A stretch of DNA of 63,594 nt, counting the filler, from Candidatus Aminicenantales bacterium (GTDB taxonomy: Bacteria > Acidobacteriota > Aminicenantia > Aminicenantales > Saccharicenantaceae), in assembly GCA_049512315.1 (NCBI GenBank). It is 4 parts of 4 records of this genome, joined end to end, with 100 filler letters (N's around TTAATTAATTAA, not from the genome) between each part and the next. Parts side by side here need not be neighbours in the genome. Positions count along the whole stretch, not along the records: positions 52,386 to 63,594 come from JBEKXF010000055.1; 3 more parts are not named here. The stretch is one strand, 5' to 3'. The notes under the pieces are model-generated. The model was not told where the DNA came from. It saw nothing but the letters and a program-made list of their open reading frames with translations, and made no database searches. Made by a program: the position numbers and the translations under genes. Shown here piece by piece: positions 1 to 63,594 of the stretch (within the stretch, counting starts at the first letter, position 1; each line of letters opens with the position of its first letter).

Positions 1-1977
1 GTGGTCCAAAATATCCTTGGTCAAGACTTACCCGAAAAATGGAAAAAATGGCTTAATGAGGAAGTCATCTATATAATCACTCCCAAAGAAAAAGAGGTCT
101 TTTTGACTCTAAAATCCGAAAGAGAACGCGAAGCTTTCGAAACAGCATTTTGGCTTCAAAGAGACCCCACCCCGGGAACCCCGGCAAATGAATTTAAAGA
201 AGAGCATTATAGAAGGCTGAGATATGCCGATGAGTTCCTAGGAAGAGGAAGTTCCCAACCCGGCTGGAAAACAGATCGAGGAAAAATCTACATCATTCTG
301 GGCAAGCCCGTGGACGTCCAGAGATTCTATGAGTCAGCTTATAACCTCGTTCCCTGTGAGCTTTGGAATTATCAAGGAGATACTTCCCTGGGTTTGCCTC
401 CTTTTTTCTATATCATTTTTTATCAGGACGCAGGTTCGAGCGAATATAAGCTTTATAGCCCCTCTTTTGACGGTCCACAGAGACTTCTTGAGCACACCCA
501 GCAAGCAACAAATTACAGCCGCAATCAAGCTTATCAACAGATTAAAGGAGCCTCGCCAGAGCTCGCCGAAGCCTCGCTCACTTATATCCCGGGAACCGGA
601 GAAGATTCTACGTCCTCAATCTCTTCCCTTTCTTCAGATCTTCTCATCTCCCAGATCCAGAACTTGCCCGTCAAAAGAGGCCAGAAGGAATGGGCAGAAG
701 CCTTTGCCAGAGCCAAAGAAATTATCACCGAGGATTATTCTGTTAACTATGTTCCATGTAACTCAGTGCTTTTTGTCCACCAGGAGAACCAAAAAAATTA
801 CGTCCATGCCATAATCGAGCCTAATCAGTTGAGCATGAGTCATTATGAGCAAAAAGATATTGCTCCCGTCAAACTCAATGTTGTTGTTTCAGACAGCTCT
901 GGCAATATCATCCACCAAGAAGAAAAAAATGTTCCGATTGAGGTCAGTCACAAGGATTTTGAGAAAATTCAAAGAAGAATATCGGCCATTGGGGATGTTA
1001 TTCCCATTGTCGAAGGCAATTTTTCCATCCGGCTGCTTCTAAGGAATCTCGAGTCCAAAGAGTTTTCAAGCCTTGATGAGAAGGTCTCTTCTCCAACTCC
1101 GGGGAAACCTTCACTGAGTCCGCTTCTCCTTCTCTACGGTGAAAAAGAGGTTCCTCACGCTGCAGACACCATCCCTTTTCTACTCTCCGGACACCAACTC
1201 TATCCAAACAGCCAAAAAGTTTACACGACCAATGAAGCTCTCATTTTTTATTCTGAAATTTACAACCCTTCTGCCGAACTCAACGCTTGCACTTTTTCTT
1301 TCACTATCAGCCAAGACGAAAAGATCTTAACCACCCAGAGGGAAAGCGTCCAGAATCAGGCCTATTTTTTAGAAAGATTTCCGCTGAAGGGTTTTAAGGC
1401 CGGATACTACGAGCTTCGCGTGTCTGTGGTTAATACCAACGGAAAGGAAATCCTTTCTTCAGGAAGCGAATTTGCTGTCGTCCCTCTAACCGTAATCCCC
1501 AGACCCTGGAACTTCAACCGGATCTACCCCCCTCTTGATCATCCCTATTTTTCAATCATACGGGCCACCGAATATCTGGGCTTGGGTCAAAATGACATGG
1601 TCATAAAAGAACTAGAGAAATTCTACTCCCCTTCTAACCCTCAAAAAGACATCGCCCTTCGGTTGGCGAGCGCCTATTTTAACAAGAGAGATTTTCCAAA
1701 GGTTGTCACTATCTTGGACCCGCTCAAAGAAGTCCAAGATCTCGAGATAGATAAGTTATTAGGAAGAGCTTATCTTGAGACGTTAAATTACGCGAAAGCC
1801 GTTGAGTTCTTCACAAAAGCGCTGGCCGCAGGGGGCGAAATTGTCGAAATTCTCAACATGCTTGGCTATAGTTGTTTTAAGAATGGCGATCTAGAAAATG
1901 CGCGAAAATACTTAGCACGATCGCTAAGAGTTAATCCCGATCAGCCGGAGATCAAGCGACTCATAGAAAAGATTTGA
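1..1977 (+). CDS. GWxTD domain-containing protein with C-terminal TPR repeats (5' end probably outside window)
   Basis: WLNEEVIYII...FWLQRDPTPGTPANEFKEEHYRR...GWKTDRGKIYIILGKP signature; TPR-like helices at C-terminus; paralog at 21780-23921. Confidence 0.9.
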   Translation: MVQNILGQDLPEKWKKWLNEEVIYIITPKEKEVFLTLKSEREREAFETAFWLQRDPTPGTPANEFKEEHYRRLRYADEFLGRGSSQPGWKTDRGKIYIILGKPVDVQRFYESAYNLVPCELWNYQGDTSLGLPPFFYIIFYQDAGSSEYKLYSPSFDGPQRLLEHTQQATNYSRNQAYQQIKGASPELAEASLTYIPGTGEDSTSSISSLSSDLLISQIQNLPVKRGQKEWAEAFARAKEIITEDYSVNYVPCNSVLFVHQENQKNYVHAIIEPNQLSMSHYEQKDIAPVKLNVVVSDSSGNIIHQEEKNVPIEVSHKDFEKIQRRISAIGDVIPIVEGNFSIRLLLRNLESKEFSSLDEKVSSPTPGKPSLSPLLLLYGEKEVPHAADTIPFLLSGHQLYPNSQKVYTTNEALIFYSEIYNPSAELNACTFSFTISQDEKILTTQRESVQNQAYFLERFPLKGFKAGYYELRVSVVNTNGKEILSSGSEFAVVPLTVIPRPWNFNRIYPPLDHPYFSIIRATEYLGLGQNDMVIKELEKFYSPSNPQKDIALRLASAYFNKRDFPKVVTILDPLKEVQDLEIDKLLGRAYLETLNYAKAVEFFTKALAAGGEIVEILNMLGYSCFKNGDLENARKYLARSLRVNPDQPEIKRLIEKI

Positions 1978-2170
1978 GAGGGATGAGCCGCTTTTCCCTT
2001 TTGCTTGAAGGCAAAGATGAAACCGTTGCGAAGATTGAACTTCCTGAAGTGGAACATCTTTGCAAAGACAACTACGTGCCGACCAATTGTGTGCTGATGT
2101 TCGGCGGAGATGCCGCTAGGTCTGACTTGGGGAACGCTATTAGAAGAGAGCAAAAAAAGGAGATCTCCCC

Positions 2171-3433
2171 ATGAAAAGCAACAAGCTAATTATCTGCTGT
2201 CTGCTCGCCCTTTTTCTGGTGCCCGCCATAGGCGCAGAGCCGCCAGCCGCTCTGGACGGTCACTGGCATGCCGTTTGGATGTCGAGCGGCGGCGAAATTC
2301 CGGTCGATTTGTATATCAAAACTAACTCTGCGGGACAACTCGAAGCTGAGGTTCACAATGGCCCGGAAGTGGTCCAGTTTTCCCGAGTCAACAGAGCGGA
2401 CAACCATATTGACCTTTTCATCGATCACTTTGAATCTCAAATCAGCGCCGAACTCTCGCCCGATGGAAAATCGATGAAAGGGAACTGGTCCAAGCAGACC
2501 GGGAATCCGAACCAGATGACATTTTACGCGGAAAAAGGAGATTTGGAGAGATTTCCAAAGGACAAGTTCCCCGCTCCCGCTAAAAAAACCCTGATAAACG
2601 ATGCGTCGGGCACGTGGAAGTTAAGGTTTGAGGGGGACGATTATGATTCAGTTTGTCTGTTCGAGCAAAAAGGCGAAAAACTAACCGGCACGATCCGTGC
2701 TATCGACGGCGACTTCAGATGGCTGGAAGGGGCTTACAGGAACGGGCTCCTTCTCCTCTCTTCCTTTAATGGGTCATGGGCATTCCTTTTCAAAGCGGAG
2801 TCGGATGAAAAAGGAATTCTCCATGGAATCTGGGCCCGGGGCCCTCGGCCCGGAGTCAAATGGACGGCCGTTAAGGAAGAAGCGATGCTTCCCGATCTCT
2901 TTAGCCTGACCAAGCTTTCGAATAGCGCGGGCCTCTTGCGTTTCAAATATCCTTCGGCCGATGATCCAAGGCGCACTATCTCAAATTCAGATCCAGAATT
3001 CCAGGGAAAGCCTCTACTCATTATTCTGTCAACGACCGGGTGTCCCAACACGCACCAGCTCGCTGTGGTCCTATCACAACTTTATAAAGACTACCATCCG
3101 CAAGGGCTGAATGCCCTGGGCATCTTTTTTGAGCTGACCGATGATCTTACCAGGATTCAAACCCGCATCCGGAGGTTCAAGCAAGAATATGATTTGCCTT
3201 TTCCCTTCGCTTATTCTTTGACCATGAGCAAAGACGATGTTGTTAAAGAGATCCCTGATTTCAAGAATTTTCTGGCTTGGCCGACGGTCGTTTTTGTGGG
3301 CCGCAACGGAAGGGTCACAGCTATTCACACGGGAGTTGACGGCCCGGCCACAGGAAAATACTATGATCAGCTTATTCTGAATTTTCGACAGAAGATCGAA
3401 GAGCTCTTATCGGCTCCGAACAAGGGACGTTAA
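2171..3433 (+). CDS. Secreted TlpA/redoxin-like thioredoxin-fold protein with N-terminal beta domains
   Basis: AAGGAG RBS; signal peptide; C-terminal thioredoxin fold (GKPLLIILSTTGCPNT...YHPQGL...WPTVVFVGRNGRV). Confidence 0.75.
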   Translation: MKSNKLIICCLLALFLVPAIGAEPPAALDGHWHAVWMSSGGEIPVDLYIKTNSAGQLEAEVHNGPEVVQFSRVNRADNHIDLFIDHFESQISAELSPDGKSMKGNWSKQTGNPNQMTFYAEKGDLERFPKDKFPAPAKKTLINDASGTWKLRFEGDDYDSVCLFEQKGEKLTGTIRAIDGDFRWLEGAYRNGLLLLSSFNGSWAFLFKAESDEKGILHGIWARGPRPGVKWTAVKEEAMLPDLFSLTKLSNSAGLLRFKYPSADDPRRTISNSDPEFQGKPLLIILSTTGCPNTHQLAVVLSQLYKDYHPQGLNALGIFFELTDDLTRIQTRIRRFKQEYDLPFPFAYSLTMSKDDVVKEIPDFKNFLAWPTVVFVGRNGRVTAIHTGVDGPATGKYYDQLILNFRQKIEELLSAPNKGR

Positions 3434-3626
3434 AACATCCTCTTGGGCTTGAGGATTCTCTTGTAAAGGGCCGATTGGCTCTTACCGTACAATACCTTGC
3501 CATTGATGATGGTGTAATCGACATAGGTCCTGTAGTCCAGAGGGTTTCCATCGAGGATGATGATATCAGCGTCCTTGCCTTCTTCCAGGCTTCCCACTCG
3601 ATCACTCATCCCGAGGAGTTTTGCCG
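3430..3626 (-). pseudogene. 3'-terminal fragment of an amidohydrolase-family gene
   Basis: AKLLGMSDRVGSLEEGKDADIIILDGNPL...IINGKVLY is the typical amidohydrolase C-terminal motif; no start; the rest of ORF 3430-4140 is IS antisense. Confidence 0.8.
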
Positions 3627-3703
3627 TCAGGGGCGGGCTCGATGAGAAAGATGCCTTGGAAGCTTTGACCATCAAACCGGCCGAGCTTCTCGGGATCAGT
3701 GAT
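3623..3703 (+). pseudogene. Second amidohydrolase fragment in opposite orientation, cut by IS256
   Basis: + strand reads AVRGGLDEKDALEALTIKPAELLGISD and stops exactly at the IS left end (3704). Confidence 0.65.
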
Positions 3704-5019
3704 GGGAGTGTAAGGAAAACTGTGTAAACCTCCTTGAATAGGTAGAATGAATCAAGGAGGTTCCATTGGCTCTTGACCGAGACGAACTGAAAAAACTGCC
3801 TAAGGAGAAGGGCGTTAAATCCCTGGATGATTTTAACGCCTTCATGCGGGAGGTCAGCAAGGAGGTCGTCGAAATGCTCCTCGACGGTGAGCTGACCGAC
3901 CATCTGGGCTTCGAAAAGCACGACCAGAAAGCCAAGGTCACCGATAATACCAGAAACGGCTATACCCCCAAGACCGTCAAATCCAAGTTTGGCGAGATCG
4001 ACCTGGAGGTCCCCCGGGACAGGAAGTCCGATTTTGAGCCCCAGATCGTCAAGAAGCGCCAGAAAGACATCTCGGGGCTGGAAGAGAAAATCATCTCGAT
4101 GTACGCGAAGGGGATGACAACCCGGGACATCCAGGCCCACATCAAGGATCTTTACGGCTACGAGATCTCACCCGAGACGGTGAGCTCCATCACGGACAAA
4201 GTCATGGAGCGAGCCCGGGAATGGCAGGGCCGGCCGCTGGAATCCGTCTATGCCCTGATCTATATGGATGCTGTGTTCCTGAAGATGCGGCTCGAGGGCC
4301 ATGTCCGGAACGTGGCTCTGTACACGATCATCGGGATAAACCTCGACGGCCAGAAGGAATGCCTGGGGCTGTGGATCTGCGAGACGGAATCGGCCAAGTA
4401 CTGGCTCTCGGTCCTTAATGAGCTGAAAAACCGAGGAGTCGAGGATGTTCTCATCTTTACGGTCGACAACCTCAAGGGGATCTCGGAGGCCATCGAGGCC
4501 GTCTTCCCCCGGGCCGAGGTCCAAAAATGCGTCGTCCACCAGATCCGCAACTCCCTCCGGTATGTGTCCTGGAAAGAACGCAAGCCCATGGCTAAAGACC
4601 TGCGGCGGATCTACGAGGCCGCCACGGAAAAAGAGGGGGCAGCGGCGCTGGATGAGTTCTCGGAAAAGTGGGACAAACGCTATCCTCATATCTCCGCCTC
4701 ATGGGGTAGCAACTGGGATAAGATCGTCACCTTTTTCAAATATCCTCCGGAGATCCGGACTATGGTTTATACGACGAATCCCATCGAAAGCCTGAACCGG
4801 AAGATCAAAAAAGTCGCCAAGAACAAATCGATCTTCCCCAACGACCAGGCTCTCATCAAGCAGGTCTCCCTGGCTGTTGAAGAAGCGGCGAAGAAGTGGA
4901 CCTTCCGTCACAGGGACTGGGCTATGATATACTCCCAGCTGATGATCTATTTTGGCGACCGTTTGGATGAACGCGCTTAAATGCAGAAAAGGGGTTTACA
5001 CAGAATATCTGACACTCCC
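3704..5019 (+). mobile_element. IS256-family insertion sequence (1316 bp)
   Basis: Imperfect terminal IRs GGGAGTGTAAGGAAAACTGTGTAAACC (3704-3730) and the reverse complement of GGTTTACACAGAATATCTGACACTCCC (ends 5019) enclose the transposase; no target duplication seen. Confidence 0.92.
3766..4980 (+). CDS. IS256 (Mutator) family transposase
   Basis: RNGY, PRDR, YMDA, VDNLKG, QKCVVHQIRN, YTTNPIESLN motifs; AAGGAGG RBS before TTG start. Confidence 0.95.
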   Translation: MALDRDELKKLPKEKGVKSLDDFNAFMREVSKEVVEMLLDGELTDHLGFEKHDQKAKVTDNTRNGYTPKTVKSKFGEIDLEVPRDRKSDFEPQIVKKRQKDISGLEEKIISMYAKGMTTRDIQAHIKDLYGYEISPETVSSITDKVMERAREWQGRPLESVYALIYMDAVFLKMRLEGHVRNVALYTIIGINLDGQKECLGLWICETESAKYWLSVLNELKNRGVEDVLIFTVDNLKGISEAIEAVFPRAEVQKCVVHQIRNSLRYVSWKERKPMAKDLRRIYEAATEKEGAAALDEFSEKWDKRYPHISASWGSNWDKIVTFFKYPPEIRTMVYTTNPIESLNRKIKKVAKNKSIFPNDQALIKQVSLAVEEAAKKWTFRHRDWAMIYSQLMIYFGDRLDERA

Positions 5020-5058
5020 CGCGAATCCGAAACCGCTTGATGACGAACAAAGTCTATC

Positions 5059-6474
5059 ATGAACATCTGGATCACCAAGACTCCGGCGCAGATCGACGAC
5101 GCTTCGGAGCACACCCAGCTCAAGAGGAGCCTGACGTCCTTAGACCTGGCCGCCCTGGGCATAGGCTCGGTCGTCGGCACGGGCATCTTCGTCGCCACGG
5201 GCCCCGCGGCCCGGCTGGCGGGCCCGGGCCTCCTCCTGTCGTTCATCATCGCCGCCATTACCTGCGGGTTCTGCGCTCTCACCTACTCGGAGCTGGCCTG
5301 CATGTTCCCGGTCGCGGGCAGCACGTATTCCTACTCCTACGTCGCCTTCGGAGAGGTCATCGCCTGGATCATCGGCTGGGACCTGATGCTTGAATACCTG
5401 GTCGCCACGAGCGCCGTGGCCTCAGGCTGGTCGACGACGTTCATCGGGCTTATCCAGAGCGCCGGCGTCAAGTTGCCGAAGGTGCTGCTGACGCCGCCCA
5501 TCACGACCAACGCGGTTGGCAGGATCGTCCTCTCCGGCGGCGTCGTGGACGTCCCGGCCATCGTCATCACCCTGCTCATCACCTGGATCCTCTACATCGG
5601 GATCAAGGAGAGCGCCAAGATCAACAACATCATCGTCCTCGTCAAGATCGTTGTCATCGTGCTCTTCGTCTTCCTGGGCGTCCGCCATGTCAGCCTCTCC
5701 AACCTCCACCCCCTGATGCCGTTCGGCTGGAAGGGCATCATGGCCGGCGCCGCCATCATCTTCTTCGCCTACATCGGTTTCAACGCGGTCTCCACGGCGG
5801 CAGAGGAGACCAAAAACCCCAAGAAAGACGTCCCCCGGGCCCTCATGATTTGCCTGGGCGTTGTTATCATCCTCTATGTCTCGGTGGCGTTCGTCCTGAC
5901 CGGGATCGTCCCCTACAAGCTGATCGACGTGGGCAACGCGCTGCCGGCCGCCCTGGCCCGGATTGGGATCCAGTGGGGCGGGGCGATTGTCGCCACGGGG
6001 GCCATCATCGGCATGGTCTCGACCCTCCTCGTCGGCCTGTACGGCCAGATCCGGATCTTCATGGCCATGGCCCGCGACGGCCTCCTGCCCACCGCGTTCT
6101 CCAAAGTCCATCCGGTGCACAAGACCCCGCACATCTGCACCTGGATCACGGGCATCGCGACTGCTTTGATCGCCGGCCTCTTCCCGCTGCCGATGATCAT
6201 CGACCTCTGCAATATCGGAACTCTCTTCGCCTTCGTCCTCGTCTCGGTGGGCGTCATCGTCCTGAGGAGGACGCGGCCCGAGGTCGAGCGGAAATTCAAG
6301 ACGCCGGGCGTTCCCTTCACGCCGCTCATCACGGTCGCCTTCTGTTTCTACTTGATGTACAGCCTGCCCAAGATCACCTGGATCAGGTTCGGCATCTGGT
6401 TGGTCGCCGGCCTCCTGATCTATTTCTTGTATAGCGTCCGCCACAGCAAGCTGCAGGTGAGGCCGGCGAAGTAA
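5059..6474 (+). CDS. APC-family amino acid permease (cationic amino acid transporter-like)
   Basis: GIGSVVGTGIF, YSELACMFPVAGSTYSY, FFAYIGF, AEETKNPKKDVP; about 12 TM helices. Confidence 0.92.
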   Translation: MNIWITKTPAQIDDASEHTQLKRSLTSLDLAALGIGSVVGTGIFVATGPAARLAGPGLLLSFIIAAITCGFCALTYSELACMFPVAGSTYSYSYVAFGEVIAWIIGWDLMLEYLVATSAVASGWSTTFIGLIQSAGVKLPKVLLTPPITTNAVGRIVLSGGVVDVPAIVITLLITWILYIGIKESAKINNIIVLVKIVVIVLFVFLGVRHVSLSNLHPLMPFGWKGIMAGAAIIFFAYIGFNAVSTAAEETKNPKKDVPRALMICLGVVIILYVSVAFVLTGIVPYKLIDVGNALPAALARIGIQWGGAIVATGAIIGMVSTLLVGLYGQIRIFMAMARDGLLPTAFSKVHPVHKTPHICTWITGIATALIAGLFPLPMIIDLCNIGTLFAFVLVSVGVIVLRRTRPEVERKFKTPGVPFTPLITVAFCFYLMYSLPKITWIRFGIWLVAGLLIYFLYSVRHSKLQVRPAK

Positions 6475-6687
6475 TTCCGGACCGGGATTCAGGCCGGACC
6501 GTCTGGCGGGGACTGAGATGGCCGAAAGATAAGAATTTACTTTTTCCGCGTCACGGACACGCCCGGCTTCCCGGCGGGAATGAATGAGGTCGCACAATTG
6601 CTGCAATACAGGGCTAAATCGGTGTTGTCAGAATAGCACTTGGAGCACTTGTTGGCCAAGCGAGTTTCCCTCCTCTAATTTGCCTCA

Positions 6688-7343
6688 CAGGGCTGGTGCG
6701 TCAATCCCAAGCGGACCTACCGGATTTACTGCCAGGAGGGGCTCAACCTGCGTCGGAAGCGTCCTCGTCGGCATGTCACGAGCAACCGACGGAAGGCGCG
6801 GCCGGAGGTCGAGCGCCTGCTGGAGCATGGATTTTGTGGTGGACAGCCTCTTCAACGGCCATCGGTTCCGGGCCTTAACGATAGTCGATAATTATAGTCG
6901 GGAGTGCCTGGCCATAGAAGTCGGCCAAAGCATGACGGGCGCGGAAATGACCGCCGTCATCGAGCGGCTGGTGAAGGAGCGAGGCGCTCCGGATCGCATC
7001 CAATGCGACAATGGGAGCGAATTTATTTCCAGGGTTTTGGACAAGTGGGCGTATGAAAACGAGGTCACGATGGACTTCCCAAGACCCGGTAAGCCTATGG
7101 ATAATGCTATGATCGAATCGTTCAACGGCACGTTCCGGGATGAATGTCTGAACGTCAATTGGTTCTTGTCGATGGAGGACGCCCGGGAGAAATTAGATAA
7201 GTGGCGGGAGGATTACAATGAATTCCGGCCTCACAGTTCGCTCGGGGACTTGACGTCACGGCAGTTCGTTGATAAGTTCAAGAGCAGTTTAAAAAGCCAA
7301 AAAACTTCATTTTTGGCTGGACCAGTTTTAGGGTGAGGCTCCA
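6688..7343 (+). pseudogene. IS3-family (IS407-like) transposase OrfB remnant, 5'-truncated and frameshifted
   Basis: GWCVNPKRTYRIYCQEGLNLRRKRPRR in one frame, then WSMDF...DNGSEF...IESFNGTFRDECLN...RPHSSLG in another; IR-like end near 7343; no OrfA. Confidence 0.85.
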
Positions 7344-7396
7344 AACCCTCTCGAGTTATCAACGTAAGGCAGCATCCGGTCGTCACTCTTTTTCGT

Positions 7397-7706
7397 CTAT
7401 TTGTTATGTTCCTCCGTCTTCATGACGAAGCCGGTCACTTCCGTCGCAATGAAAAAATCCGTGACTAGCCGCTCGGCGAATTTCAATTTCCACTCGACGG
7501 CCTCGGTCACTTTTCCGGGATCCAGAGCCCCGAAGTCCCTCATGGCCGCCGCGTAGTCGAAGACGGCGCCGGCCAGAAACCTCATTTTGAATTTTTTTTA
7601 GGATGTTCTCATCCAGTACGGGAGGCGTCGTCCCTGCCGCGTAAGTTAAATGACTCAAGAAAAAAGCGCAAAGAGATATGATGAGAAAAAAGACTCTTCT
7701 GCTCAT
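7397..7706 (-). pseudogene. Chimeric remnant: 5' end of an M28/DUF4910-type peptidase paralog joined out of frame to an unrelated 3' end
   Basis: AAGGAG RBS, signal peptide and TPPVLDENILKKIQNEVSG match TPPVLDEEILKRIQHEVSG of 10435-12609; similarity stops at about 7572. Confidence 0.7.
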
Positions 7707-7734
7707 CGACGATCTCCTTCTTGTGGATCCGAGG

Positions 7735-7764
7735 TTGACATTGTATTAAGTTCTTCCTTAAAAT
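7735..7764 (+). promoter_or_regulatory. Sigma70-type promoter upstream of S9 peptidase
   Basis: TTGACA-18 nt-TAAAAT. Confidence 0.65.
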
Positions 7765-7845
7765 AAACAACATAAAAATTTGCCTGCGCTCTTAATGGGC
7801 AACGGCGAACAGAGATTAATTCCTGATGTTAAGGAGGTCCGCTTG

Positions 7846-10218
7846 ATGTCAAGACTATTCTGGAAAAGAAGTTTATCCGTCCTGTATGCGTTCTATCTGT
7901 TCTTCCTAGGACACTTTAAGGTCATGGCCAACAACCCCAAATTGACCCTCGATTGGATTGCCCTGGACTCTTATAAATCCGTAGGCATGACCCCAAATCA
8001 GATTCACTGGGCAGAAGATGGCAAAAGAATCTATTTTCGGTGGAACCCCAAGAGGGAAAAGACCTGGCAGGGCCTTCTCTACTGGGTTTCTCCCGAAGGA
8101 GGGACGCCGACCCAGATCCTCGAATCAGATCTATGGAAACTCCCCGAAGGATCCGGCAACCGTAACAGGCAAGAGACCTACACGGTCTACAGCAAATATG
8201 GCGACATTTTCTTAATGGACTTGAAATCCGGACAGGTTAAAAGAATCTTCAATACTAAAAAAAGAGAAGACTCTCCTCGATTCCTTCGAGACGGTCATCG
8301 CTTTACCTTTGAGACAGACAGCAACCTTTATCTCTACGATATTTCTACCGGCACGACAACGCAATTGACAGATATTCGTTCCGCGGAAGACCCAGAAAAG
8401 AAGCTGGAATTAAGCAAGGAAGAAGAATATCTCAAAGAGCAGCAAGAAAAGCTCTTTGAAATTTTAAAGGAACGCAAAGAACTCAATGAATATCAGCAAC
8501 AGTTGGAGAAAAGGGAAGATCCGAAACCCAAACCATACTATTTAGGCAGCCCCAAAAAGAGAGTGTCGGCATTCATCCCATCCCCAGACGGAAAGTATGT
8601 GGGAATCCTCGTTGAGGATACCTCGAAATCGGAGCAAGCTCGTGTTGATATCGTGCCCAAGTATGTGACCGATAGCGGTTTCCTCGAAACCGAGGTATCC
8701 ATCAAAGGCAATGAGGCACGAGGCAAGGTCGGGTCTTCTGTGGTAACGACCAGAACAGGGGTCTATGAGGTTGAAACGGGAAAAGTCACTTGGCCCGAAG
8801 TGGAATTGGGAAACCGGGAGGTCAATCACAATGAGCCCCTTTGGTCAGATGATGGTTCAAAATTCGCCTTTGTGATCGGCTCGGTCGATAATAAGGATCG
8901 TTGGATAGCCGTGTATGATCTCAAGTCCGAGAAGGTTGAGGTCGTGGATCACGAAAGGGATGACGCCTTCCTCAACAATTTGCGGACAGGACGCGGCCCA
9001 ATGTCCCTTCCCGAGTTCGGTTTCTCTTATATGGGATGGCTCCAAGACAGCGATTCCCTTTATTTTCTCTCTGAAAGGGATGGGTGGATGCATCTCTACA
9101 CGTGCCAGATTTCAAAAAAAAAGATAACCCAGTTGACCAAAGGGAAATGGGAGATCGACTACATCAGATTATCCAAAGACAAATCGAGATTCTATCTGAC
9201 CACTTCCGAGATTCGCCCAGGGGAACGGCAGCTTTATTCAATGCCAGTGTCAGGCGGAGACAAAACCAGGATCACCACCGGAGCCGGATGGAACTTCCCC
9301 TATTTTTCTCCCGACGAATCCAAGATCGCTCTGGCCCACAGCAATTCGAATACGCCCGAGGAACTCTATATCGTGTCCAATAAGCCCGGGGCAATAATGA
9401 AAAAGCTGACTGACTCGACGACTCCGGATTTCAAGGCCCTTCACCTCCTCCAGCCTCAGATTATCACATTCTCTGATGCGGACGGCAATCTCATCTACGG
9501 AGATCTCTATCTTCCAGCCCAAGCTGAGGGGAAAAGGCCGGCTATTCTTTTTATCCACGGCGGCGGTTATTTGCAAGCGGTCTACAACCGCTGGTCTTGG
9601 AAGGAAGAGCGGCTGCTCAATCATTACCTTTCCCAGCAGGGCTACGTTGTCCTCAGCATTGATTACAGGGGCAGCGCCGGCTACGGCCGGGACTGCAGAA
9701 CCGCTACTTATCGGCATATGGGGGGAAAGGATGTCGATAGCGCATTGGCGGCCGTGGAGTATTTAACGAAAAATCACAACGTTGATCGAAAGCACATTGG
9801 CCTTTATGGCTCGTCGTATGGGGGATTTTTTACGCTGATGGCTCTCTTTACCCACCCCGGTGTGTTCAACGCCGGAGTGGCCGCCGCCTCGGTAGCCGAT
9901 TGGACCAACTACGATCATGGATACACCTCTCAATTCCTTAACCTCCCTTATGAAGATAAAGAGGCATACAGGCAAAGCTCCCCCATCTTCTTCGCCTCAG
10001 GGCTTCAGGACCATCTCTTGATTGTCCATGGAATAGAAGATAGCAACGTCCTTGTTGAGGATCCGATGCGGCTCGTCCAGCGGTTGATAGAATTGAAAAA
10101 GGAAAACTGGGATTACCATGTCTATCCGACAGAAGGCCATGGGCTAAACCAAGAATCCGGGCGCCTGGATTACTTCAAGCGGCTGGCCCAGTTTTTCGAC
10201 CAGCACCTAACACACTAA
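7846..10218 (+). CDS. S9-family (prolyl oligopeptidase/DPP IV-like) serine peptidase, exported
   Basis: ATG 7846 after AAGGAGG; beta-propeller repeats; IHGGG, DYRGSAGYG, GSSYGG nucleophile, HGIEDSNV, EGHG triad. Confidence 0.92.
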   Translation: MSRLFWKRSLSVLYAFYLFFLGHFKVMANNPKLTLDWIALDSYKSVGMTPNQIHWAEDGKRIYFRWNPKREKTWQGLLYWVSPEGGTPTQILESDLWKLPEGSGNRNRQETYTVYSKYGDIFLMDLKSGQVKRIFNTKKREDSPRFLRDGHRFTFETDSNLYLYDISTGTTTQLTDIRSAEDPEKKLELSKEEEYLKEQQEKLFEILKERKELNEYQQQLEKREDPKPKPYYLGSPKKRVSAFIPSPDGKYVGILVEDTSKSEQARVDIVPKYVTDSGFLETEVSIKGNEARGKVGSSVVTTRTGVYEVETGKVTWPEVELGNREVNHNEPLWSDDGSKFAFVIGSVDNKDRWIAVYDLKSEKVEVVDHERDDAFLNNLRTGRGPMSLPEFGFSYMGWLQDSDSLYFLSERDGWMHLYTCQISKKKITQLTKGKWEIDYIRLSKDKSRFYLTTSEIRPGERQLYSMPVSGGDKTRITTGAGWNFPYFSPDESKIALAHSNSNTPEELYIVSNKPGAIMKKLTDSTTPDFKALHLLQPQIITFSDADGNLIYGDLYLPAQAEGKRPAILFIHGGGYLQAVYNRWSWKEERLLNHYLSQQGYVVLSIDYRGSAGYGRDCRTATYRHMGGKDVDSALAAVEYLTKNHNVDRKHIGLYGSSYGGFFTLMALFTHPGVFNAGVAAASVADWTNYDHGYTSQFLNLPYEDKEAYRQSSPIFFASGLQDHLLIVHGIEDSNVLVEDPMRLVQRLIELKKENWDYHVYPTEGHGLNQESGRLDYFKRLAQFFDQHLTH

Positions 10219-10386
10219 AAAAGGAGCGACTCGACCATTCGGCTCAAACGTTCTTTTGTGTTGCAATCCTCTCACTTCTTTTTAAAGTCTATAATCTGGA
10301 TCTCTTTAAGCGAACCTTTGTAGTATCCCCCGAGGCTTGCCGCGGGGATTGTTTACTCCGAAACCGCCTGACGACAAACATGCTCA

Positions 10387-10408
10387 AAAGGAGCCCAAGG
10401 CTCCTTTC
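10387..10408. terminator. Hairpin between convergent peptidase genes
   Basis: AAAAGGAGCC-CAA-GGCTCCTTT; a second GC-rich hairpin ATCCCCCGAGGCTTGCCGCGGGGAT at about 10325-10349. Confidence 0.5.
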
Positions 10409-10434
10409 GGGATCGTTCTTGATCTTCAATCAGA

Positions 10435-12609
10435 TTACTTATTCTTAAATCCTATGATCTGGGCATCCTTGAGAAGTCGGACATAATCCAGCATTTCCTC
10501 AAAGGTGAGCGAATCTAGGGCAAAATGGCCCTCGCTCCAGCGTTCCGCTTGAATAGCCTCATAGATCTCGGCAATCGTATTCTGGCCGTCAATATAATTA
10601 AAAACTTCGTGAGTGCTCTTATCATCGAAGAGCTTTTGAAGGCTTAAGCTCTTATACTTTTCAATAAACTTTTCGCCCAGCCTGTCGATGAAAAGGCCGT
10701 AATTTTCGCTGAAACGCGGCAGGCTTTTCGTTGTTGGGGTCAGAACAGGAATAGTCTTTTGCCATTGTGACCTTGACAAGCTTGTCTGCTCCTTCTGGGG
10801 ATTGATGTTAAGACTCTGACATTTCAACTCGTAGTATTTCTTTAGGCTCTTTGAGTAAGAACTGAGACTCTCATCCAATAATCTCTGGTGCTCAGCGAGC
10901 AACAACTTGAGATAGCTTTTCTGACCGAGTAGTTCTTCTAGGGATCGAGCGACCCTTTTTTCTCTCCTCATCCCCCAGTAGAGAAGGCTTTCGCTCTTTG
11001 TAAAGTCCTGGTGGATATTCGCTTTGTCGCTTTCTTCTATCGTCCTTTTAGCCATGTCGAACTCTCTTTCCAGTCGGATTTTTCCCTGGTAGTCAATTTC
11101 ATTGATGAGTCTGGGACCCATTCCGTCCCCGGCTGCGGCGAAGGCATAGGAGATAATCGCCCCGAGGTAAGAGACTCTTCCCAGACTTGTGCGGTCAATG
11201 TAGTCGAGGAAATTGAGTTGGCTGTGCCGGGGGGGGAGGGGTAAATCATAAAAATTAATGGCCGGAATATTCAAGGAATTGGCGTTTTCCTCATCGGAGG
11301 CAACTTGATAGCACGTGCGGTGGACGCAAAATAGGTTCCTGCTTCCCTCGGGCGAGAACAACAGATCCTCATCAGGGCCGTAATGAACAGCGGTCGTGAT
11401 TTTTTCGTTGAAATAGGTCACCAGGTTATTGGTGATGTCTATCATGTAGGTATAAAGGGAAGGAAGAGGAAGAGCGACATGGAAATCGGCCGGAAACTTG
11501 GCTTGGTTTACACCCACGCAATCCACATTGCAGCCGCCTTTGATTTTGCTTATTTTTTCCGGGTGATGGAAAAAGTACATCTCAAGTCCGCACATATGGG
11601 GAACCCACATGAACCGGATTGTTCTCGCGGGTGCTGGAATAATGTTCTTCTCGATGAGCCTGGAGAGAGTCCGGGCTATTTCCAAGAGCACCGCGCAGCC
11701 ACTGGCATTGTCATGGGCACCCGGCTTGGGATGGTCCAGGTGGGCAAAGAAAATGAATTCTTCATCGGGATAGATCGAACCGGGGATTACGGCCGTGGGC
11801 AATTCGAAGACGCCATCCTTGATGACTTCAGCCTCGATCCTTCCAGAAACAACAACTTTTTCTCCTTTCTCCAACAGGCCTTTTAAAAAGAGCCCCTTTG
11901 TCTCAGATAGGTTAAAGCCAAAGGTTGGCTCTTTCGCCCAATCACCCAATGGCCAGATAACGATCCCCCCGATAGCTTCACTTTCCTGAGGAGCTTCCCC
12001 ATGAAAATTGTCATAGTTGATAGTACCCAGAGCTCCAAATTGATGGACTGCAATCTTATGGACTAGATAATGCATGCCATTTTCCGATAAGACGATCTTC
12101 CCTTTGACGTCCTTTCCCTTATAGGCCTCTTCTGAGTCCCCTCGGCCAACAAAGACAATTTCAGCCGTAACATCCGTGGAATGGCTGCCGGGAGCGATTG
12201 TGCCTGCCGTGCTTTCAAAGTCGGAAATGAGCATGGGATAGGGCTTAACCAGTCTCAAATCACCTTGGCGGCAATTCCAAAAAGGTTCATGAGGAGCAAT
12301 ATACTTCCAGGCGCTTTTGTCCTCTTCTTTCTGCAGGTATCTTTCTATCACCGCCGCTTTGAGCCCGTATTGCGCAGCCTTATCGATAACATACTGGGCC
12401 GCAAGATGATGGCCCTTGAAACCGAACTCGCGGTGAAGCGTACTTAGAAACGCGATGTGCTCAAACGCGATGCTTCCCGAAACTTCATGCTGGATCCGTT
12501 TCAGTATTTCTTCATCGAGCACAGGGGGCGTCGATCGTTGGGCGACGAGGCGTAAATTTGAGGCGGGCACCAACAAAAAAAAGAGTAACCAAATCATTCG
12601 CTTTTTCAT
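10435..12609 (-). CDS. M28-type zinc aminopeptidase-like protein with PA domain (DUF4910-like), exported
   Basis: Signal peptide; PA domain (YKGKDVKGKIVL); AHLDHPKPGAHDNASG metal motif; NVDCVG. Confidence 0.82.
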   Translation of the reverse strand: MKKRMIWLLFFLLVPASNLRLVAQRSTPPVLDEEILKRIQHEVSGSIAFEHIAFLSTLHREFGFKGHHLAAQYVIDKAAQYGLKAAVIERYLQKEEDKSAWKYIAPHEPFWNCRQGDLRLVKPYPMLISDFESTAGTIAPGSHSTDVTAEIVFVGRGDSEEAYKGKDVKGKIVLSENGMHYLVHKIAVHQFGALGTINYDNFHGEAPQESEAIGGIVIWPLGDWAKEPTFGFNLSETKGLFLKGLLEKGEKVVVSGRIEAEVIKDGVFELPTAVIPGSIYPDEEFIFFAHLDHPKPGAHDNASGCAVLLEIARTLSRLIEKNIIPAPARTIRFMWVPHMCGLEMYFFHHPEKISKIKGGCNVDCVGVNQAKFPADFHVALPLPSLYTYMIDITNNLVTYFNEKITTAVHYGPDEDLLFSPEGSRNLFCVHRTCYQVASDEENANSLNIPAINFYDLPLPPRHSQLNFLDYIDRTSLGRVSYLGAIISYAFAAAGDGMGPRLINEIDYQGKIRLEREFDMAKRTIEESDKANIHQDFTKSESLLYWGMRREKRVARSLEELLGQKSYLKLLLAEHQRLLDESLSSYSKSLKKYYELKCQSLNINPQKEQTSLSRSQWQKTIPVLTPTTKSLPRFSENYGLFIDRLGEKFIEKYKSLSLQKLFDDKSTHEVFNYIDGQNTIAEIYEAIQAERWSEGHFALDSLTFEEMLDYVRLLKDAQIIGFKNK

Positions 12610-12648
12610 TCGTAAGCTCCTGACTCAATAGATAAATAAACTTGAGAG

Positions 12649-12693
12649 AAGATTAAAATAAAACTTGACAGAAGTCAATAGCAATATTATTAT
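12649..12693. promoter_or_regulatory. Overlapping divergent sigma70 promoters for the regulator (+) and the aminopeptidase (-)
   Basis: + strand TTGACA(12665)-17-TATTAT; - strand TTGACT-17-TAATCT; the two -35 boxes form TTGAC-AGAA-GTCAA. Confidence 0.6.
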
Positions 12694-12741
12694 CTGATAG
12701 TAAATGTTCTCATGGCAGGCGAGAGAAGTTTATCAGGGTAG

Positions 12742-13452
12742 GTGTCGATGAGAAACGGAGCCTCAAAAAATAGAGACTCATTCTTGAGATGTTTTTTCCC
12801 GGTTGTGGATTGCATCGCAGACTTCTTAGGTCCCGGCTGCGAGGTGCTTCTTCATGATATCTTGAACCTGGAGCACTCGATCATCAAGATCAGAAACGGC
12901 CATGTCACCGGCCGAAAAGTGGGGGATTCTCTCACGGATTTGGGTCTGGAGATGATAAAGCGAGGGGACCGAGTGCCTGAAGTCTTAGGAAATTATAATC
13001 CTCGGGCAAAGAATGGGCGGATGCTGAAGTCCAACTCCGCCCATCTTCGAGATATGAAGGGGCGGCTTGTGGGGGCCTTATGCATCAATCTCGATTTAAC
13101 TCAAGTCAAAAAGATGGAGGAGAACCTTCAGCAGATCACGAAATCCATCAAGGATTTTTCTTTTGTCGATAATGAAAAAACAATAAAAGGCAAAGAAGAG
13201 CACTTTGAAAGTGACCTTTGGTCGATGGTTCAAAACATGATCAACGGAGTCATCGAAAAAAAGGCAAAGCCTGTGATTGAGTTCTCCAAAGAAGAGAAGA
13301 TGGAGATCGTCAGACTGTTGAACGAGAAGGGTATTTTTTCTGCCAAGGGAGCTATTTACCATGTTTCGAGCTCACTGGGGCTCTCCTCATCTACGATCTA
13401 TCGATATCTCGAAGAGCTGAAATCCAACCAGAGAGGGAAGAAGATTCTTTAA
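12742..13452 (+). CDS. YheO/DauR-like PAS-HTH transcriptional regulator
   Basis: LGPGCEVLLHD...IRNGHVTGRKVGD...GALCINLD...LNEKGIFSAKGAI...LGLSSSTIYRYL. Confidence 0.92.
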   Translation: MSMRNGASKNRDSFLRCFFPVVDCIADFLGPGCEVLLHDILNLEHSIIKIRNGHVTGRKVGDSLTDLGLEMIKRGDRVPEVLGNYNPRAKNGRMLKSNSAHLRDMKGRLVGALCINLDLTQVKKMEENLQQITKSIKDFSFVDNEKTIKGKEEHFESDLWSMVQNMINGVIEKKAKPVIEFSKEEKMEIVRLLNEKGIFSAKGAIYHVSSSLGLSSSTIYRYLEELKSNQRGKKIL

Positions 13453-13552
13453 TGGATAATTCAGGCATTAAAGGAGTTGAGAATAGGAAACTTTGAAAAT
13501 GTCTCGAGGATGAATGATTTCAGAGAGAAGACAAAACGATAAGGAGGGTGTC

Positions 13553-16252
13553 GTGAAAAACAATTTGAGAGTATTCTTTCTTTTAATTTTCGTAATTCTC
13601 TTCCTGAATTCTGTCATGCCTTCCCAAATTCGGGAGAGCGGGGTCATCCAGGGGAATGTGACTGACAATGAGGGGGCGCCGCTGGCCGGAGTCACGGTAA
13701 CTCTGGAAAGCCCGAGCTACATCGGGGGAGCGCACACCCGGATGACGGATTCCAAAGGGTTTTACCAGTTTCCTTCATTGACGATCGGCGTTTATAAGAT
13801 CACGGTCGAGTTAACCGGGTTCAACAAGATGATCAGAGAGGGTATCCAGGTCCACGCCGGTCTTACCCTGACCGCTGATTTCAAAATGGGCCAGTCCACG
13901 TTGCAGAACGAAATACGAGTTACGGCGACGACGCCGACCGTGGACGTCAAGAGTTCTCAAGCGGCAGCCGTCATCATGACTGACAGCCTCCTGACTTCTA
14001 TTCCTTCCGGAAAAGATTTTAGCATGATCATGAATATGGCCCCGGGTTTGGATTATTACACGGCCTACGGAAGTGGCTATGCTGTCTCTAATCGATATCA
14101 GCTCGACGGGATTGACCTCACCGACCCTCGCTGGGGAGGGATAAGCTCTTTCACCGTTGATTATAATATTATCAAAGAAGCCGCTGTCCAGTCCTTGGGC
14201 CTCCCGGCTGAGTTTGGCCATTTCACTGGGACCGTGATGACCGCCGTGACCAAGTCCGGGTCAAACAGATTCTCCACTCTGGAGGAAATCGTTCATAACG
14301 GCCGAAACTGGTGTAACCAAAACAATAAGAGCATCCCCGTTTCAGAATTGTATGATCCTTCCATGGCGACCACAAAGGCCACGACACCAAATTATTTAGA
14401 CCTGGGCGGCCAGGTTGGCGGAAAGATCATCCAGGACAAGCTCTGGTTTTTCTTATCAGGAGAATATACTAAGTCAACCGCATATCCTTTGGGCACAACG
14501 AAACACACCGTAAATTCGGTCCCGAAGTTTTTCGGCAAGCTCACCTATGAGCTAAACAGCTCAAACAGACTCAATATTGAGGCCAATTATTATGATAACG
14601 AGGGAAGAAACGTGTTTGCTGGCGTTCAATTTCCCGGCCCCGTGGATATGAATAACGTTATGCCAGGAATGTATGGGGCCCTGAGTTGGACTTCTACGAT
14701 TTCGCCGAAAACTTTTTTAGATGCCAAATTCGGTTTCAACTGGGAGAGAAATTCCCAGATTCCAGCCGCGGGTCTTGATGTTTCGTCCCACCTCGATCTC
14801 AGCACATACACGTTTCTAGATAATTGGTACATGTATACGAATGATAGAACTTGGACCTATGATTTTAACGTCCAGCTTTCCCATTATTTATCTGATTTTC
14901 TAGGCTCTCATGACCTCAAGCTGGGAGTACAATGGCTCCATTACAAAGTCCTCTATGACGGCGGCTATCCGGGGAATAAGTGGTACTTTGATTTTGGTGC
15001 GACGCCGCTAGGATATATAGAACAGATGCCTACAAAATACGATGAATACCCCACGCTCATAACAGGTTTTGCCCAGGACTCTTGGAGTGTCATGAAGAGG
15101 TTGACCCTCAACCTTGGCCTTCGTTATGATCACTACTTCTACAATATTCCTGCGCCGAACCGGGGTGGGGTTTACACTAACTGGGCTCTCTCACCGCGGC
15201 TCGGTTTGACCTACGATTTGTTGGGGGACAGGAAAAATATCCTTAAATTCCACTATGGCGTGTACCACGAAACCCTGCAGGCGAACATGATGGCTAATTT
15301 TGAAACAAGGTTCCCTGATACATCCAATTACACGTGGGATGGGACACAGTATGTGTTTAGTTACAGTAGTTCAACTTACGTAGCGCCTGTTACGAGTCAA
15401 TCAAATATCTCTCATCCGTGGACGCAGGAAATCATCGCCGGCTTTGAAAGGGAGCTTTTCCGCGACGCCTCCTTGAGCATCAGCTTTTATGACCGGACGA
15501 TAGGCAAGGCCTTCGGTATGTTCAATACAGCGGCCCAGTATGCTCCGACGACCATCACCAACCCGGGTCCTGACAATATTGTCGGCACGGCCGATGATTT
15601 AGGTCCCATGACAGTCTATTATGTTACCAATCCCGGTGTAACTCAATTGGGATTCCTTAATCCTACGGCGGGCAATCCTTCCTGGTTGACGACTAATCTG
15701 AAGTGGTACGCAAGAGGGCTTGAGTTTGTCTTTATCAAGAGATTCTCTCACCGCTGGCAGATGATCGCTTCTTACAATTACGTCCGGAGCAAGTGTAATG
15801 CGGGTGGGGGTGGAGTGATTTTCTTCCTTCAGTCTCCCAATGACCTCGTCAACAATTATGGAGAAACGTCGTATCCCCAGCCGCACCAGTTCAAACTTCA
15901 GGCAAATTACATTCTTCCTCTTGGCATCAGCCTGGGTGCCTACGGTCTACTGCAGTCCGGCGGTCCCTTCGTTCCAAGTTTCAGCACAGGTTTGCAAGAT
16001 AATAATTATTATACTTTTATTGGAGTGCCACCCGGACAGTTGCACTCGGCATGGTCAAAACAAATTGACCTCAAACTGGAAAAGATATTCGGTTTAAAGA
16101 ATGGTATGCACGTTAATGTCATGTTGGATATTTACAATCTCACAAACGAGTACGGAGACAGCAGAGATTCTTATTATGGATCCTCTTACCGTCTACTCTG
16201 GTCTCTTTCCAATCCCCGCACGTTTAGGATCGGCGTCCGCATCATATACTGA
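13553..16252 (+). CDS. TonB-dependent receptor (Oar-like) with N-terminal carboxypeptidase-regulatory-like domain
   Basis: GTG after AAGGAGG; IQGNVTDNEGAPLAGVTVT, plug GLPAEFG...TKSGSN, LTLNLGLRYD, PRLGLTYD; aromatic C-terminal residue. Confidence 0.9.
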   Translation: MKNNLRVFFLLIFVILFLNSVMPSQIRESGVIQGNVTDNEGAPLAGVTVTLESPSYIGGAHTRMTDSKGFYQFPSLTIGVYKITVELTGFNKMIREGIQVHAGLTLTADFKMGQSTLQNEIRVTATTPTVDVKSSQAAAVIMTDSLLTSIPSGKDFSMIMNMAPGLDYYTAYGSGYAVSNRYQLDGIDLTDPRWGGISSFTVDYNIIKEAAVQSLGLPAEFGHFTGTVMTAVTKSGSNRFSTLEEIVHNGRNWCNQNNKSIPVSELYDPSMATTKATTPNYLDLGGQVGGKIIQDKLWFFLSGEYTKSTAYPLGTTKHTVNSVPKFFGKLTYELNSSNRLNIEANYYDNEGRNVFAGVQFPGPVDMNNVMPGMYGALSWTSTISPKTFLDAKFGFNWERNSQIPAAGLDVSSHLDLSTYTFLDNWYMYTNDRTWTYDFNVQLSHYLSDFLGSHDLKLGVQWLHYKVLYDGGYPGNKWYFDFGATPLGYIEQMPTKYDEYPTLITGFAQDSWSVMKRLTLNLGLRYDHYFYNIPAPNRGGVYTNWALSPRLGLTYDLLGDRKNILKFHYGVYHETLQANMMANFETRFPDTSNYTWDGTQYVFSYSSSTYVAPVTSQSNISHPWTQEIIAGFERELFRDASLSISFYDRTIGKAFGMFNTAAQYAPTTITNPGPDNIVGTADDLGPMTVYYVTNPGVTQLGFLNPTAGNPSWLTTNLKWYARGLEFVFIKRFSHRWQMIASYNYVRSKCNAGGGGVIFFLQSPNDLVNNYGETSYPQPHQFKLQANYILPLGISLGAYGLLQSGGPFVPSFSTGLQDNNYYTFIGVPPGQLHSAWSKQIDLKLEKIFGLKNGMHVNVMLDIYNLTNEYGDSRDSYYGSSYRLLWSLSNPRTFRIGVRIIY

Positions 16253-16261
16253 GTATGAAGC

Positions 16262-16300
16262 AAAGGGAGAGGAGAAGGTTACCTCTCCTCTCCCTTTTTT
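16262..16300 (+). terminator. Rho-independent terminator
   Basis: AAAGGGAGAGGAG-loop-CTCCTCTCCCTTTTTT. Confidence 0.85.
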
Positions 16301-16472
16301 CAATTTTAACACGGTAAACAAGTTTTGATCACTGGGGAGCTCCTTGCGAGAGTCAGCCTTACCGACAATTGAGGATTTCCCAACTCTTCAATGAGTTTCG
16401 TGACGCGCTAATAATATAAAATAAGAATATTTACGAGCCCAAAATGAGAATCAAAGAAGGAGGTTAACGGGA

Positions 16473-18110
16473 ATGACCGAGGGGAGATTCCGTTTGAGAA
16501 GACGAATTCTAGCTTTCAGCTTTGCTCTGATGCTTTTGGTTTTTGGGCTAGCTCTGGCCGAGGATAAAGCCGATCTGGCTGCTATCTACAAGATCAAGGA
16601 CGAAGGACTGAACCGGTCCCAGGTGATGGAGATTCTGAGTTACTTGACTGACGTCTATGGCCCCCGGCTGGCCGGATCGCCCAACAAACGAAAGGCCGGC
16701 GAATGGATCCAACAAGAATTCAAGGAATGGGGACTCCAAAACATACACGCCGAGAAGTATGACTTTGGACGGAGCTGGGAGCTGAAGAGATTTCAGGCCC
16801 ATATGGTCGAGCCGACTTATTCACCGCTTATCGCTTACCCCAAGGCCTGGACCCCGGGGACCAACGGGCTCGTCCGTGGTGAAGCCGTTCGTGTGGACAT
16901 CAACTCCGAGGCCGATATCGAGAAATACCGAGGCAAGCTCAAGGGGATGTTCGTCCTAACCCAACCGGCGCGCGAAGTGGAGGCACATTTCAATGCTGAT
17001 GCAAAGAGATACACCGATGAAGAGCTAGCGAATATCGCTCGCATGCCTGAGCCTCGACGGATGAGGCTATGGCCTGGGCTTCTCTCTCCCAGGGAGTATC
17101 GGAATCTTATGAAGAAAATGAACGAGTTCTATGTTTCCGAAGGGGTGGCTGCACTGCTCGATCCTAGTTACGGAGAAGACGGAACGATCTTCGTCCAGAG
17201 CGGCGGCAACCAAGCCAAAGATGCCCAGCCAGTTGCTCCACAGGTCACGTTGGCGGTGGAACAGTACAATCGAATCTGCCGCATCCTGGACAAGAAGATC
17301 AAAGTCATGCTGGAGATGGAGATACAGGCAGATTTCCTTAGTCAGGATACGAACGACTTCAACATCCTGGCCGAACTCCCCGGCACCGACAAGAAGGACG
17401 AACTGGTCATGCTCGGCGGGCATCTTGATTCTTGGCATGCGGGTACCGGAGCCACCGATAATGCGGCCGGCTGCGCCGTCGCCATGGAAGCCGTGCGCAT
17501 TCTGAAGGCGGCCGGGCTGAAGCCACGACGAACCGTTCGTATCGCCCTTTGGGGGGGCGAGGAGGAAGGGATGTTGGGGTCCGGGGCCTTTGTGAGCGAA
17601 CACTTCGCCTCTCGTCCTTCTCCTCCTTCTAACCTGAAGCCCGGTAGCGAGGAATACATAAAGTGGCTGCATGCTAATGCGGAGGTGCCACCCACTCTAA
17701 AGCCGGATTATACCAAGTTATCCGCTTATTGGAACTACGACAATGGCACCGGCAAGATTCGTGGCATTTATCTCCAGGGCAATGAGGAGGTCAGGCCGAT
17801 CTTCGAGGCCTGGCTGGCACCGTTTAAGGATATGGGCGCGACAACTCTGACCATAAGGGATACCGGGGGCACCGATCACCTGTCCTTCGACGACGTCGGG
17901 TTGCCTGGATTTCAATTCATTCAGGATGAAATCGATTATGACGCCCGAACTCACCACTCCAACATGGATGTCTATGATCGCATCCAGAGCTATGACATTA
18001 TGCAATCGGCTGTGATTATGGCCTCATTCGTTTATCACACGGCGATGCGAAACGAGATGCTGCCCCGTAAGCCATTGCCTGTTGTCTCCGCTTCAGCCCC
18101 AAAGAAGTAG
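16473..18110 (+). CDS. M28-family peptidase (carboxypeptidase Q-like), exported
   Basis: LTDVYGPRLAGS, GGHLDSWHAGTGATDNAAG, GEEEG, GGTDHLSF, THHSNMD. Confidence 0.92.
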   Translation: MTEGRFRLRRRILAFSFALMLLVFGLALAEDKADLAAIYKIKDEGLNRSQVMEILSYLTDVYGPRLAGSPNKRKAGEWIQQEFKEWGLQNIHAEKYDFGRSWELKRFQAHMVEPTYSPLIAYPKAWTPGTNGLVRGEAVRVDINSEADIEKYRGKLKGMFVLTQPAREVEAHFNADAKRYTDEELANIARMPEPRRMRLWPGLLSPREYRNLMKKMNEFYVSEGVAALLDPSYGEDGTIFVQSGGNQAKDAQPVAPQVTLAVEQYNRICRILDKKIKVMLEMEIQADFLSQDTNDFNILAELPGTDKKDELVMLGGHLDSWHAGTGATDNAAGCAVAMEAVRILKAAGLKPRRTVRIALWGGEEEGMLGSGAFVSEHFASRPSPPSNLKPGSEEYIKWLHANAEVPPTLKPDYTKLSAYWNYDNGTGKIRGIYLQGNEEVRPIFEAWLAPFKDMGATTLTIRDTGGTDHLSFDDVGLPGFQFIQDEIDYDARTHHSNMDVYDRIQSYDIMQSAVIMASFVYHTAMRNEMLPRKPLPVVSASAPKK

Positions 18111-18281
18111 GTGACCCAGCAAGTGACATATCCCGATTGCTGGGAGGGATTAGGAGACGAACGTCATCTTTCTGGGGACTTTCTTTGAGGAGAAGATTTA
18201 GTCAAAGCGATAGCTTCCAAGGCTCGATTTAGAACGGCGATTGGACTTAAGACGAAAACGTAAGATCAGAGGAGGACGTTC

Positions 18282-20167
18282 ATGAAACGATTATTCTCCG
18301 TCATCCTGGTTCTTTGTCTGACCGTGCTGGCCTTCCCCCAGGATAAACCCAAGCAAGAAACCCCCGCGGCCAAGCCCGCCGAGGGCGAACCCAAGCCTTA
18401 TGATCAGGTCGTCACGGCGGACTTCAAAACGCAGTCCGGTCTCTTCAAAGTCCACGTGGGGAAGGGGAAAGCCCTCTTCGAGATCCCGAAGGCCGAACTG
18501 GGAAAGGACCTCCTCCTCGTCGTCGAGATCAAGAAAAGCCCGAGCGACGTGAGCTATCCGGGCCGGTCGGTCGTCGACCTGGTCGTCCGCTGGGATCAGC
18601 GCGAGAACAAAGTCCTCCTGCGGGCCATATCCTACTCCAATATCGCCGATCCGAATGACCCCATCAAGGCGGCGGTGGACGCCATGGAGACCCCGACGAT
18701 CATGATGGCTTTCCCGGTCGAAGCCTTCGCCGCGGACGGAGCTCCGGTCATCGATGCGACGAAGTTCTTTACGGGCGACGTCAATGAAATCCCGGTGAAG
18801 AAGGCCCTCGGTGGCATGACCATCGACCCCTCCCGTACGTTCCTCGACAAGGTCAAGGTCTTCCCGATCAACCTCAATGCCGAAGCCACTCAAACCTTCA
18901 ACCCCAAGCCGCCCCAGCTCCCGCCGGGCTTCCCGCCGCAGTACGCCGATTATCTGCCACCCACGCCCAGCCCGACGGCCGTCGTCCATTACTCGTTCGT
19001 GAAGCTCCCGGAAAAGCCCATGATGGGCCGTCTGGAGGACGAGCGGGTGGGATACTTCACCCACAGCCACACCAACTACAGCCGCACCGTCCACGAGGTC
19101 AAGACCACGGCCTTTATCGCCCGCTGGCGCCTGGAAAAGAAGGACCCCTCGGCAGCCAAGAGCGAGCCCGTGAAGCCGATCATCTTTTACGTGGACCCCG
19201 CGACGCCCAAGAAATGGGTCCCTTATATTAAAAAGGGCATTGAGGCCTGGCAGCCCGCCTTCGAAGCCGCCGGCTTCATCAAGGCCATTCAGGCCAGGGA
19301 GGCGCCGACGCCTGAGCAGGATCCGGACTGGAGCGCCGATGACGCCCGCTATTCCGTGGTCCGCTGGGTGCCTTCGACCGTGGCCAACGCCATGGGGCCC
19401 CACGTCTCCGACCCACGGAGCGGCGAGATCCTCGACGCCGATATCGAGGTCTACCACAACGTCCAGCAGCTGGCCCGCGATTGGTACTGGGTCCAGGTCG
19501 GGCCTCTCGACCCGCGCTGCAGGACTCTTCCCTTGCCCGACGAGCTCATGGGCAAGATCCTGGTCTTTATCGTCACCCACGAGGTCGGACACTCACTCGG
19601 GCTGCCTCACAATTTCAAAGCCAGCGCCACCTACCCCATCGAGAAGATCCGGGACAAGAACTGGGTGAAGAAATACGGTCACGTCTCGACTCTCATGGAC
19701 TACTCCCGTTTCAATTACGTCGCCCAGCCCGAAGACGGGATCGACCCGGATGACCTGATTCCCAAGCTCGGTCCCTATGACATTTTCTCCATCAAATGGG
19801 GTTATACGCCGATCCCTGGAGCCAAAACCCCTGAAAATGAAAAGCCGGCCTTGAACGAGATGTGCAAGGGGCAGGAGACGACGCCCTGGCTGAGGTTCAG
19901 TACGGCCGGCTCTGATGACACCGACCCCGGAGAGGAGACCGAGGCCGTGGGCGACATCGATGCCGTCAAAGCTACCGAACTCGGCATCGGGAACCTCAAG
20001 CGGGTCGTGAACATGCTCGAGGGGGCCGTCCTCAAGGCCGGTGAAAATTACGACGAGTTCGGCCACATGTACTCGGCGATCTGGGACCAGCTGCGCCTCG
20101 AAGCCGGGCACGTGGCCAACATCATCGGCGGTTACGATAGCGAGCCCAAGGTCGGGCTGGCGCCCGG
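18282..20167 (+). CDS. Zinc-dependent metalloprotease (DUF5117/EcxA-like metzincin), truncated by contig end
   Basis: Signal peptide; DERVGYF, RWRLEKKDP, DPRSGEI, HEVGHSLGLPHN, TLMDY Met-turn. Confidence 0.9.
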
Positions 20168-20267
20168 NNNNNNNNNNNNNNNNNNNNNNNNNNNNNNNNN
20201 NNNNNNNNNNNTTAATTAATTAANNNNNNNNNNNNNNNNNNNNNNNNNNNNNNNNNNNNNNNNNNNN
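20168..20267. other. Artificial contig linker
   Basis: N44-TTAATTAATTAA-N44, giving stops in six frames. Confidence 0.98.
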
Positions 20268-21010
20268 AGCCCATAGAGCGGGCTTCCCTGGATGATGATC
20301 CCGGCACCGATTCCGTAGCCGACGTTGATCATGATGAAGTTCCGGAAATCCCGGCCGGCGCCGTACCACATCTCCCCCAAAGACATGACGCGGGTGACAT
20401 TATCAAAGACGACGGGGATATCGACGTCCCGGGCAAGCGCGGCCCGCACATCGACATTGTGCCAATGGAAATCGGGCGAGAACTCGACGATATTCCGCTC
20501 GCGGTTGATTAGGCCCGCGATGGCAATGCCGATCCCGCAAATCCCATCGCAAGCCCCGGCCTCTTTCGACCCGAGGTGGTCCCGAAGTTCGGCGATTATG
20601 CCCGACGTCCTTTCTATGACTCGATTGAAGCCTTCTTCGACCTGAGTCGGCCGCTTGATCTCGGCGATGACCTTGGCATCGAGGTCGGTCAAGACCCCGT
20701 AGATGTTGGTCGTGCCCAGGTCGATGCCGATGATGAAGCTGTTCACTCCGGAGAACTTGATGAGCGTCGGCTTTCGGCCCCCCCTGGATTCACCGGCCCC
20801 GATCTCTTTCGCCAACCCTTCGTTGATGAGCCTCTCGACGATCCGGGAGATGGTCGGCGCGCTCAACCCGCTGATCTTGGCCAGCTCCGCTCTTGAAACT
20901 CCATTACTGTCGCGGATCAGGTTGATGATCTTGACCTTGTTGATTTCGCTGATGAACTTGGCGTTGCCGGCCTTGAATTGCACTTTCCTATGGACCCCTT
21001 CATCCATCAT
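20268..21010 (-). CDS. ROK-family transcriptional regulator (NagC/XylR-like), 3'-truncated by contig end
   Basis: HTH SRAELAKISGLSAPTIS; GGRKP; GIDLG; NVGYGIGAGIII. Confidence 0.92.
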
Positions 21011-21037
21011 TTGGTTGGCAAGCCTTTCTTGTGAGCA

Positions 21038-21056
21038 TTATTTCATTGTGTAATAA
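21038..21056. promoter_or_regulatory. Possible ROK autoregulatory operator
   Basis: TTATT-N9-AATAA palindrome just upstream of the ROK gene. Confidence 0.4.
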
Positions 21057-21417
21057 AGTAATGTCTCTAAGAGTCGAAAGTCAAGAGGTTCTTCCACGAT
21101 TCTTTTTCCATGCCAGCAAGTCATGAAAAATCTCACTTTAGGGGTGGTACATTGAGCAGGAGCAGATTAGGTGAAGGTCCTGGAAATGTTTCCGGTGTAT
21201 ATGTTCATACACCTCTCCTATATAAAAAACTCTTGTCCAACACCCGAACCCTCTGGGCCCGCCCCAGACCACCGAAATAGAGGAGAGGAGTATGATCGAC
21301 GGATTAATGGAGCCCGTGCTTCTTCCCTTTATTCGACTCTCGTCTCCGTCGCGGGGGACCTCCTCCATGGGACGAACCGGGAACTCTTGAAGAATCCCTT
21401 GCCTCCGAATGGAAAAA

Positions 21418-21512
21418 CCCGCTAACGACATACTCTTCCACTCAGCTGCCCGAGCAGTGCCATCGGCACCGGCGGGCTTAACTTCCGGGTTCGGAATGGA
21501 AACGAGTATTTC
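21418..21512 (-). rRNA. rrf: Truncated, degenerate 5S rRNA (pseudogene)
   Basis: - strand GAAATACTCGTTTCCATTCCGAACCCGGAAGTTAAGCCCGCCGGTGCCGATGGCACTGC...GGAAGAGTATGTCG follows the 5S consensus; about 20 nt of the 5' end missing; no 16S/23S nearby. Confidence 0.8.
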
Positions 21513-21779
21513 AATCATCTAATCACTGCGGCCGTCTTCGATCTTGCGGTCCATTCCCGCGATCGCAAGCTGACCATGCAGGACGAACGGCCGGAGCATT
21601 TTCGTCCTCGGTGTGAAACCGATCAAAGATCGTTGCTGATCAGCGAGATCCCCCCGGGGAATTCTTTGGTGATTCAACGAAGCTCTATCTCGAAATTTTT
21701 GAAACCAAGACGGAGGGCCGGCGAGTATCCCCGCTAATAGCCAATTTCAGTCCAACAGACAGATGGAGGCTTGAATGCT

Positions 21780-23921
21780 TTACTTCTTTTCGAGGTCCTC
21801 GACGATCTTTTTGATGTCCTCCTGTTTATCGTTCACTTTCAAGGAGGCTTTGTAGGCGTTCAAAGCCTGCTCCTTCTGATTAGTCTTGAGAAAGCAGGCG
21901 CCGAGAGCGTTGAGCGAGACCGGGTCGCTGTTATAGACCTTGTTGGCTTCGAGAAAGTTGAGGATGGCGCCGGAAAAATCGCCCTTGCCCATAGAGGCCA
22001 GACCCTTGATTTGGAAGTAATCGTACCGGCCTTGCTCGAAGCCCTTAAGGCTCTCGACGATAGTCAAAGCCTCGTCGAACTTATGCACCTTGAGCAGGAA
22101 GTGGGCGTATTCGCTAACGCCTTCCTTGTAGCCCGGGTTCATCGAAAATCCCTTGGTGTAGTACGCCTCGGCTTGGTCGCTGCTGTTCATTTTGTCGTTC
22201 TGGCGGGCCAGTTGGTAGTAGATGAGAAATCTGTTCGACAGGGAGAAGCCTTTTGCTTTAGCGATCGGATGAGCGATGACCTTATCCGGCGAAATGACGA
22301 ATTGCGTGCTCTTCTCGTCGAGGACCTTCCCGTCTGCCCCCACTAGGCTCAGCGTGAGTTCGTAATAATCCGGGACGTAGTCCTCTGCAGCGATTGTCTC
22401 GGTCAAACACAACACCTTGCTATAGGGGGAGTCGGCCAGTCGCATCAAATGCTTTTTAACCAGCGGGGTCTTGCTCAGGCCCTTGATGTTCAGCTGGACC
22501 TCGCCGTTCTGCCAAAGATCCTCGGGCAGGTTTGCAACGGAAAACATGACATCGATTTCATCGCTGGTTCCGAAGGCCATCTTGGGATCAATGATCAATT
22601 TCCGCTCTAGGGTTTTGAAGGGGATAAGGATATCATTCTGGAAGGTTTTCACATTATAGCCCAGGATGGGACCGTTGAGATAGGGAGGGCCGCCCGCCTT
22701 CGGAACGATGATGGGTCTTTCGAAGACTGTGAACTCCTTGGCCACGGAATTCTGGACCAGGACAGTCAGCTTGTACTGCCCTTCGCTAACGGGGAAGGCA
22801 TCCTCCAAGGAGATTCCGTTCTGGCGAACCCGCTCGATCTCGGACGAAGGGAAGTAGAGGGCAAATTCCCTGGAATACTGATAGACGACCTTCTCGCTGC
22901 GGCGCAGGCTGACGTCAACCTTGAAATTGCAATAATACTGATCCTTAGGGGCATAAAAATCCAGGGACAACTTCTGAGGAAAGATAGAAAAATGGACGAA
23001 GGACAGGTCGAGGCTGGGGTCCCGGATGACGGTCACCAGGCCGTCGCTTTCGATGTAATTCGTCATGTATTCCGTACTAACCAGAGCCTTATAATCGAAA
23101 AAGTGCGTGGCATAAGTCGGATTGAGGTCCTTGAAGGGCGACTGGAATATGTCTGCGAGTAGCTCCGTGCTCCGAGAAGTAGGCTGGAAGCCGTAACCGA
23201 ACTCGCCCGGAATGAGCGAGATCGATATATCGGCCAGTGCCGGAGCGAGCTTCTGGATGGTGTCATGAAGGGTTTCGTAGTCGGTCGGGTCCAACGTACG
23301 GAAGCTGGCCATGGGCTCGATCAGCGATTTGGGCCCGTCCACGAACGGGTCGTACAACTTATAACCCCCGCCGCCGTTTTCTTGATAGAAGATTAGCCCG
23401 AAATGGGTAGGAAGATTCTTGGTTCCATCGGTGTAGTAGTACCAGACTTCGCAGGGGACTATCCCCGATGTCCCCGGATAGCGGTCGTAGCTGTTCGGCT
23501 CGCCCAAGATCATATAAATTCTCCCGCGGTCGGTCATCCAGCCACGTCGCCCAGCCATGAACCTTTTATTGACATAATTGAACCGTCGCGTGATTTCTTC
23601 CTTGTACTCGTTTTCGGGTGTGTCCGGAGTCGGGTCGCGGACTTTCCAGAAGTCCTCGATGAAGATGTCTCGGTCGCGGTTAGTCATCAGTTCGAGGAAA
23701 ACTTCTTTTTCCTTGGGGCTGATGGTGTATGTGACGAGCTTGAGAAAATCCTGATAGATCGGGTCGAGACTTTTAGCATCGGTCATCTGCCGTTTGCTTG
23801 CCGTCTTGGGCTTGGAGGAAGGGGCTGTTTGCTTTTGAATCGCGTACGGGCCCGTGGCTGCGACGAGCGCCAGGCCAAAGATCAGGGTCAGCATGCGTTT
23901 TTGCACAGTGCTAAACCTCAC
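21780..23921 (-). CDS. GWxTD domain-containing protein with TPR repeats, exported
   Basis: Signal peptide; FWKVRDPTPDTPENEYKEE...GWMTDRGRIYMILGEP; promoter TTGACA-17-TATATT at 24006-23978. Confidence 0.9.
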   Translation of the reverse strand: MRFSTVQKRMLTLIFGLALVAATGPYAIQKQTAPSSKPKTASKRQMTDAKSLDPIYQDFLKLVTYTISPKEKEVFLELMTNRDRDIFIEDFWKVRDPTPDTPENEYKEEITRRFNYVNKRFMAGRRGWMTDRGRIYMILGEPNSYDRYPGTSGIVPCEVWYYYTDGTKNLPTHFGLIFYQENGGGGYKLYDPFVDGPKSLIEPMASFRTLDPTDYETLHDTIQKLAPALADISISLIPGEFGYGFQPTSRSTELLADIFQSPFKDLNPTYATHFFDYKALVSTEYMTNYIESDGLVTVIRDPSLDLSFVHFSIFPQKLSLDFYAPKDQYYCNFKVDVSLRRSEKVVYQYSREFALYFPSSEIERVRQNGISLEDAFPVSEGQYKLTVLVQNSVAKEFTVFERPIIVPKAGGPPYLNGPILGYNVKTFQNDILIPFKTLERKLIIDPKMAFGTSDEIDVMFSVANLPEDLWQNGEVQLNIKGLSKTPLVKKHLMRLADSPYSKVLCLTETIAAEDYVPDYYELTLSLVGADGKVLDEKSTQFVISPDKVIAHPIAKAKGFSLSNRFLIYYQLARQNDKMNSSDQAEAYYTKGFSMNPGYKEGVSEYAHFLLKVHKFDEALTIVESLKGFEQGRYDYFQIKGLASMGKGDFSGAILNFLEANKVYNSDPVSLNALGACFLKTNQKEQALNAYKASLKVNDKQEDIKKIVEDLEKK

Positions 23922-24099
23922 GAGAAATTAGCTTCTCTTGAGAAAAGCAAAAAATTCCTATTCTTGAATACATCGGCAATATATCGTTGCCGTGCGGCGA
24001 TGTCAACGAACTCCGCAATTATCAAGACGGCCTGCTTAATGACGCGAGAAGAAGGACCGAAGACGGCAGCGGCATAGATGCTCGCGGAGCCCGTGCTTG

Positions 24100-24328
24100 A
24101 ACTAGAAGACGATAAGCAGTGTCTTGGGAATGACAAAGATCCTTTGGCGATGAGGGATATCGAGGCGCAGCGTCTCTTCCAACTCGTCTGCGATGATCAG
24201 GTCGGCCTTCTGCAGTCCGGCCCTGGCAGCCACGCTGCCGACGGGCGCATCCGGCAGTAGCAGCCCAATTTGCTATTCAGGCCGCAGGCGGAGCGTACGT
24301 CCAGGCTTCCGATGTTGCGTGCCTTCGA
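24100..24328 (-). pseudogene. Decayed PDZ-like domain continuing past the GH29 stop codon
   Basis: In frame after TAA: SKARNIGSLDVRSACGLNSKLG; after a frameshift: LLPDAPVGSVAARAGLQKADLII. Confidence 0.55.
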
Positions 24329-25894
24329 TTACCAGAGAAGTTTGGCCGCTGGCTTGAGTTTTGGCATTGCCCCGGAGAACGTCAGTTTGATCGGGTAGGC
24401 ACAACAGGCATACGGTGCTTTGGCCGGAAAAAAAATCTCCAGGGCCTCGATATTCTGATCGTAGGCCAATTTATCCAGCGCCCCAACCAGCGATACCCTT
24501 TCCAGGCGTTTCAGGTCGATGCGGGATTTGTTGAGAGTCTTGATTTTAACCGTAGCTCCATCGCCGGGCCACCCCATAACCGTGGCATACAAAACGGTAT
24601 TTTCCTTGTTTCGAGTAAAGCGTATGTCCTGCGGCGTGAGGGCAGCTATGCCGTTGATCCCTGTTTGGCCCTCGCCGAAGGAATCCCAGGGCCGCGTCGA
24701 GAAGATGGCTTCTCCAATGATAGCCAGCCACCTCCCCATATCGCTTAGCATGGTCATGGTCTCCTGTTCCAGCTCGCCATCGGGCGTAAGCGGCACATTC
24801 AAGAGCAGATTGCCGTTCTTGCTGACGACGTCAATCAGGGTATGCACAACTTCATTGGCCTTCTTGTAGTTCCGAGTGCTATTGCGCAACCAGTACCAGT
24901 CGGCACCCATGGTCTTATCTGTCTGCCAAACGAACGGCTTGATTGTGTCGGGATATTCAAACTCATAATTCTCGACGCCGATATTGGCACCCTTAAACGT
25001 GGCCACAGCCAGCAATTGGCCGCCATTCCACTTCTGGCTTTCGTTGTATAAATGCGAGACGATGTTATAGCCCGCTTTCTTAAAAGGTGGCCCGCCGTCG
25101 GTGTAGTAGAGATCAGGGTGATACTTATCGATCAAATCTCTCATCCGGTTCTCAAACTGTTTCTCGAACTCCGGCGGCCCCACATCTCCGTTCCCTTCGT
25201 ACCCGGGGTTGTCGCTATTCCACGGCACCCCGTAAAGATCTGCGTATTCCGGATTCTGGCCATCGTACGGAACCCCGGCGAGCGGCCCTGTCTTGTCAGA
25301 CCCATGCGATGTCTGGAGCCACCGGTAAGATCTGGCGACGTGGGAAGCAACGCCCAAATGCAACCCACTTTTTACAATGGCTTTTTGCCACATCCCAACA
25401 ACGTCCTTGCCAGAGGTGGCGATGGAATTAAACCGGGGCTGGTATTTTGAATCCCACATATCGAAATTGTCATGGTGAGCCGCAACGGGAACGATGTAGC
25501 GAGCGCCGGCCTGCTTGTAAAGCCTGACCAATCGGTCCGCCTGGGCCTGATCAAATTTGGGTGCCTTAAAGAGCTTGCAAATATCTTTGTAGCCGAACTT
25601 AGAGGGATGTCCATATGTGGCACAATGATACTTATAGGCCTCACTGCCCTGTTGATACATCCACCGGGCGTACCAAGTGGTGGCAACGCCGGGGATGCTT
25701 TGCGGGCCCCAATGCATGAAGATTCCGAGCTTGGCATCCTGGAACCATTCGGGCACCGGATACTTCTGGAGGGATTCAACAGTCGGCTCGTAATGGATTA
25801 TGGCCAGGGCGACCGGATCAGCCGTCAGACCCATCTCCAGGCTTGCTAGTCCAACCGTCGCTGCCGCCGCGATCATCATGGCGAAACGTTTCAT
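24329..25894 (-). CDS. Alpha-L-fucosidase (GH29), exported
   Basis: PEWFQDAKLGIFMHWG, HHDNF, YYTDGG, DVVSKNGNLLLNVP, GEAIFSTRPW. Confidence 0.93.
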   Translation of the reverse strand: MKRFAMMIAAAATVGLASLEMGLTADPVALAIIHYEPTVESLQKYPVPEWFQDAKLGIFMHWGPQSIPGVATTWYARWMYQQGSEAYKYHCATYGHPSKFGYKDICKLFKAPKFDQAQADRLVRLYKQAGARYIVPVAAHHDNFDMWDSKYQPRFNSIATSGKDVVGMWQKAIVKSGLHLGVASHVARSYRWLQTSHGSDKTGPLAGVPYDGQNPEYADLYGVPWNSDNPGYEGNGDVGPPEFEKQFENRMRDLIDKYHPDLYYTDGGPPFKKAGYNIVSHLYNESQKWNGGQLLAVATFKGANIGVENYEFEYPDTIKPFVWQTDKTMGADWYWLRNSTRNYKKANEVVHTLIDVVSKNGNLLLNVPLTPDGELEQETMTMLSDMGRWLAIIGEAIFSTRPWDSFGEGQTGINGIAALTPQDIRFTRNKENTVLYATVMGWPGDGATVKIKTLNKSRIDLKRLERVSLVGALDKLAYDQNIEALEIFFPAKAPYACCAYPIKLTFSGAMPKLKPAAKLLW

Positions 25895-25968
25895 GTCATA
25901 TCTCCTAATTTCTGGTAACAGATCGACAAAGCTTAGCGGCGCGGCTTATCCGAGTCAGCTTCCGCGCT

Positions 25969-27144
25969 CTAGTGGCTGCCATGACTCGACACACCAATCG
26001 GCCTGCTCGTAATAAGACCGATGCCACGCCCCTTGTTCCCGACAGCGCAATAGTACATGTAGAATGTGGCGTTGGCGGCATTGTAGATCAGCGATATTTT
26101 GTGTGCATAAGTTTTGTCCAACCCTCCCGGATGGCCTCCCGCCCGATAAAGCGGTTCCGGGTGCGCGCTCCAGTGTTGCAGGTCGCGCGAGAATGCCGCC
26201 ATGATATGCGCCCCGCCTTTGCCCACGCCGAAGTAGAACATCACCCAGTGGTCACCGTCCCGAAACACCTTGCCGTCGGAGCAGAATCTCTGGTCATAGC
26301 CCCCTGGGCGAACGCGGACGACGGGGTTGCCCTCATATCGTTTCCAATTCAGCAGATCTTTGGAAGTGGCCATGCCCATCTGTTCGATCCAATCGGGCAT
26401 GTGCTTGGCATTGTAGAAGTTGTAGAACTGACCATTACCCTCCACCAGCCAGGGCTGATAGATGCAATCCTTCTCCCAATCTCCGACTTCGGGCTCGTGA
26501 ACCGACAGAATATATTTCTCCTGAGCCCGTTTCCAAGTCAAACCATCCTCGCTGCTGGCCACGCCTTCGTAACCGGGGTCCATCTCATAGCCGCCTTGCT
26601 TGGCGTAGCAGGCATAAAGCGTCCAGAACTTTCCCTCGCGCTTTTTGAGCAATCGCGGCGCCTTGATTTCGTACGATTCGTAAAGGAACGCTCCGACCAC
26701 GCAGCCGCCGAAGTCAAAATCGGCTTGTTTACCGAAGCCCATAGCCAGGCGCGGATGGGACCAGCGAACCAGGTCCGTGCTTTCCGCCACGAAAGAGTTG
26801 TAACCCTTCCCGTTGAAGGCAATAAAGCTCATGTACCAAATGCCTGTGTGACCGGGCAACTGGTACACACAAGGCACGTCTGTATCCTTGAAATCCTCGT
26901 GCCCGGGAATCTTCGGCTCGGCGGGGATCACGTGATCCGGCCAATAGTGCCAATGGCGGTACGGAGCCGACCACTGATCCATTGTCGCCCTGTCTATTGC
27001 AGTATTAGATTCTGCCATTTTCTCTACGCCTGGTGCCTTGAACCAAAGCAACATGAAAATGAGCCCTACGCATGCGATCGGTACCGCCAAGATCCAATTA
27101 GTCATCCCTTCTCTCCTTGTCGGAGCCTGCTCAATTTCTCCCAT
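25969..27144 (-). CDS. Five-bladed beta-propeller glycoside hydrolase (GH32/43/117/130-like superfamily)
   Basis: Repeated S.DL..W blades (STDLVRW, SEDGLTW, SKDLLNW, SRDLQHW); YEGNPVV; N-terminal TM segment. Confidence 0.75.
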   Translation of the reverse strand: MGEIEQAPTRREGMTNWILAVPIACVGLIFMLLWFKAPGVEKMAESNTAIDRATMDQWSAPYRHWHYWPDHVIPAEPKIPGHEDFKDTDVPCVYQLPGHTGIWYMSFIAFNGKGYNSFVAESTDLVRWSHPRLAMGFGKQADFDFGGCVVGAFLYESYEIKAPRLLKKREGKFWTLYACYAKQGGYEMDPGYEGVASSEDGLTWKRAQEKYILSVHEPEVGDWEKDCIYQPWLVEGNGQFYNFYNAKHMPDWIEQMGMATSKDLLNWKRYEGNPVVRVRPGGYDQRFCSDGKVFRDGDHWVMFYFGVGKGGAHIMAAFSRDLQHWSAHPEPLYRAGGHPGGLDKTYAHKISLIYNAANATFYMYYCAVGNKGRGIGLITSRPIGVSSHGSH

Positions 27145-27238
27145 ATAGAAGGCCCCAATGGGGGCGTTATAAAACGTGAGCGTGGCGATCCCACTATAGC
27201 CTCGATGATCGATCGCATTTCCTTTTTCTTGGTTGCGG

Positions 27239-27433
27239 TCACTTTATCCCGGCCAAGTCGCGCAGTTCCTGAACACCCGATACTCGGTCGCCTTCGCCAA
27301 GACTCCGGTGCTTATCCATGTTCGACCGGCCAGCTGGGGTATATGCCTTCAAGCGGCCTTCGCATTGCGCCCCCCATGCCTGTCCCACCGCCATCAAACC
27401 TATTCCCGTAATAATCATCGTCTTCATCATATT
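27239..27433 (-). pseudogene. Short signal-peptide-bearing ORF, probably a remnant of a secreted protein gene
   Basis: MMKTMIITGIGLMAVGQAWGA signal-like start with only about 40 further residues; lies inside the GH cluster. Confidence 0.3.
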
Positions 27434-27491
27434 TTCGTTTTTTTCAACAGGAGCGCTGCCCATGATTTTGATCTTACCCCTTCGACTTCGT

Positions 27492-30278
27492 TCAGGGCGA
27501 CCCCAACGGGGTCATTACCGACTGGAACTGATAACAACCCGATCCGACCTCATATACGGCCGTACCATTTTCCATGCGCAGGAATTTCACACCGTCAACC
27601 ATGCCGGTTGGCTTGCCGGACTCCGTCACTGCGGCAGCATCCTTCGCCGGGACATACAAGGTCGCTGTGGTATTGATAGGAATTGTGACGTCCATCGTCA
27701 ATCTATCGCCCTCTCGCTTCCAATTGCTAACAATGCGGCCATGGATCGAGTCATAGCCGAACTTGACCCATGTCAGATTGCCGATGACCGCGGGCTTGAT
27801 GATGATCTTCTTGAAGCCGGGTTCCGATTCATCGGGGCGGATGCCAGCCAAACCCTGGTAGAACCAGCCTCCTGGGCTGGTAAAGCAGGAGTGAATCTGG
27901 GACCAATACCCATTCCACTGCTCCCAGAACGTGGTTGCTCCCTGCGTCAGCATGTAGCCCCACCCCGGATAGGTCTTCTGGTTGAAGATGGTATAGAGAA
28001 GATCGTCGCGTCCGGCTTCCTGAAGGTATTGAATGAGAAAGTAGGTGCCGAGCATACCAGTGTCGAGGTGCCCCTTGTTCTTCACCAGGATGCCGTCTTC
28101 GAGTTTCTTCAGAATGGTTTCACGCAAGTCATCAGGGACAATCCCGGCCATCAGCGGCATCACCTGGTACGATTGCTCATCAAGAACATAGATCTGCTTC
28201 TGCGCATCGTAGAAGGCAGCATGGATGAGCGGCCTGATTTCTTTGATCCTGATCTGGTAGCCCTGCGCCTCTTGCGTTCGGCCGAGGATGGCCGCCGCCT
28301 TGGCCAGATGGTCCAGGAGATAAACGCGATAGCAGTTGTTGAAAACTTCCTCGGCCGGTGTTGGCGGCCAGTTGTCGGTATCAAGGCCGCGGCCGGGAGG
28401 AACCCAGTCGCCCAAGAAGTCCCACATACCGCCATAGTGTCGTAGAATGCTATTCGTGCATTTGGTATCGAGCCACCTGGTGTAGCGCTTCATCGGTTCG
28501 TAAGCTCGTTCCAGAAGCCTGCGGTCGGCATAGTAGAGGTAGACTTTCCAGGGCAACACGCATCCGGCGCCGCCCCACGGTGGTTGACAGCTTTCATCGA
28601 TATTCGGCGCCGCGTGGGCAAATTTTCCGGTCAACGGATTCTGCACGTCCAGCCAATCAATGGCCCACTTTCCGTAAAAGGCCGCGGCGTTTCGGTTCAT
28701 GACCTGCGATTCGATTGACACCTGGCCATCACCGTATCCCACCCGCTCCCGGTGGGGACAATCCACCATGTAGCCGCCCAGGCTCAGACAGCGGATCGTC
28801 CACAGGTTGACCTGGTGTATCCGATTAAATAGGTCGTTGGAGCACTCGAAGGTCCCGGCTGTTTTAAGGTCCGATTCGATCAGCAGCGCCTCGGCATCGC
28901 CGGGCGCCGGCCTGGCAGGCAGACCCTCGACAATGACGTACCGGAAGCCGCGGTAGTTAAACTTGGAGCAGAACTGCTCCCCGGACTTTCCAGCCGATAT
29001 GAATTCATCGACCTGTCCGTAAGTCTGGTAGCAGACCGGCCCTTGGGCCGTGTCGAATTTCCATGGAAACATGGGCTTGATCCGGCCAGCCGGCGTGTCA
29101 TCCCCCTCGGCGGTCTGGAACCGTTTGTCCGCATAGTGCATTACCACGCGTTTTCCGGACTCGAGCCGCGGCAGGCGGAGTCGCAGCCAGCCAGTTAGGT
29201 TTGTGCCAAAATCCAGCTCCCAAGCATTCGGACCCAGGGCAGTGCAAGCTGCCAGGGGAATGACCTGTGCGATGCGGTTCGGGGGGCAAGACTGCGCCGT
29301 CACTACGCAGCTTGGTACAGCAATCTCCTCCACGGGAACCCATTCGCCGACCGTGCATTCGGGCTCACTCCATCCCGCGATCTCGCGGCGGGCATCAATG
29401 CATTCGCTGCCATTAGCATTCCACTCCCACTTGTGGAGTTCGGCATACGAGCTAGGCATGAAGGTCCACGTGCGGTCCGTCCCAATGGTCACCCTTTGCC
29501 CGCCAACAGACATGTCGAGCTGAACCCGGGCGATTGGCCCCGGCCAATTCCAGCCCGTACCAAGCCACAACCCAATACAATTGCGACCCCTACGCAAGAA
29601 CTTGTTTATGTCATAAGTTTTGTAGAACGAACGCCGCGCGCGAACGGACACGGCTGGCGAGAGAACCTCGTCACTCACTTTCTGTCCGTTCACGTACAAC
29701 TCGTAGTAACCCAACACATTCACAAAAACCATCGCTCGGCCGGGTGCAGACGCAAGGGTGAAAACCTTGCGCACCCATGGCGCAGTCGCAATATTCTTCT
29801 TGGTCGTAGCCACCGGTCTGATCCAGACTGCCTGCCAGTCCTGTGGGGCAAGCAAGCCCATGGACCATAGGGCTGGGTTACTCCAATCCGTCGCTTCCCC
29901 CTTCTTATCCCATACGCGCACTTTCCAATGGCAATCCATCTGCGACACCAATGACTTGCCTTGATACTCAACTTGGATGCTTTGGTCCGATGCCACTTTC
30001 CCACTGTCCCAAAGATCGCCTTTGTCTTTTTTCAGCGGTTCTTCAGAACTCGCCACCAGAATCTGATATGCCGTCTGCTTCTGCCCTCTGTCCTCTGTAT
30101 TCTGATTTCTGCTCTCTATCTTCCACGAAAGTCTCGGCTTCACCACATCGATACCCAGCGGATTTTCCCGGTACTCACACCGGAGCTGCACGGGAACCAC
30201 ATCTGGCTTCCCGAGCCCTGTCAGCGCCATAGGACCCAGCAATAATCCCATCGCCATCAAAATTATCTTTTTCTTCAT
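27492..30278 (-). CDS. Alpha-L-rhamnosidase (GH78), exported
   Basis: LRCEYRENPLGID, LWDSGKV, DFGTNLTGW, DCPHRERVGY, GATTFWEQW, GWFYQGLAGI. Confidence 0.92.
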   Translation of the reverse strand: MKKKIILMAMGLLLGPMALTGLGKPDVVPVQLRCEYRENPLGIDVVKPRLSWKIESRNQNTEDRGQKQTAYQILVASSEEPLKKDKGDLWDSGKVASDQSIQVEYQGKSLVSQMDCHWKVRVWDKKGEATDWSNPALWSMGLLAPQDWQAVWIRPVATTKKNIATAPWVRKVFTLASAPGRAMVFVNVLGYYELYVNGQKVSDEVLSPAVSVRARRSFYKTYDINKFLRRGRNCIGLWLGTGWNWPGPIARVQLDMSVGGQRVTIGTDRTWTFMPSSYAELHKWEWNANGSECIDARREIAGWSEPECTVGEWVPVEEIAVPSCVVTAQSCPPNRIAQVIPLAACTALGPNAWELDFGTNLTGWLRLRLPRLESGKRVVMHYADKRFQTAEGDDTPAGRIKPMFPWKFDTAQGPVCYQTYGQVDEFISAGKSGEQFCSKFNYRGFRYVIVEGLPARPAPGDAEALLIESDLKTAGTFECSNDLFNRIHQVNLWTIRCLSLGGYMVDCPHRERVGYGDGQVSIESQVMNRNAAAFYGKWAIDWLDVQNPLTGKFAHAAPNIDESCQPPWGGAGCVLPWKVYLYYADRRLLERAYEPMKRYTRWLDTKCTNSILRHYGGMWDFLGDWVPPGRGLDTDNWPPTPAEEVFNNCYRVYLLDHLAKAAAILGRTQEAQGYQIRIKEIRPLIHAAFYDAQKQIYVLDEQSYQVMPLMAGIVPDDLRETILKKLEDGILVKNKGHLDTGMLGTYFLIQYLQEAGRDDLLYTIFNQKTYPGWGYMLTQGATTFWEQWNGYWSQIHSCFTSPGGWFYQGLAGIRPDESEPGFKKIIIKPAVIGNLTWVKFGYDSIHGRIVSNWKREGDRLTMDVTIPINTTATLYVPAKDAAAVTESGKPTGMVDGVKFLRMENGTAVYEVGSGCYQFQSVMTPLGSP

Positions 30279-30305
30279 AACACTTCCATCTCCATAATGC
30301 GCTTG

Positions 30306-31943
30306 TTACTGGTCGGAAATGGCTTGACCAAAGTCGATCCTGAAGGCCACTGCGTGCTCGCAGGGTAGATCCTGTGGAATATTGATAACAAGCGCATCGC
30401 TTTCCTGCACCCAGACCAGTTCCTGTTTCGAGCCCAGTCGTTTCACATGTGTTACAGGTTTGTCGGCCAGGTTTGAAGTCTTGCCGAGCGATGCTATCTT
30501 CACTGCCCCCTGCGGGACCGCAAGAACGAGTGCATAAAGCGTATCGCCCTTCGACGTAAAGCGGATGGCGGGCTTCGACCCCTCGCCGAAAACTTTCCAA
30601 GGCCGCGTGCCATAGATTGCTTCGCCGTTTTCCTTCAGCCATCGCCCGATGCCCAGCAATGTGTCTCGCTGTTTTCGCGAGATAGTGCCGTCAGGGTGTG
30701 GCCCGACGTTCAGCATCATTCACCCGTTCTTGCTGACGATATCAGCCAGTATCTGCACGAGTTCGGTGGTCGAGAAGGAGTTGGCATCTCCCGCGTCGTA
30801 AAACCAGAAGTTGCGCCCCACCGACGTGTCGGACAGCCAAGGCATCTGCAGAATTTCGTTGGCGCCACCGCGCTCGAAATCCAGTACCGCGATTCCCTGG
30901 GGCAGTTCATTGCCCTTGTAGGTGAGAACCACCTCGCGCTTTTCTTCCGCAGCACGGTTGTAAAAGTGGGTCACCATGCTCAGCCGCACGGGCTCGGGAA
31001 TATGTTCCATGGCGGCATCATGCCAGAGAAGGTCCACCTTGTATTTGTCCACCAGCTCCACGCACTTCGCCAGCCATTCACGGATGAAGCGCTCGCTCGG
31101 TGGCACCCACTGAACATCGCACCAGTCTTTGCTTAGATCCGCGTCGGCCAGCGCGTGCGGCTCGCCGTATAGGTCGGAATACTGCGGATCCTTGGCGTCG
31201 TATGCAAAAGCGGGCTCGTAATAGTACCATGTCATAGCATGGTGCATGGCGGCAACAAACTTCATTCCACGCTTGTGGATGGCCTGCTCAAGTTCGCCCG
31301 TGAGATCGCGCTTGGGGCCCATCTTCGCCGCGTTCCAGCGCGTGACCTGGCTGTCCCACATGGCGAAATTGTCGTGATGAATCACCACCGTGCCGGCGAA
31401 CTTCGCACCCGATTTGGCGAACAAGTCCGCCCATTCATCGGCATTGAACCGCTCCGCCTTGAACAGCCGGATGATATCCTTGAATCCGAACATCGCCTGA
31501 TCCCCAAAATTTTTAATATGGTCCTCAAACGTCGTCCTGCTGGGAATGCCCCCGTGGTATTTCGGACCGGAGAGTCCCGGGATATACATGTAGCGGCCGT
31601 ACCAGGTGTCGCTATGCCCGGCGTGCTGTCGCGCTGTGCCGACTGCCACCGGCCCCCAATGGGTGTAGATTCCGAACTTGGCATCGCGAAACCAGTCAGG
31701 AGTCTGATGCTGAATGAGTGACGAGACCGTCGGCTCAAAGGGCCCCTTTGCGATCTTCTGTAACGAGTTCGTTTTCGCACCTCCGGCAGTCTGTGCCCCA
31801 ATGACACACATTGCCGCGCCGCCAACCAGTACGGCTACCGCCGGGAACAGGCGCAGTATCCCGGACCGTAATTTAGCCTCACCAACCAAGAATTTTGTTC
31901 CGGCGATGACATCTGCGATATGTATATCAATCATTTTCTTCAT
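30306..31943 (-). pseudogene. Alpha-L-fucosidase (GH29) split by a single in-frame TGA at 30720-30722
   Basis: PDWFRDAKFGIYTHWG...HHDNF...DIVSKNG-TGA-MMLNVGPHPDG...GEAIYGTRPW; both ORFs share one frame; likely ATG at 31943. Confidence 0.85.
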
Positions 31944-32216
31944 AATGCTGTTTCTTCCCTCCAGGGGTTCTGCCCCCGGCATTGATTTTGCACGCCCTCA
32001 GCATGCCGACCCTAAGCGGGTCGAAGAACTCAGCACAAGGCGACGTCCTGGGAAAAATGATAGTATCTGCGGCCGAAGATTGTGTCAACAGCTTCAAAAA
32101 GGACTCGGGCCCAATTGACATCGCTACGAGATCGGCGTATTTTTTTAGCGATTACGCGGAAAAAGAAATTTATTTTTCGGGGTCCCAAATCTTCATAAAG
32201 GAGAAAGGAGAGAATT

Positions 32217-33737
32217 ATGCCGAACCACTGCAAATGCGCCTTGAGCGCAATTCTCCTGGTTCTGTTTGCTACCGGCGTTCCCCCGGCTTCGTTTGCCCAA
32301 ACCTTTGAAGCGAGCTGGGAATCCCTAGGGCAATACCAATGCCCTGAGTGGTTCCGCGACGCCAAACTCGGCATCTTCCTCCACTGGGGGCCGACATCGG
32401 TCGCGGCCGTGGATGGCTGGTACGGCCGGAACATGTATATCCAGGGTCACCGCGCTTATGAATATCATGTCAAAACGTTTGGGCATCCGTCCAAGTTCGG
32501 CTACAAAGACATTATCGCTCTTTGGAAAGCGGAGAACTTTGATCCTGACCACCTGGTCCAGCTATTCAAGCAGGCCGGCGCCAGGTATGTTGTTCCGGTG
32601 GCCGTCCACCACGACAATTTCGATCTCTGGGATTCAACTTATCAACGATGGAATGCAGTCAAGATCGGCCCCAAAAAGGATATCATCGGCCTGTGGAAGA
32701 AGGCCATTTTAACGAGCGGCCTGAGGTTCGGCGTATCTACCCATATGGACCGGAGTCTCAGCTGGTTCAACACCAGCAAGGGCAGCGACAAGACAGGCCC
32801 CTTGGCGGGCGTCCCGTACGACGGCGCCGACCCGCAATACTCCGATCTTTATTGCGAAAAAAACGACGAAGGGATGGAATGGCCTTATCTTCCCAAAAAC
32901 GCTCCAGAATCCTGGAGAAAAACCTGGTTCATCAGATCCAAAGACCTCGTCGACAAATACCACCCTGACCTGCTCTATTTCGACGGGGGCATCCCCTATG
33001 TCGACGTCGGGCTGCCGCTAGTAGCACATTTCTACAACGAGAATCAGAAATGGCATAACGGCAGGCTGGAGGCCGTCTTGAACCTCAAGAAAACAAAGGT
33101 CTCCGGCGCCTACAGGGAGGGGATGTGCGTCCAGGACCTAGAGAGGGGAAAACTCGAGGGGATCAAGCCCGAGCCGTGGCAGACAGATACCTCAATCAAC
33201 GGTCCCTGGTTCTATGAGCAAGGAGGCCGTTATGAGACTCCGAACGCGATCATCGATATGTTCGCGGACATCGTCTCTAAGAACGGCAACCTGCTCCTGA
33301 ATATCCCCCTTCGGGCCGATGGCACTCTGGACTCCGAGTCGGAGAGGATCCTGTTGGAAATGGGGAAATGGATGGCCATTAATGGTGAAGCCATCCACGG
33401 AACGCGGCCCTGGCTGACCTACGGCGAGGGGCCGACTTCGGTTAGAACTGAATATTCCGAGGAGATTAAGGAAGCCTACACCACCCGGGATTTCCGGTTC
33501 ACGACCAAAGGCGATGCCCTCTACGTGATCGGTCTGGAGTGGCCGGACGGAGGACATACGATCACAGTCCGGTCCCTATCCACTGGACAGAAATTGGATA
33601 AGATCGTTGACCTGTGCCTCCTGGGATACGCCGGATCGCTGAGATGGAAAAGGGACGGGGAGGGGCTGAAGATCAGCCTGCCAGAAAAAAAGCCCTGTGA
33701 TTATGCCTACGTCATAAGGATTACCTTCAAGAAATGA
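32217..33737 (+). CDS. Alpha-L-fucosidase (GH29), exported
   Basis: PEWFRDAKLGIFLHWG, HHDNF, LYFDGG, DIVSKNGNLLLNIP; promoter TTGACA(32115)-17-TATTTT. Confidence 0.93.
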   Translation: MPNHCKCALSAILLVLFATGVPPASFAQTFEASWESLGQYQCPEWFRDAKLGIFLHWGPTSVAAVDGWYGRNMYIQGHRAYEYHVKTFGHPSKFGYKDIIALWKAENFDPDHLVQLFKQAGARYVVPVAVHHDNFDLWDSTYQRWNAVKIGPKKDIIGLWKKAILTSGLRFGVSTHMDRSLSWFNTSKGSDKTGPLAGVPYDGADPQYSDLYCEKNDEGMEWPYLPKNAPESWRKTWFIRSKDLVDKYHPDLLYFDGGIPYVDVGLPLVAHFYNENQKWHNGRLEAVLNLKKTKVSGAYREGMCVQDLERGKLEGIKPEPWQTDTSINGPWFYEQGGRYETPNAIIDMFADIVSKNGNLLLNIPLRADGTLDSESERILLEMGKWMAINGEAIHGTRPWLTYGEGPTSVRTEYSEEIKEAYTTRDFRFTTKGDALYVIGLEWPDGGHTITVRSLSTGQKLDKIVDLCLLGYAGSLRWKRDGEGLKISLPEKKPCDYAYVIRITFKK

Positions 33738-33857
33738 TGTCCCTCGCTACGCCTTTTATTGATAGCACGCGCGGTCTCGTCAAGGCCACATCCGCCTCCC
33801 CTCGGGACGTGGTGCACGCGGGCGTAAGTGGGACTTGTCTTGAATAAGGGCTCCGGT

Positions 33858-36161
33858 TTAATTCCTCCACTGGGCCGGAAATTCATCCGTCAGGCCCCAT
33901 TTTCCCATTTCAAAATTCTTGAATCCCAGCTTCAGGGCGGGCGATTCCGGCTTCACTCGATAATCATTCCTAGCCGGATCGATAAACATCGGATCGGCGA
34001 TCAAAGAGTCTTTGTCGTAGCCAAGCTCTTGCCACTCAGCCAAGGTAAGCTTTTTATACGTGGAAATCCCATTCTTGTTCCTGGAAACAATCGTGATTGC
34101 GGGCTTATATGACCAGGGCGGCCTGGGCGAATAAAAGAGGTTGTTATTCATTTCTTTCAGATAAGGTTGGGTTACCGCGCTGACATGAAAGATGTCCCCA
34201 GTCGTATAAATGATGTTCCTGCGCACAATGTCGTTATTGTTGTCAAAACCATAATGAATCGCAAACGGCACAACAGGGTCGATGATAATATTGTTTTCCA
34301 CCGTCCGGAAGTCGCCCTCCCGGATGCTAATGCCCATTCCGACGCAAAGGTTGTTATAGACGTGGAAATTGCTCGTCCCATCATCCAGATCTAGCGCTTG
34401 GAGATAGCTCCCCCATTCGTAGGTCTTGGCCACGCTGTGGAGGTAGTTGTTGCGGACGATCGTCGTTTCTTCTGCGTATTCCTTGACATTGCCGGCCTGA
34501 TGGGGAAACGCAAATTCTTTATTGTGAGCCTGCGTGGGGCACCAGAATCCTTCTCGGCCCCAGGAATTGAACGGGCCGTGGTCGCTCGTCTCCTGAACTG
34601 CGTGGTGGATCTCGTTGGCTTCGATGATGTGACCGCCCCAGGTGCCGTCTCCGATGCAGATGCCCGCCCGCGGCATGTTGTAGATTAGGTTATGAGCGGC
34701 CGTGATGCGCTTTGCCCGAGAGATGTAGACGCCGGCGATCTGCTTTCCGAATGCTCCGCAGTCGTGGATGAGGTTGTTGGAGGCCCGGCATTGGAAGGGG
34801 AAGTTGCGAAACGTGCCGATGGTGGACTCGAGGGCCCCCACGAAGCAGATCGCGCTATCGCCAGTCTGGGTGAACTTGCAGCCCGTGACCGCGTTGTCGC
34901 GGTTGTAATTATTCATGAAGACGGCGTTGCCGCCCACGGCGTCGAACCAGCAGTCCTTGACGGTGCAGTCGCGGGTGCCTTCGAGAAAAACGGTCCCGCC
35001 ACGATGGATGGACCAATCGCCCCTGGAAGGGACGGAGTAGCGTTCCAGAAAGGTGGAGGCTGTGTGAGCAATTCGAAAGCCCTCCAGAGTGATGTGGCTG
35101 ACTGGTGTGTCCTGTGTCCCGATAAAGCGTACGACTTGCTGAAGGATCGGCGCCTCGACCAAAGCCGTTTTCAGGTCAATGCCTTCGGCCGGTATGTGGT
35201 AGAGCACCCCTTTATCCTTATCCAAATACCACTCACCAGGTGCATCGAGTTCTTCAAAGACGTTCTCGACATAAAACTGCGAGCTTCGATCGACGGAGCC
35301 GACTTTCCCTTGATGCCCGCCTCTTCCGAACCATATGCGGTTGTTCGTGTAGTCTATCGCCCTGATCGTCCACTGCAGGTTACACCAGTGGAATTCTTGA
35401 AATATGTGGATCACTGCCTCCTCGGGTTTGGCCCAGCGCCTGGGCGTGAACGTGCCCGCGTCGAATATAATGCCGCGCGGAGAGATGCCGCTGAACGTCA
35501 TGTCGGAGTTCGGATCCGAAAAAGGGGCTTTCGCTTCGTCGGGGATGCTTCCTTTTGGGTAGATATAGCCGCTTATGCCGGGAATAGAATTCTCGTAGTT
35601 GGGGAAGCGGGCGCGAATCTGGCGTTTGCCGTTGATGAAAAGCTGGCTGAAGTCGTATTCACCCGCCTTTAGGGCCGGAAGATTACACATCATGATTCCG
35701 TCTTTGTATGGCCGCCATTGGCAATCGAGCTTTCGTCCTCCGCTGATGGTAACGAGTTCGCCGGGATAAGCGGCATAGGTAATCGGAACCCGTTCTGTAC
35801 CCGAATCCTCGGGTCCAAAAACAAGGGGTTCTGCCAGATAATAAGTGCCCGCGCGCACGTACACCTTGATCGCACCCGCGGCAGTCTTTTTTAGTTCTCG
35901 AACTGCAGCTCGAGCCCTGGATAATGTTGCGAAGGGCGCTTGCTGGCCTCCGGTGTTATGATTATTTCCGTAAGTGGCCACATAAAATGTTGCATGATCC
36001 GCCGCGGTCTTTGCCTTGCCTTCAAACCGTCTCGCGATAAGAATCATCAACGAACAAAACAAAATCCTTACGAGTAAGCCGCTGAATTCCCTTTCCGTTT
36101 TCATCTTGCTCCTCATCAACATGACTTCTGACCTTCTCTTGTCTGGGTTATGAATGCGCAC
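33858..36161 (-). CDS. Right-handed parallel beta-helix glycoside hydrolase (GH141-like); start uncertain
   Basis: FYVATYGN...PFATLSRA...RAGTYYL...YAAYPGE...ISGG; ENVFEELDAPGEWY; DLDDGTSN; ADPMFID. Confidence 0.8.
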   Translation of the reverse strand: MRIHNPDKRRSEVMLMRSKMKTEREFSGLLVRILFCSLMILIARRFEGKAKTAADHATFYVATYGNNHNTGGQQAPFATLSRARAAVRELKKTAAGAIKVYVRAGTYYLAEPLVFGPEDSGTERVPITYAAYPGELVTISGGRKLDCQWRPYKDGIMMCNLPALKAGEYDFSQLFINGKRQIRARFPNYENSIPGISGYIYPKGSIPDEAKAPFSDPNSDMTFSGISPRGIIFDAGTFTPRRWAKPEEAVIHIFQEFHWCNLQWTIRAIDYTNNRIWFGRGGHQGKVGSVDRSSQFYVENVFEELDAPGEWYLDKDKGVLYHIPAEGIDLKTALVEAPILQQVVRFIGTQDTPVSHITLEGFRIAHTASTFLERYSVPSRGDWSIHRGGTVFLEGTRDCTVKDCWFDAVGGNAVFMNNYNRDNAVTGCKFTQTGDSAICFVGALESTIGTFRNFPFQCRASNNLIHDCGAFGKQIAGVYISRAKRITAAHNLIYNMPRAGICIGDGTWGGHIIEANEIHHAVQETSDHGPFNSWGREGFWCPTQAHNKEFAFPHQAGNVKEYAEETTIVRNNYLHSVAKTYEWGSYLQALDLDDGTSNFHVYNNLCVGMGISIREGDFRTVENNIIIDPVVPFAIHYGFDNNNDIVRRNIIYTTGDIFHVSAVTQPYLKEMNNNLFYSPRPPWSYKPAITIVSRNKNGISTYKKLTLAEWQELGYDKDSLIADPMFIDPARNDYRVKPESPALKLGFKNFEMGKWGLTDEFPAQWRN

Positions 36162-36180
36162 GTTACATCCCTCCGGGCAC

Positions 36181-36312
36181 TTACCTGTAGCGCTCGGGAA
36201 AGTCGGCGGTGAGGCCTATGCTAGCCATATCAATAGGCTTGAAGCCGAGCTTCCAGGCGGGAGAATCGGGCCGCAGCCTGAAATCTTTCTTTGCGGGATC
36301 CACGAACAGGGG
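36181..36312 (-). CDS. 3' end of a second beta-helix (GH141-like) paralog, cut by contig end
   Basis: PLFVDPAKKDFRLRPDSPAWKLGFKPIDMASIGLTADFPERYR* matches the C-terminus of 33858-36161. Confidence 0.8.
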   Translation of the reverse strand, partial: PLFVDPAKKDFRLRPDSPAWKLGFKPIDMASIGLTADFPERYR

Positions 36313-36412
36313 NNNNNNNNNNNNNNNNNNNNNNNNNNNNNNNNNNNNNNNNNNNNTTAATTAATTAANNNNNNNNNNNNNNNNNNNNNNNNNNNNNNNN
36401 NNNNNNNNNNNN
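36313..36412. other. Artificial contig linker
   Basis: N run with TTAATTAATTAA. Confidence 0.98.
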
Positions 36413-36679
36413 GCATCCTTGGAAGGTTTACAGAGACCGGTTCGCAAGCGAACTACCCGAGAGACCCTAGGTGATGACAAAAGCGGAAAGATTCACGTTG
36501 CCCAGGACCGGAAGTATTCACGTTGCCTTGACATCGCTTTTGTATCGATTGACATCGATCCGAGGCCGAGAATATCATCCCTATGTGATGAGAAGCGTTG
36601 TTCCGGAGCCTATGATGCTGGGCGTATGTGCGGGGTCAAAGCGCAATTTCTTATCTCCAACTCGAAGGGAAGGACGGCC

Positions 36680-37549
36680 ATGAAAAGAACCCTTGTCTTT
36701 TTGTCGCTGGCTCTGCTCGTCCAAGCTTTGGGCATGGCTGGGGCACAAGAGGCCAAGGACCCTGTCGCCGACAAATATTCCGCGCCCCTGCAGAAGATCT
36801 TCGACCTCGAAGCCCGGTTCGCTCCTCTTCACCCGGCTCTGGGGAAGGTCTATCCGGTCGCCATCGTCGAAAATAAGAAGTTCTATTTCTTCGATCCGGC
36901 TCCCGGGGAGAAGGTGTATCGCCTCGTTCGGACCGTCCCCGACACGTTCAATATCCTCACCGGGATCCGGGCCGCCATGCCCCTCGCTTTTTGGGACAAC
37001 CGCATCGCCTGCGTCGTGACCGGAGAGATCTTCGGCGAACCCGACGGCTACGTTTTCATCTTTCACGAGTTCGTGCACTGCGCCCAGTGGGATTGCTGTG
37101 AACAAAAGCTCAAAGAGGGATTGTCGATCTATCGGGAGGCGATGAAGAACAAGGATTGCATGTGGGAGCTCCAATACCCGTTTCTTTATATGAACCCGGC
37201 CTTCATCAAGTCCTATTTCGCGCTCTTCAAGGCCTGGGACGGGAATGATACCGCGGCGGCAGAATCCCTGAGGGCGACCTTAGACAAGGCGCTGTCGCCC
37301 GCGGAGTGGGAATACCTCACCTGGCAGGAATGGAAAGAGGGCTTGGCCAGGTATCTTGAGAATCGGATGCGCGAGGTCGTCGGCCTGCCCGAAAACAAGG
37401 GTGGCGAAAACCCGCCTTTCAATCGCGTCACGTTCTATCGCGGCGGGGATAAGCTCATCGGCTTCCTTGAGCGGCGCCGGCCGGGGATCGTCAACGACCT
37501 GGAGAAGCTCTACCTGGGGATCAGCGCCGCGAAAAAGGAAATTCCTTGA
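36680..37549 (+). CDS. Secreted hypothetical protein, putative gluzincin-like metallopeptidase
   Basis: ATG 36680 with RBS; signal peptide; HEFVH motif and downstream EGLARYLE. Confidence 0.6.
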   Translation: MKRTLVFLSLALLVQALGMAGAQEAKDPVADKYSAPLQKIFDLEARFAPLHPALGKVYPVAIVENKKFYFFDPAPGEKVYRLVRTVPDTFNILTGIRAAMPLAFWDNRIACVVTGEIFGEPDGYVFIFHEFVHCAQWDCCEQKLKEGLSIYREAMKNKDCMWELQYPFLYMNPAFIKSYFALFKAWDGNDTAAAESLRATLDKALSPAEWEYLTWQEWKEGLARYLENRMREVVGLPENKGGENPPFNRVTFYRGGDKLIGFLERRRPGIVNDLEKLYLGISAAKKEIP

Positions 37550-37795
37550 TCATCGTCGTACTGCCCAAAGTCGTTGCCAAGCGGGATTGATTTTTTTAAT
37601 CTGTCGCCAGATCCGGAGCCTCACCCAAAAACTGATCCGGCATATTCACCTTTGCCGCCCATAGGGATTCTTGACATCGCCAAGCCGCCGGAAGTATCCT
37701 CCCGACGTGATGAATAGAAAAGAAGATTCAATGTCCGGCACAGCAGAACGCTACGTTGCAGAAATGCGAATACTCGATACCCTCATCTATGTTCA

Positions 37796-38146
37796 ATGAA
37801 ACCACTGTACCGTCGTATGCTCCGGAGGATGAAGGCGAAGGAGGAACAATCGGCGCCGAACGCGGCCGCAGGAGCCGTCTGGTTCCTCTATATCCTCGGA
37901 TGTTGCGACGGGTCCTTCTACACCGGAGTGACCACCGATATTGACCGCCGGCTCCGGGAGCACCAGGAGGGCAAGGCCTCTCGCTATACCCGGACCCGGC
38001 GCCCCGTCGTTCTGGTCTACCAGGAGGAGTGCGGCACCCGTTCCCAGTCCCTGGCGCGAGAGTGTGCGGTCAAGTCCCTAAGCCGGCAGCACAAGGAAGA
38101 ACTCATCTCCGGATGGAAATCCGATCATGGACGGCCGCCGTCTTGA
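37796..38146 (+). CDS. Small GIY-YIG nuclease (UPF0213/YazA-like)
   Basis: WFLYILGCCDGSFYTGVTTDIDRRLREH...RYTRTRRPVVLVYQE. Confidence 0.88.
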   Translation: MKPLYRRMLRRMKAKEEQSAPNAAAGAVWFLYILGCCDGSFYTGVTTDIDRRLREHQEGKASRYTRTRRPVVLVYQEECGTRSQSLARECAVKSLSRQHKEELISGWKSDHGRPPS

Positions 38147-38258
38147 TACCACTCTCCCACCATATTGGAACTTTACCCCCCCAGACACAGCGTCTCCGTC
38201 AGATCAGCCAAGTCCGTGACGTGCCCAATTTCGGCAAACAGCCATCTCTTTTTCCTCG

Positions 38259-40421
38259 TTATCCCATCCGGCGGGGGATGGTTTCGTGGGGGATGGCGAT
38301 GGCCAGGACGAACAGGAGGCCGAGGATGTTCAGCACGGCCAGGCGGCCGAGGAGCTTAGGGATGCCCAGGAGCGGGATCACGAACGCTGAGGCCAGGACG
38401 ACGCTGAGAAACGACCCGAGAAGGTCAACGCCATAGCCCGCTCCCGGGTGGGGGCTTTCGCTGAGATAGAGCCGGTTGGCGGCGACAAAGAGATAACCGG
38501 CCAGGACACCGAAAGCGAGAAGGAATAAAAAGGGGAGGATTTCGGGCCCCCGTCTTTCGGTCATTTTCAAGCCTAGGACAAGGAGCCCGGCGGATCCCGC
38601 CTGGACAGCGGCCAGGTCCATCGTGGCGGGCCGTTTTCTCTGCCGTCCCGCGAGGGAGCCGGCGAAGAGCCCGGCCATGAAGGCCGAAAGGAGCAGCGAT
38701 ATCTTCCCGTAGACGTACCCGTAAAAGGCCTGGAAGGCGATGAGGACGGCCATTTCGACCAGGATCGACGAGAACCCCGCGAGGGCCACGGGGATGAGAA
38801 AACGGACCGGCGAACGCCTCCTCTTCCAGGCCATCAGGGCCAGGGCCAGCCCCGCCAGGACAAGAGGAAAGTCCAGGAGCCAGAACGCGGGGACCCGGGC
38901 GAAGAACCTGAGCGCGGCAGATTCGATGCCCTTGAACTGGGTGGCCCACAGGACGGAATGAAAATAGTAGCTCACCGGGACGAGGTCCCGGTCGACAAGT
39001 CCGGGCCGGGCCCGGATCTTCCCGCTGAGATAGTCGACTCGGAGCGGCGCCAGCCGGGCCGGGAGCATTTCCGGGCTGACGAACCGGTTGCGAATACCGA
39101 GGCGTTCCATAGCCGCGATGAGCGCTCCCGGGTCGATCGAGAGGGGAGAGGCGGAAGCCAGGAAAACATTGTTCTCGCCGGGCACGACCAGGACTTCGGG
39201 AAAGACGGCCCTCAGGGTGGTGTCGAGAGTCTGCAGGAACCGCTCGAGGTCCGTGCTGATATAGTTTTCGGCCGAGGGGACGACGAAGCTCAGAACGCCG
39301 TCCGGGCTGAGTTTTCTCCTGACCTCGGCGAAAAACTCCAGGGTGTAAAAACGGTTGATCTGGGCCGTGGCCGGCTCCGGCACGCTGAGGAGCACGGCAT
39401 CGTACGTCTTTGGCGTCCGCCCCAGGAAGGCCCGCCCGTCCTCGAAGATCACCCGGACCCGGGGGTTTCTCAGGGCCGCCAGGCCGGCAGGCGGCAGGTA
39501 CCGCTCGGCCAGCCGGATGATGGCCGGGTCGATCTCAACGTACTCCAGCCTCGTTCCGGGATATTTGAGGCACTCGGCGCAGCCCCCGCTGACGCCGCCT
39601 CCAATGAGCAGAATGTCCTTCATGCCTTCTCTCTGGAGGAGGGCGAAATGGACCGATTCTTCGGCGGCCTCCGTATTCGGATAAGAAAAGACGCGCATCC
39701 CGTTGCTATAGAGGGAGTATTGGTCCCCCGTTTTCAGGACCTGGAGCTTTCCGTAGGGCGTGTCCTCCGCTTGGACGAGGTCGAACGGCTTCCAGGCGGA
39801 CCGGAGCGCGGGGAAGTCGGCGGCGGCGAACAGCGCGGCGGCGACTGCGGTGGCGAGGAAGAGCAGCCAGGCCTTGGGCCTCCGCAGGCCCATAAAGATC
39901 ATAAATCCCACCGCGGCCGAAACGAGGGCGGCCCCCTGCCAATTCGAGAAGCGTGGGATGATGAGGAGATAAACGGCCAGGCCGGCGGTCGCCGCCCCCA
40001 AGGATTCGAGGAGATAGACCCGCGGCGCATCGCCGTGAAGAAGGGCCGCGTTGAGGACGAAGGCGATCCCCAGGGGAAAGCTGACGAACATGGACAGCCC
40101 CAGGGAAAAGAGGAGGGCGGGGACGAGGCCCGTGAGCTCGCCGGGCAGGCTCCCCAGCAGGCGATGGGAGAACCTCAGGAGGACGAGGCACGAAAAGTAG
40201 AGGCCGATCGTCGCCGTGTAGAATCCGGGAAGGTGGTCCGGCCGGAGGCGAAGTCTCGGACCGACCAGGCTTCCGATCCCGCCCCAGAGAAGCCAGGCCC
40301 CGAGGACGAAACCGAACGTCAGCTCGTTGCCGGAGAAATGGACGGCGAACTCCCGGAGAAGGAAGATCTGGAAGGCCGTGGCCAGAAAGCCGAGGAGAAA
40401 CGCGGGCAGCCGGGTCCTCAG
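38259..40421 (-). CDS. Membrane protein with central spermidine-synthase-like SAM-binding domain (fused MFS/spermidine synthase type); start approximate
   Basis: QIFLLREF...GNEL TM block; DTPYGKL, EESVH, LLIGGG, VEIDP, EDGRAFL, FYTLEFF; second TM block at C-terminus; start probably overlaps the amrS stop. Confidence 0.82.
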   Translation of the reverse strand: MRTRLPAFLLGFLATAFQIFLLREFAVHFSGNELTFGFVLGAWLLWGGIGSLVGPRLRLRPDHLPGFYTATIGLYFSCLVLLRFSHRLLGSLPGELTGLVPALLFSLGLSMFVSFPLGIAFVLNAALLHGDAPRVYLLESLGAATAGLAVYLLIIPRFSNWQGAALVSAAVGFMIFMGLRRPKAWLLFLATAVAAALFAAADFPALRSAWKPFDLVQAEDTPYGKLQVLKTGDQYSLYSNGMRVFSYPNTEAAEESVHFALLQREGMKDILLIGGGVSGGCAECLKYPGTRLEYVEIDPAIIRLAERYLPPAGLAALRNPRVRVIFEDGRAFLGRTPKTYDAVLLSVPEPATAQINRFYTLEFFAEVRRKLSPDGVLSFVVPSAENYISTDLERFLQTLDTTLRAVFPEVLVVPGENNVFLASASPLSIDPGALIAAMERLGIRNRFVSPEMLPARLAPLRVDYLSGKIRARPGLVDRDLVPVSYYFHSVLWATQFKGIESAALRFFARVPAFWLLDFPLVLAGLALALMAWKRRRSPVRFLIPVALAGFSSILVEMAVLIAFQAFYGYVYGKISLLLSAFMAGLFAGSLAGRQRKRPATMDLAAVQAGSAGLLVLGLKMTERRGPEILPFLFLLAFGVLAGYLFVAANRLYLSESPHPGAGYGVDLLGSFLSVVLASAFVIPLLGIPKLLGRLAVLNILGLLFVLAIAIPHETIPRRMG

Positions 40422-41539
40422 GCCCAGATCCCCGGCACGGGCGTTCCGCAAAACTCGCACTTTCCCCTCTTGAGCCGGATCCCAGTGACCGTGAAGCCTG
40501 TCCTTTGGATGATCGTCTTCTTGCAGTTCGGGCAATACGTGTTTTCGCCGGGATGCCCGGGCACGTTACCGACGTAGACGAACCGCAGCCCTTCTCCAAG
40601 GGCCGTGTCCCGGGCCATTTCCAGGGTCGAGACAGGCGTGGGCGGCAGGTTCTTGACAAGATAGAGGGGCTGGAACCTGGAAAAGTGGAGGGGGACCCGG
40701 TCCCCGGCCTCGTTCTTGACCCACCGGGCCATCTCCCGGATGTCCGCCGCCGAATCGTTGAGCGTCGGGATCACGAGATAGACGATCTCGAGCCAGACCT
40801 TGCTCTTCGCCACGGACCGGATGGTCTCGAGCACCGTCTTGAGCTCGCCCCGGACGTATTTCGTGTAAAAATCCTGCGAATATGCCTTCAGGTCGACCTT
40901 GATGGCATCGACGACGCCGATGAGGTCCTTGAGCGGCTCCGGCTTGATGTGCCCTCCGGTCACGACGGCGCTCCGCACGCCCAGCCTCCGGGCCTCCACG
41001 GCCGTGTCGTACATGTATTCGAAGAAGACGACGGGCTCCGTGTAGGTGTAAGCGATGGAGGGACAACCGTATTTTTCGGCTTGCGCGGGGATGATCCTGG
41101 GCGGAAGGTCGACGTTCTCGACCTGCTCGGGCCGGACCTGGGAGATTTCCCAGTTCTGGCAGAACTTGCAATTCACGTTGCACCCCGCGGTGGCCAGGGA
41201 GAGGGCGTTCGTTCCGGGCAGGAAGTGGAAGAAGGGCTTTTTCTCGATCGGGTCGACGTTGAGGCTGCAGGCCTTGCCGTAGACGAGGGTGTAGTAGGTC
41301 CCGCCCTGGTTTTCCCGGACGCCGCAGTAGCCGCGCTCCTTGTCGCCGAGACGGCAAGCCCGGGGACAGAGCTCGCACTCGATCTCGCGGTCCGGAAGCT
41401 TCCTGTAATAGCGGGCCTCGACATGCGAGAGGCCGCCCTTTTCCCCGAAGGCGGAGAGCCGGGAGCACAGGGACGGCAAACCCGTCCCCAAGACAAGTCC
41501 CGCTCCGGCCGCGCTCCTGAAAAAATCACGGCGATTCAT
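40418..41539 (-). CDS. amrS: AmmeMemoRadiSam-system radical SAM enzyme with twin-arginine signal
   Basis: CELCPRAC...CGVREN, DPIEKKPFFHF, GCNVNCKFCQNWEISQ, YTYTEP, YVGNVPG..ENTYCPNC; N-terminus MNRRDFF; ATGA overlap with DUF362 gene. Confidence 0.9.
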   Translation of the reverse strand: MNRRDFFRSAAGAGLVLGTGLPSLCSRLSAFGEKGGLSHVEARYYRKLPDREIECELCPRACRLGDKERGYCGVRENQGGTYYTLVYGKACSLNVDPIEKKPFFHFLPGTNALSLATAGCNVNCKFCQNWEISQVRPEQVENVDLPPRIIPAQAEKYGCPSIAYTYTEPVVFFEYMYDTAVEARRLGVRSAVVTGGHIKPEPLKDLIGVVDAIKVDLKAYSQDFYTKYVRGELKTVLETIRSVAKSKVWLEIVYLVIPTLNDSAADIREMARWVKNEAGDRVPLHFSRFQPLYLVKNLPPTPVSTLEMARDTALGEGLRFVYVGNVPGHPGENTYCPNCKKTIIQRTGFTVTGIRLKRGKCEFCGTPVPGIWA

Positions 41540-42435
41540 GGGACCGTTTCCTCGATCGTTTCGATCCCGCCGAGGTCGGCCCGGCCCAGGCCCATTTTTT
41601 CTGCGGTGAGCAGATAAGCGGGCTCGCGGCCTTCCTCGGCGAGCGAGGGGAGGCCCTTGGCGGCCCGGAATCGTTCGATGAGGGCCCAGCCGACGCGGTC
41701 GGCCGCCACCGGGTCGAGGCTGAAGATGAAGCCGCCGTACCGTTCCGCCCACTGGGGATGGAACGACGGCCCCCGGTGATACTGGACGACGAGGCAATCC
41801 AGGACGGAGATCCTGTGTTTGCCCTTGACCGGAGGCGAATCGAAGACCTCGGGGACAAAGGGGTTGCAGTGGAAATCATGGTACTTGTTGGGATTGTGGA
41901 TGGCGCCGAAGTAATTCTTCATCCCGGCCGTGACCCCGGCCAGGCCGTGGTCCTTGAGAATGGCCAGGCTGACGGAGGCCGTTACGAGATCCGCTTGGAT
42001 CTTTGAAAAGAGGCTGCCGATGTTGAGGTGGGAGACGAGCTCCGAGCCGTAGCCGGCCCCGTCCGTGTCCGTCCCGAACACATGGAACCCACCCCCACCC
42101 GCGGCGAGCCTGTAGCCGGCGTCACGGAGCTCGCGGTTCGTCCTGTCCCAGATGATGATATTTTTTTCCGCCAGGCCGTTCCGCGAGATCCAGCCCGCCA
42201 GAGCGAGGGAAATCTCGGGACGGGTGCTGATCGCCCGGCCGCCGATCGTGTTGACCTTGATCCCGACCCGGTCCTCCGGCCGGAAGACCGAGAGGACGGC
42301 GCTCCTCTCTTCACGTTCCCCCGTCAGGAGCCCGAATCCTCTGGAAAACATCTTGAGGATCCTGGCCTGCTCTGCTGGGCTGCCCGGATCCGTGAGGCCG
42401 CCCGACCGGACGATGACGACTCGGGAATTGGCCAT
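41536..42435 (-). CDS. DUF362 domain-containing protein
   Basis: VGIKVN, IIIWDR, LKDHGLAGVTAGMKNYFG, SLDPVAAD. Confidence 0.85.
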   Translation of the reverse strand: MANSRVVIVRSGGLTDPGSPAEQARILKMFSRGFGLLTGEREERSAVLSVFRPEDRVGIKVNTIGGRAISTRPEISLALAGWISRNGLAEKNIIIWDRTNRELRDAGYRLAAGGGGFHVFGTDTDGAGYGSELVSHLNIGSLFSKIQADLVTASVSLAILKDHGLAGVTAGMKNYFGAIHNPNKYHDFHCNPFVPEVFDSPPVKGKHRISVLDCLVVQYHRGPSFHPQWAERYGGFIFSLDPVAADRVGWALIERFRAAKGLPSLAEEGREPAYLLTAEKMGLGRADLGGIETIEETVP

Positions 42436-42600
42436 GGCAAATCCATGATGACCGCTTTTTCCGGGGTTGTCAACAAACCCTCCTCGTAAGGCGGGCGGGA
42501 ACCGGCATGGTGCCACCCATCTCTTCGGGAAAGTCTCTGAGCTTGCCAAGTCCACTTCGGTCGTCTATATTAGTTTCATGAGAATGCGCGGAGGTTCAGC

Positions 42601-43539
42601 ATGAATGCGATCCATTGGGATAGATTCGCGGCCACCCTCACTCTCCTCTTGGCGCTGACGATCTTGTCCACGGCGTCGGCGCCGGCCCAGGAGAGGAAGG
42701 CCAATCCGGCCCTGGCGGCCCTGCTTCCGCAAGCCGAAGCCTGGAAACCAGCCGAAGCGCCGCAGAGCTTTTTCTCCGAAAGCCTCTATGAGTATATCGA
42801 CGGGGCCGCCGAGAGCTATATGAGCTATGACTTCAAGGAGCTTCTCGTCGTCCAGCTCAAGAAGGAGGGGACGGAGGCCACCCTGACCGTCGAGATCTAC
42901 GACATGTCGGGGCCGGGCAACGCATTCGGCATCTTCAGCGCTGAGCGGTACCCTGAGAACAAGCCCGTTCCGGTCGGGGACCTCGGGTACCTCGAAGGCG
43001 AGGCGCTGAATTTCCTGTCAGGACGCTACTATGTGAAGCTCCTCAGCTTCGGCCTGGGAGAAGGGACCGCCCCGGCCCTGACCAATTACGGCCAGAGGAT
43101 CGCCGGGGCCGTCCCGGAAAAAGGCGGCCTCCCGCCCCTTCTTCGGGTGTTCCCGCCCGGGGGGCTTGTCGCCCGGAGCGAAAAGTTCGTCAAGAAGAAT
43201 TTCCTGGGCTACGAGTTCCTCCACGACGGCTTCCTGGCCACCTACAAGATTGATGGCCAGGAGGTCGACTGCTTCGTGGCCGCGGCGGACTCGGAAAAGG
43301 AAGTCGAAACGGCGCTCGGCCGGCTCCTGGACTTTTTCGCCAAGGACAAGCAGGTTCCGGAAAAGACGGCCCTGGGTTATCGCGTCAAGAACCGCTATTC
43401 CCAGCTCACGTATATCGGCCATGTCCGGAACGTCCTCTGCGGCGTCCTGCGGGTTCCCGACGGCCTGGGATCGGCCGGAGAAAAACTGCTCGGGGCGTTG
43501 ACGGATTCGCTGGCCAAGATTCTGGCCGCCAAGGGTTGA
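42601..43539 (+). CDS. Secreted DUF6599-like protein
   Basis: Signal peptide; LYEYIDGAAESY, VEIYDM...AFGIFS.ER, GRYYVK. Confidence 0.7.
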   Translation: MNAIHWDRFAATLTLLLALTILSTASAPAQERKANPALAALLPQAEAWKPAEAPQSFFSESLYEYIDGAAESYMSYDFKELLVVQLKKEGTEATLTVEIYDMSGPGNAFGIFSAERYPENKPVPVGDLGYLEGEALNFLSGRYYVKLLSFGLGEGTAPALTNYGQRIAGAVPEKGGLPPLLRVFPPGGLVARSEKFVKKNFLGYEFLHDGFLATYKIDGQEVDCFVAAADSEKEVETALGRLLDFFAKDKQVPEKTALGYRVKNRYSQLTYIGHVRNVLCGVLRVPDGLGSAGEKLLGALTDSLAKILAAKG

Positions 43540-43594
43540 AACCCTGCGGATCGCACCTTTTGAGCGGGAGAGACGCACGATAAAAGGCCCGGCA

Positions 43595-44614
43595 GTGGAT
43601 GACCATAAATTTTTCCGCTTCTCGGTCGGCCTGATCCTTATCTTTGTCCTGGGGATTGTCCTGAAGGCGGCCCGGGAGGTCATTTATCCGTTCATTCTCG
43701 CCATTTTCATCTCTTATGTCGTCGACCCGATCATGGCTTTTCTCCAGCGACTCAAGATCCCCAAAGCGGCGGCCGCCGCCATCATCCTCCTCGGGGCCTT
43801 CGTCGTCCTTTCCCTCATCGGCCTCGTCGTCTATTCGAGCGGGAAAACCCTGGCCGCGGAGCTCCCCCGGTTTGAGCAGAGACTGACCGACCTCACGGGG
43901 TGGCTCGAGAAAGGTGTCGGCGGGATCCCTCTCAAACGCCAGGTCGCCTCTTATATCGAAAAGATCAACCTCCAGGGTGCCGCCTCCTTTGTGCTGGGGG
44001 CCCTGGGCCCCATCCTCGGGCTCTTCGGCAAGCTCTTTCTCCTTTTCCTGTTCCTGGCCGTCATCATGTTCGGGAGGGGCAGAATCACGGTCAAGGTCCG
44101 GAAATTCCTGAGCCCGGAGAGGTCAGCCCAGGTTATGGAGGCGCTCGAAAAGATCAACTTCCAGGTCCGGAAGTACCTGGTGATCAAGACTGTCTTGAGC
44201 CTCATCAACGGGTTCATTGTCTGGGCCGTCCTCGCGCTGTTCGGCGTGGATTTTGCGCTCCTCTTCGGCTTCCTGGCTTTCCTTCTGTATTACATCCCGA
44301 ATATCGGCTCCCTGGTCGCCACCGTGCTCCGGGTCGGTTTTGCCCTGTTCCAGTTCGGGACGATTTGGACCCCGCTCTGGGTCCTTGTCATCACCGTCGG
44401 AGCGGACAATGTCCTGGGGAACATGATCGAGCCCCGGATGATGGGCAAGGGACTCGGTTTGAGCCCTCTCGTCCTCATTTTTTCTTTGGTCTTCTGGGGT
44501 TGGCTCTGGGGGATCCCCGGGATGGTCATGGCGGTCCCCCTGGTCGCGGTCATCAAGATCGTCTGCCAGAACGTCCCTTCGCTCCGGCCGGTCGCCGTCC
44601 TGATCGGCTCTTAA
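43595..44614 (+). CDS. AI-2E (PerM/TqsA) family transporter
   Basis: YLVIKT, YIPNIGS, GNMIEPRMMG..LGLSPL, WGWLWGIPGMVMAVPL. Confidence 0.92.
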   Translation: MDDHKFFRFSVGLILIFVLGIVLKAAREVIYPFILAIFISYVVDPIMAFLQRLKIPKAAAAAIILLGAFVVLSLIGLVVYSSGKTLAAELPRFEQRLTDLTGWLEKGVGGIPLKRQVASYIEKINLQGAASFVLGALGPILGLFGKLFLLFLFLAVIMFGRGRITVKVRKFLSPERSAQVMEALEKINFQVRKYLVIKTVLSLINGFIVWAVLALFGVDFALLFGFLAFLLYYIPNIGSLVATVLRVGFALFQFGTIWTPLWVLVITVGADNVLGNMIEPRMMGKGLGLSPLVLIFSLVFWGWLWGIPGMVMAVPLVAVIKIVCQNVPSLRPVAVLIGS

Positions 44615-44648
44615 GCGGCTCCGGGCGGGAGTCCGGAGGCCGGACCGC

Positions 44649-45389
44649 TCATTCGTCCCCCTCGACGATAAAGGCCTCGGGAGAGATCTCCTTCATCTTC
44701 CGGCCGAGATAGCTCTTGAGGGCCTTCTGGGCGGCCCTCTGCTCGGCAGCCTTCTTGGACGGGCCTTTCGCCTTGGCCAGGGGTTTGCCATTGAGTGAGA
44801 CTTCCACGGTGAAGGTCTTTTTGTGCTCGGGCCCCTTGGCCGTGATGGTCGTATAAGCGGGCGCGGGGAGATCGGCTTTCTGGAACAGCTCCTGAAGGGC
44901 CGACTTGTAATTGTTGATCTGGAAGGTCTCGGTTTGGATGGGCTTCAGAGTCGGGGCGAGGAGACGGTGGATGAACGCCCGGGCGGCCTCGAAACCTCCG
45001 TCCAGGAAGATGGCCCCGACCAGGGCCTCAAACGCCCCGGCCAGGATGGAGCCCTTCGTCCGGCCGCCGCTCTTCTCTTCCCCCCGGCCGAGGAGGATAG
45101 CCCTGTCGAGCTTGATCCTCCGGGCTTCCCTGGCCAGGGCCAGGGTGCTGGTCGCTGAGGCCTTGAGCTTGGAGAGCTCGCCTTCGGTCCGGTCGGGGAA
45201 AGCCTTGAAGTAGAACTCGGCCGTGGCCAGGCCGATGACCGAATCCCCGAGGAATTCCAGGAGCTCATTATCCTGGGGCCCGTCCGGCTGGTTCTCATAG
45301 GCGTGGGAGCTGTGGGTCAGGGCCTTCCGCAAAAGCTCGGCATCCTTGAATGAGTAACCGGCTGCTTTTTCGATGCGATCGGTCTTCAT
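44649..45389 (-). CDS. rnc: Ribonuclease III
   Basis: ALTHSS, NELLEFLGDSV, EGELS, FEALVGAIFLDGG, dsRBD YKSALQE. Confidence 0.95.
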   Translation of the reverse strand: MKTDRIEKAAGYSFKDAELLRKALTHSSHAYENQPDGPQDNELLEFLGDSVIGLATAEFYFKAFPDRTEGELSKLKASATSTLALAREARRIKLDRAILLGRGEEKSGGRTKGSILAGAFEALVGAIFLDGGFEAARAFIHRLLAPTLKPIQTETFQINNYKSALQELFQKADLPAPAYTTITAKGPEHKKTFTVEVSLNGKPLAKAKGPSKKAAEQRAAQKALKSYLGRKMKEISPEAFIVEGDE

Positions 45390-45407
45390 GCCCAGTGTCC
45401 TTCGGCT

Positions 45408-46721
45408 TCAGGCGGGCTTTCCGGGCGCCGCCGGGTAGGTGAAATCGAAAGGATAGACCACCCGGCCGGCGACGATCGTCAACACCGCCCGCCCCTTCAG
45501 CTTCCAGCCGTCGAACGGCGTGTTCCGTCCTTTGGATTCGAAATTTATCCGGTCGACCGTCACCTTTTGGGACAGGTTCAGGACCGTGAGATCGGCGTCC
45601 GCCCCGACGGAGATCCGGCCTTTTCCCCGCAGGCCGAGCAGGCGGGCGGGGTTGGCGGACATGAGCTCAACGAAACGCTCAAGGGAAATGATCCTTTTAT
45701 GAACGAAGCGGTCGATAATGAGCGGGACCGCCGTCTCCAGTCCGACGATCCCGAACGGCGCTTTTTCGATACCCTGGCTTTTTTCCTTGACGGTGTGCGG
45801 AGCATGGTCTGTGGCGATGGCATCGACGACACCGGATCTCACGGCCTCGACGAGCGCGTCCACGTCCGCCCGGCTCCGCAGGGGAGGGTTCATTTTGAAG
45901 TCCGGGTCATGGCTTTCGAGGGCGGCGTCCGTCAGAATGAGATGGTGGGGCGTCACCTCGGCCGAGGCGGCGACCCCCAGCTCTCTCGCCGCGCGGAGGG
46001 CCGTGACTCCGCCCTTCGTGCTGAGGTGGGCGATATGAACCCGGGCCCCGGTTTCCCCGGCGAGGATGAGGTCGCGGGCGACCATGACCTCCTCGGCCGC
46101 CGCGGGAATTCCCTTGAGGCCGAAGCGGCGGGAGTAGGCTCCCTCATGCATGACGCCGTCGCCGCTCAAGGCCTTGTCCTCGCAATGGTCGATCACGAGC
46201 GCGCCGAGGGCCTGGGCGGACTCGAGGGCCCGTTTCATGAAGCGGCTGTCGGGGACCGGCTGGCCGTCGTCGGAAAAAGCGATGGCCCCGGCCGCGAGCA
46301 GGCCGGCCATGTCCACGAGCTCCTCGCCCCTGGACCCCTTGCTGATGGCCGCGATCGGGAGGACGTTGACGACGGCGCCTCGCGCCGCCGCGGCGAGGAT
46401 GTCTTGAGTGACTCGGGGGTCGTCGTTGACGGGATGTGTGTTGGGCATCGCGCAGACCGTGGTGAACCCGCCTCGGGCCGCGGCGCGGGACCCGGTGGCG
46501 ATGGTTTCCTTGGCCTCGGACCCCGGCTCCCGGAGGTGGGTGTGCATGTCGATGAGCCCGGGCACGACGACCAGCCTCGAGACATCGACGGAGGGGCACG
46601 AGGGGGCCTCGATCCTGGACTTGATCTCGGCGATCCTGCCGTCGACGATGAGGAGGTCGAGGGTTTCGTCGGTTTTCGTCCCCGGGTCGACCACCCGGCC
46701 GTTCTTGATCAGAAGCTTCAT
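45408..46721 (-). CDS. pyrC: Dihydroorotase (type I)
   Basis: MKLLIKNG, DMHTHLREPG, MPNT, DHCED, EVTPHHL, KMNPPLR, ATDHAPH. Confidence 0.95.
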   Translation of the reverse strand: MKLLIKNGRVVDPGTKTDETLDLLIVDGRIAEIKSRIEAPSCPSVDVSRLVVVPGLIDMHTHLREPGSEAKETIATGSRAAARGGFTTVCAMPNTHPVNDDPRVTQDILAAAARGAVVNVLPIAAISKGSRGEELVDMAGLLAAGAIAFSDDGQPVPDSRFMKRALESAQALGALVIDHCEDKALSGDGVMHEGAYSRRFGLKGIPAAAEEVMVARDLILAGETGARVHIAHLSTKGGVTALRAARELGVAASAEVTPHHLILTDAALESHDPDFKMNPPLRSRADVDALVEAVRSGVVDAIATDHAPHTVKEKSQGIEKAPFGIVGLETAVPLIIDRFVHKRIISLERFVELMSANPARLLGLRGKGRISVGADADLTVLNLSQKVTVDRINFESKGRNTPFDGWKLKGRAVLTIVAGRVVYPFDFTYPAAPGKPA

Positions 46722-46744
46722 GGTCCCTGCCGCGCTCCGTCCTC

Positions 46745-47296
46745 TCAGATCTTCGTCGGCTCCGCGATCAGGACCTCGTCGATCGAATCGAGCTCCTTGA
46801 GCCGGACCTGGATGACCTCGCGGCGGGAGGTCGGCAGGATCTTCCCCACGTAGTCCGGCCGGATGGGGAGTTCCCGGTGGCCCCGGTCGATGAGGACGAT
46901 GAGCTGAACCGTCTTCGGCCGGCCGGCGTCCATCAGGCCATCCATGGCCGCCCGGATCGTCCGTCCCGTCATCAGGACGTCGTCCACGAGAAGCACGTCT
47001 TTCTTGTCGATGGCGAAATCGACTTTGGGTTTTTTGCCCACGGGCCGGGCGTCCTTGGCCGGGAGGTCGTCCCGGTAGCGGGAGATGTCCAGGGCGCCGA
47101 CCGGAATGTTCACGCCCTCGAGTTCCTTGATCAGCCGGGCGATCCTCTTGCCGATGAAGATGCCCCGGGTCTTGATGCCGATAATGACCAGGCTCTTCAG
47201 GTTCCGGTTCCGTTCGATGATCTCGGTCGAGATCCGGATGAGGACGCGCCGGATCTTGCTTGAGTCCATGATCCGGGCCTTGATCTTCTTGTCCAT
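46745..47296 (-). CDS. pyrR: Bifunctional pyrimidine regulator/uracil phosphoribosyltransferase
   Basis: EIIERN, GIKTRG, YRDDL, LVDDVLMTGRTIRAA, DRGHRELPIRPDYVG. Confidence 0.93.
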   Translation of the reverse strand: MDKKIKARIMDSSKIRRVLIRISTEIIERNRNLKSLVIIGIKTRGIFIGKRIARLIKELEGVNIPVGALDISRYRDDLPAKDARPVGKKPKVDFAIDKKDVLLVDDVLMTGRTIRAAMDGLMDAGRPKTVQLIVLIDRGHRELPIRPDYVGKILPTSRREVIQVRLKELDSIDEVLIAEPTKI

Positions 47297-47340
47297 TCGT
47301 CAACTCCTCGTAAGGAAAATGCTATATCGCCGGGAAAAAG

Positions 47341-48264
47341 TCAACCCGGGCCGGCGAAATAAGCCCTGGCGACGTCGATGTCCATCCGGATCCGGGCCGC
47401 GAGGGCTTGCCGGTCAGCGAATTTTCTCGTCGCCCGGATCTTTTGGAGGAGACGGACCGTGAGCCCGGCCCCGTAGAGCCGGGCCCGGCGGTCCAGGATG
47501 TGGGTCTCGACGCTGACCGGGTGAACTCCGAAGGTCGGGTTGGTCCCGATGCTCGTGATCGAAGGGAACGTCCGCCCTCTCCAGATCGCCTCCGTGATGA
47601 AGACACCGTCGGGCAGGATCTCGTTCGCGGTCCGGAGGTTGGCGGTCGGCGCGCCGATGCTCCTTCCCCGAGCGAGCCCCTTGATGACCTCGCCGGCGAT
47701 CTCATAGGGCCGGCCGAGCAGGCGGGCCGCCTCGGCGACGCGGCCCTGGACGAGGAGGCGGCGGATGGCGCTCGAGCTGACGGCGACGCCGTCGATGACG
47801 GCGGGCGGCACGATGTGGACGCGCAGCCCGTGCACGCGGCCGAGCTCCCGGAGGCGGCCGACATCGCCGCGGCGGTCCCGGCCAAAACGGAAATCCCGGC
47901 CGACGACGACTTCCCGGGCCCCCAGCCGATCCCGGAGGATTCGTTCGACGAAATTCGACCCGGAAAGCTCCGAGAAAGCCCGGTCAAATCCGGTGACAAG
48001 AACGGCGTCGACGCATGACTCCCCGAGGCGCTCCAGTCTCTGCTCCGGCGAATCGATCATCCGGGCAGCCTTTTTCCCAAGGGCCCGCTCCGGGTGGGGG
48101 TCGAACGTCAGGACAAGCGAGGAGAGGTTCCGCCGCTCGGCCAGGCCGCGCAGGCGGGCGAGGATCTTCCGGTGCCCGAGATGGAGGCCGTCGAAGTTGC
48201 CGATGGCCACGGCCGCGGGGCGGGGGAGGGGCCGGAACTCTTCAAACCCGTGGAAGACGAACAT
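47341..48264 (-). CDS. ribF: Bifunctional riboflavin kinase/FAD synthetase
   Basis: GNFDGLHLGH, TFDPHP, SSSAIR, LLGRPY, PTAN, GTNPTF, ETHILD. Confidence 0.95.
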   Translation of the reverse strand: MFVFHGFEEFRPLPRPAAVAIGNFDGLHLGHRKILARLRGLAERRNLSSLVLTFDPHPERALGKKAARMIDSPEQRLERLGESCVDAVLVTGFDRAFSELSGSNFVERILRDRLGAREVVVGRDFRFGRDRRGDVGRLRELGRVHGLRVHIVPPAVIDGVAVSSSAIRRLLVQGRVAEAARLLGRPYEIAGEVIKGLARGRSIGAPTANLRTANEILPDGVFITEAIWRGRTFPSITSIGTNPTFGVHPVSVETHILDRRARLYGAGLTVRLLQKIRATRKFADRQALAARIRMDIDVARAYFAGPG

Positions 48265-48267
48265 GCG

Positions 48268-48591
48268 TCACATCTTGATGGTGTCGGTCTTCTTGAGGTA
48301 GGCCATCTTGAGCTGGTCCAGCACGCCCTCCAGGAATTTTTCCTCTTCCCCGTCGAGGTTCCCCTTGGTCCTGTCCTTGAGGAGGTCCAGGAGGTCAATG
48401 TTCCGCTTGGCCAGGGCCAGGTCCTCACGCCGCTCTCCGGACGCCGGGTCGTCCATGAGCCCGAGGTGGATGAGAGAGGGGAAGTAGAGGAGGATGACGA
48501 TGGAGCTGAATTCGAGCGGCGGGAGATACCCTTTGTCTTCCGCCCGGCGGTCGCGCCCGCCCCGATCGTCCGAACGTTCGTTTGAGGTCAT
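48268..48591 (-). CDS. DUF1844 domain-containing protein
   Basis: LG...P...DLALAKRNIDLL.LL.DRTKGNLD.EE..FL...L.QL. Confidence 0.85.
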   Translation of the reverse strand: MTSNERSDDRGGRDRRAEDKGYLPPLEFSSIVILLYFPSLIHLGLMDDPASGERREDLALAKRNIDLLDLLKDRTKGNLDGEEEKFLEGVLDQLKMAYLKKTDTIKM

Positions 48592-48761
48592 GGAAGGATC
48601 CTTCGTCCTGGGATGTTCCCGCCGGTCCGGCTCTCACTTTCCGAATGATCTGAACCTGTCACGGATTCCCATCTTACCGTTTTGCCGGCCAAACATCAAG
48701 GTCGGTCCGCCGCGATAGTCCTCGGGGACGAGTTTCAGGGATGCCGAACACGCTCCGGGGT

Positions 48762-49887
48762 TCAGGCGGCCGCGGGCGCGGATTTTTTCCTCAGGACGAG
48801 GGCGGCCCTGACCAATTCGTCGAGGTCGCCGTCCAGGACCCGGTCCGTATCGGCCGTCTCCACCCGCGTCCTGAGGTCCTTGATCATGCGGTATGGATGG
48901 AGGACGTAGGAGCGGATCTGGTTGCCCCAGGCGATGTCGGTCTTGGCGTCCTCGAGCTTCTCGGTCTTTTCCCGCTGCTTCCGCTGCTCGAGCTCGTAGA
49001 GGCGGGCCTTGAGGACCTTCATGGCCGAGGCCTTGTTCTTGTGCTGGGACCGCTCGTTCTGGCACTGGACGACGATGCCGGTCGGGAGGTGCGTGATGCG
49101 GACGGCCGAGTCCGTGGTGTTGACGTGCTGGCCGCCCTTCCCTCCGGACCGGTAGGTGTCGATCTTCAAGTCGTCCGGATTGATGGCGACCTCGATGTCC
49201 TCATCGATCTCCGGGTAGGCGAAGACCGCGGCGAACGAGGTGTGGCGGCGCTTGGCCGCGTCGAAGGGCGAGATCCGGACGAGCCGATGGACCCCGGATT
49301 CCTGGCTCAGGTTGCCGTAAGCGTAATCCCCCTCGACGCGGAGGGTCGCGCTCTTGAGGCCGGCCTCTTCCCCGGGCTGGAGGTCAAGGACCTCGGTCTT
49401 GAACCCCTTGCGCTCCGCGTAGCGGAGGTACATCCGCAAGAGCATCTGGGCCCAGTCCTGAGACTCTGTGCCGCCGGCGCCGGGGTGGATGGTCAAGATG
49501 GCGTTCCGGGGATCGTTCTCCTCGAAAAAGAGGGCCCGGAGCTCACCGTCCGAGAGGGCCTTTTCGAAGCGGCCGAGGGCGGCCTCGATCTCGGGACCGA
49601 CCTGTTCGCCCTCCGACAGGAGTTCCGTCAGGACGTCGATCTCGTCCTTCTCGTCCTGGATCTTCACGAAGAACTGGAGGTCTCGCTCAAGCCGTTTCTT
49701 TTTCTGCTGAAGGGCCTGGGAGGTCTTCTGGTCCTGCCAGACCTCGGGAGAGGCGAGGCGCTGGTTGATCGAGTCGCATTCGGCTTTTTTATGATCGAGG
49801 TCAAAGAAAGCCCCGCAGCTCTTCGAACTTGCCGAAGAAGCCGTCGAGGCGCATCCTGAGGTCAGATGAGATCTCTGTCATAGCCAT
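48762..49887 (-). CDS. prfB: Peptide chain release factor 2 with programmed +1 frameshift
   Basis: Short ORF (ATG 49887 or 49881) ends CGGGGCTTT-CTT-TGA-C at 49806-49800; +1 frame has GAGGTES, SPF, GGQHVN, QIRSYV. Confidence 0.95.
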
Positions 49888-51400
49888 GGCGGTGCCTGTC
49901 CTTCCGTTGATGGAACAGAGCCAGAATAGAGGACAGGAGGGCCAATGTCAAGCCGGCCAGGGGAAGGACGTCTCCCGTCCTCGCGTAGAGCGAGAGGCGG
50001 CTCGACGGGGAGATCGTTCCGGTGAGGACGGCCGGCGTCATGAGGCGGGAGCGGGTGAGCACCCGGCCGAAGGGGTCGACGATCCCGCTGATGCCGGTCG
50101 TGGCCGCCCGGAGGAGATAGCGGCGGTTTTCGACGGCGCGGAGGACAGCCTGGGCCCAATGCTGATAGGGGGCCGAGGATGTGCCGTACCAACCGTCGTT
50201 GGTGATCGTCGCGAGAAAGGTGGCGCCCCGGCGGACGAAGTCGCGGACGAGACCGGGAAATATGACCTCGTAGCAGATGGGCGAAGCGAACTTGTGCCCT
50301 GCGTACGTATGCAGGACGGGCTCGGTCCCCGGCGTGATCTCGCCGATGGCGTGGGTCAGCTTTTCGATGAAGAAAAAGACTTTCTTGTAGGGCGTGTACT
50401 CTCCAAAGGGGACCAGATGCATCTTGAAATAGAGGCTCCGGGAGAGGTCCGGGTGCAGGACCATGGCCGTATTGTGGTAGAGCCGGTTTCCGGGCGGACC
50501 GGTCGTTTCGTTGGTCCCGATGAGGAGTGTGACCCGGCTCGACCGGACATAATTTTCGAGCCCGGCGCTGAGTTCACGGTAGATTTCCTCCCCGCAGCTG
50601 AAGCAGAGCGGGACCGTGAATTCCGGCCAGATGACCAGGCCCGAGCCGCCCGCTGCGGCCTGACGGGTCAGGGCCATGTGCTGGTCGAAGATCTCCCTGA
50701 CCTGTCCCGGCTGAGCGAAATCCCAATAGATGTCCGAAGAGACATTTCCCTGGATGACCGACGCCTGGACCTTCGACGGCCCATCGAAGCTGGCCTTCTT
50801 GAGCTCGTACCATCCCCAGGAGTGGGCGAGGGCGAGAAGCCCCAGGGCTGCGAAGAAAGGTCCCCGCTTTTTCCGGGTCAGGGCCAGGACGAAGGAGCTC
50901 TGGAGAAGGACGAGGACGAAGGAGATCCCGCCCACTCCCGTCAGGGAGGCGGTCTGGAGGAAGGGTAGGTTTTCGTACTGGCTCGTGCCCAGGAGCCCCC
51001 AGGGAAATCCCGTCAGAAGATGGGTCACGAGATATTCGCAGGCGATCCAGAAGAAGGGGGCCAGGATGAAAGCCCCGGTCGGAAAGGCACGATGGACCGT
51101 GACGAAGAGGCTGCCGAAGACCCCCCAGTAAAGGGCCAGGAACCCGATGAGGGCCAGGTAGATGACGAGGCAGAGCCAGAGCGGCATCCCGGCGTAGTGC
51201 CGGGGGACGTCCGGGATCCAATAGAGCAGGACGGCGTAGAAGAAAAGCCCGGCGACCGCTCCGAGCCGGAAACCGGAGCGGTCGCGCGTGCTAGACAGGG
51301 CGATGAGGAGCGGGATCAGGGAGACCCAGGCCAGAAAGGCGAAGTGAAGCTTGGGAAACGCCAGGGCCGTCAGAACCCCGCTCAGAGCAGCCAGCCACAT
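49862..51400 (-). CDS. lnt: Apolipoprotein N-acyltransferase
   Basis: GFPW, IQGN, IWPE, KMHLVPFGEY, ICYE, TNDGWY, RAVEN. Confidence 0.95.
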   Translation of the reverse strand: MWLAALSGVLTALAFPKLHFAFLAWVSLIPLLIALSSTRDRSGFRLGAVAGLFFYAVLLYWIPDVPRHYAGMPLWLCLVIYLALIGFLALYWGVFGSLFVTVHRAFPTGAFILAPFFWIACEYLVTHLLTGFPWGLLGTSQYENLPFLQTASLTGVGGISFVLVLLQSSFVLALTRKKRGPFFAALGLLALAHSWGWYELKKASFDGPSKVQASVIQGNVSSDIYWDFAQPGQVREIFDQHMALTRQAAAGGSGLVIWPEFTVPLCFSCGEEIYRELSAGLENYVRSSRVTLLIGTNETTGPPGNRLYHNTAMVLHPDLSRSLYFKMHLVPFGEYTPYKKVFFFIEKLTHAIGEITPGTEPVLHTYAGHKFASPICYEVIFPGLVRDFVRRGATFLATITNDGWYGTSSAPYQHWAQAVLRAVENRRYLLRAATTGISGIVDPFGRVLTRSRLMTPAVLTGTISPSSRLSLYARTGDVLPLAGLTLALLSSILALFHQRKDRHRHGYDRDLI

Positions 51401-51449
51401 CGGAGTATCTTCCTTAGGAAGCTCGTTCCGGGCTCCGGGCCGGAAGGTT

Positions 51450-52112
51450 TCAGTCCTTGACGATCCTGTAGTCGGTTTTTTTCTTCCCGGCCTCGTTCAG
51501 CTTGGTCAAGGTTGCGGCTGCTTTCTCCCGGGTGGAAAAGCCGCCCACCCTGACGCGATACCAGGATTTGGCATCGGTCGGCCGAGGATCGGCGACGACC
51601 ACCGGAAAGCCCCGTTTCCTGAACTTGTCGGCTTCCGCGCCGGCCTGGACCCGGTCCGTGAATGCGGCGACCTGGATATAAAAGAGCCCCGTGCTAGCCG
51701 ATTCAGCCGGCTTGGAGAGGGTCTTCGTGGTCGGCGGGGTCGAGGCCTTGAACGCCGGCTTCTGGACCTGCTTGACCGGCGGCACGGTCTCGAGCGATGT
51801 CTTCGTCGATTTCTCCTGAGCCGCCGGCTTTCCCTGGCTTCCGGACAGGGGAGAGCTTGTCGTCAGCCCCGATGCCGGGCCGCTCTTGACCTGGTCCTGG
51901 GCCGGCTCGGCCGGCTTCCCGGCGGCCTGGTCCTTGACGGGTTCCTGGATCTGCTGGGCCACGATATGGGTCGCGGCGGTGATCTGGACCTGCTTTTTCC
52001 CGACCGAGACCCCTAGCAGGAAAATGAAGACGCCGAGGACGAGCACGCACACGAAGATGATCACGAGGAGGGTGCTCGAGACCTGGATTTCCCGGAAGTC
52101 TTTAGTTTTCAT
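51450..52112 (-). CDS. SPOR domain cell-division protein (FtsN/DedD-like)
   Basis: N-terminal TM segment, P/K/T-rich linker, YIQVAAF...WYRVRVGGF. Confidence 0.88.
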   Translation of the reverse strand: MKTKDFREIQVSSTLLVIIFVCVLVLGVFIFLLGVSVGKKQVQITAATHIVAQQIQEPVKDQAAGKPAEPAQDQVKSGPASGLTTSSPLSGSQGKPAAQEKSTKTSLETVPPVKQVQKPAFKASTPPTTKTLSKPAESASTGLFYIQVAAFTDRVQAGAEADKFRKRGFPVVVADPRPTDAKSWYRVRVGGFSTREKAAATLTKLNEAGKKKTDYRIVKD

Positions 52113-52117
52113 CTCTC

Positions 52118-52285
52118 TTATTTTTTCTCCTGGGGTTTTTCATAAGAGAAGGCCCGGAGGAGCTCGAGGGGCAGCGGGAAGACGATCGTGGAATTCTTCT
52201 CGGTGGCGATCTCGGCCAGGGTGCTGAGGAAGCGGAGCTGGAGGGCCTGAGGGTTTCGGGAAATGATGTCCGCGGCCTGGGTGAG
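52118..52285 (-). CDS. 3' end of slipin/stomatin (SPFH) family protein, cut by contig end
   Basis: [43 protein letters not shown]...*. Confidence 0.85.
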
Positions 52286-52385
52286 NNNNNNNNNNNNNNN
52301 NNNNNNNNNNNNNNNNNNNNNNNNNNNNNTTAATTAATTAANNNNNNNNNNNNNNNNNNNNNNNNNNNNNNNNNNNNNNNNNNNN
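52286..52385. other. Artificial contig linker
   Basis: N run with TTAATTAATTAA. Confidence 0.98.
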
Positions 52386-52659
52386 GTTCCTCGGGCAGGA
52401 ACTTCAGGGCGACGGCACGCTTGAGCTTGGTGTCCTCTGCCTTATAAACGACCCCCATCCCGCCCCGGCCGAGTTCCTCAATGATCCTGTACTTTCCGGC
52501 GACGATCACTCCTATGGGCAGCCCTATGGCCGGCGTCTGGAGCGTTTTCGTCAATGAGGAAGGGCCCGCTTCTCCACCACTAAGCGGCGCCGCACAGCTC
52601 CCGCAAAACCGGGAGGTGTCAGGATTCTCAGAATGACACTTGGGGCATTTATTGGCCAA
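52386..52659 (-). CDS. Zinc-ribbon Ser/Thr protein kinase, N-terminal part (cut by contig end)
   Basis: CPKC...CGSC ribbon; [20 protein letters not shown]...VALKFL. Confidence 0.9.
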
Positions 52660-52686
52660 GCGAACTCTCGATCTCCAGCTTAGCCT

Positions 52687-52720
52687 CAGATTAACAGAGG
52701 GATGGGCGGGAAGTCAAACG
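52687..52720 (-). promoter_or_regulatory. Kinase-module promoter, copy A
   Basis: - strand CGT-TTGACT-TCCCGCCCATCCCTC-TGT-TAATCT-G; near-identical copies at 58367-58400 and 63282-63315. Confidence 0.75.
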
Positions 52721-52810
52721 GGGCGTGCCCGGGGCCTCGAAGAAAGCCAATTCCCTGTAGGGGGGATGGGAAAACGAGGTTTTCGGGGGTAACCTGGACG
52801 TACAGGTAGC

Positions 52811-52965
52811 AACTTGTACAGACGGGATGTACAAGTTCCCATATGGGGGGAAACACCCCAAAAACACTAACTAGTACACTTGTACAGTAGAAAAGAGAAG
52901 AGAGAAAAAAAACAGGCCCCCCTTTTTTTCTTCCCCCCTCTACAGGCTGTCCTAGTGTACAAGTT
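52811..52965. repeat. Four ACTTGTACA repeats in alternating orientation (iteron-like)
   Basis: AACTTGTACA 52811, TGTACAAGTT 52828, ACTTGTACA 52878, TGTACAAGTT 52956. Confidence 0.7.
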
Positions 52966-53196
52966 GGAGGCGCTGGCAGTGCGTCCGGGGGGAAGTCGGC
53001 AGACCCCGGCTAAGCTAATAGGGTCCCGGCCAAAGTCCTGCCGGCAGGATTCTAGACCGCCCTCGGGGAAAACGTCCTCCCGGAGGGAGGTTTGCCAGAA
53101 AACTCACATTATGTCTGGACCATTTTTTAGGGATGAGGCCCCCCGTCACCGAGTCCGAGCCACGAGCCTTGCTGAGGAACTCGGGGCATCCCCCGA

Positions 53197-54969
53197 TCAG
53201 GCCGGTTCGGATCTGAACGAGGACGGCTTGCCGCGCTCGCCGATCTGCTGGCGCCACATGGCGTAGTAGAGTCCCTTTTGCCCGAGCAACTGTTGGTGGG
53301 TTCCCGATTCGACGATCTTCCCCTGTTCCAGCACGTAGATCACATCGGCGTGCATGATGGTCGAGAGCCGGTGGGCGATCAAGATGGTGATTTGTTCCCG
53401 GCTGGCCGAGATCTGCCTGATCGTCCGCGTGATGTCCTCCTCGGTCAGCGAGTCGAGCGCCGACGTGGCCTCGTCGAAGATCAGTAGCCGGGGTTGTCGA
53501 AGCAACGCCCTGGCGATGGAAAGGCGCTGCTTTTCGCCGCCGGAGAGCTTGATGCCGTTCTCACCGATGATCGTATCAATCCCTGCGGCGGCACGGGAGA
53601 GAAACGAGGTCGCCTGGGCTTTGCGCAAGGCCTCCAAGATCTCCTCGTCGGTGGCGTCCGATCTCACGAATTGCATGTTTTCCTTGATGCTGCCGGCGTA
53701 TAGCTGGGTTTCCTGCGTGACAAAACCGATCTGCCTGCGCAAGGGGTTGTAACGGATGTTCGTGGACGAGGCCCTGTTGAAAAAAATGGACCCGCTGACC
53801 GGGCTATAGAGCCCCACGAGCAATTTCACCAGGGTGGACTTCCCCGATCCCGAAGGGCCGACAATGGCGATGGTTTCTCCGGACCGGACATCGAACGAGA
53901 TGCCGTCAACGGCGTTGAACGACGCGGTCCTGTGCCGGAAGACCACGTTCTCGAAGCGGATCCTTTCCAGCGGGCCGATCTCATCGGGATTTTCGGGGCG
54001 GCGCTCGATGGGCTTTTTCATGAGCGTGTCGAAAGTATGGATGGACGCGTCCACTTCCCGGTATTGCAGGATGATATTCCCCATGTCCTGCAAAGGCCCG
54101 AAAATGGCGGTGGAGATGAACTGCATGGCGATCAGCTGGCCGGTCGTCAGAACGTGGCGGAAAATGAGCCACAGCAGGATGAACAGGATGGATTGTTTGA
54201 GCAGGTTCAGCGCGGTCCCCTGCAGGAACGTGAGCGAGCGGACCTTCCGGGCCTTCGTCATCTCAAGATCGTAGATGCCGCGCGTCTGGCCGCCGAGACG
54301 CTTGATCTCCTGGAAGGTCAGGCCCAAACATTTGACCAGCTCGATGTTCCGCAGGGACTCGGTGATGACCCCCGACAGGCGATAGGTTTCCCGGTTGATG
54401 GACCGCTGGACGGTCTTGATCTTTTTCGAGAGCAGGCCCGTGAGAAAGCCCAGCACGCCGATGCCGACGAGAAAAACGGGGATCAGCAGCCAGCTTTTCG
54501 TGATGCTGTACCAGATCAGGAAGCCGATACCGATGATCGAGGAAAACAGCACGTTGATCAGGGAATCCACGAAACGCTCGGTATCGGTCTTCACCTTCTG
54601 CATGACGGAGACGGTTTCGCCGCTGCGGCTTTCTTCGAATTCCTGGAAGGAGAGCCGCAGGGTCTGTTTCAGGCCGTCGTTAAAGACGTTCATCCCGAAG
54701 CGGGCCACGGCCATGCGCGAAAGATATTCCTGCAGCGCCCTGAACAGCCTGGCCAGCAAGGCGATGGCGATGGCCAGGGCAAGCCAGAAAAGCACCCCGC
54801 GGACGAGTTCGTTCTCCGGGCGGTCGCCGCGGCCTGTGGCGTAGCCGTCGATGATCTTCCCGAAAATGATGGGGTCGATCAGGCTGAGTAATTGCGCCAG
54901 CAGCGCCGACAACAAGGAGACGATGATTAGCCCTTTATGGGGTTTCAGATATTTCCAGAGGATTCGCAT
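53197..54969 (-). CDS. ABC exporter, fused permease/ATP-binding (MsbA-like fold)
   Basis: TM domain; GPSGSGKST, LSGGEKQR, FDEATSALD, IAHRLS; likely ATG 54969. Confidence 0.93.
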   Translation of the reverse strand: MRILWKYLKPHKGLIIVSLLSALLAQLLSLIDPIIFGKIIDGYATGRGDRPENELVRGVLFWLALAIAIALLARLFRALQEYLSRMAVARFGMNVFNDGLKQTLRLSFQEFEESRSGETVSVMQKVKTDTERFVDSLINVLFSSIIGIGFLIWYSITKSWLLIPVFLVGIGVLGFLTGLLSKKIKTVQRSINRETYRLSGVITESLRNIELVKCLGLTFQEIKRLGGQTRGIYDLEMTKARKVRSLTFLQGTALNLLKQSILFILLWLIFRHVLTTGQLIAMQFISTAIFGPLQDMGNIILQYREVDASIHTFDTLMKKPIERRPENPDEIGPLERIRFENVVFRHRTASFNAVDGISFDVRSGETIAIVGPSGSGKSTLVKLLVGLYSPVSGSIFFNRASSTNIRYNPLRRQIGFVTQETQLYAGSIKENMQFVRSDATDEEILEALRKAQATSFLSRAAAGIDTIIGENGIKLSGGEKQRLSIARALLRQPRLLIFDEATSALDSLTEEDITRTIRQISASREQITILIAHRLSTIMHADVIYVLEQGKIVESGTHQQLLGQKGLYYAMWRQQIGERGKPSSFRSEPA

Positions 54970-55073
54970 GCCGGAATGATATTGCCCCGGCTTGGGCGAT
55001 GTCAATCTGACCTGCTCCCCTGGGGTGTCAGGCCTCATAGGAGTCCAAAAAGCCACTATCAATAACCCCACTA

Positions 55074-55118
55074 ATCCGGAGACGCGGCTCGATCCATCGC
55101 GTCCTTGATACGCGATCT
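55074..55118. repeat. About 45-bp direct repeat shared with 59818-59862
   Basis: ATCCGGAGACGCGGCTCGATCCATCGCGTCCTTGATAC vs ATCCCGAGACGCAGCTCGATCCATCGCGCCCTTGATAC. Confidence 0.8.
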
Positions 55119-55180
55119 GTCACTTGTTCCAAAGGATCCGTCGTCAGCAAAGGGAATAGCCGATTCATTTGCGCGAAACG

Positions 55181-55228
55181 TGGCGTGCCTGAGAGGATTC
55201 GAACCTCCGACCTTTGGATCCGGAGTCC
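55181..55228 (-). repeat. tRNA-Arg(CCG) 3'-half fragment (att-like)
   Basis: - strand GGACTCCGGATCCAAAGGTCGGAGGTTCGAATCCTCTCAGGCACGCCA: anticodon loop, T-arm and CCA present; no D-arm or 5' acceptor strand. Confidence 0.85.
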
Positions 55229-55347
55229 TTTGTTCAAATTGCCTCCGGGGCAGATCTCAAAGCCCCGTTAATTCATCGCTGTAATCGGAGCGGCAGCAAC
55301 CGTTCTTATAAGATAATTGTTTCTGTTATTTGTTAGATGCTACGGGC

Positions 55348-56118
55348 TCAAACCGGCGCTTTGCGCGCCAGGTACAGGGTGCGGCAACCGCGCGTAATCA
55401 ATGGACTTTTGAAGAATGGGGCCGCGTCCCGGGTAAGCACGCGGTCGAACCCCGCCTTCTCCAATACACCGCGGATTTCCTTCGCACTCCAGCAAACTTC
55501 CTCTACATGTTCGTGCCGGCGCCGCCAGATCCCCCGCCCGCCCCCGATAAACCATTCAACATCGACCCACGCGCGGTCTTTGCGCGCGTCATTGCCATTG
55601 CGCATCACCATCACCACACCCGGCTTCTCGTTCCACCAGATCCCGGTCCAGTAACGCCTGAAACCTGCGCGGTTGTTGACATCGAAATAGAACCAGCCTC
55701 CCGCTCGCAACGCACGCGCCGCGCATTTGGCAACCGCTGCCAAGTCCGCTTTGTGATTGACATGATTGATCGCGTCGCCTTCACAGGTAATGAGGTCCAC
55801 CCTTTCCGGCAAGCGAAAGCTGCGCATGTCGGCGCGAAGGACCCGAATCGAAACACCCGCGCGCAGAGCCTTCTCCCGAGCCAGGCGGCACATCCCCGGG
55901 GAGAGATCTACGGCGATCGTCCGAATCCCCATCGTGGCAAGCTTCACGGCTGCTGTGCCTGATCCACAGGCCAGGTCGCACGCGGACCGCACCCTCGGCA
56001 GGATCGGGCCAACTACGGCCTGACGCGCCGCATCCGCCACGCCTACAAAAGGCCCGAACATCAGATCGTAGTACTTAGCCGTCCACTTATAAGGTCGGTT
56101 GCGAGTCCTGGAAATCAT
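55348..56118 (-). CDS. Class I SAM-dependent methyltransferase
   Basis: DLACGSG, VDLSPGM, ADMRSF, DAINH, GGWFYFD. Confidence 0.9.
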   Translation of the reverse strand: MISRTRNRPYKWTAKYYDLMFGPFVGVADAARQAVVGPILPRVRSACDLACGSGTAAVKLATMGIRTIAVDLSPGMCRLAREKALRAGVSIRVLRADMRSFRLPERVDLITCEGDAINHVNHKADLAAVAKCAARALRAGGWFYFDVNNRAGFRRYWTGIWWNEKPGVVMVMRNGNDARKDRAWVDVEWFIGGGRGIWRRRHEHVEEVCWSAKEIRGVLEKAGFDRVLTRDAAPFFKSPLITRGCRTLYLARKAPV

Positions 56119-56356
56119 GCTGTATCTCCCAAGCGGACTGAATCTGCGATGTGACCTGTCCCCGCCCAATGTACCACCTCTATAGTGAAGTTTTCAAACG
56201 ATTGGACGTGCCGCCTCTGTAGTCATGATGTCAAGATTCATGACGTGTTGGGAGCTAATATGGGCTTAAAGCGGCTTAAAGGAACATAAAGCTGGTTTTC
56301 GCTGCCCGAAAGCGCAACTCGTTGATCTTCTCGGGGCAACAGGGGGGGGAAGTGAG

Positions 56357-56404
56357 TGGCCTGCCTGAGAGGATTCGAACCTCCGACCTTTGGATCCGAA
56401 GTCC
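56357..56404 (-). repeat. tRNA-Arg 3'-half fragment (anticodon reads TCG), 46/48 identical to 55181-55228
   Basis: - strand GGACTTCGGATCCAAAGGTCGGAGGTTCGAATCCTCTCAGGCAGGCCA. Confidence 0.85.
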
Positions 56405-56605
56405 GTAACGCCTATGCATGTCTATTTGCATAATCGCCTACGATTATCTCCTCATATTCTTATCGGCGTGCTCCGCGCTTGTGCCACATTTGTGCCACAT
56501 AGGGGGCCAAATGTGGGCAATTCGGGGCAAGCACAGGCAGAGTTGATAGCCCTCCGGCTCGGGGCCTAAATCTCTGATATTGGTGCCTTATATGGGGGGA
56601 TTTAA

Positions 56606-56662
56606 TGGAGCCAGCGAGAGGGATCGAACCTCCGACCTGCTGATTACGAATCAGCTGCTCTA
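56606..56662 (-). repeat. tRNA-Thr(CGT) 3' fragment (att-like)
   Basis: - strand TAGAGCAGCTGATTCGTAATCAGCAGGTCGGAGGTTCGATCCCTCTCGCTGGCTCCA; upstream sequence cannot pair with the acceptor stem. Confidence 0.85.
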
Positions 56663-56847
56663 GCGTTTCAACTTACTGATAATAAAGGTAATTAGGTGGG
56701 GCGCCCAATCGATTGGGCTCAGATTGTGCTCACCTTCGGTGCTGCCACGAATTGGTGATCAGCTGCCCGTCAGCCCGGCCAGCCGCTTCCTGGCATCCTC
56801 AACCTCGGGCAATCGCGTGTCGGTGTCTTTCTATAAATCTGCGGTGC

Positions 56848-58125
56848 CTATTTATCATGCCGGAATATTTGACCGTCTTTCATGACGAACATGACCCTCT
56901 GAAGCGCCGTGATGTCCTGCAATGGATCGCCCGGCACGGCCACGATATCAGCCATCATTCCGGGGGCCAGATGACCTATTGAAGCAGATTGGCCGAGCAA
57001 TTCGGCGGCGACGGAGGTCCCTGCTTTGATGGCATCCATGGGACTAAAACCGGCTTTTTTGACCAAGAGCTCGAATTCCTTTGCTTGGTTGACCGACCAG
57101 GGAAAGGAACCGGCATCTGTGCCGAGGGCGATCTTCAGCCCTTTTTTGTAAGCGCTATGAAGTCCCTTGTATTCTATTTCAAGCAACTGTTTCTCTAGCG
57201 GGGGCTGGCTGTTATCAAAAGGGTATTCAAATACTGACAAGGTCGGGCACCAATAGACTCCCTGAGTCTTCGCTTGGTCGATTAAGCTATCATCAAACCC
57301 GCTTCCGTGCTCGATGCTCTCTACTCCGGCTTCCAGAGCCGCTTTGATTCCATTCCGGCTGATGGCATGAGCCGCAACCTTGTGCTCGAGTCTATGGGCT
57401 TCATTCACCATAGTCGCGAGTTCTTCGCGGGTGAAATTCGTCAGGCCCGATATGCCTCCATCTTTATCAATAAAGAACGGCCAATCCACATAGATTTTGA
57501 TCCAATCCGCGCCATTGGCGACCTGCTCTCGAACTGCCTTGAGGCACTCATCAGTCCCAGTGACCATTTGAGCCCCTTTGGGAAGATCGAGTTCCCAGGA
57601 GTAATCAAAGGGCATGTAGCGTCCCAATGTGTTCAACCCACGCGTCGAGACCCATAATCGGGGACCCGGGATGAGGCCCATGTTGATCGCCTTATTCACA
57701 TCCACGTCGGCATACATGGCCCCTTCGGATTCGACATCCCGCAACGCCGTAAAGCCGTTCCAGAGAGCTTTGCGGACGTTGGCGACCGCGCGAATGGTCC
57801 GGAAGGGAGTCGAATTCTTGTAGAGATCGGCCCCATAATCAGGGGAGCCATCCGCCATGATATGGGTGTGGCAGTCGATGAATCCGGGAAGGACGGTTTT
57901 GTCGCTGAGATCGACAATGACGGCATCCTTGGGAATGGCGGCATTCTCGCCAAGCGCGGTGATCTTGTCCCCTTGGACGATGATGTTGACATTGCGTCGC
58001 ATCTCCGCACTCTGACCATCGATAAGTCTTCCGGCTTTGATGACATAGGTCTGATCCGCCGAAGCAACGATGGCCAGAAAAAAGAGACCTCCTAGGATCA
58101 AGAAGCACTTGCCCGTTTTACTCAT
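56848..58125 (-). CDS. Secreted amidohydrolase (Xaa-Pro dipeptidase/ochratoxinase-like)
   Basis: ATG 58125 after GAGGAGG; PGFIDCHTH, WIKIY, AAHA, IEHG, GTDAG, ADIVAV.GDPL. Confidence 0.9.
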   Translation of the reverse strand: MSKTGKCFLILGGLFFLAIVASADQTYVIKAGRLIDGQSAEMRRNVNIIVQGDKITALGENAAIPKDAVIVDLSDKTVLPGFIDCHTHIMADGSPDYGADLYKNSTPFRTIRAVANVRKALWNGFTALRDVESEGAMYADVDVNKAINMGLIPGPRLWVSTRGLNTLGRYMPFDYSWELDLPKGAQMVTGTDECLKAVREQVANGADWIKIYVDWPFFIDKDGGISGLTNFTREELATMVNEAHRLEHKVAAHAISRNGIKAALEAGVESIEHGSGFDDSLIDQAKTQGVYWCPTLSVFEYPFDNSQPPLEKQLLEIEYKGLHSAYKKGLKIALGTDAGSFPWSVNQAKEFELLVKKAGFSPMDAIKAGTSVAAELLGQSASIGHLAPGMMADIVAVPGDPLQDITALQRVMFVMKDGQIFRHDK

Positions 58126-58199
58126 CACCCCTCCTCTTTGCCAAGATTCTCGGCACATCATATCTGTTTGCCCATCCGTCCCGGCGGCTTCCGACGGCC

Positions 58200-58339
58200 G
58201 GGGGCAGGTGTTCGGAGAGTTTCCGTCACGGCCGGAGGATCGTCTTGGAGAGGGGAGGTGCATGGTGCCGCCTCCCACCCCCGCCGAACTTCACGGTTTT
58301 GGCATTCTCAGAATGACAGGTCGTACACTTGATGGCCAA
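58200..58339 (-). pseudogene. Decayed 5' end of a zinc-ribbon Ser/Thr kinase
   Basis: TTG start, MAIKCTTCHSENAKTVKFGGV; shifted frame PAVTETLRTP; parallels [12 protein letters not shown]...LTKTLQTP at 52659. Confidence 0.75.
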
Positions 58340-58366
58340 GCGAGCTCCCCTTCTCTAGCTTGGCCT

Positions 58367-58447
58367 CAGATTAACAGAGGGACGGGCGGGAAGTCAAACG
58401 GGGCGGGCTGAGAGGATTCGGATTTCCGACCTTTGGACCCATAGTCC
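58367..58447 (-). repeat. Degenerate tRNA-Arg 3' fragment (58401-58447) directly followed by kinase promoter copy B
   Basis: + strand CAGATTAACAGAGGGACGGGCGGGAAGTCAAACG-GGGCGGGCTGAGAGGATTCGGATTTCCGACCTTTGGACCCATAGTCC. Confidence 0.8.
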
Positions 58448-58584
58448 ATTTCCTTCCGATCTAGTCCGAATGGAGGACCCCCGTTAAGATTAATAATTCA
58501 GGATTATCCCTGTTTTCGGATAATCAAAAAAATGCTAATTTTGAGAAATCAGTATTATAATAAGCGTGTCGGGAAACCCTAGGG

Positions 58585-59772
58585 ATGCGTGTTCTTGCTC
58601 TTGGTGGAGCGAGTTTGTATGGTAAGAATGCCTGCAGCATTCTGGCTTCGAGCAGTCTTGTTTCTGAAATCCTGATAGCGGGAAGGAACCTGGAGACCGC
58701 CCAAAAATGCGCCAAAGATATAGGGGGGAAGGCGAGGGCAGCTTCCGTTGACGTTGCGGACCGAGGCAAGCTGATCGCTATAGCAAGGGACTGCGACATC
58801 ATTCTAAACACGACCGGTCCCGAATACGAGACTGTTTTGGACGTCCTCAATGCCGCTATCACGGCGGGCAAAAACTACTGCGACATCGGGGCGGACGGTC
58901 CCACAACAGAAGCGGCTCTGAAACTCGACTTGACGGCAAAAGCTAAGGGTGTCACGGCGTTGGTGGGGATAGGTGCCTGTCCTGGCGTGGCGAGCCTAAT
59001 GATGCTGCACGCGGCCCGCCAGCTGGACAGGGTGGAGAAGGTCAGTTCGTGCGGCTTCTTTCCGGCTGCCGCGCTCGGCATCACGAAAGACCTGGTCAGA
59101 AGCTACAGAGAGACTGGGCGCCTCTCCGCGGGGATGCAGATGCTCACGAAATGGGTCACGCCTCCGTTCCCTGGCTACCGAGGGGGGGTGTCGGCACCCA
59201 TCAGCAATGAGGCGGATGAAATGAACGTGACGATGCCCGGAAAGGGCGAGATTCCTGCTGTACTAGTGGGGAGCCCTGAAGCCGTTACCATTCCCCGGTC
59301 CATCCCCGAGATCCGAGAGGTCTACACTCTTGTCAGCTGGTTCCCCTTTCAGCTGAATGGAATGTACAGGCAGCTAGGAGCACGAGCAGCAAGGGGCGAG
59401 CTCAATTGGTCGCAAGCGACTCTGGATTTCCTCGACCTGATTGTCGCAGAGCAGGATCGAGAGCTGCCGGCCTCGGCCGGATTCCCGAGAGACGGTGTGC
59501 GCTGGGTAGAAGCGGTCGGAATCAAGAAGGGTAATCGAATGAGGTACTATTGCTCGCCCACGCCCATCTGGTACGGTTGGAACAATAATCCAACTTCCGC
59601 AGCCCTGGCCCTCGCGACCTTGAAGATCCTCGGAGGCGAGATAAGAACCCATGGAGTCTTGACGCCCGAGTCGTGTCTTGATCCTCTTCCTTTCATCAAG
59701 GAAGTCGCTCGTCAAATGGCGAAGATAGACGAAACGGGCAATCTCCTAGAAGAAGCCTGGCAGCAGCTGTAG
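58585..59772 (+). CDS. Saccharopine dehydrogenase-like NAD(P)-binding oxidoreductase
   Basis: VLALGGASLYG, IAGRN, NTTGP, YCDI, GIGACPG, GVLTPE. Confidence 0.85.
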   Translation: MRVLALGGASLYGKNACSILASSSLVSEILIAGRNLETAQKCAKDIGGKARAASVDVADRGKLIAIARDCDIILNTTGPEYETVLDVLNAAITAGKNYCDIGADGPTTEAALKLDLTAKAKGVTALVGIGACPGVASLMMLHAARQLDRVEKVSSCGFFPAAALGITKDLVRSYRETGRLSAGMQMLTKWVTPPFPGYRGGVSAPISNEADEMNVTMPGKGEIPAVLVGSPEAVTIPRSIPEIREVYTLVSWFPFQLNGMYRQLGARAARGELNWSQATLDFLDLIVAEQDRELPASAGFPRDGVRWVEAVGIKKGNRMRYYCSPTPIWYGWNNNPTSAALALATLKILGGEIRTHGVLTPESCLDPLPFIKEVARQMAKIDETGNLLEEAWQQL

Positions 59773-59790
59773 AAATCAATAGGTTTTCTT

Positions 59791-59825
59791 CTGAGGGATT
59801 CGACCTCCGACCATTGGATCCCGAG
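59791..59825 (-). repeat. Degenerate tRNA-Arg T-arm/anticodon fragment
   Basis: + strand CTGAGGGATTCGACCTCCGACCATTGGATCCCGAG vs CTGAGAGGATTCGAACCTCCGACCTTTGGATCCGGAG. Confidence 0.75.
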
Positions 59826-59863
59826 ACGCAGCTCGATCCATCGCGCCCTTGATACAGGATCTC

Positions 59864-60412
59864 CTATTTTGGCGAGGATTTGGTTTTGGTCCACTTACTC
59901 TCATACTGCGGCATCCACGTCTTTCCGTCGACAGATATTTCCTGCTTTGACACCGAGCTCATAAGATCGGGGGCAAAGACGCAGCTCCCTCTGAACTTAT
60001 ACTGCTTTTCTCCTAAGAAGTGGGTCCCGGAATAGTTTACCGTGTTGGCTTCAATCGTATAAGCAGCCGTTTCGAAGGACCCGTCGCTAGAAAAGTTGTT
60101 CCACATGAACTTCATGTTCACTGCGTCGTAACCATCGATCTCAAACCACTGGGTGGTTCCCGAAGGCCCTTTCTCTTCTGCGCGCCACTCCACGAAGAAA
60201 CCACCCAAGACGGGCCGGACTGTTGCCATCCCACTATATTTCCCTGCGGGTCCGAGCGGATTAGCCTTGGCCTCTCCTTCATAGGTCCATTTTCCGACCC
60301 AGATTTCCAGCTTCTTTTGTTCCGGGCCGGGCTTTGGAGCCGGTGTCTGTGCCCAGGCGAAGACCGCGAAGACCAAAAGAACCACGCTTACTGCAATAAC
60401 AAACCGTTTCAT
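59864..60412 (-). CDS. Secreted DUF1579-like beta-barrel protein
   Basis: Signal peptide; PKPGPEQKKL..WVGKW, LGGFFV, GYD, DGKTW. Confidence 0.7.
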   Translation of the reverse strand: MKRFVIAVSVVLLVFAVFAWAQTPAPKPGPEQKKLEIWVGKWTYEGEAKANPLGPAGKYSGMATVRPVLGGFFVEWRAEEKGPSGTTQWFEIDGYDAVNMKFMWNNFSSDGSFETAAYTIEANTVNYSGTHFLGEKQYKFRGSCVFAPDLMSSVSKQEISVDGKTWMPQYESKWTKTKSSPK

Positions 60413-60832
60413 GAAACCCCCTCCTGTTTACGGAATTCATAGATTAGGGAGAAAAAAAGGCACCTTCACAAAAAGCGGACGATTAGCTAACTTCTTACTG
60501 ACCCCAGTATTGCCCTAATCTACTATGCCTTAATCTATAGCATTGCGAGAATACGAAGTCAATAGGCTGCGCCTAGTTCCTGAGCTCCCCCTGCGGAATT
60601 ATCAAACCAACCCAAATGAAAATCCACATAGTATGTGACACGGTGGGGTGGTCTGCGTTTTCCCCTGGAGCGAGTCACGCAAGGTCCCAAACTTTGTGCA
60701 TATGGTCAGAAATGCAGGAAGATCAATTTATTAAGAATATGGGTCGCCCACTTTTCAACAGACTTATTCACGAAAGCTGTGAATAACCGGGGTGGATGAG
60801 TTGGCTCCGACGAACTTCATAGATCAAAGTTC

Positions 60833-60901
60833 CTAAAGACCGGCCAGCCGCGTCTTGGCGTCCGCAACCTCGGGCCGGCCCGGGTCGGCGTCCTTCCAGA
60901 G
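60833..60901 (-). pseudogene. Orphan C-terminal tail of another kinase-TPR type protein
   Basis: LWKDADPGRPEVADAKTRLAGL* begins 2 nt after the stop of 60904-63135; no start codon. Confidence 0.6.
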
Positions 60902-60903
60902 CA

Positions 60904-63135
60904 TCACTCCTCAAAATGCTCCCATTCGTACTTCACGCGCTCCATGAGCTTCTGGAACCGCTCCTCGCCGCGGATATTGGCCAGGAAGGGGTCGAGCTCG
61001 CTCATGAGGGGGTAATTGCTCATGCCGAGGTCGACGTCCTGCTCCAGACAGTCGAGGGCCCTCTCTTTTTCGCCGATTAAGGCCAAACACTCGGTCTTCC
61101 AATAAGTGGTTTGAAAATCCCACGGGTTCTGGAGGTTAGGATTCGAGTCGAGCATGGCCAGCGTCTCGGACCTTTTTCCCTCCAGAGCGCATTTGAAAGA
61201 CAGGCCCAGGCATGCGAAGAGGTTCCCCGGCTGTTCCCGGGCCACTTCCTCGAAGATCGACCCGGCCTCCTCTTTTCGGCCCATGTAGGCAAGGCTCAGG
61301 CCGTAGCTCCATTTCGTCATCACGTCCTCGGGGAACGATCGATGGAGCTTGTCCAGCCTTTCGAGAGCGAGGGCATATTCTCCATCCCACATCCTGTTGA
61401 ATCCGGAATGAACATGGGCCAGGGCATTGAGGGGGTCGATCTTGATGGTCATTTCCTCGAGAGGAATGACGACGCGCGTTCGGCCCAACGTTCCGAGCAA
61501 ACAACTGAGGAAAAACAAAGTATCAAAATCATTGGGATTCTTTTCCAGGACGCGCTTGAAATACGCGATGCCCTCCTTATGATGATGCCAAGCGATGAGA
61601 TTCCCCTGGACGAAATTGGCGATGGAACAGTTCGGATCCAAAGCGAAGGCCTTGCGGACGTAGTCCTCGGCCTGCCTCCGGCTGTCTCCCTCTCCCTTGA
61701 GGCCGAGATTGCAATATTGGAAATGAACATAGGCCATGCCCCCATAGAGAAGCGCGTTCTCTCCAACGATCTCGAGGCCGTTCCTGAGGTACTTCAATGC
61801 GTTTCCCAGTCCTGCCTCCGTCCACTTGAGGATTTCCTGCCGGGCTTTGAGATAAAATTCGTAGGCCAGAGCGCTCGGGATGGGGCGTTCGGCCAGGTGC
61901 TCGGTTTCCTCCGGAGTTAGTTTGAGCTTCAAGGCATCGACGATGGACTGCGAGACCTTCTCCTGGATATCGAATACATCGTCCAGGGTCCCGCCGTACT
62001 TCTCGGCCCAGAGGTGGGCGTCGTTAAAGGCATCGATGAGCTGGGCGGTGATCCGCAAGTTGTTGCCGGCCTTCCGGACACTTCCCTCCAGAACATATCG
62101 GACATGGACCTCGCGGGCGATGGCGGGGATATCCTTCTTTGTCCCTTTGAAGATCATGGATGACGTGCGCGAGATCACCCGCAGGGAACGGATCTTGGAC
62201 AGGTCCGAGATGAGCTCCTCGGTCATGCCGTCGCAGAAATAATCCTGTTCCGGGTCCGCGCTGATATTCTCGAAGGGCAGGACGATGATCGATCTCTCGG
62301 GCTGGGCGGCGCTAAGGCCCGGAATCCGCGCTGTTTTGAGGTCCTCGAGGACCTCGGCCATGTTCTGGTACCGGAGGGACCGATCTTTCTCGAGGGCCTT
62401 TTGAACGAGCCGCTCGAGCGGAAGGGGAATGTTCGGGCGAAGACGGGTCAGAGGCTCGGGATTATCATGCAATATGGAATAGACGAGAGCCTGGTCGCTT
62501 CTCCTACCGAACGGCATCACTCCGGCAAGCATTTCATACAACGTCGCCCCGAACGACCAGATATCCGTGCGCTGGTCCACCGCTTCTCCTTTGGCCTGCT
62601 CGGGGGACATATAAGCGGGAGTCCCCGTCACCGCCAGCGTCTTTGTGACATCGGCGGCTGAAGCGAGCTTGGCCAGCCCGAAGTCCATGATCTTCGCCTG
62701 GCCCTTTTCCGTCAGCATGATGTTCGCCGGCTTGATGTCCCGGTGGATGATGCCTTTCTGGTGGGCTTCTTTGAGGCCCTCGGCGACCTGGCCGGCGATA
62801 TCCAGGGCCTCCTCTAAAGATAAAGGTCCGGCTCCGATCCTATCCTTCAGGCTCTGGCCTTTGACGCAGGGCATAGCGATATACGTCGTGCCTTCGGCCT
62901 CGTCGATCTCATAGACGGCACAGATGTTCGGGTGGTCCAGGGCTGCTGCGGCCTGAGCTTCTTGGATGAAACGAGCCTTGGCCTGCGGATCTTTGGTCAG
63001 CTCGGGCGGCAAGAACTTGAGGGCTACGGTACGCTTGAGTTTGGTATCTTCGGCTTCGTAGACGACGCCCATCCCGCCTTCGCCGAGCTTGCCAATGATC
63101 CTGTAATGGGCAATCATTTCGCCGGTCACCCTCAC
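60904..63135 (-). CDS. Ser/Thr protein kinase with TolB-N-like domain and TPR repeats (start may be 63129 or 63117)
   Basis: GEGGMGVVY, VALK, HRDIKPAN, DFG, YMSPEQ; SIIVLPFENIS...YFCDGMTEELI...EGSVRKAG; TPRs. Confidence 0.94.
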   Translation of the reverse strand: MRVTGEMIAHYRIIGKLGEGGMGVVYEAEDTKLKRTVALKFLPPELTKDPQAKARFIQEAQAAAALDHPNICAVYEIDEAEGTTYIAMPCVKGQSLKDRIGAGPLSLEEALDIAGQVAEGLKEAHQKGIIHRDIKPANIMLTEKGQAKIMDFGLAKLASAADVTKTLAVTGTPAYMSPEQAKGEAVDQRTDIWSFGATLYEMLAGVMPFGRRSDQALVYSILHDNPEPLTRLRPNIPLPLERLVQKALEKDRSLRYQNMAEVLEDLKTARIPGLSAAQPERSIIVLPFENISADPEQDYFCDGMTEELISDLSKIRSLRVISRTSSMIFKGTKKDIPAIAREVHVRYVLEGSVRKAGNNLRITAQLIDAFNDAHLWAEKYGGTLDDVFDIQEKVSQSIVDALKLKLTPEETEHLAERPIPSALAYEFYLKARQEILKWTEAGLGNALKYLRNGLEIVGENALLYGGMAYVHFQYCNLGLKGEGDSRRQAEDYVRKAFALDPNCSIANFVQGNLIAWHHHKEGIAYFKRVLEKNPNDFDTLFFLSCLLGTLGRTRVVIPLEEMTIKIDPLNALAHVHSGFNRMWDGEYALALERLDKLHRSFPEDVMTKWSYGLSLAYMGRKEEAGSIFEEVAREQPGNLFACLGLSFKCALEGKRSETLAMLDSNPNLQNPWDFQTTYWKTECLALIGEKERALDCLEQDVDLGMSNYPLMSELDPFLANIRGEERFQKLMERVKYEWEHFEE

Positions 63136-63255
63136 TCCTCAAAATGCTCCCATTCGTACTTCACCCGCTCCATGAGCTTTTTGAACCGTTCCACCCCCGC
63201 AGAATTTCAGGGTATCAGGATTCTCAGAATGGTAGGTCGGGCACTTGATGGCCAC
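63132..63255 (-). pseudogene. Collapsed kinase gene: about 20 N-terminal codons joined out of frame to the last 19 codons
   Basis: VAIKCPTYHSENPDTLKFCG then ERFKKLMERVKYEWEHFEE*; 63132-63188 is a near-perfect direct repeat of 60904-60960. Confidence 0.85.
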
Positions 63256-63281
63256 CGCTGGCCCCCTATCTTTGCTGGCTT

Positions 63282-63335
63282 CAGATTAACAGAGCGATGG
63301 GCGGGAAGTCAAACGTGGCGTGCCCAGAAAGGAGA
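63282..63335 (-). promoter_or_regulatory. Kinase-module promoter copy C preceded by a tRNA acceptor-end remnant
   Basis: - strand GGGCACGCCA-CGT-TTGACT-18 nt-TAATCT. Confidence 0.75.
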
Positions 63336-63388
63336 TGGCTTGTGAATACAAGACCAGGGACCCCCTCGTAGATCTTGGCGTGCACAGG

Positions 63389-63594
63389 TGACCCGCCCCC
63401 GATCAATGTACCAGCCCTTGAGTGAATTTTCCAGCCAAATATGCCTCCGGAGCCGGCGGCCTATAGCCTAACGAGCTATGCGGCCTGAAGCGATTGTATT
63501 CCCTTCGCCAGCCCTCGACAAGGACCTTCGCTTCCGCCAAGGTGTCCAGCACCTCGCCATTGAGAAGCTCATCCCGGAGCTTCCCGATATAGGA
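63389..63594 (-). mobile_element. Right end of an IS3-family (IS407-like) element, transposase C-terminus
   Basis: GKLRDELLNGE...WRREYNRFRPHSSLGYRPPAP* followed by GGGGGCGGGTCA end; the ESFN motif appears deleted. Confidence 0.8.

Follow-up and report, generated by a model that had tools for sequence, protein, structure and literature searches.

A candidate cell-envelope AmmeMemoRadiSam system in an Aminicenantales bacterium

Gene layout and the leader of AmrS

The window analyzed here is the whole 63,594-nt stretch of DNA joined from records of Candidatus Aminicenantales bacterium (GCA_049512315.1), and the four-gene locus is confined to one contig, C49 (JBEKXF010000049.1; window positions 36413–52285). 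On the minus strand, a DUF362 gene of an AmrS-linked subfamily (41536–42435; 299 aa; PF04015, 53 bits) is followed by amrS (40418–41539; 373 aa), whose product scored above the TIGR04337 cut-off (375.7 versus 220 bits) and falls in an export-signal branch of the family, and by a gene for an MFS/SpeE-like membrane protein of ~720 aa (38259–40421; PF01564, 73 bits). A DUF6599 gene on the plus strand (42601–43539; 312 aa; PF20244, 150 bits), whose product has a Sec-type signal, is divergent from the DUF362 gene and separated from it by 165 bp, as an initial sequence-only reading had described for a secreted DUF6599-like gene. That reading also had the stops and starts of the minus-strand genes overlapping. 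The ATGA shared by the DUF362 stop and the amrS start bears this out, whereas the second overlap hangs on the uncertain start codon of the membrane protein gene, putatively a CTG overlapping the amrS stop.

AmrS begins with an RRDFF motif, which precedes a hydrophobic segment and a cleavage site of LSA type, and a Tat signal peptide is predicted at approximately residues 1–30 (41450–41539, minus strand) from the sequence and the conservation of the RR motif. This motif is kept in 117/120 AmrS homologues and, by a strict pattern, at 70/80 genomic loci, while the remainder of the leader is variable. Loci with the RR leader are titled Aminicenantes, Zixibacteria, KSB1, Calditrichia, Latescibacterota, Terriglobia, Phycisphaerae, Poribacteria and Deltaproteobacteria, so the twin-arginine signal first proposed from this single sequence proved to be conserved in several phyla. 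A search of the genome for tat genes recovered a tatA/B-like gene adjoining tatC. With an RRxFL-type motif, h-region, cleavage site and genomic Tat genes, AmrS has the sequence features of a Tat substrate. We rejected a true start downstream of the leader, because 117/120 homologues have their called start at this RR leader; an in-frame stop shortly upstream in several loci also argues against it.

Export signals, which were assigned by pattern, hydropathy and eye, are not of one type in the family, and AmrS relatives swap the Tat leader for Sec signals, lipoprotein-type signals or anchors. This exchange bears on the alternative that the RR leader escapes cleavage and anchors AmrS in the membrane, or serves as a chaperone tag, with AmrS acting at the cytoplasmic face and its product exported later. 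SAM and reductant are plentiful at that face, radical SAM enzymes are known from the cytoplasm, the h-region of the leader is only moderately hydrophobic, and DUF362 carries no signal peptide here, all of which would fit. However, Tat signals are normally only moderately hydrophobic. The swapping of leaders, the sharing of one chain segment by AmrS and FMN_bind domains in two relatives (P0152 and P0162), and the Sec-type signal on the partner fusion described below also speak against the alternative, which we consider improbable.

The AmrS family and its AmrA and AmrB partners

The sequence-only reading had pointed to a CxxxCxxC motif plus extra Cys motifs in AmrS, and all eleven cysteines were indeed conserved in the family alignment. 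They comprise an N-terminal four-Cys motif, CxxxCxxC (C120/C124/C127) and two C-terminal CxxC motifs. CxxxCxxC and the four C-terminal cysteines were kept in 82–83/83 export-labelled and 66–68/68 unlabelled sequences, and the four N-terminal cysteines in 82–83/83 and 68/68, respectively. Pyruvate formate-lyase (PFL)-activating enzymes provide the nearest solved sequence (E = 6e-5), the nearest NCBIfam models and the label given to AmrS in many databases, but the score was far below the cut-off (58 versus 232 bits), AmrS has extra Cys motifs, and no glycyl-radical partner was found among the recurrent neighbours of amrS.

In an AmrS tree rooted at midpoint, from a sample biased toward matches close to the query, 55/63 tips of one branch (support 0.975) had Tat or Sec/TM leaders compared with 0/69 outside it, and the second, signal-less AmrS of this genome fell outside. 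When the tree was enlarged by 28 sequences, the branch contained 82/83 export-labelled tips with a support of only 0.725, and P0165 was placed outside. Few columns, seven in all, separate exported from signal-less AmrS (for example P137/E138 and V253), and they give no clue to the substrate.

The absence of AmrA and AmrB claimed for this system holds locally but not genome-wide. Neither amrA nor amrB was found on contig C49, and both are encoded elsewhere: contig C9 carries an AmrB-AmrA fusion with a Sec-type signal, in which the AmrA RGCIG/DxRF and Memo motifs are intact, and a parallel signal-less set consists of AmrS (C35), AmrA (C38) and AmrB (C1). Genes for amrA or amrB adjoined amrS at 0/37 loci of the Aminicenantes group, whereas an amrB-A fusion lay beside amrS at 26/43 non-Aminicenantes loci, and amrA/amrB also adjoined amrS at 20/20 further loci. 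The N-terminus of the fusion was signal-like at all 26 anchored loci (26/26) and in 19/19 Memo-positive regions among 20 from the class. Single-chain AmrS-B-A and B-A-S fusions (P0142 and P0165) likewise bear N-terminal signals or anchors.

By an AmrS above the TIGR04337 cut-off and by AmrA and AmrB with intact motifs in the genome, the system belongs to AmmeMemoRadiSam, with which it shares the three domains, the eleven AmrS cysteines, the AmrA and Memo motifs and, in many phyla, the adjacency of amrS and amrB-A. It differs in the export signals on AmrS and the AmrB-AmrA fusion, in the addition of an MFS membrane protein with a SAM-binding domain and often of DUF362, in the co-existence of a signal-less set, and in the unlinked AmrBA of Aminicenantes. 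Balaji and Aravind (PMC2034487) described the trio and proposed a role in RNA base modification; the export signals on AmrS and the fusion disfavour RNA as the substrate here.

The membrane protein, DUF362 and DUF6599

The structural model of the membrane protein (pLDDT 94) has an MFS fold of 6 + 6 helices. A spermidine-synthase-like SAM-binding domain (residues ~204–513), bracketed by two additional helices, is inserted mid-protein between the MFS halves. The two six-helix halves appear pseudo-symmetric in the model, consistent with the N/C repeat detected (probability 96.5%, E = 7.5e-10), and the structure matched the MFS proteins VMAT2 (Z 25.8; rmsd 3.9, 328 aligned) and SotB (Z 24.2). From hydropathy and K/R bias, the SAM-binding domain is predicted to face outward. 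SAM-binding motifs are kept, with G274 and D328 invariant and position 296 always E/D, which is compatible with the earlier suggestion that the membrane protein could handle SAM. The acidic positions of spermidine synthase, by contrast, are not retained: position 277 is variable and Asp is not one of the four residues most often found there, and position 346 is N in 36/54 and D in 9/54. These Asp positions are the ones we take to serve catalysis and dcSAM binding in spermidine synthase. The protein does not classify as a spermidine synthase, since the TIGR00417 score was 67.9 against a cut-off of 249.6 bits and the catalytic Asp is mostly replaced. NF037959 (fused MFS/spermidine synthase) and PRK03612 (membrane-bound SpeE) likewise combine helices with a SpeE-like SAM-binding domain, but the protein scored below both cut-offs (37.5 versus 40 and 116 versus 472, respectively) and differs in its complete two-half MFS, the mid-way insertion of the domain and the mostly absent catalytic Asp. 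ESM Atlas searches with this protein and with DUF6599 returned same-family clusters only.

In a survey of 251 genomes from the phylum, the gene for MFS-SpeE was present in 62/65 genomes with an export-type AmrS and in 16/186 without one, by thresholds of our own choosing and with related genomes treated as independent. It is single copy and was the most constant partner among those tested genome-wide. Co-occurrence with amrS in other genomes held for this gene and less so for the other two: DUF362 was missing from 18/65 genomes with an export-type AmrS, and divergent adjacency of DUF6599 was confined to the Aminicenantes group (31/31 loci versus 0/33 others), which argues against DUF6599 as a core part of the system. 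Two other DUF6599 genes of the genome abut DUF362 genes, and DUF6599 is a lineage-specific neighbour and probably a general companion of DUF362. A PDB sequence search with DUF6599 gave nothing significant.

In an alternative that we consider unlikely, the system still sits in the envelope, but its membrane protein serves for import or has transferase activity instead of supplying SAM. AmrS/AmrBA would then degrade or alter an external compound of nucleoside-like or amine type, and the MFS part would import what results. SAM would either act as a catalytic cofactor or leave the cytoplasm together with AmrS, to which it is bound; some radical SAM enzymes do recycle SAM. The MFS matches include the amine and nucleoside transporters VMAT2, ENT1, NupG and YegT, although such fold matches are uninformative on substrate. 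Similarly, aminopropyltransferases are the closest matches to the outer domain, in which position 349 is still E/D, but the typical Asp residues, whose roles we presume, are mostly replaced. Single copy number and tight co-inheritance with AmrS are in keeping with a dedicated cofactor service.

DUF362 had been put forward as a possible Fe-S/redox partner. Among 66 aligned DUF362 sequences, no column that is invariant or 90% conserved holds a Cys, a single column has Cys as its majority residue, and the model (pLDDT 96) has the fold of the LarA N-terminal domain (Z 14.1–16.2 for the LarA family versus 5.4 for the next fold). Because there is no conserved Cys ligand set and the fold is that of LarA, we rejected DUF362 as an Fe-S protein; it may nonetheless have a redox role. 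The invariant residues are K60, H163, K173, H186 and D213, and a PDB sequence search gave no match. In many other phyla, DUF362 carries a Tat signal of its own.

The LarA likeness raises the possibility that DUF362 transfers hydride as a nickel-pincer (NPN) enzyme and that the module couples radical to hydride chemistry, for example in sugar or hydroxy acid epimerisation. H163, K173 and H186 align with the equivalents of LarA H174, K184 and H200, residues of a motif whose roles are discussed in PMC7583248, and the lactate racemase LarA superfamily forms clan CL0471 (PMC11770544). The genome has larC and larE with no larA, a larA-like gene lies 3′ of amrS at 7/20 loci, and larC was found in 45/52 genomes with AmrS-linked DUF362 against 145/199 others. 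However, the profile match to LarA was weak (probability 11%), LarA H108 has no match in DUF362, the LarA C-terminal domain is absent, and six of the seven larA-linked loci belong to one family. Moreover, 7/52 DUF362 genomes lacked larC, all five of these that were tested (5/5) also lacked larE above the cut-off, and the DUF362 motifs were the same in such genomes. Obligate NPN dependence thus failed the co-occurrence test, and with DUF362 itself dispensable in some genomes with an export-type AmrS, we regard an NPN enzyme as a long shot.

Electron supply and a proposed envelope chemistry

Relatives of AmrS point to several electron donors. AmrS is fused behind FMN_bind domains in P0139, P0140, P0152, P0153 and P0162, and distant relatives have FMN_bind, Fer4_5 and DsbD_2 domains as fusion partners, resembling the NapH/NosR-like flavinylated modules of PMC8238504, where FMN_bind domains of NapH-like proteins are described as extracytosolic and the main text makes no mention of radical SAM. 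Unlike those modules, this 96.6%-complete genome contained no FMN_bind gene, so its electron source is a guess. Some AmrS relatives carry an added CxxCH motif. These forms make one clade (support 0.963), and the mutual exclusivity of CxxCH and DUF362 therefore counts as a single event; 14/117 loci, some at contig ends, had neither CxxCH nor an adjacent DUF362. A cytochrome c assembly family was present in 5/5 CxxCH-bearing genomes but also in 9/14 controls, so its presence says little.

We slightly favor the reading that the operon is an envelope (periplasmic) copy of AmmeMemoRadiSam, with a Tat-exported AmrS, its own MFS supply of SAM, a secreted AmrB-AmrA and an envelope substrate. The conserved export signal of AmrS, the signal-bearing partner enzyme and a putative transporter whose SAM-binding domain is predicted to face outward make radical chemistry in the cell envelope likely. 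The sequence-only proposal of an uncharacterised extracytoplasmic radical SAM system is in line with the conserved Tat leader, the tat genes and the signal-bearing partners, and needs correction in that AmrA and AmrB are encoded in the genome.

In the favored envelope scheme, AmrS would acquire its 4Fe-4S cluster in the cytoplasm and cross the membrane in folded form via Tat, in this lineage perhaps with DUF362 bound to it. MFS-SpeE, judging by its predicted fold and topology, would export SAM and keep it bound to the outer domain, and may also re-import the spent adenosyl product. A donor outside the membrane would reduce the cluster; FMN-binding or NapH-type domains or the CxxCH insert could do so in relatives, and DUF362 or a DUF362/NapH-like module of the genome would be the most likely donor here. 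The resulting 5′-deoxyadenosyl radical may act on the invariant AmrA Cys or on the substrate, and the Memo metal site would complete the reaction, by extension of the scheme of Balaji and Aravind. Our guess is that the substrate is a lipid or a lipid-linked envelope component.

A broader reading, which we hold tentatively at a little under even chances, is that anaerobes in many phyla perform extracytoplasmic radical SAM chemistry with an old AmrS branch that is exported by several routes, served by a dedicated MFS SAM exporter and reduced by interchangeable donors (flavinylated NapH-type domains, a heme-c-type CxxCH insert or the LarA-fold DUF362). Our literature search for an exported radical SAM enzyme found no paper, and a description of the AmrS module was not found in the literature searched. 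Burroughs et al. 2019, reportedly the main paper on Memo/AMMECR1 gene contexts, may note signal-bearing forms.

The dependence of radical SAM enzymes on SAM, a low-potential electron and anoxic conditions is the reason why they are regarded as cytoplasmic. The module described here appears to supply SAM and a low-potential electron outside the membrane and, if this is true, would to our knowledge be without precedent both as a periplasmic radical SAM pathway and as a bacterial exporter of SAM. With its catalytic residues unchanged, a secreted copy suggests a substrate that can be reached from the periplasm, in contrast to the predicted RNA bases. Memo and AMMECR1 have human homologues, MEMO1 and AMMECR1, and the envelope system would make the unsolved Memo/AMMECR1 reaction accessible through a soluble, secreted form.

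Composition and conservation of the putatively exported module

The window joins several contigs, and the whole finding lies on one of them (C49). The four genes named in the sequence-only reading were recovered there as family matches: DUF362 (41536-42435, minus strand), amrS (40418-41539, minus; TIGR04337), a membrane gene (38259-40421, minus; Spermine_synth) and DUF6599 (42601-43539, plus). DUF362 and amrS overlap by ATGA, and a CTG overlapping the amrS stop was taken as the putative start codon of the membrane gene. The closest named relatives are Candidatus Aminicenantes. The region beyond the end of the operon (36506-38146, downstream) holds, on the other strand, a gene for a ~347-aa secreted-looking protein with no Pfam or NCBIfam match and a small GIY-YIG gene. 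Elsewhere, a gene at ~49800, presumably prfB, carries the CTTTGAC sequence usual for programmed +1 frameshifting, and a different contig (C48) carries a glycoside-hydrolase-like cluster (27492-36161), labeled by appearance only.

Signals were scored by sequence pattern (RR-x-hydrophobic-hydrophobic within the first 25 residues). The pattern was found in 117 of the 120 best AmrS homologues (69-90% identical); of the three exceptions, two resemble starts called too late and the third has CR instead. It was also passed by 70/80 genomic loci, at identities down to 49%, and the other 10 mostly had an RR visible by eye or were cut or mis-anchored. Outside the motif the leader is free to vary, like signal peptides. 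The proposed twin-arginine leader is thus kept in homologues, and a check of the source genome for Tat genes found tatC with a tatA/B-like gene immediately upstream. By this pattern the Tat leader is a genuine sequence feature, and AmrS is very probably exported.

The earlier claim that AmrA and AmrB are missing stood only for the neighborhood of the C49 amrS. The genome encodes AmrA and AmrB both as solo proteins (C38 and C1, respectively) and as an AmrB-AmrA fusion (AmrBA) with a Sec-type N-terminus (C9), together with a second, leaderless AmrS (C35). AmrA and AmrB have therefore moved elsewhere rather than being absent. AMMECR1 occurs in 119/121 genomes of the class, mostly in two copies. 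When 20 class regions picked for long AMMECR1 frames were fetched, 19 had a Memo match, with a signal-like N-terminus in 19/19; one of these had amrS and DUF362 alongside, and most others lay amid housekeeping genes. The AmrA Cys and Memo metal-site motifs are intact. The genome's third Memo-family protein (C8:99970-101187) is divergent: it bears a Sec-type signal, and its motifs are altered.

The 80 loci were divided by title and identity into 37 from the Aminicenantes group and 43 others. The neighbors of amrS included DUF362 in 37/37 and 35/40, respectively, the membrane gene in 36/37 and 24/43, and amrB in 0/37 and 26/43, all 26 anchored AmrB having signal-like N-termini. Divergent DUF6599 was present in 31/31 Aminicenantes-group loci with room for it but in 0/33 others, which marks it as a neighbor specific to this lineage. 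A further 20 loci were chosen because DUF362 was lacking or because the membrane gene occurred with no AmrS that passed; amrBA adjoined amrS in all 20, and the membrane gene did so in 14. These adjacency counts indicate that the core of the module is AmrS, AmrBA and the membrane protein.

In a tree of 132 AmrS cores (two from this genome, 18 from the loci and, out of 150 representatives, the 112 whose single domain is intact), one branch (support 0.975) had Tat or Sec/TM leaders on 55/63 tips, compared with 0/69 outside, where the second AmrS of this genome was placed. In a 160-sequence tree, 82/83 export-labeled tips grouped together with support of only 0.725. Export-type AmrS thus appears to form largely one branch in midpoint-rooted trees from a sample biased toward the query. 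The catalytic and auxiliary Cys were retained in export-labeled and unlabeled groups alike. Two representatives (P0142 and P0165) are signal-bearing triple fusions. Two others (P0130 and P0136) are secreted AmrS relatives joined to beta-propeller or CBM11-like domains.

Predicted fold of the membrane protein

Alignment-averaged hydropathy showed seven helices, a 310-residue soluble domain and seven more helices. K/R-rich loops (53-63, 180-184, 533-542, 593-602 and 648-666) fall on one side and the soluble domain on the opposite side. Helices 1-6 and 9-14 form a repeat (96.5%, E 7.5e-10). In the predicted model (pLDDT 94), ~330 residues matched MFS transporters (VMAT2, Z 25.8; SotB, Z 24.2) and the soluble domain matched spermidine synthases (Z 24.6). 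Because the termini and central loop of MFS proteins are cytoplasmic, one extra helix on each side would put the soluble domain outside; the SAM-binding domain is thus predicted on the outer face. Among homologues, the SAM-binding motifs are kept, and Asp at the positions typical of aminopropyltransferases mostly is not; the protein scores under SpeE cut-offs.

Across 251 genomes of the phylum, with export-type AmrS called at E up to 1e-135, the membrane gene was present in 62/65 genomes with export-type AmrS versus 16/186 without. Three of the 16 were fetched, and each had an export-type AmrS adjoining, under the calling threshold. We infer that the protein may be a SAM exporter, the fold giving neither substrate nor direction.

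DUF362 and the LarA fold

DUF362 had been suggested as an Fe-S partner, but no Cys is conserved at 90% among 66 sequences; the invariant residues are K60, H163, K173, N181, N183, K184, H186 and D213. The sole structural match of its model (pLDDT 96) was the LarA family (Z 14-16; the runner-up fold scored 5.4), in agreement with the common clan described in PMC11770544. H163, K173 and H186 align to the LarA positions of H174, K184 and H200 (residues as described in PMC7583248 and PMC12611868), in a weak profile match with H108 unmatched. The genome has larC (C22:46344-47465) and larE (C7:68500-69279) and no larA, a combination linked to unrecognized proteins of the nickel-pincer cofactor (NPN) in PMC11796402 and PMC13524815. 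However, 7/52 genomes with AmrS-linked DUF362 lack larC, the five tested also lack larE, and the motifs are retained, ruling out obligate NPN dependence. The genome has about nine DUF362 genes, and the phylum sample includes 22 more genomes of the class, of which 20 have larC and two Lar_N; other DUF362 subfamilies are candidate NPN binders. A larA-like gene without a signal directly follows amrS in 7/20 fetched Acidobacteriota loci (L175-L181; e.g. L175:8402-10878), in the order amrBA-DUF362-amrS-larA, six of the seven from one family.

AmrS-linked DUF362 occurred in 47/65 genomes with export-type AmrS versus 2/186 without. Its RR leader is absent in 36/36 Aminicenantes-group loci, but some two thirds of the other loci have one (19/29 by pattern, with a few miscalls), which suggests that DUF362 here may be exported by riding on AmrS.

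Possible electron supply and proposed function

Among 117 anchored loci, 89 had adjacent DUF362 and no CxxCH, 14 lacked DUF362 but had a CxxCH...H insert following the leader, and the remaining 14 had neither. Since the CxxCH forms are a single clade, this exclusivity only hints that the two may share an electron-relay role. The insert, between signal and enzyme in Tat-AmrS of L197-L214, L065 and P0129, could bind a c-type heme or a metal.

Other representatives have AmrS fused to FMN_bind, Fer4_5 or DsbD_2 domains. In P0152 and P0162 a single anchor is followed by FMN_bind and AmrS; no Pfam membrane domain separates the two, and the FMN domains of both proteins carry what we take to be an SGAT-type flavinylation motif. 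As FMN domains of this kind are described as extracytosolic (PMC8238504), these fusions are the best independent sign that AmrS may work outside with an outside electron donor. A second module, Tat-DUF362 with a NapH-like 4Fe-4S membrane protein (C9:48954-51453; also L050, L057, L059, L067 and L089), lies near the amrS module in 9/80 loci, often with DUF6599, and is a candidate trans-membrane electron path.

In the scheme that we propose, AmrS would be exported with its cluster already loaded, the MFS protein would deliver SAM and a partner outside would supply the electron. AmrS would then start a radical reaction that the AmrA Cys and Memo metal site would complete. We hold this full scheme with slightly better than even confidence.

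Three-domain AmmeMemoRadiSam is a known, functionally unsolved system, of which the exported version is a variant. No description of this variant was found in the literature searched, which did not cover Burroughs et al. 2019; that study reportedly connected Memo contexts with the modification of bases and isoprenoids. Added here are the predicted MFS fold and outward-facing SAM domain of the membrane protein, the predicted LarA fold of DUF362 with its failed NPN test, the electron-module fusions, the displaced AmrB-AmrA fusion and the lost DUF362 signal. Balaji and Aravind proposed radical transfer to the AmrA Cys and an RNA-base target (PMC2034487). The exported copy argues for an envelope molecule as the substrate rather than an RNA base, and our guess is that it may be of lipid type.

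Follow-up and report, generated by a model that had tools for sequence, protein, structure and literature searches.

Partial tRNA 3′ ends are scars of mobile DNA at tRNA genes. Integrons are arrays of short, mostly single-gene units, with recombination-site repeats between the units and the recombinase encoded outside them. In Streptococcus, cis-mobilizable elements (CIMEs) are said to be flanked by attachment (att) sites, to carry neither integrase nor transfer genes, to stand in tandem with related elements and to be mobilizable in trans; reportedly only a few occupy each site, beside a cognate ICE. For phages and ICEs, the sections drawn on here of the published work describe a partial 3′ tRNA copy (attR) at the far end of the integrated element, with crossover in the anticodon or T loop (PMC9897764). 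Acinetobacter plasmid pdif modules, in the portions used of two reports (PMC6449649, PMC13141974), hold one or two genes and are shuffled between replicons through sites for a recombinase encoded elsewhere; these 28-bp XerC/XerD sites alternate in orientation and lie on plasmids. At Dehalococcoides ssrA, the part consulted of McMurdie et al. 2011 (PMC3146451) reports that the 3′ end of a small stable RNA gene recurs downstream of that gene in numerous direct repeats of one orientation, with strain-specific cargo between them. For 15 islands without an integration module, an origin as cis-mobilizable elements collected by accretion was put forward, and in 16 others a six-gene integration module, with a serine integrase, is retained; a 20-bp stretch of tmRNA forms the repeat, and an att repeat is embedded in the end of a serine recombinase gene.

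Here we analysed C55, a whole 11,209-nt contig (52386-63594) of the metagenome-assembled genome (G000) of an uncultured peat bacterium, set apart by N/TTAATTAATTAA spacers from the rest of the window (the entire 63,594-nt stretch of DNA under study). It is a patchwork of one- and two-gene modules with the 3′ ends of tRNA genes between them. We think it probable, if well short of certain, that C55 is an accretion array of integrase-less, CIME-like modules with tRNA-end att scars, as at Dehalococcoides ssrA. A preliminary description of the sequence had listed tRNA-Arg pieces, a tRNA-Thr piece and two acceptor-end stubs, all on the minus strand and none complete; each was recovered at its place, the tRNA-Arg pieces being of the CCG type, and ARAGORN found no tRNA gene in the window. 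The pieces and the arm sequences beside them are the following.

55074-55118, minus strand: element-arm repeat ending in the anticodon-loop letters CTCCGGAT, without a tRNA 3′ part behind it; 89% to 59818-59862
55181-55228, minus strand: tRNA-Arg(CCG) 3′ piece, positions 30-77 including CCA; 48/48 to the intact gene (C11:94706-94753)
56357-56404, minus strand: tRNA-Arg(CCG) 3′ piece; 46/48 to the intact gene
56405-56560, minus strand: arm sequence 5′ of the 56357-56404 piece, with direct repeats TGTGGCACAAATGTGGCACAAG, read from the sequence
56608-56673, minus strand: tRNA-Thr(CGT) piece reaching from about position 9 as far as the CCA end; g5/g6-genus type, by Rfam match and 39-mer comparison
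56694-56831, minus strand: arm of the tRNA-Thr site, 138 nt, 81% to C14:7310-7447; its last 60 nt (56772-56831) are a C-terminal remnant ...KDTDTRLPEVEDARKRLAGL... of a TPR/kinase paralog (our own translation)
58399-58447, minus strand: decayed tRNA-Arg(CCG) 3′ piece, fused to a kinase 5′ module; 76% to the reference copy
59791-59862, minus strand: decayed attR-like site, comprising an arm (59862-59826), anticodon-loop letters and a tRNA-Arg T arm with deletions; 65% to the reference copy

A repeat finder placed these pieces in one family, consisting of the reference copy (55180-55228), 56356-56404 (96%), 58399-58447 (76%), 59780-59828 (65%) and the tRNA-Thr piece (56605-56653), in agreement with the graded decay described earlier. 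The intact tRNA-Arg(CCG) gene lies at G000:C11:94677-94753. The 58399-58447 piece scored 30 in alignment (null 99th percentile, 11), and in the counterpart of its block in relative G059 the tRNA-Arg sequence is exact over positions 36-77. The weakest tRNA-Arg copy (59791-59828) is backed by the 45-nt flank at 59818-59862, which resembles 55074-55118 and ends in anticodon-loop letters. For the tRNA-Thr piece, the Rfam tRNA model gave 30.4 bits (gathering score 29) over model positions 9-63 (56617-56673, minus strand). Its 39-mer is exact in many g5/g6 genomes and, within genus g1, only in G000:C55; the host genome's own tRNA-Thr departs from it in the T arm. By these comparisons, the piece is of a type foreign to its genus. 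Its arm (56694-56831) has about 15 shorter copies in the genome and is missing from the 97% copy in G059. The repeats in the 56405-56560 arm are a predicted arm-type binding site, and a similar motif, AAATGTGGC(A/T)CA, lies 5′ of tRNA-Arg pieces in G018 and G021.

Genome-wide, 23 tRNA-Arg pieces of at least 30 nt are spread over 12 contigs in both orientations. As a check on chance, a reversed control pattern had 0 matches in 41 genomes. Only tRNA 3′ parts are multiplied (20 matches for the 3′ half of Arg-CCG, 12 for Arg-CCT and 6 for Thr-CGT), and the 5′ parts of 47 of the 49 tRNAs match once. The pieces have a constant 5′ boundary, located at or close to the anticodon loop, and carry element arms. 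One arm of 130-170 nt, 5′ of the piece, is common to 7 of the 26 entries listed and has a match in G012; the shared tRNA-Arg arm contains TGTCACA repeats that are also present 3′ of the intact gene. These observations bear out the att-site origin put forward in the preliminary description. Mobile elements would have integrated at tRNA-Arg(CCG) and tRNA-Thr(CGT) genes with crossover at or near the anticodon loop, duplicating the 3′ portions; every scar still adjoins element arm sequence. The partial 3′ copy matches the attR described, in the sections used, for phages and ICEs, which usually leave one fragment per 10-100 kb integrase island, whereas here there are 23 tRNA-Arg pieces and gene-sized modules. 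The claim that the units were stacked at one tRNA-Arg att is not supported, given that the intact gene is on another contig, to which C55 is not linked, that the pieces are dispersed in both orientations and that C55 mixes tRNA-Arg scars with a tRNA-Thr scar foreign to the genus.

Pfam and profile searches found no recombinase gene on C55, in line with its description as integrase-less, and integrases occur elsewhere in the genome. On C24, an integrase gene (361 aa) and an Xis-like HTH_17 gene immediately adjoin a tRNA-Arg piece on its 5′ side; on C2, the 3′ terminus of a large serine recombinase gene overlaps with another such piece. Integrase remnants comprise a fragment on C66 and weak partial matches in G012 and G059. 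We infer that recombinases supplied in trans moved the modules, the C24 pair and the C2 serine recombinase being candidates. Compared with the portion of the Dehalococcoides account used here, the likenesses are the co-oriented stable-RNA 3′-end repeats, the integrase-less accretion modules and the overlap on C2. The differences are that the repeats here consist of tRNA-Arg or tRNA-Thr sequence, 39-57 nt long and accompanied by arms, that modules often hold a single gene, that the arrays examined contain no integration module, that the tRNA scars are interleaved and that C55 is unlinked to the intact gene.

The cargo named in the preliminary description was matched by Pfam domains, and the genes and other repeats on C55 are the following.

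52386-52659, minus strand: zinc-ribbon Ser/Thr kinase gene, 5′ part, cut by the contig end; Pfam Zn_Ribbon_1, E 7.7e-8
53091-53141, unstranded: dispersed 51-nt repeat, about 20 genome copies (blastn, C55 against the genome)
53197-55071, minus strand: ABC exporter gene with fused membrane and ATPase domains, likely start 54969; Pfam ABC_membrane, ABC_tran
55348-56169, minus strand: class I SAM-dependent methyltransferase gene; Pfam Methyltransf_25, Methyltransf_11
56152-56197, unstranded: solo repeat, 78% to the related IS end at 63388-63433; 6 further genome copies
56848-58278, minus strand: amidohydrolase gene, ORF from GTG 58278, signal-peptide-like start 58125; Pfam Amidohydro_1, E 1e-34
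58585-59772, plus strand: saccharopine-dehydrogenase-like NAD(P)-binding protein gene; Pfam Sacchrp_dh_NADP, E 1e-10
59864-60412, minus strand: DUF1579 protein gene; Pfam DUF1579, E 1e-10; paralogs on C26, C40 and C42
60832-60901, minus strand: C-terminal remnant LWKDADPGRPEVADAKTRLAGL-stop of another TPR/kinase paralog, just past the kinase stop (our own translation); about 12 copies, 82-93%
60904-63135, minus strand: Ser/Thr protein kinase gene with TPR repeats, 743 aa; Pfam Pkinase, E 3e-54, and TPR families
63139-63255, minus strand: collapsed kinase gene, a zinc-ribbon start fused directly to a C-terminal end in a 38-aa ORF; ORF listing and repeat families
63388-63594, minus strand: IS3-type insertion sequence end (transposase C-terminus) closing the contig; 5′-open ORF ...RPHSSLGYRPPAPEAY...

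Genome comparison found the C55 array in none of the relatives, although other genera carry two of its modules, each on its own, at 97% identity. The ABC module (53143-54975) matches G012:C1:45911-47744 at 97% and G041:C5 at 90%. The amidohydrolase block (56841-58440) has counterparts in G059:C25 (97% identity), G070:C15 (85%) and G067:C3 (82%); as a control, 20 kb of ordinary DNA of C47 matched those genomes in small parts at 63-92%, with long matches at 80-87%. Both modules are thus of foreign origin, and the ABC exporter and the block running from tRNA-Arg piece through amidohydrolase to tRNA-Thr piece would be at least two modules that horizontal transfer brought in recently from other genera. 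Homology of the ABC module stops at the start codon and about 55 nt past the stop, and over the roughly 200 nt that separate this gene from the nearest tRNA piece, G000 and G012 have unrelated sequence. Homology that ends with the gene fits gene-level exchange better than att-bounded transfer, which counts against the ABC module being the att-bounded cassette previously envisaged. Such homology would also suit pure serial island decay, in which full-size integrase islands integrated one after another and were eroded by random deletion, the modules not being mobile units and cross-genus sharing reflecting gene-level recombination. The graded pieces on C55, the truncated site at 55074-55118, the collapsed kinase gene and the integrase remnants point the same way. 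We nevertheless judge such decay improbable: it offers no reason for the amidohydrolase block to be flanked by tRNA pieces in G000, G059, G070 and G067 with different neighbours in each, and the foreign type of the C55 tRNA-Thr piece means that it was imported with its module and not made in place.

Arrays of the same kind in relatives, those with tRNA-Thr pieces being denser than that of C55, bear on this point. An intact tRNA-Arg gene followed by co-oriented pieces, the textbook layout, is found in G012, G024, G021 and G018. In G067:C3, an intact tRNA-Thr gene has eight co-oriented pieces behind it over 21 kb, seven of them exact 39-mers, and G070:C15 holds nine tRNA-Thr pieces in 33 kb; random deletion is unlikely to keep 7/8 pieces exact yet strip every integrase from 9 adjacent units. 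At least three copies of the tRNA-Thr piece occur in 13 of 87 family genomes. Among the matches listed, tRNA identity begins at the anticodon loop in 22/22 tRNA-Thr copies and the arms differ. Modules are spaced at 0.76-9 kb, with at least 8-9 per array. Those with an amidohydrolase, a DUF4143-ATPase or PD40 occur in both G067 and G070, but their order differs. A scan of 74 ORFs (above 80-90 aa; 5 ORFs running off locus ends left out) from G012:C1:40000-53096, G059:C25:8000-27000, G067:C3:1-36000 and G070:C15:1-50000 gave no match to an integrase, resolvase or transposase family. PF00589 is absent from the relatives' arrays, its six-frame matches all lying elsewhere in the genomes; the two in G070 pass the XerD and XerC equivalog cut-offs, and that genome shows only XerC and XerD. 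The serine recombinase families PF00239 and PF07508 had no match in the four genus-g6 genomes. With completeness of the relatives' genomes at 73-95%, unassembled DNA may harbour a missing integrase.

Such arrays also raise the possibility of an active cassette system, an integron with tRNA ends for attC, in which a recombinase acting in trans inserts, excises and reorders single-gene modules at tRNA-derived sites. In its favour are the long arrays of mostly exact 39-mers, hence young or maintained, the sharp, constant 5′ boundary of tRNA identity, the reordered modules of G067 and G070, the tRNA-piece bounds of the amidohydrolase block in four genomes, the lack of a recombinase gene in 36-50 kb of array sequence and a G070 complement of XerC and XerD without a serine recombinase. 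We hold this reading to be doubtful, if conceivable. Public unitigs, which break at the 48-nt repeats of C55, showed neither an excision product nor an empty site nor any of the circular junctions anticipated earlier; the C55 array is the same across samples dated 2018-2025; no fixed integrase with a primary site heads any array examined, bearing in mind the incomplete genomes; and the ABC module is bounded by its gene. Some C55 sites may still work, although two of the four tRNA-Arg pieces (65-76%) are too decayed to be likely functional. The likeness to integrons stands for the short, mostly single-gene, recombinase-less units, the site repeats, the content that varies between strains and the dense arrays in relatives. 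It fails for intI, attI, Pc and promoterless co-oriented cassettes, which are absent here; the repeats are tRNA-derived direct repeats and not attC hairpins, and units lie in both orientations, some of them, the kinase modules, having their own promoter-like boxes. The arrays share with pdif modules, as described in the portions used, small accessory modules and, in G070, XerC and XerD as the only such enzymes seen; they differ in being chromosomal and co-oriented. Like the reported Streptococcus CIMEs, they are att-flanked tandem elements without an integrase, with mobilization putative for C55-type modules; unlike them, at least 8-9 modules can stand in a row with no cognate element adjoining. 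Under the accretion reading that we prefer, the 1-3.5 kb stretches between scars would be integrase-less cis-mobilizable modules collected by tandem accretion and then reshuffled through tRNA-derived sites and among paralogous kinase genes, making C55 a mosaic of attachment-site scars in the flexible genome of the peat bacterium.

A chimeric or mis-binned contig joined at shared 48-nt repeats is very unlikely. C55 is short and repeat-bounded, its 48-nt repeats are near-identical and the unitigs of four runs all break there, so its module order comes solely from the original assembly; because it is short, ends in repeats and is unlinked to the intact tRNA-Arg gene, an array at a tRNA gene is unproven for C55. 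Yet two independent peat metagenomes (2020 and 2025) cover every unique segment evenly, at 11-15x and with 0-4 differences, the two best repeats (55181-55228 and 56357-56404) differ at 2 positions and are short relative to read length, similar arrays lie on contigs of 0.16-1.7 Mb in relatives, and completeness of the genome is estimated at 96.6%, contamination at 1.3%. Over the methyltransferase gene, depth is zero in sediment runs X5 and X6. The contig terminates in a multi-copy element, and 63388-63594 recurs with 98-99% identity where contigs C4, C12, C26, C36, C54 and C62 end; we take the element to be of the IS3 family from a motif and not from a profile search.

Three of the tRNA-Arg remnants on C55 are tied to kinase genes, through a 5′ module found at these places.

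52660-52733, minus strand: kinase 5′ module with TTGACT box, TGnTAATCT-like box and tRNA-Arg acceptor-end stub (about 52722-52733); repeat families D2/D3
58199-58398, minus strand: kinase 5′ module remnant (boxes and zinc-ribbon start) ahead of the amidohydrolase; 74-81% to at least 10 kinase 5′ regions
63256-63328, minus strand: kinase 5′ module with tRNA-Arg acceptor-end stub (about 63316-63328); repeat family D2

The boxes form a putative promoter. The module has 19 genome copies, in 10 of which a tRNA-Arg remnant still reaches or exceeds the null 99th percentile, and both stubs and the 58399-58447 piece travel with it. The stubs are 10-13 nt of acceptor end (GGGCACGCC.CG) immediately 5′ of the conserved TTGACT box. 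Their local alignment scores alone (10 at about 52722 and 12 at about 63316; null 95th percentile 10, 99th 11) are at or near chance; both are homologous to longer remnants at the matching position in paralogous copies. Because they are part of a 19-copy module, the two stubs and the 58399-58447 piece need not record integrations at C55; they would be fossil tRNA ends inherited with a unit of tRNA end, promoter-like boxes and zinc-ribbon kinase. That the pieces are instead functional RNA or DNA signals of adjoining genes (processing sites, terminators or insulators upstream of the kinase boxes) under selection is scarcely credible, even though the tRNA-Arg end holds one fixed position 5′ of the TTGACT box in at least 10/19 kinase modules and the pieces share the orientation of the kinase genes. 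At that position remnants run from 49 nt to nothing with no compensating pattern, as neutral decay predicts, and tRNA-Thr pieces lack the 5′ strand of the anticodon stem.

The zinc-ribbon kinase has many paralogs genome-wide. Within C55, 52394-52491 and 63008-63105 share 80% identity, and 63132-63197 and 60904-60969 share 91%; 63191-63254 is a member of repeat family D4. The 60904-63135 kinase is 83% identical to copies in G077:C9 and G059:C100. Counting against the accretion reading, pieces of different tRNAs are interleaved, an arrangement not expected from simple serial integration at one gene.

No intact tRNA gene was detected in the window by ARAGORN. On C55, the contig at positions 52386–63594, a repeat finder delimited a family of displaced tRNA 3′ parts, which we call pieces.

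tRNA-derived copies on C55, as delimited by the repeat finder
55180–55228, minus strand, reference copy of the tRNA-Arg repeat family
56356–56404 (piece 56357–56404), tRNA-Arg piece, 96% identical to the reference
58399–58447, decayed tRNA-Arg piece, 76% identical to the reference
59780–59828, decayed tRNA-Arg piece, 65% identical to the reference
56605–56653, related tRNA-Thr copy

The first copy (minus strand) matches the intact tRNA-Arg(CCG) gene of this genome (G000; C11:94677–94753, matching part 94706–94753) at 48 of 48 nucleotides, covering positions 30–77, from the anticodon stem through the encoded CCA; the second (56357–56404) matches it at 46 of 48. The tRNA-Thr piece scores 30.4 bits against the Rfam tRNA model (threshold 29; model positions 9–63; 56617–56673, minus strand), so that fragments of this kind yield near-tRNA annotation matches. 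It is the sole above-threshold match at E-values up to 10, the six others lying far below their gathering scores. ARAGORN, the repeat finder, the identities to the intact gene and the Rfam match thus bear out the preliminary description, in which these tRNA pieces had been listed as incomplete: all are real and none is a complete tRNA. Pfam likewise confirmed the genes named there between the pieces.

Those genes form modules without recombinases. The methyltransferase unit lies between the tRNA-Arg pieces at 56357–56404 and 55181–55228 and the amidohydrolase unit between the tRNA-Arg piece at 58399–58447 and the tRNA-Thr piece at 56608–56673; neither holds mobility genes by Pfam, and no match to PF00589, PF00239 or PF07508 was found on C55. 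A 45-nt arm (element sequence 5′ of a piece) carrying anticodon-loop letters at its end occurs twice on the contig, at 59818–59862 and 55074–55118, the two copies being 89% identical; behind the former lies a decayed tRNA part, behind the latter unrelated sequence.

The pieces are attachment-site (att) scars of elements that integrated in tRNA genes, because the 3′ parts alone have multiplied, element arms precede them, the 45-nt arm recurs and relatives show an intact gene followed by pieces. In G000, the 3′ halves of Arg-CCG, Arg-CCT and Thr-CGT have 20, 12 and 6 matches, respectively (for the two Arg species, cross-matching is possible), and the 5′ parts of 47 of the 49 tRNAs have a single match. 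The 23 tRNA-Arg(CCG) pieces of at least 30 nt are spread over 12 contigs; contigs rich in pieces, besides C55, include C24, C26, C27, C28 and C34. Pieces are co-oriented on most contigs and occur in both orientations on C2 and C24. Pieces of four other tRNAs are interspersed among those of Arg-CCG: Arg-CCT, Thr-CGT, Lys-CTT and Leu-CAA. The intact tRNA-Arg(CCG) gene lies on C11, 1.4 kb short of the contig end, and an IS110-type transposase comes after it; C55 has no intact tRNA. Fragments of tRNA genes are, on the standard view, the attR ends that integrated elements leave (PMC9897764).

The 5′ boundaries of the tRNA-Arg pieces cluster at tRNA positions 19–21, 28–29 or 32–33. We compared the arms of 26 sequences of at least 30 nt, two of which are intact genes and one a third tRNA-like sequence. 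In seven of the 26, a common arm of about 130–170 nt lies 5′ of the piece and tRNA identity begins at position 19–21; the same arm precedes two pieces in the relative G012. A second arm class is common to C24:17571, C27:3559 and C66. An alternative origin for the common arm, as the end of an IS110 element, perhaps with a bridge RNA, draws on the IS110-type transposase that adjoins a tRNA-Arg piece on C14. We rejected it: the seven arm-bearing copies share ~137–170 nt and not the transposase, and on C14 the IS is inserted into the arm. The Arg-CCT pieces have loci on C28, C24 and C27, with six co-oriented copies beside two Arg-CCG pieces on C28; their multiplication suggests that arrays of this type in G000 draw on a third tRNA site as well.

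The same architecture, cleaner and younger, is common in two related genera. Co-oriented pieces follow an intact tRNA-Arg(CCG) gene in G012 (spacing 5 and 3 kb), G024 (4.4 and 1 kb), G021 (16, 6 and 5.5 kb) and G018 (32 kb). In G067 (contig C3), an intact tRNA-Thr(CGT) gene at 20933–21008 is followed by eight co-oriented pieces within 21 kb, spaced 0.76–6.9 kb apart, seven of which carry an exact 39-mer of the tRNA-Thr piece; G070 (contig C15) has nine co-oriented tRNA-Thr copies across 33 kb, six of them exact. Allowing up to two mismatches, this 39-mer is present in 43 of 87 family genomes, 13 of which have three or more copies. The richest case is G056, with 17 copies, 12 exact, on seven small contigs. 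Identity to the tRNA starts at the anticodon loop in all 22 tRNA-Thr copies listed, preceded by arms of several classes, and this constant boundary fits a site-specific crossover. The copies differ at their 3′ ends: the intact tRNA-Thr(CGT) gene of G059 (C25:11166–11239) ends ...GGCTC-TC without an encoded CCA, nearly all displaced pieces end ...GGCTC-CA, and the intact gene of G067 encodes CCA. Copies ending ...CTC, intact or displaced, occur in eight other genomes besides G059 (G012:C12, G014:C5 and G024:C6 among them).

In the 86 other family genomes compared, neither the C55 array nor two of its modules side by side in order were found; by this comparison, the array is specific to G000. 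Single modules are shared across genera. The ABC gene (53143–54975) has counterparts in G012 (genus g6) at 97% identity and in G041 (genus g5) at 90%, and the block at 56841–58440 (amidohydrolase, kinase 5′ remnant and tRNA-Arg piece) is 97%, 85% and 82% identical in G059, G070 and G067, respectively; the kinase reaches 83% in G077 and G059. By comparison, 20 kb of ordinary DNA from another contig of the window (C47) matched the same g6 genomes only in small parts, at 63–92%, with long matches at 80–87%. Set against those figures, modules at 97% appear recently transferred, and the ABC module and the amidohydrolase block look like recent imports. The tRNA-Thr piece points the same way, towards transfer from other genera: its 39-mer is exact in many g5 and g6 genomes and, within g1, the genus of G000, on C55 alone. 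The tRNA-Thr(CGT) gene of G000 itself has a different T arm and is 91% identical to the C55 piece.

The amidohydrolase block is flanked by a tRNA-Arg and a tRNA-Thr piece in both G000 and G059 and by tRNA-Thr pieces on both sides in G070 and G067, with neighbours that differ genome by genome. Homology of the ABC module runs from ~6 nt before the start codon to ~55 nt past the stop, and the ~200 nt from the gene to the nearest tRNA-Arg piece are unrelated between G000 and G012; these boundaries count against a clean att-bounded picture. Sediment run X5 contains the ABC and amidohydrolase modules, and sediment run X6 these two together with the kinase module, at 3–9% divergence. These matches agree with module sharing across genera and are not habitat evidence.

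To look for recombinases in the relatives' arrays, we scanned 74 open reading frames (ORFs) with Pfam at four loci, G012:C1:40000–53096, G059:C25:8000–27000, G067:C3:1–36000 and G070:C15:1–50000. The set comprised 46 of 50 ORFs called at ≥80 aa and 28 of 29 called at ≥90 aa, the five omitted running off the ends of the loci. None of the 74 belongs to an integrase, resolvase or transposase family; the cargo includes kinases, amidohydrolases, peptidases, an AAA/DUF4143 ATPase, PD40, an RND efflux set and LuxR, among others. In a six-frame search of these four genomes, every PF00589 match fell outside the arrays, and there were zero matches to PF00239 and PF07508. G070 (85% complete) has two PF00589 matches, which pass the XerD and XerC equivalog cut-offs; G059 and G012 each have two full-length matches and one weak remnant; and in G067 one further integrase lies ~32 kb away from the tRNA-Thr gene, in the direction opposite to the array. 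No integrase-bearing tRNA-Thr element was found by the PF00589 six-frame search in the genomes examined. Exact 45-mers of the tRNA-Thr and tRNA-Arg pieces had 0 matches to viral contigs, which has no bearing on phage carriage either way.

G000 itself has 13 PF00589 matches and three resolvase-domain matches, two of the latter also with PF07508, the large-serine-recombinase domain, and some of these genes adjoin pieces. On C24, an integrase and an HTH_17 gene stand directly 5′ of a tRNA-Arg piece, and an integrase fragment lies at a tRNA-Arg piece on C66. On C2, the end of a large serine recombinase of 513 aa (42139–43718; locus L029) falls within a tRNA-Arg(CCG) 3′ piece located 349 nt after a tRNA-Met gene; its nearest NCBIfam models are XisF and CcrB/CcrC, all far below their cut-offs. 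In G003, of the same genus, a flank resembling that on C2 follows an intact tRNA-Arg gene. We infer that the modules may have moved as units through recombinases acting in trans, which would make the arrays a means by which a large, uncultured lineage captures genes and expands its paralogs. Working at single-gene scale yet with tRNA-gene attachment sites, such a route would be intermediate between genomic islands and integrons.

Some tRNA ends on C55 belong to a module of their own. In one unit, a tRNA-Arg 3′ end precedes two boxes, TTGACT and TGnTAATCT-like, and these a zinc-ribbon start and a Ser/Thr kinase; G000 has 19 copies of it (22 pattern matches minus three spurious). The tRNA remnant is at or above the 99th percentile of the null in 10 of the 19, with a score of at least 30 in five; the rest retain just the last few letters. 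Three of these copies are on C55, at 52722, 58399–58447 and 63316, and their tRNA ends are fossils that travel with the kinase module and need not mark integrations on C55. Those reduced to stubs consist of a 10–13-nt acceptor end immediately 5′ of the TTGACT box; alone they score 10 and 12, against null 95th and 99th percentiles of 10 and 11, and they convince only because longer remnants hold the equivalent position in paralogous copies. In the 38-aa ORF at 63139–63255, a zinc-ribbon start runs straight into the last codons of a kinase/TPR gene, and the stop of the ORF overlaps the start of the full kinase gene; this collapsed gene looks like a paralog whose entire interior was deleted. C-terminal remnants (LWKDADP...RLAGL*, translation read by eye) follow both the kinase and the amidohydrolase, and a kinase 5′ remnant (58199–58398) stands in front of the amidohydrolase. 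We take the collapsed gene and both kinds of remnant as signs of recombination among kinase paralogs. In relatives, a decayed tRNA-Arg piece or kinase boxes stand no more than ~25 nt behind several of the tRNA-Thr pieces; the kinase module, with its fossil Arg end, thus appears to have been carried once more through tRNA-Thr sites. As a marker, the fossil tRNA end that precedes the 19 kinase genes is convenient for tracing the spread of this family.

The preliminary description had read C55 as integron-like, with integrase-less cassettes stacked at one tRNA-Arg att site by an integrase acting in trans. That interpretation has partial support; recombinase-less modules between att scars are borne out. 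An integron array starts with intI and its adjoining attI and Pc, and attC hairpins bound promoterless, co-oriented cassettes. Here that head is absent, and neither C55 nor the arrays of G067, G070, G059 and G012 contain a tyrosine recombinase; the sites consist of tRNA 3′ parts repeated in the same direction, whereas attC sites are imperfect inverted repeats; and genes lie on both strands, the kinase modules carrying promoter-like TTGACT/TGnTAATCT boxes. In pdif/Xer modules, 28-bp XerC/XerD binding sites flank each module, and the point of contact is that the two tyrosine recombinases of G070 are XerC and XerD equivalogs.

Closer parallels are known at tRNA and tmRNA genes, where accretion arrays of integrase-less modules have been described. 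A study of Dehalococcoides (PMC3146451) reports over a dozen direct repeats following ssrA; for 15 islands that lack an integration module, it proposes an origin as cis-mobilizable elements collected by accretion. The C55 units are likewise flanked by att sites and lack integrase or transfer genes, and the C2 serine recombinase ending in a tRNA-Arg piece resembles the att site embedded in dsiB of Dehalococcoides. We place the C55 array, by analogy, as a probable accretion array of this kind. The present arrays differ from the ssrA islands in their gene-sized scale, in the lack of any integration module from the whole arrays examined, in the interleaving of scars of different tRNAs and in their link to a kinase family expansion. 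A limited literature search returned no description of gene-sized, interleaved tRNA-scar arrays with such a link, which is a statement about that search and not about all that is in print.

A further-reaching reading, which we consider rather unlikely, is that the tRNA-Thr(CGT) and tRNA-Arg(CCG) 3′-end sites are the recombination sites of a chromosomal gene-cassette system. Recombinase-less, gene-sized modules would be captured, stacked and reordered in trans by the integrase of a transient element or, in genomes such as G070, in which XerC and XerD alone are detectable, possibly by the host Xer pair, and this would also be what drove the zinc-ribbon Ser/Thr kinases to expand. The relatives' arrays provide a concrete test system, with up to 17 copies of one 39-mer per genome, mostly exact and with no integrase in sight.

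The finding covers precisely one of the window's four contigs (C47, C48, C49 and C55). The contigs are joined by spacers of 44 N, TTAATTAATTAA and 44 N at 20168–20267, 36313–36412 and 52286–52385, so gene neighbourhood across them carries no meaning. G000 is a metagenome-assembled genome of 77 contigs and 3.55 Mb (completeness 96.6%, contamination 1.3%), and C55, at 11,209 nt, is short and repeat-bounded. Four public runs contain 92–99% of sampled words; two are possibly the source data and the other two are independent (2020 and 2025). All unique C55 segments are present at 11–15× with 0–4 differences in the unitigs of both independent runs. The public unitigs, in each run compared with C55, end inside the tRNA pieces and thus reach no junction across repeats, and tRNA fragments of this kind break assemblies. 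In the two runs that hold the strain, neither a module-sized deletion nor a circle junction was found, which given these breaks says nothing for or against excision. The joints listed from public reads are mostly paralogs of other organisms, at 90% likeness.

C55 closes with the end of an insertion sequence (63388–63594), which we take to be IS3-type from its transposase motif. Because this end is 98–99% identical to the ends of six other contigs, the element is a main cause of assembly breaks in G000. A solo end related to it at 78% lies at 56152–56197, upstream of the methyltransferase gene. A 51-nt repeat at 53091–53141 (...CTCACATTATGTCTGGACCATTTTTTAGGGATGAGG...) has about 20 copies on many contigs at 82–93% identity, one of them on C2 ~30 nt after a tRNA-Arg piece.
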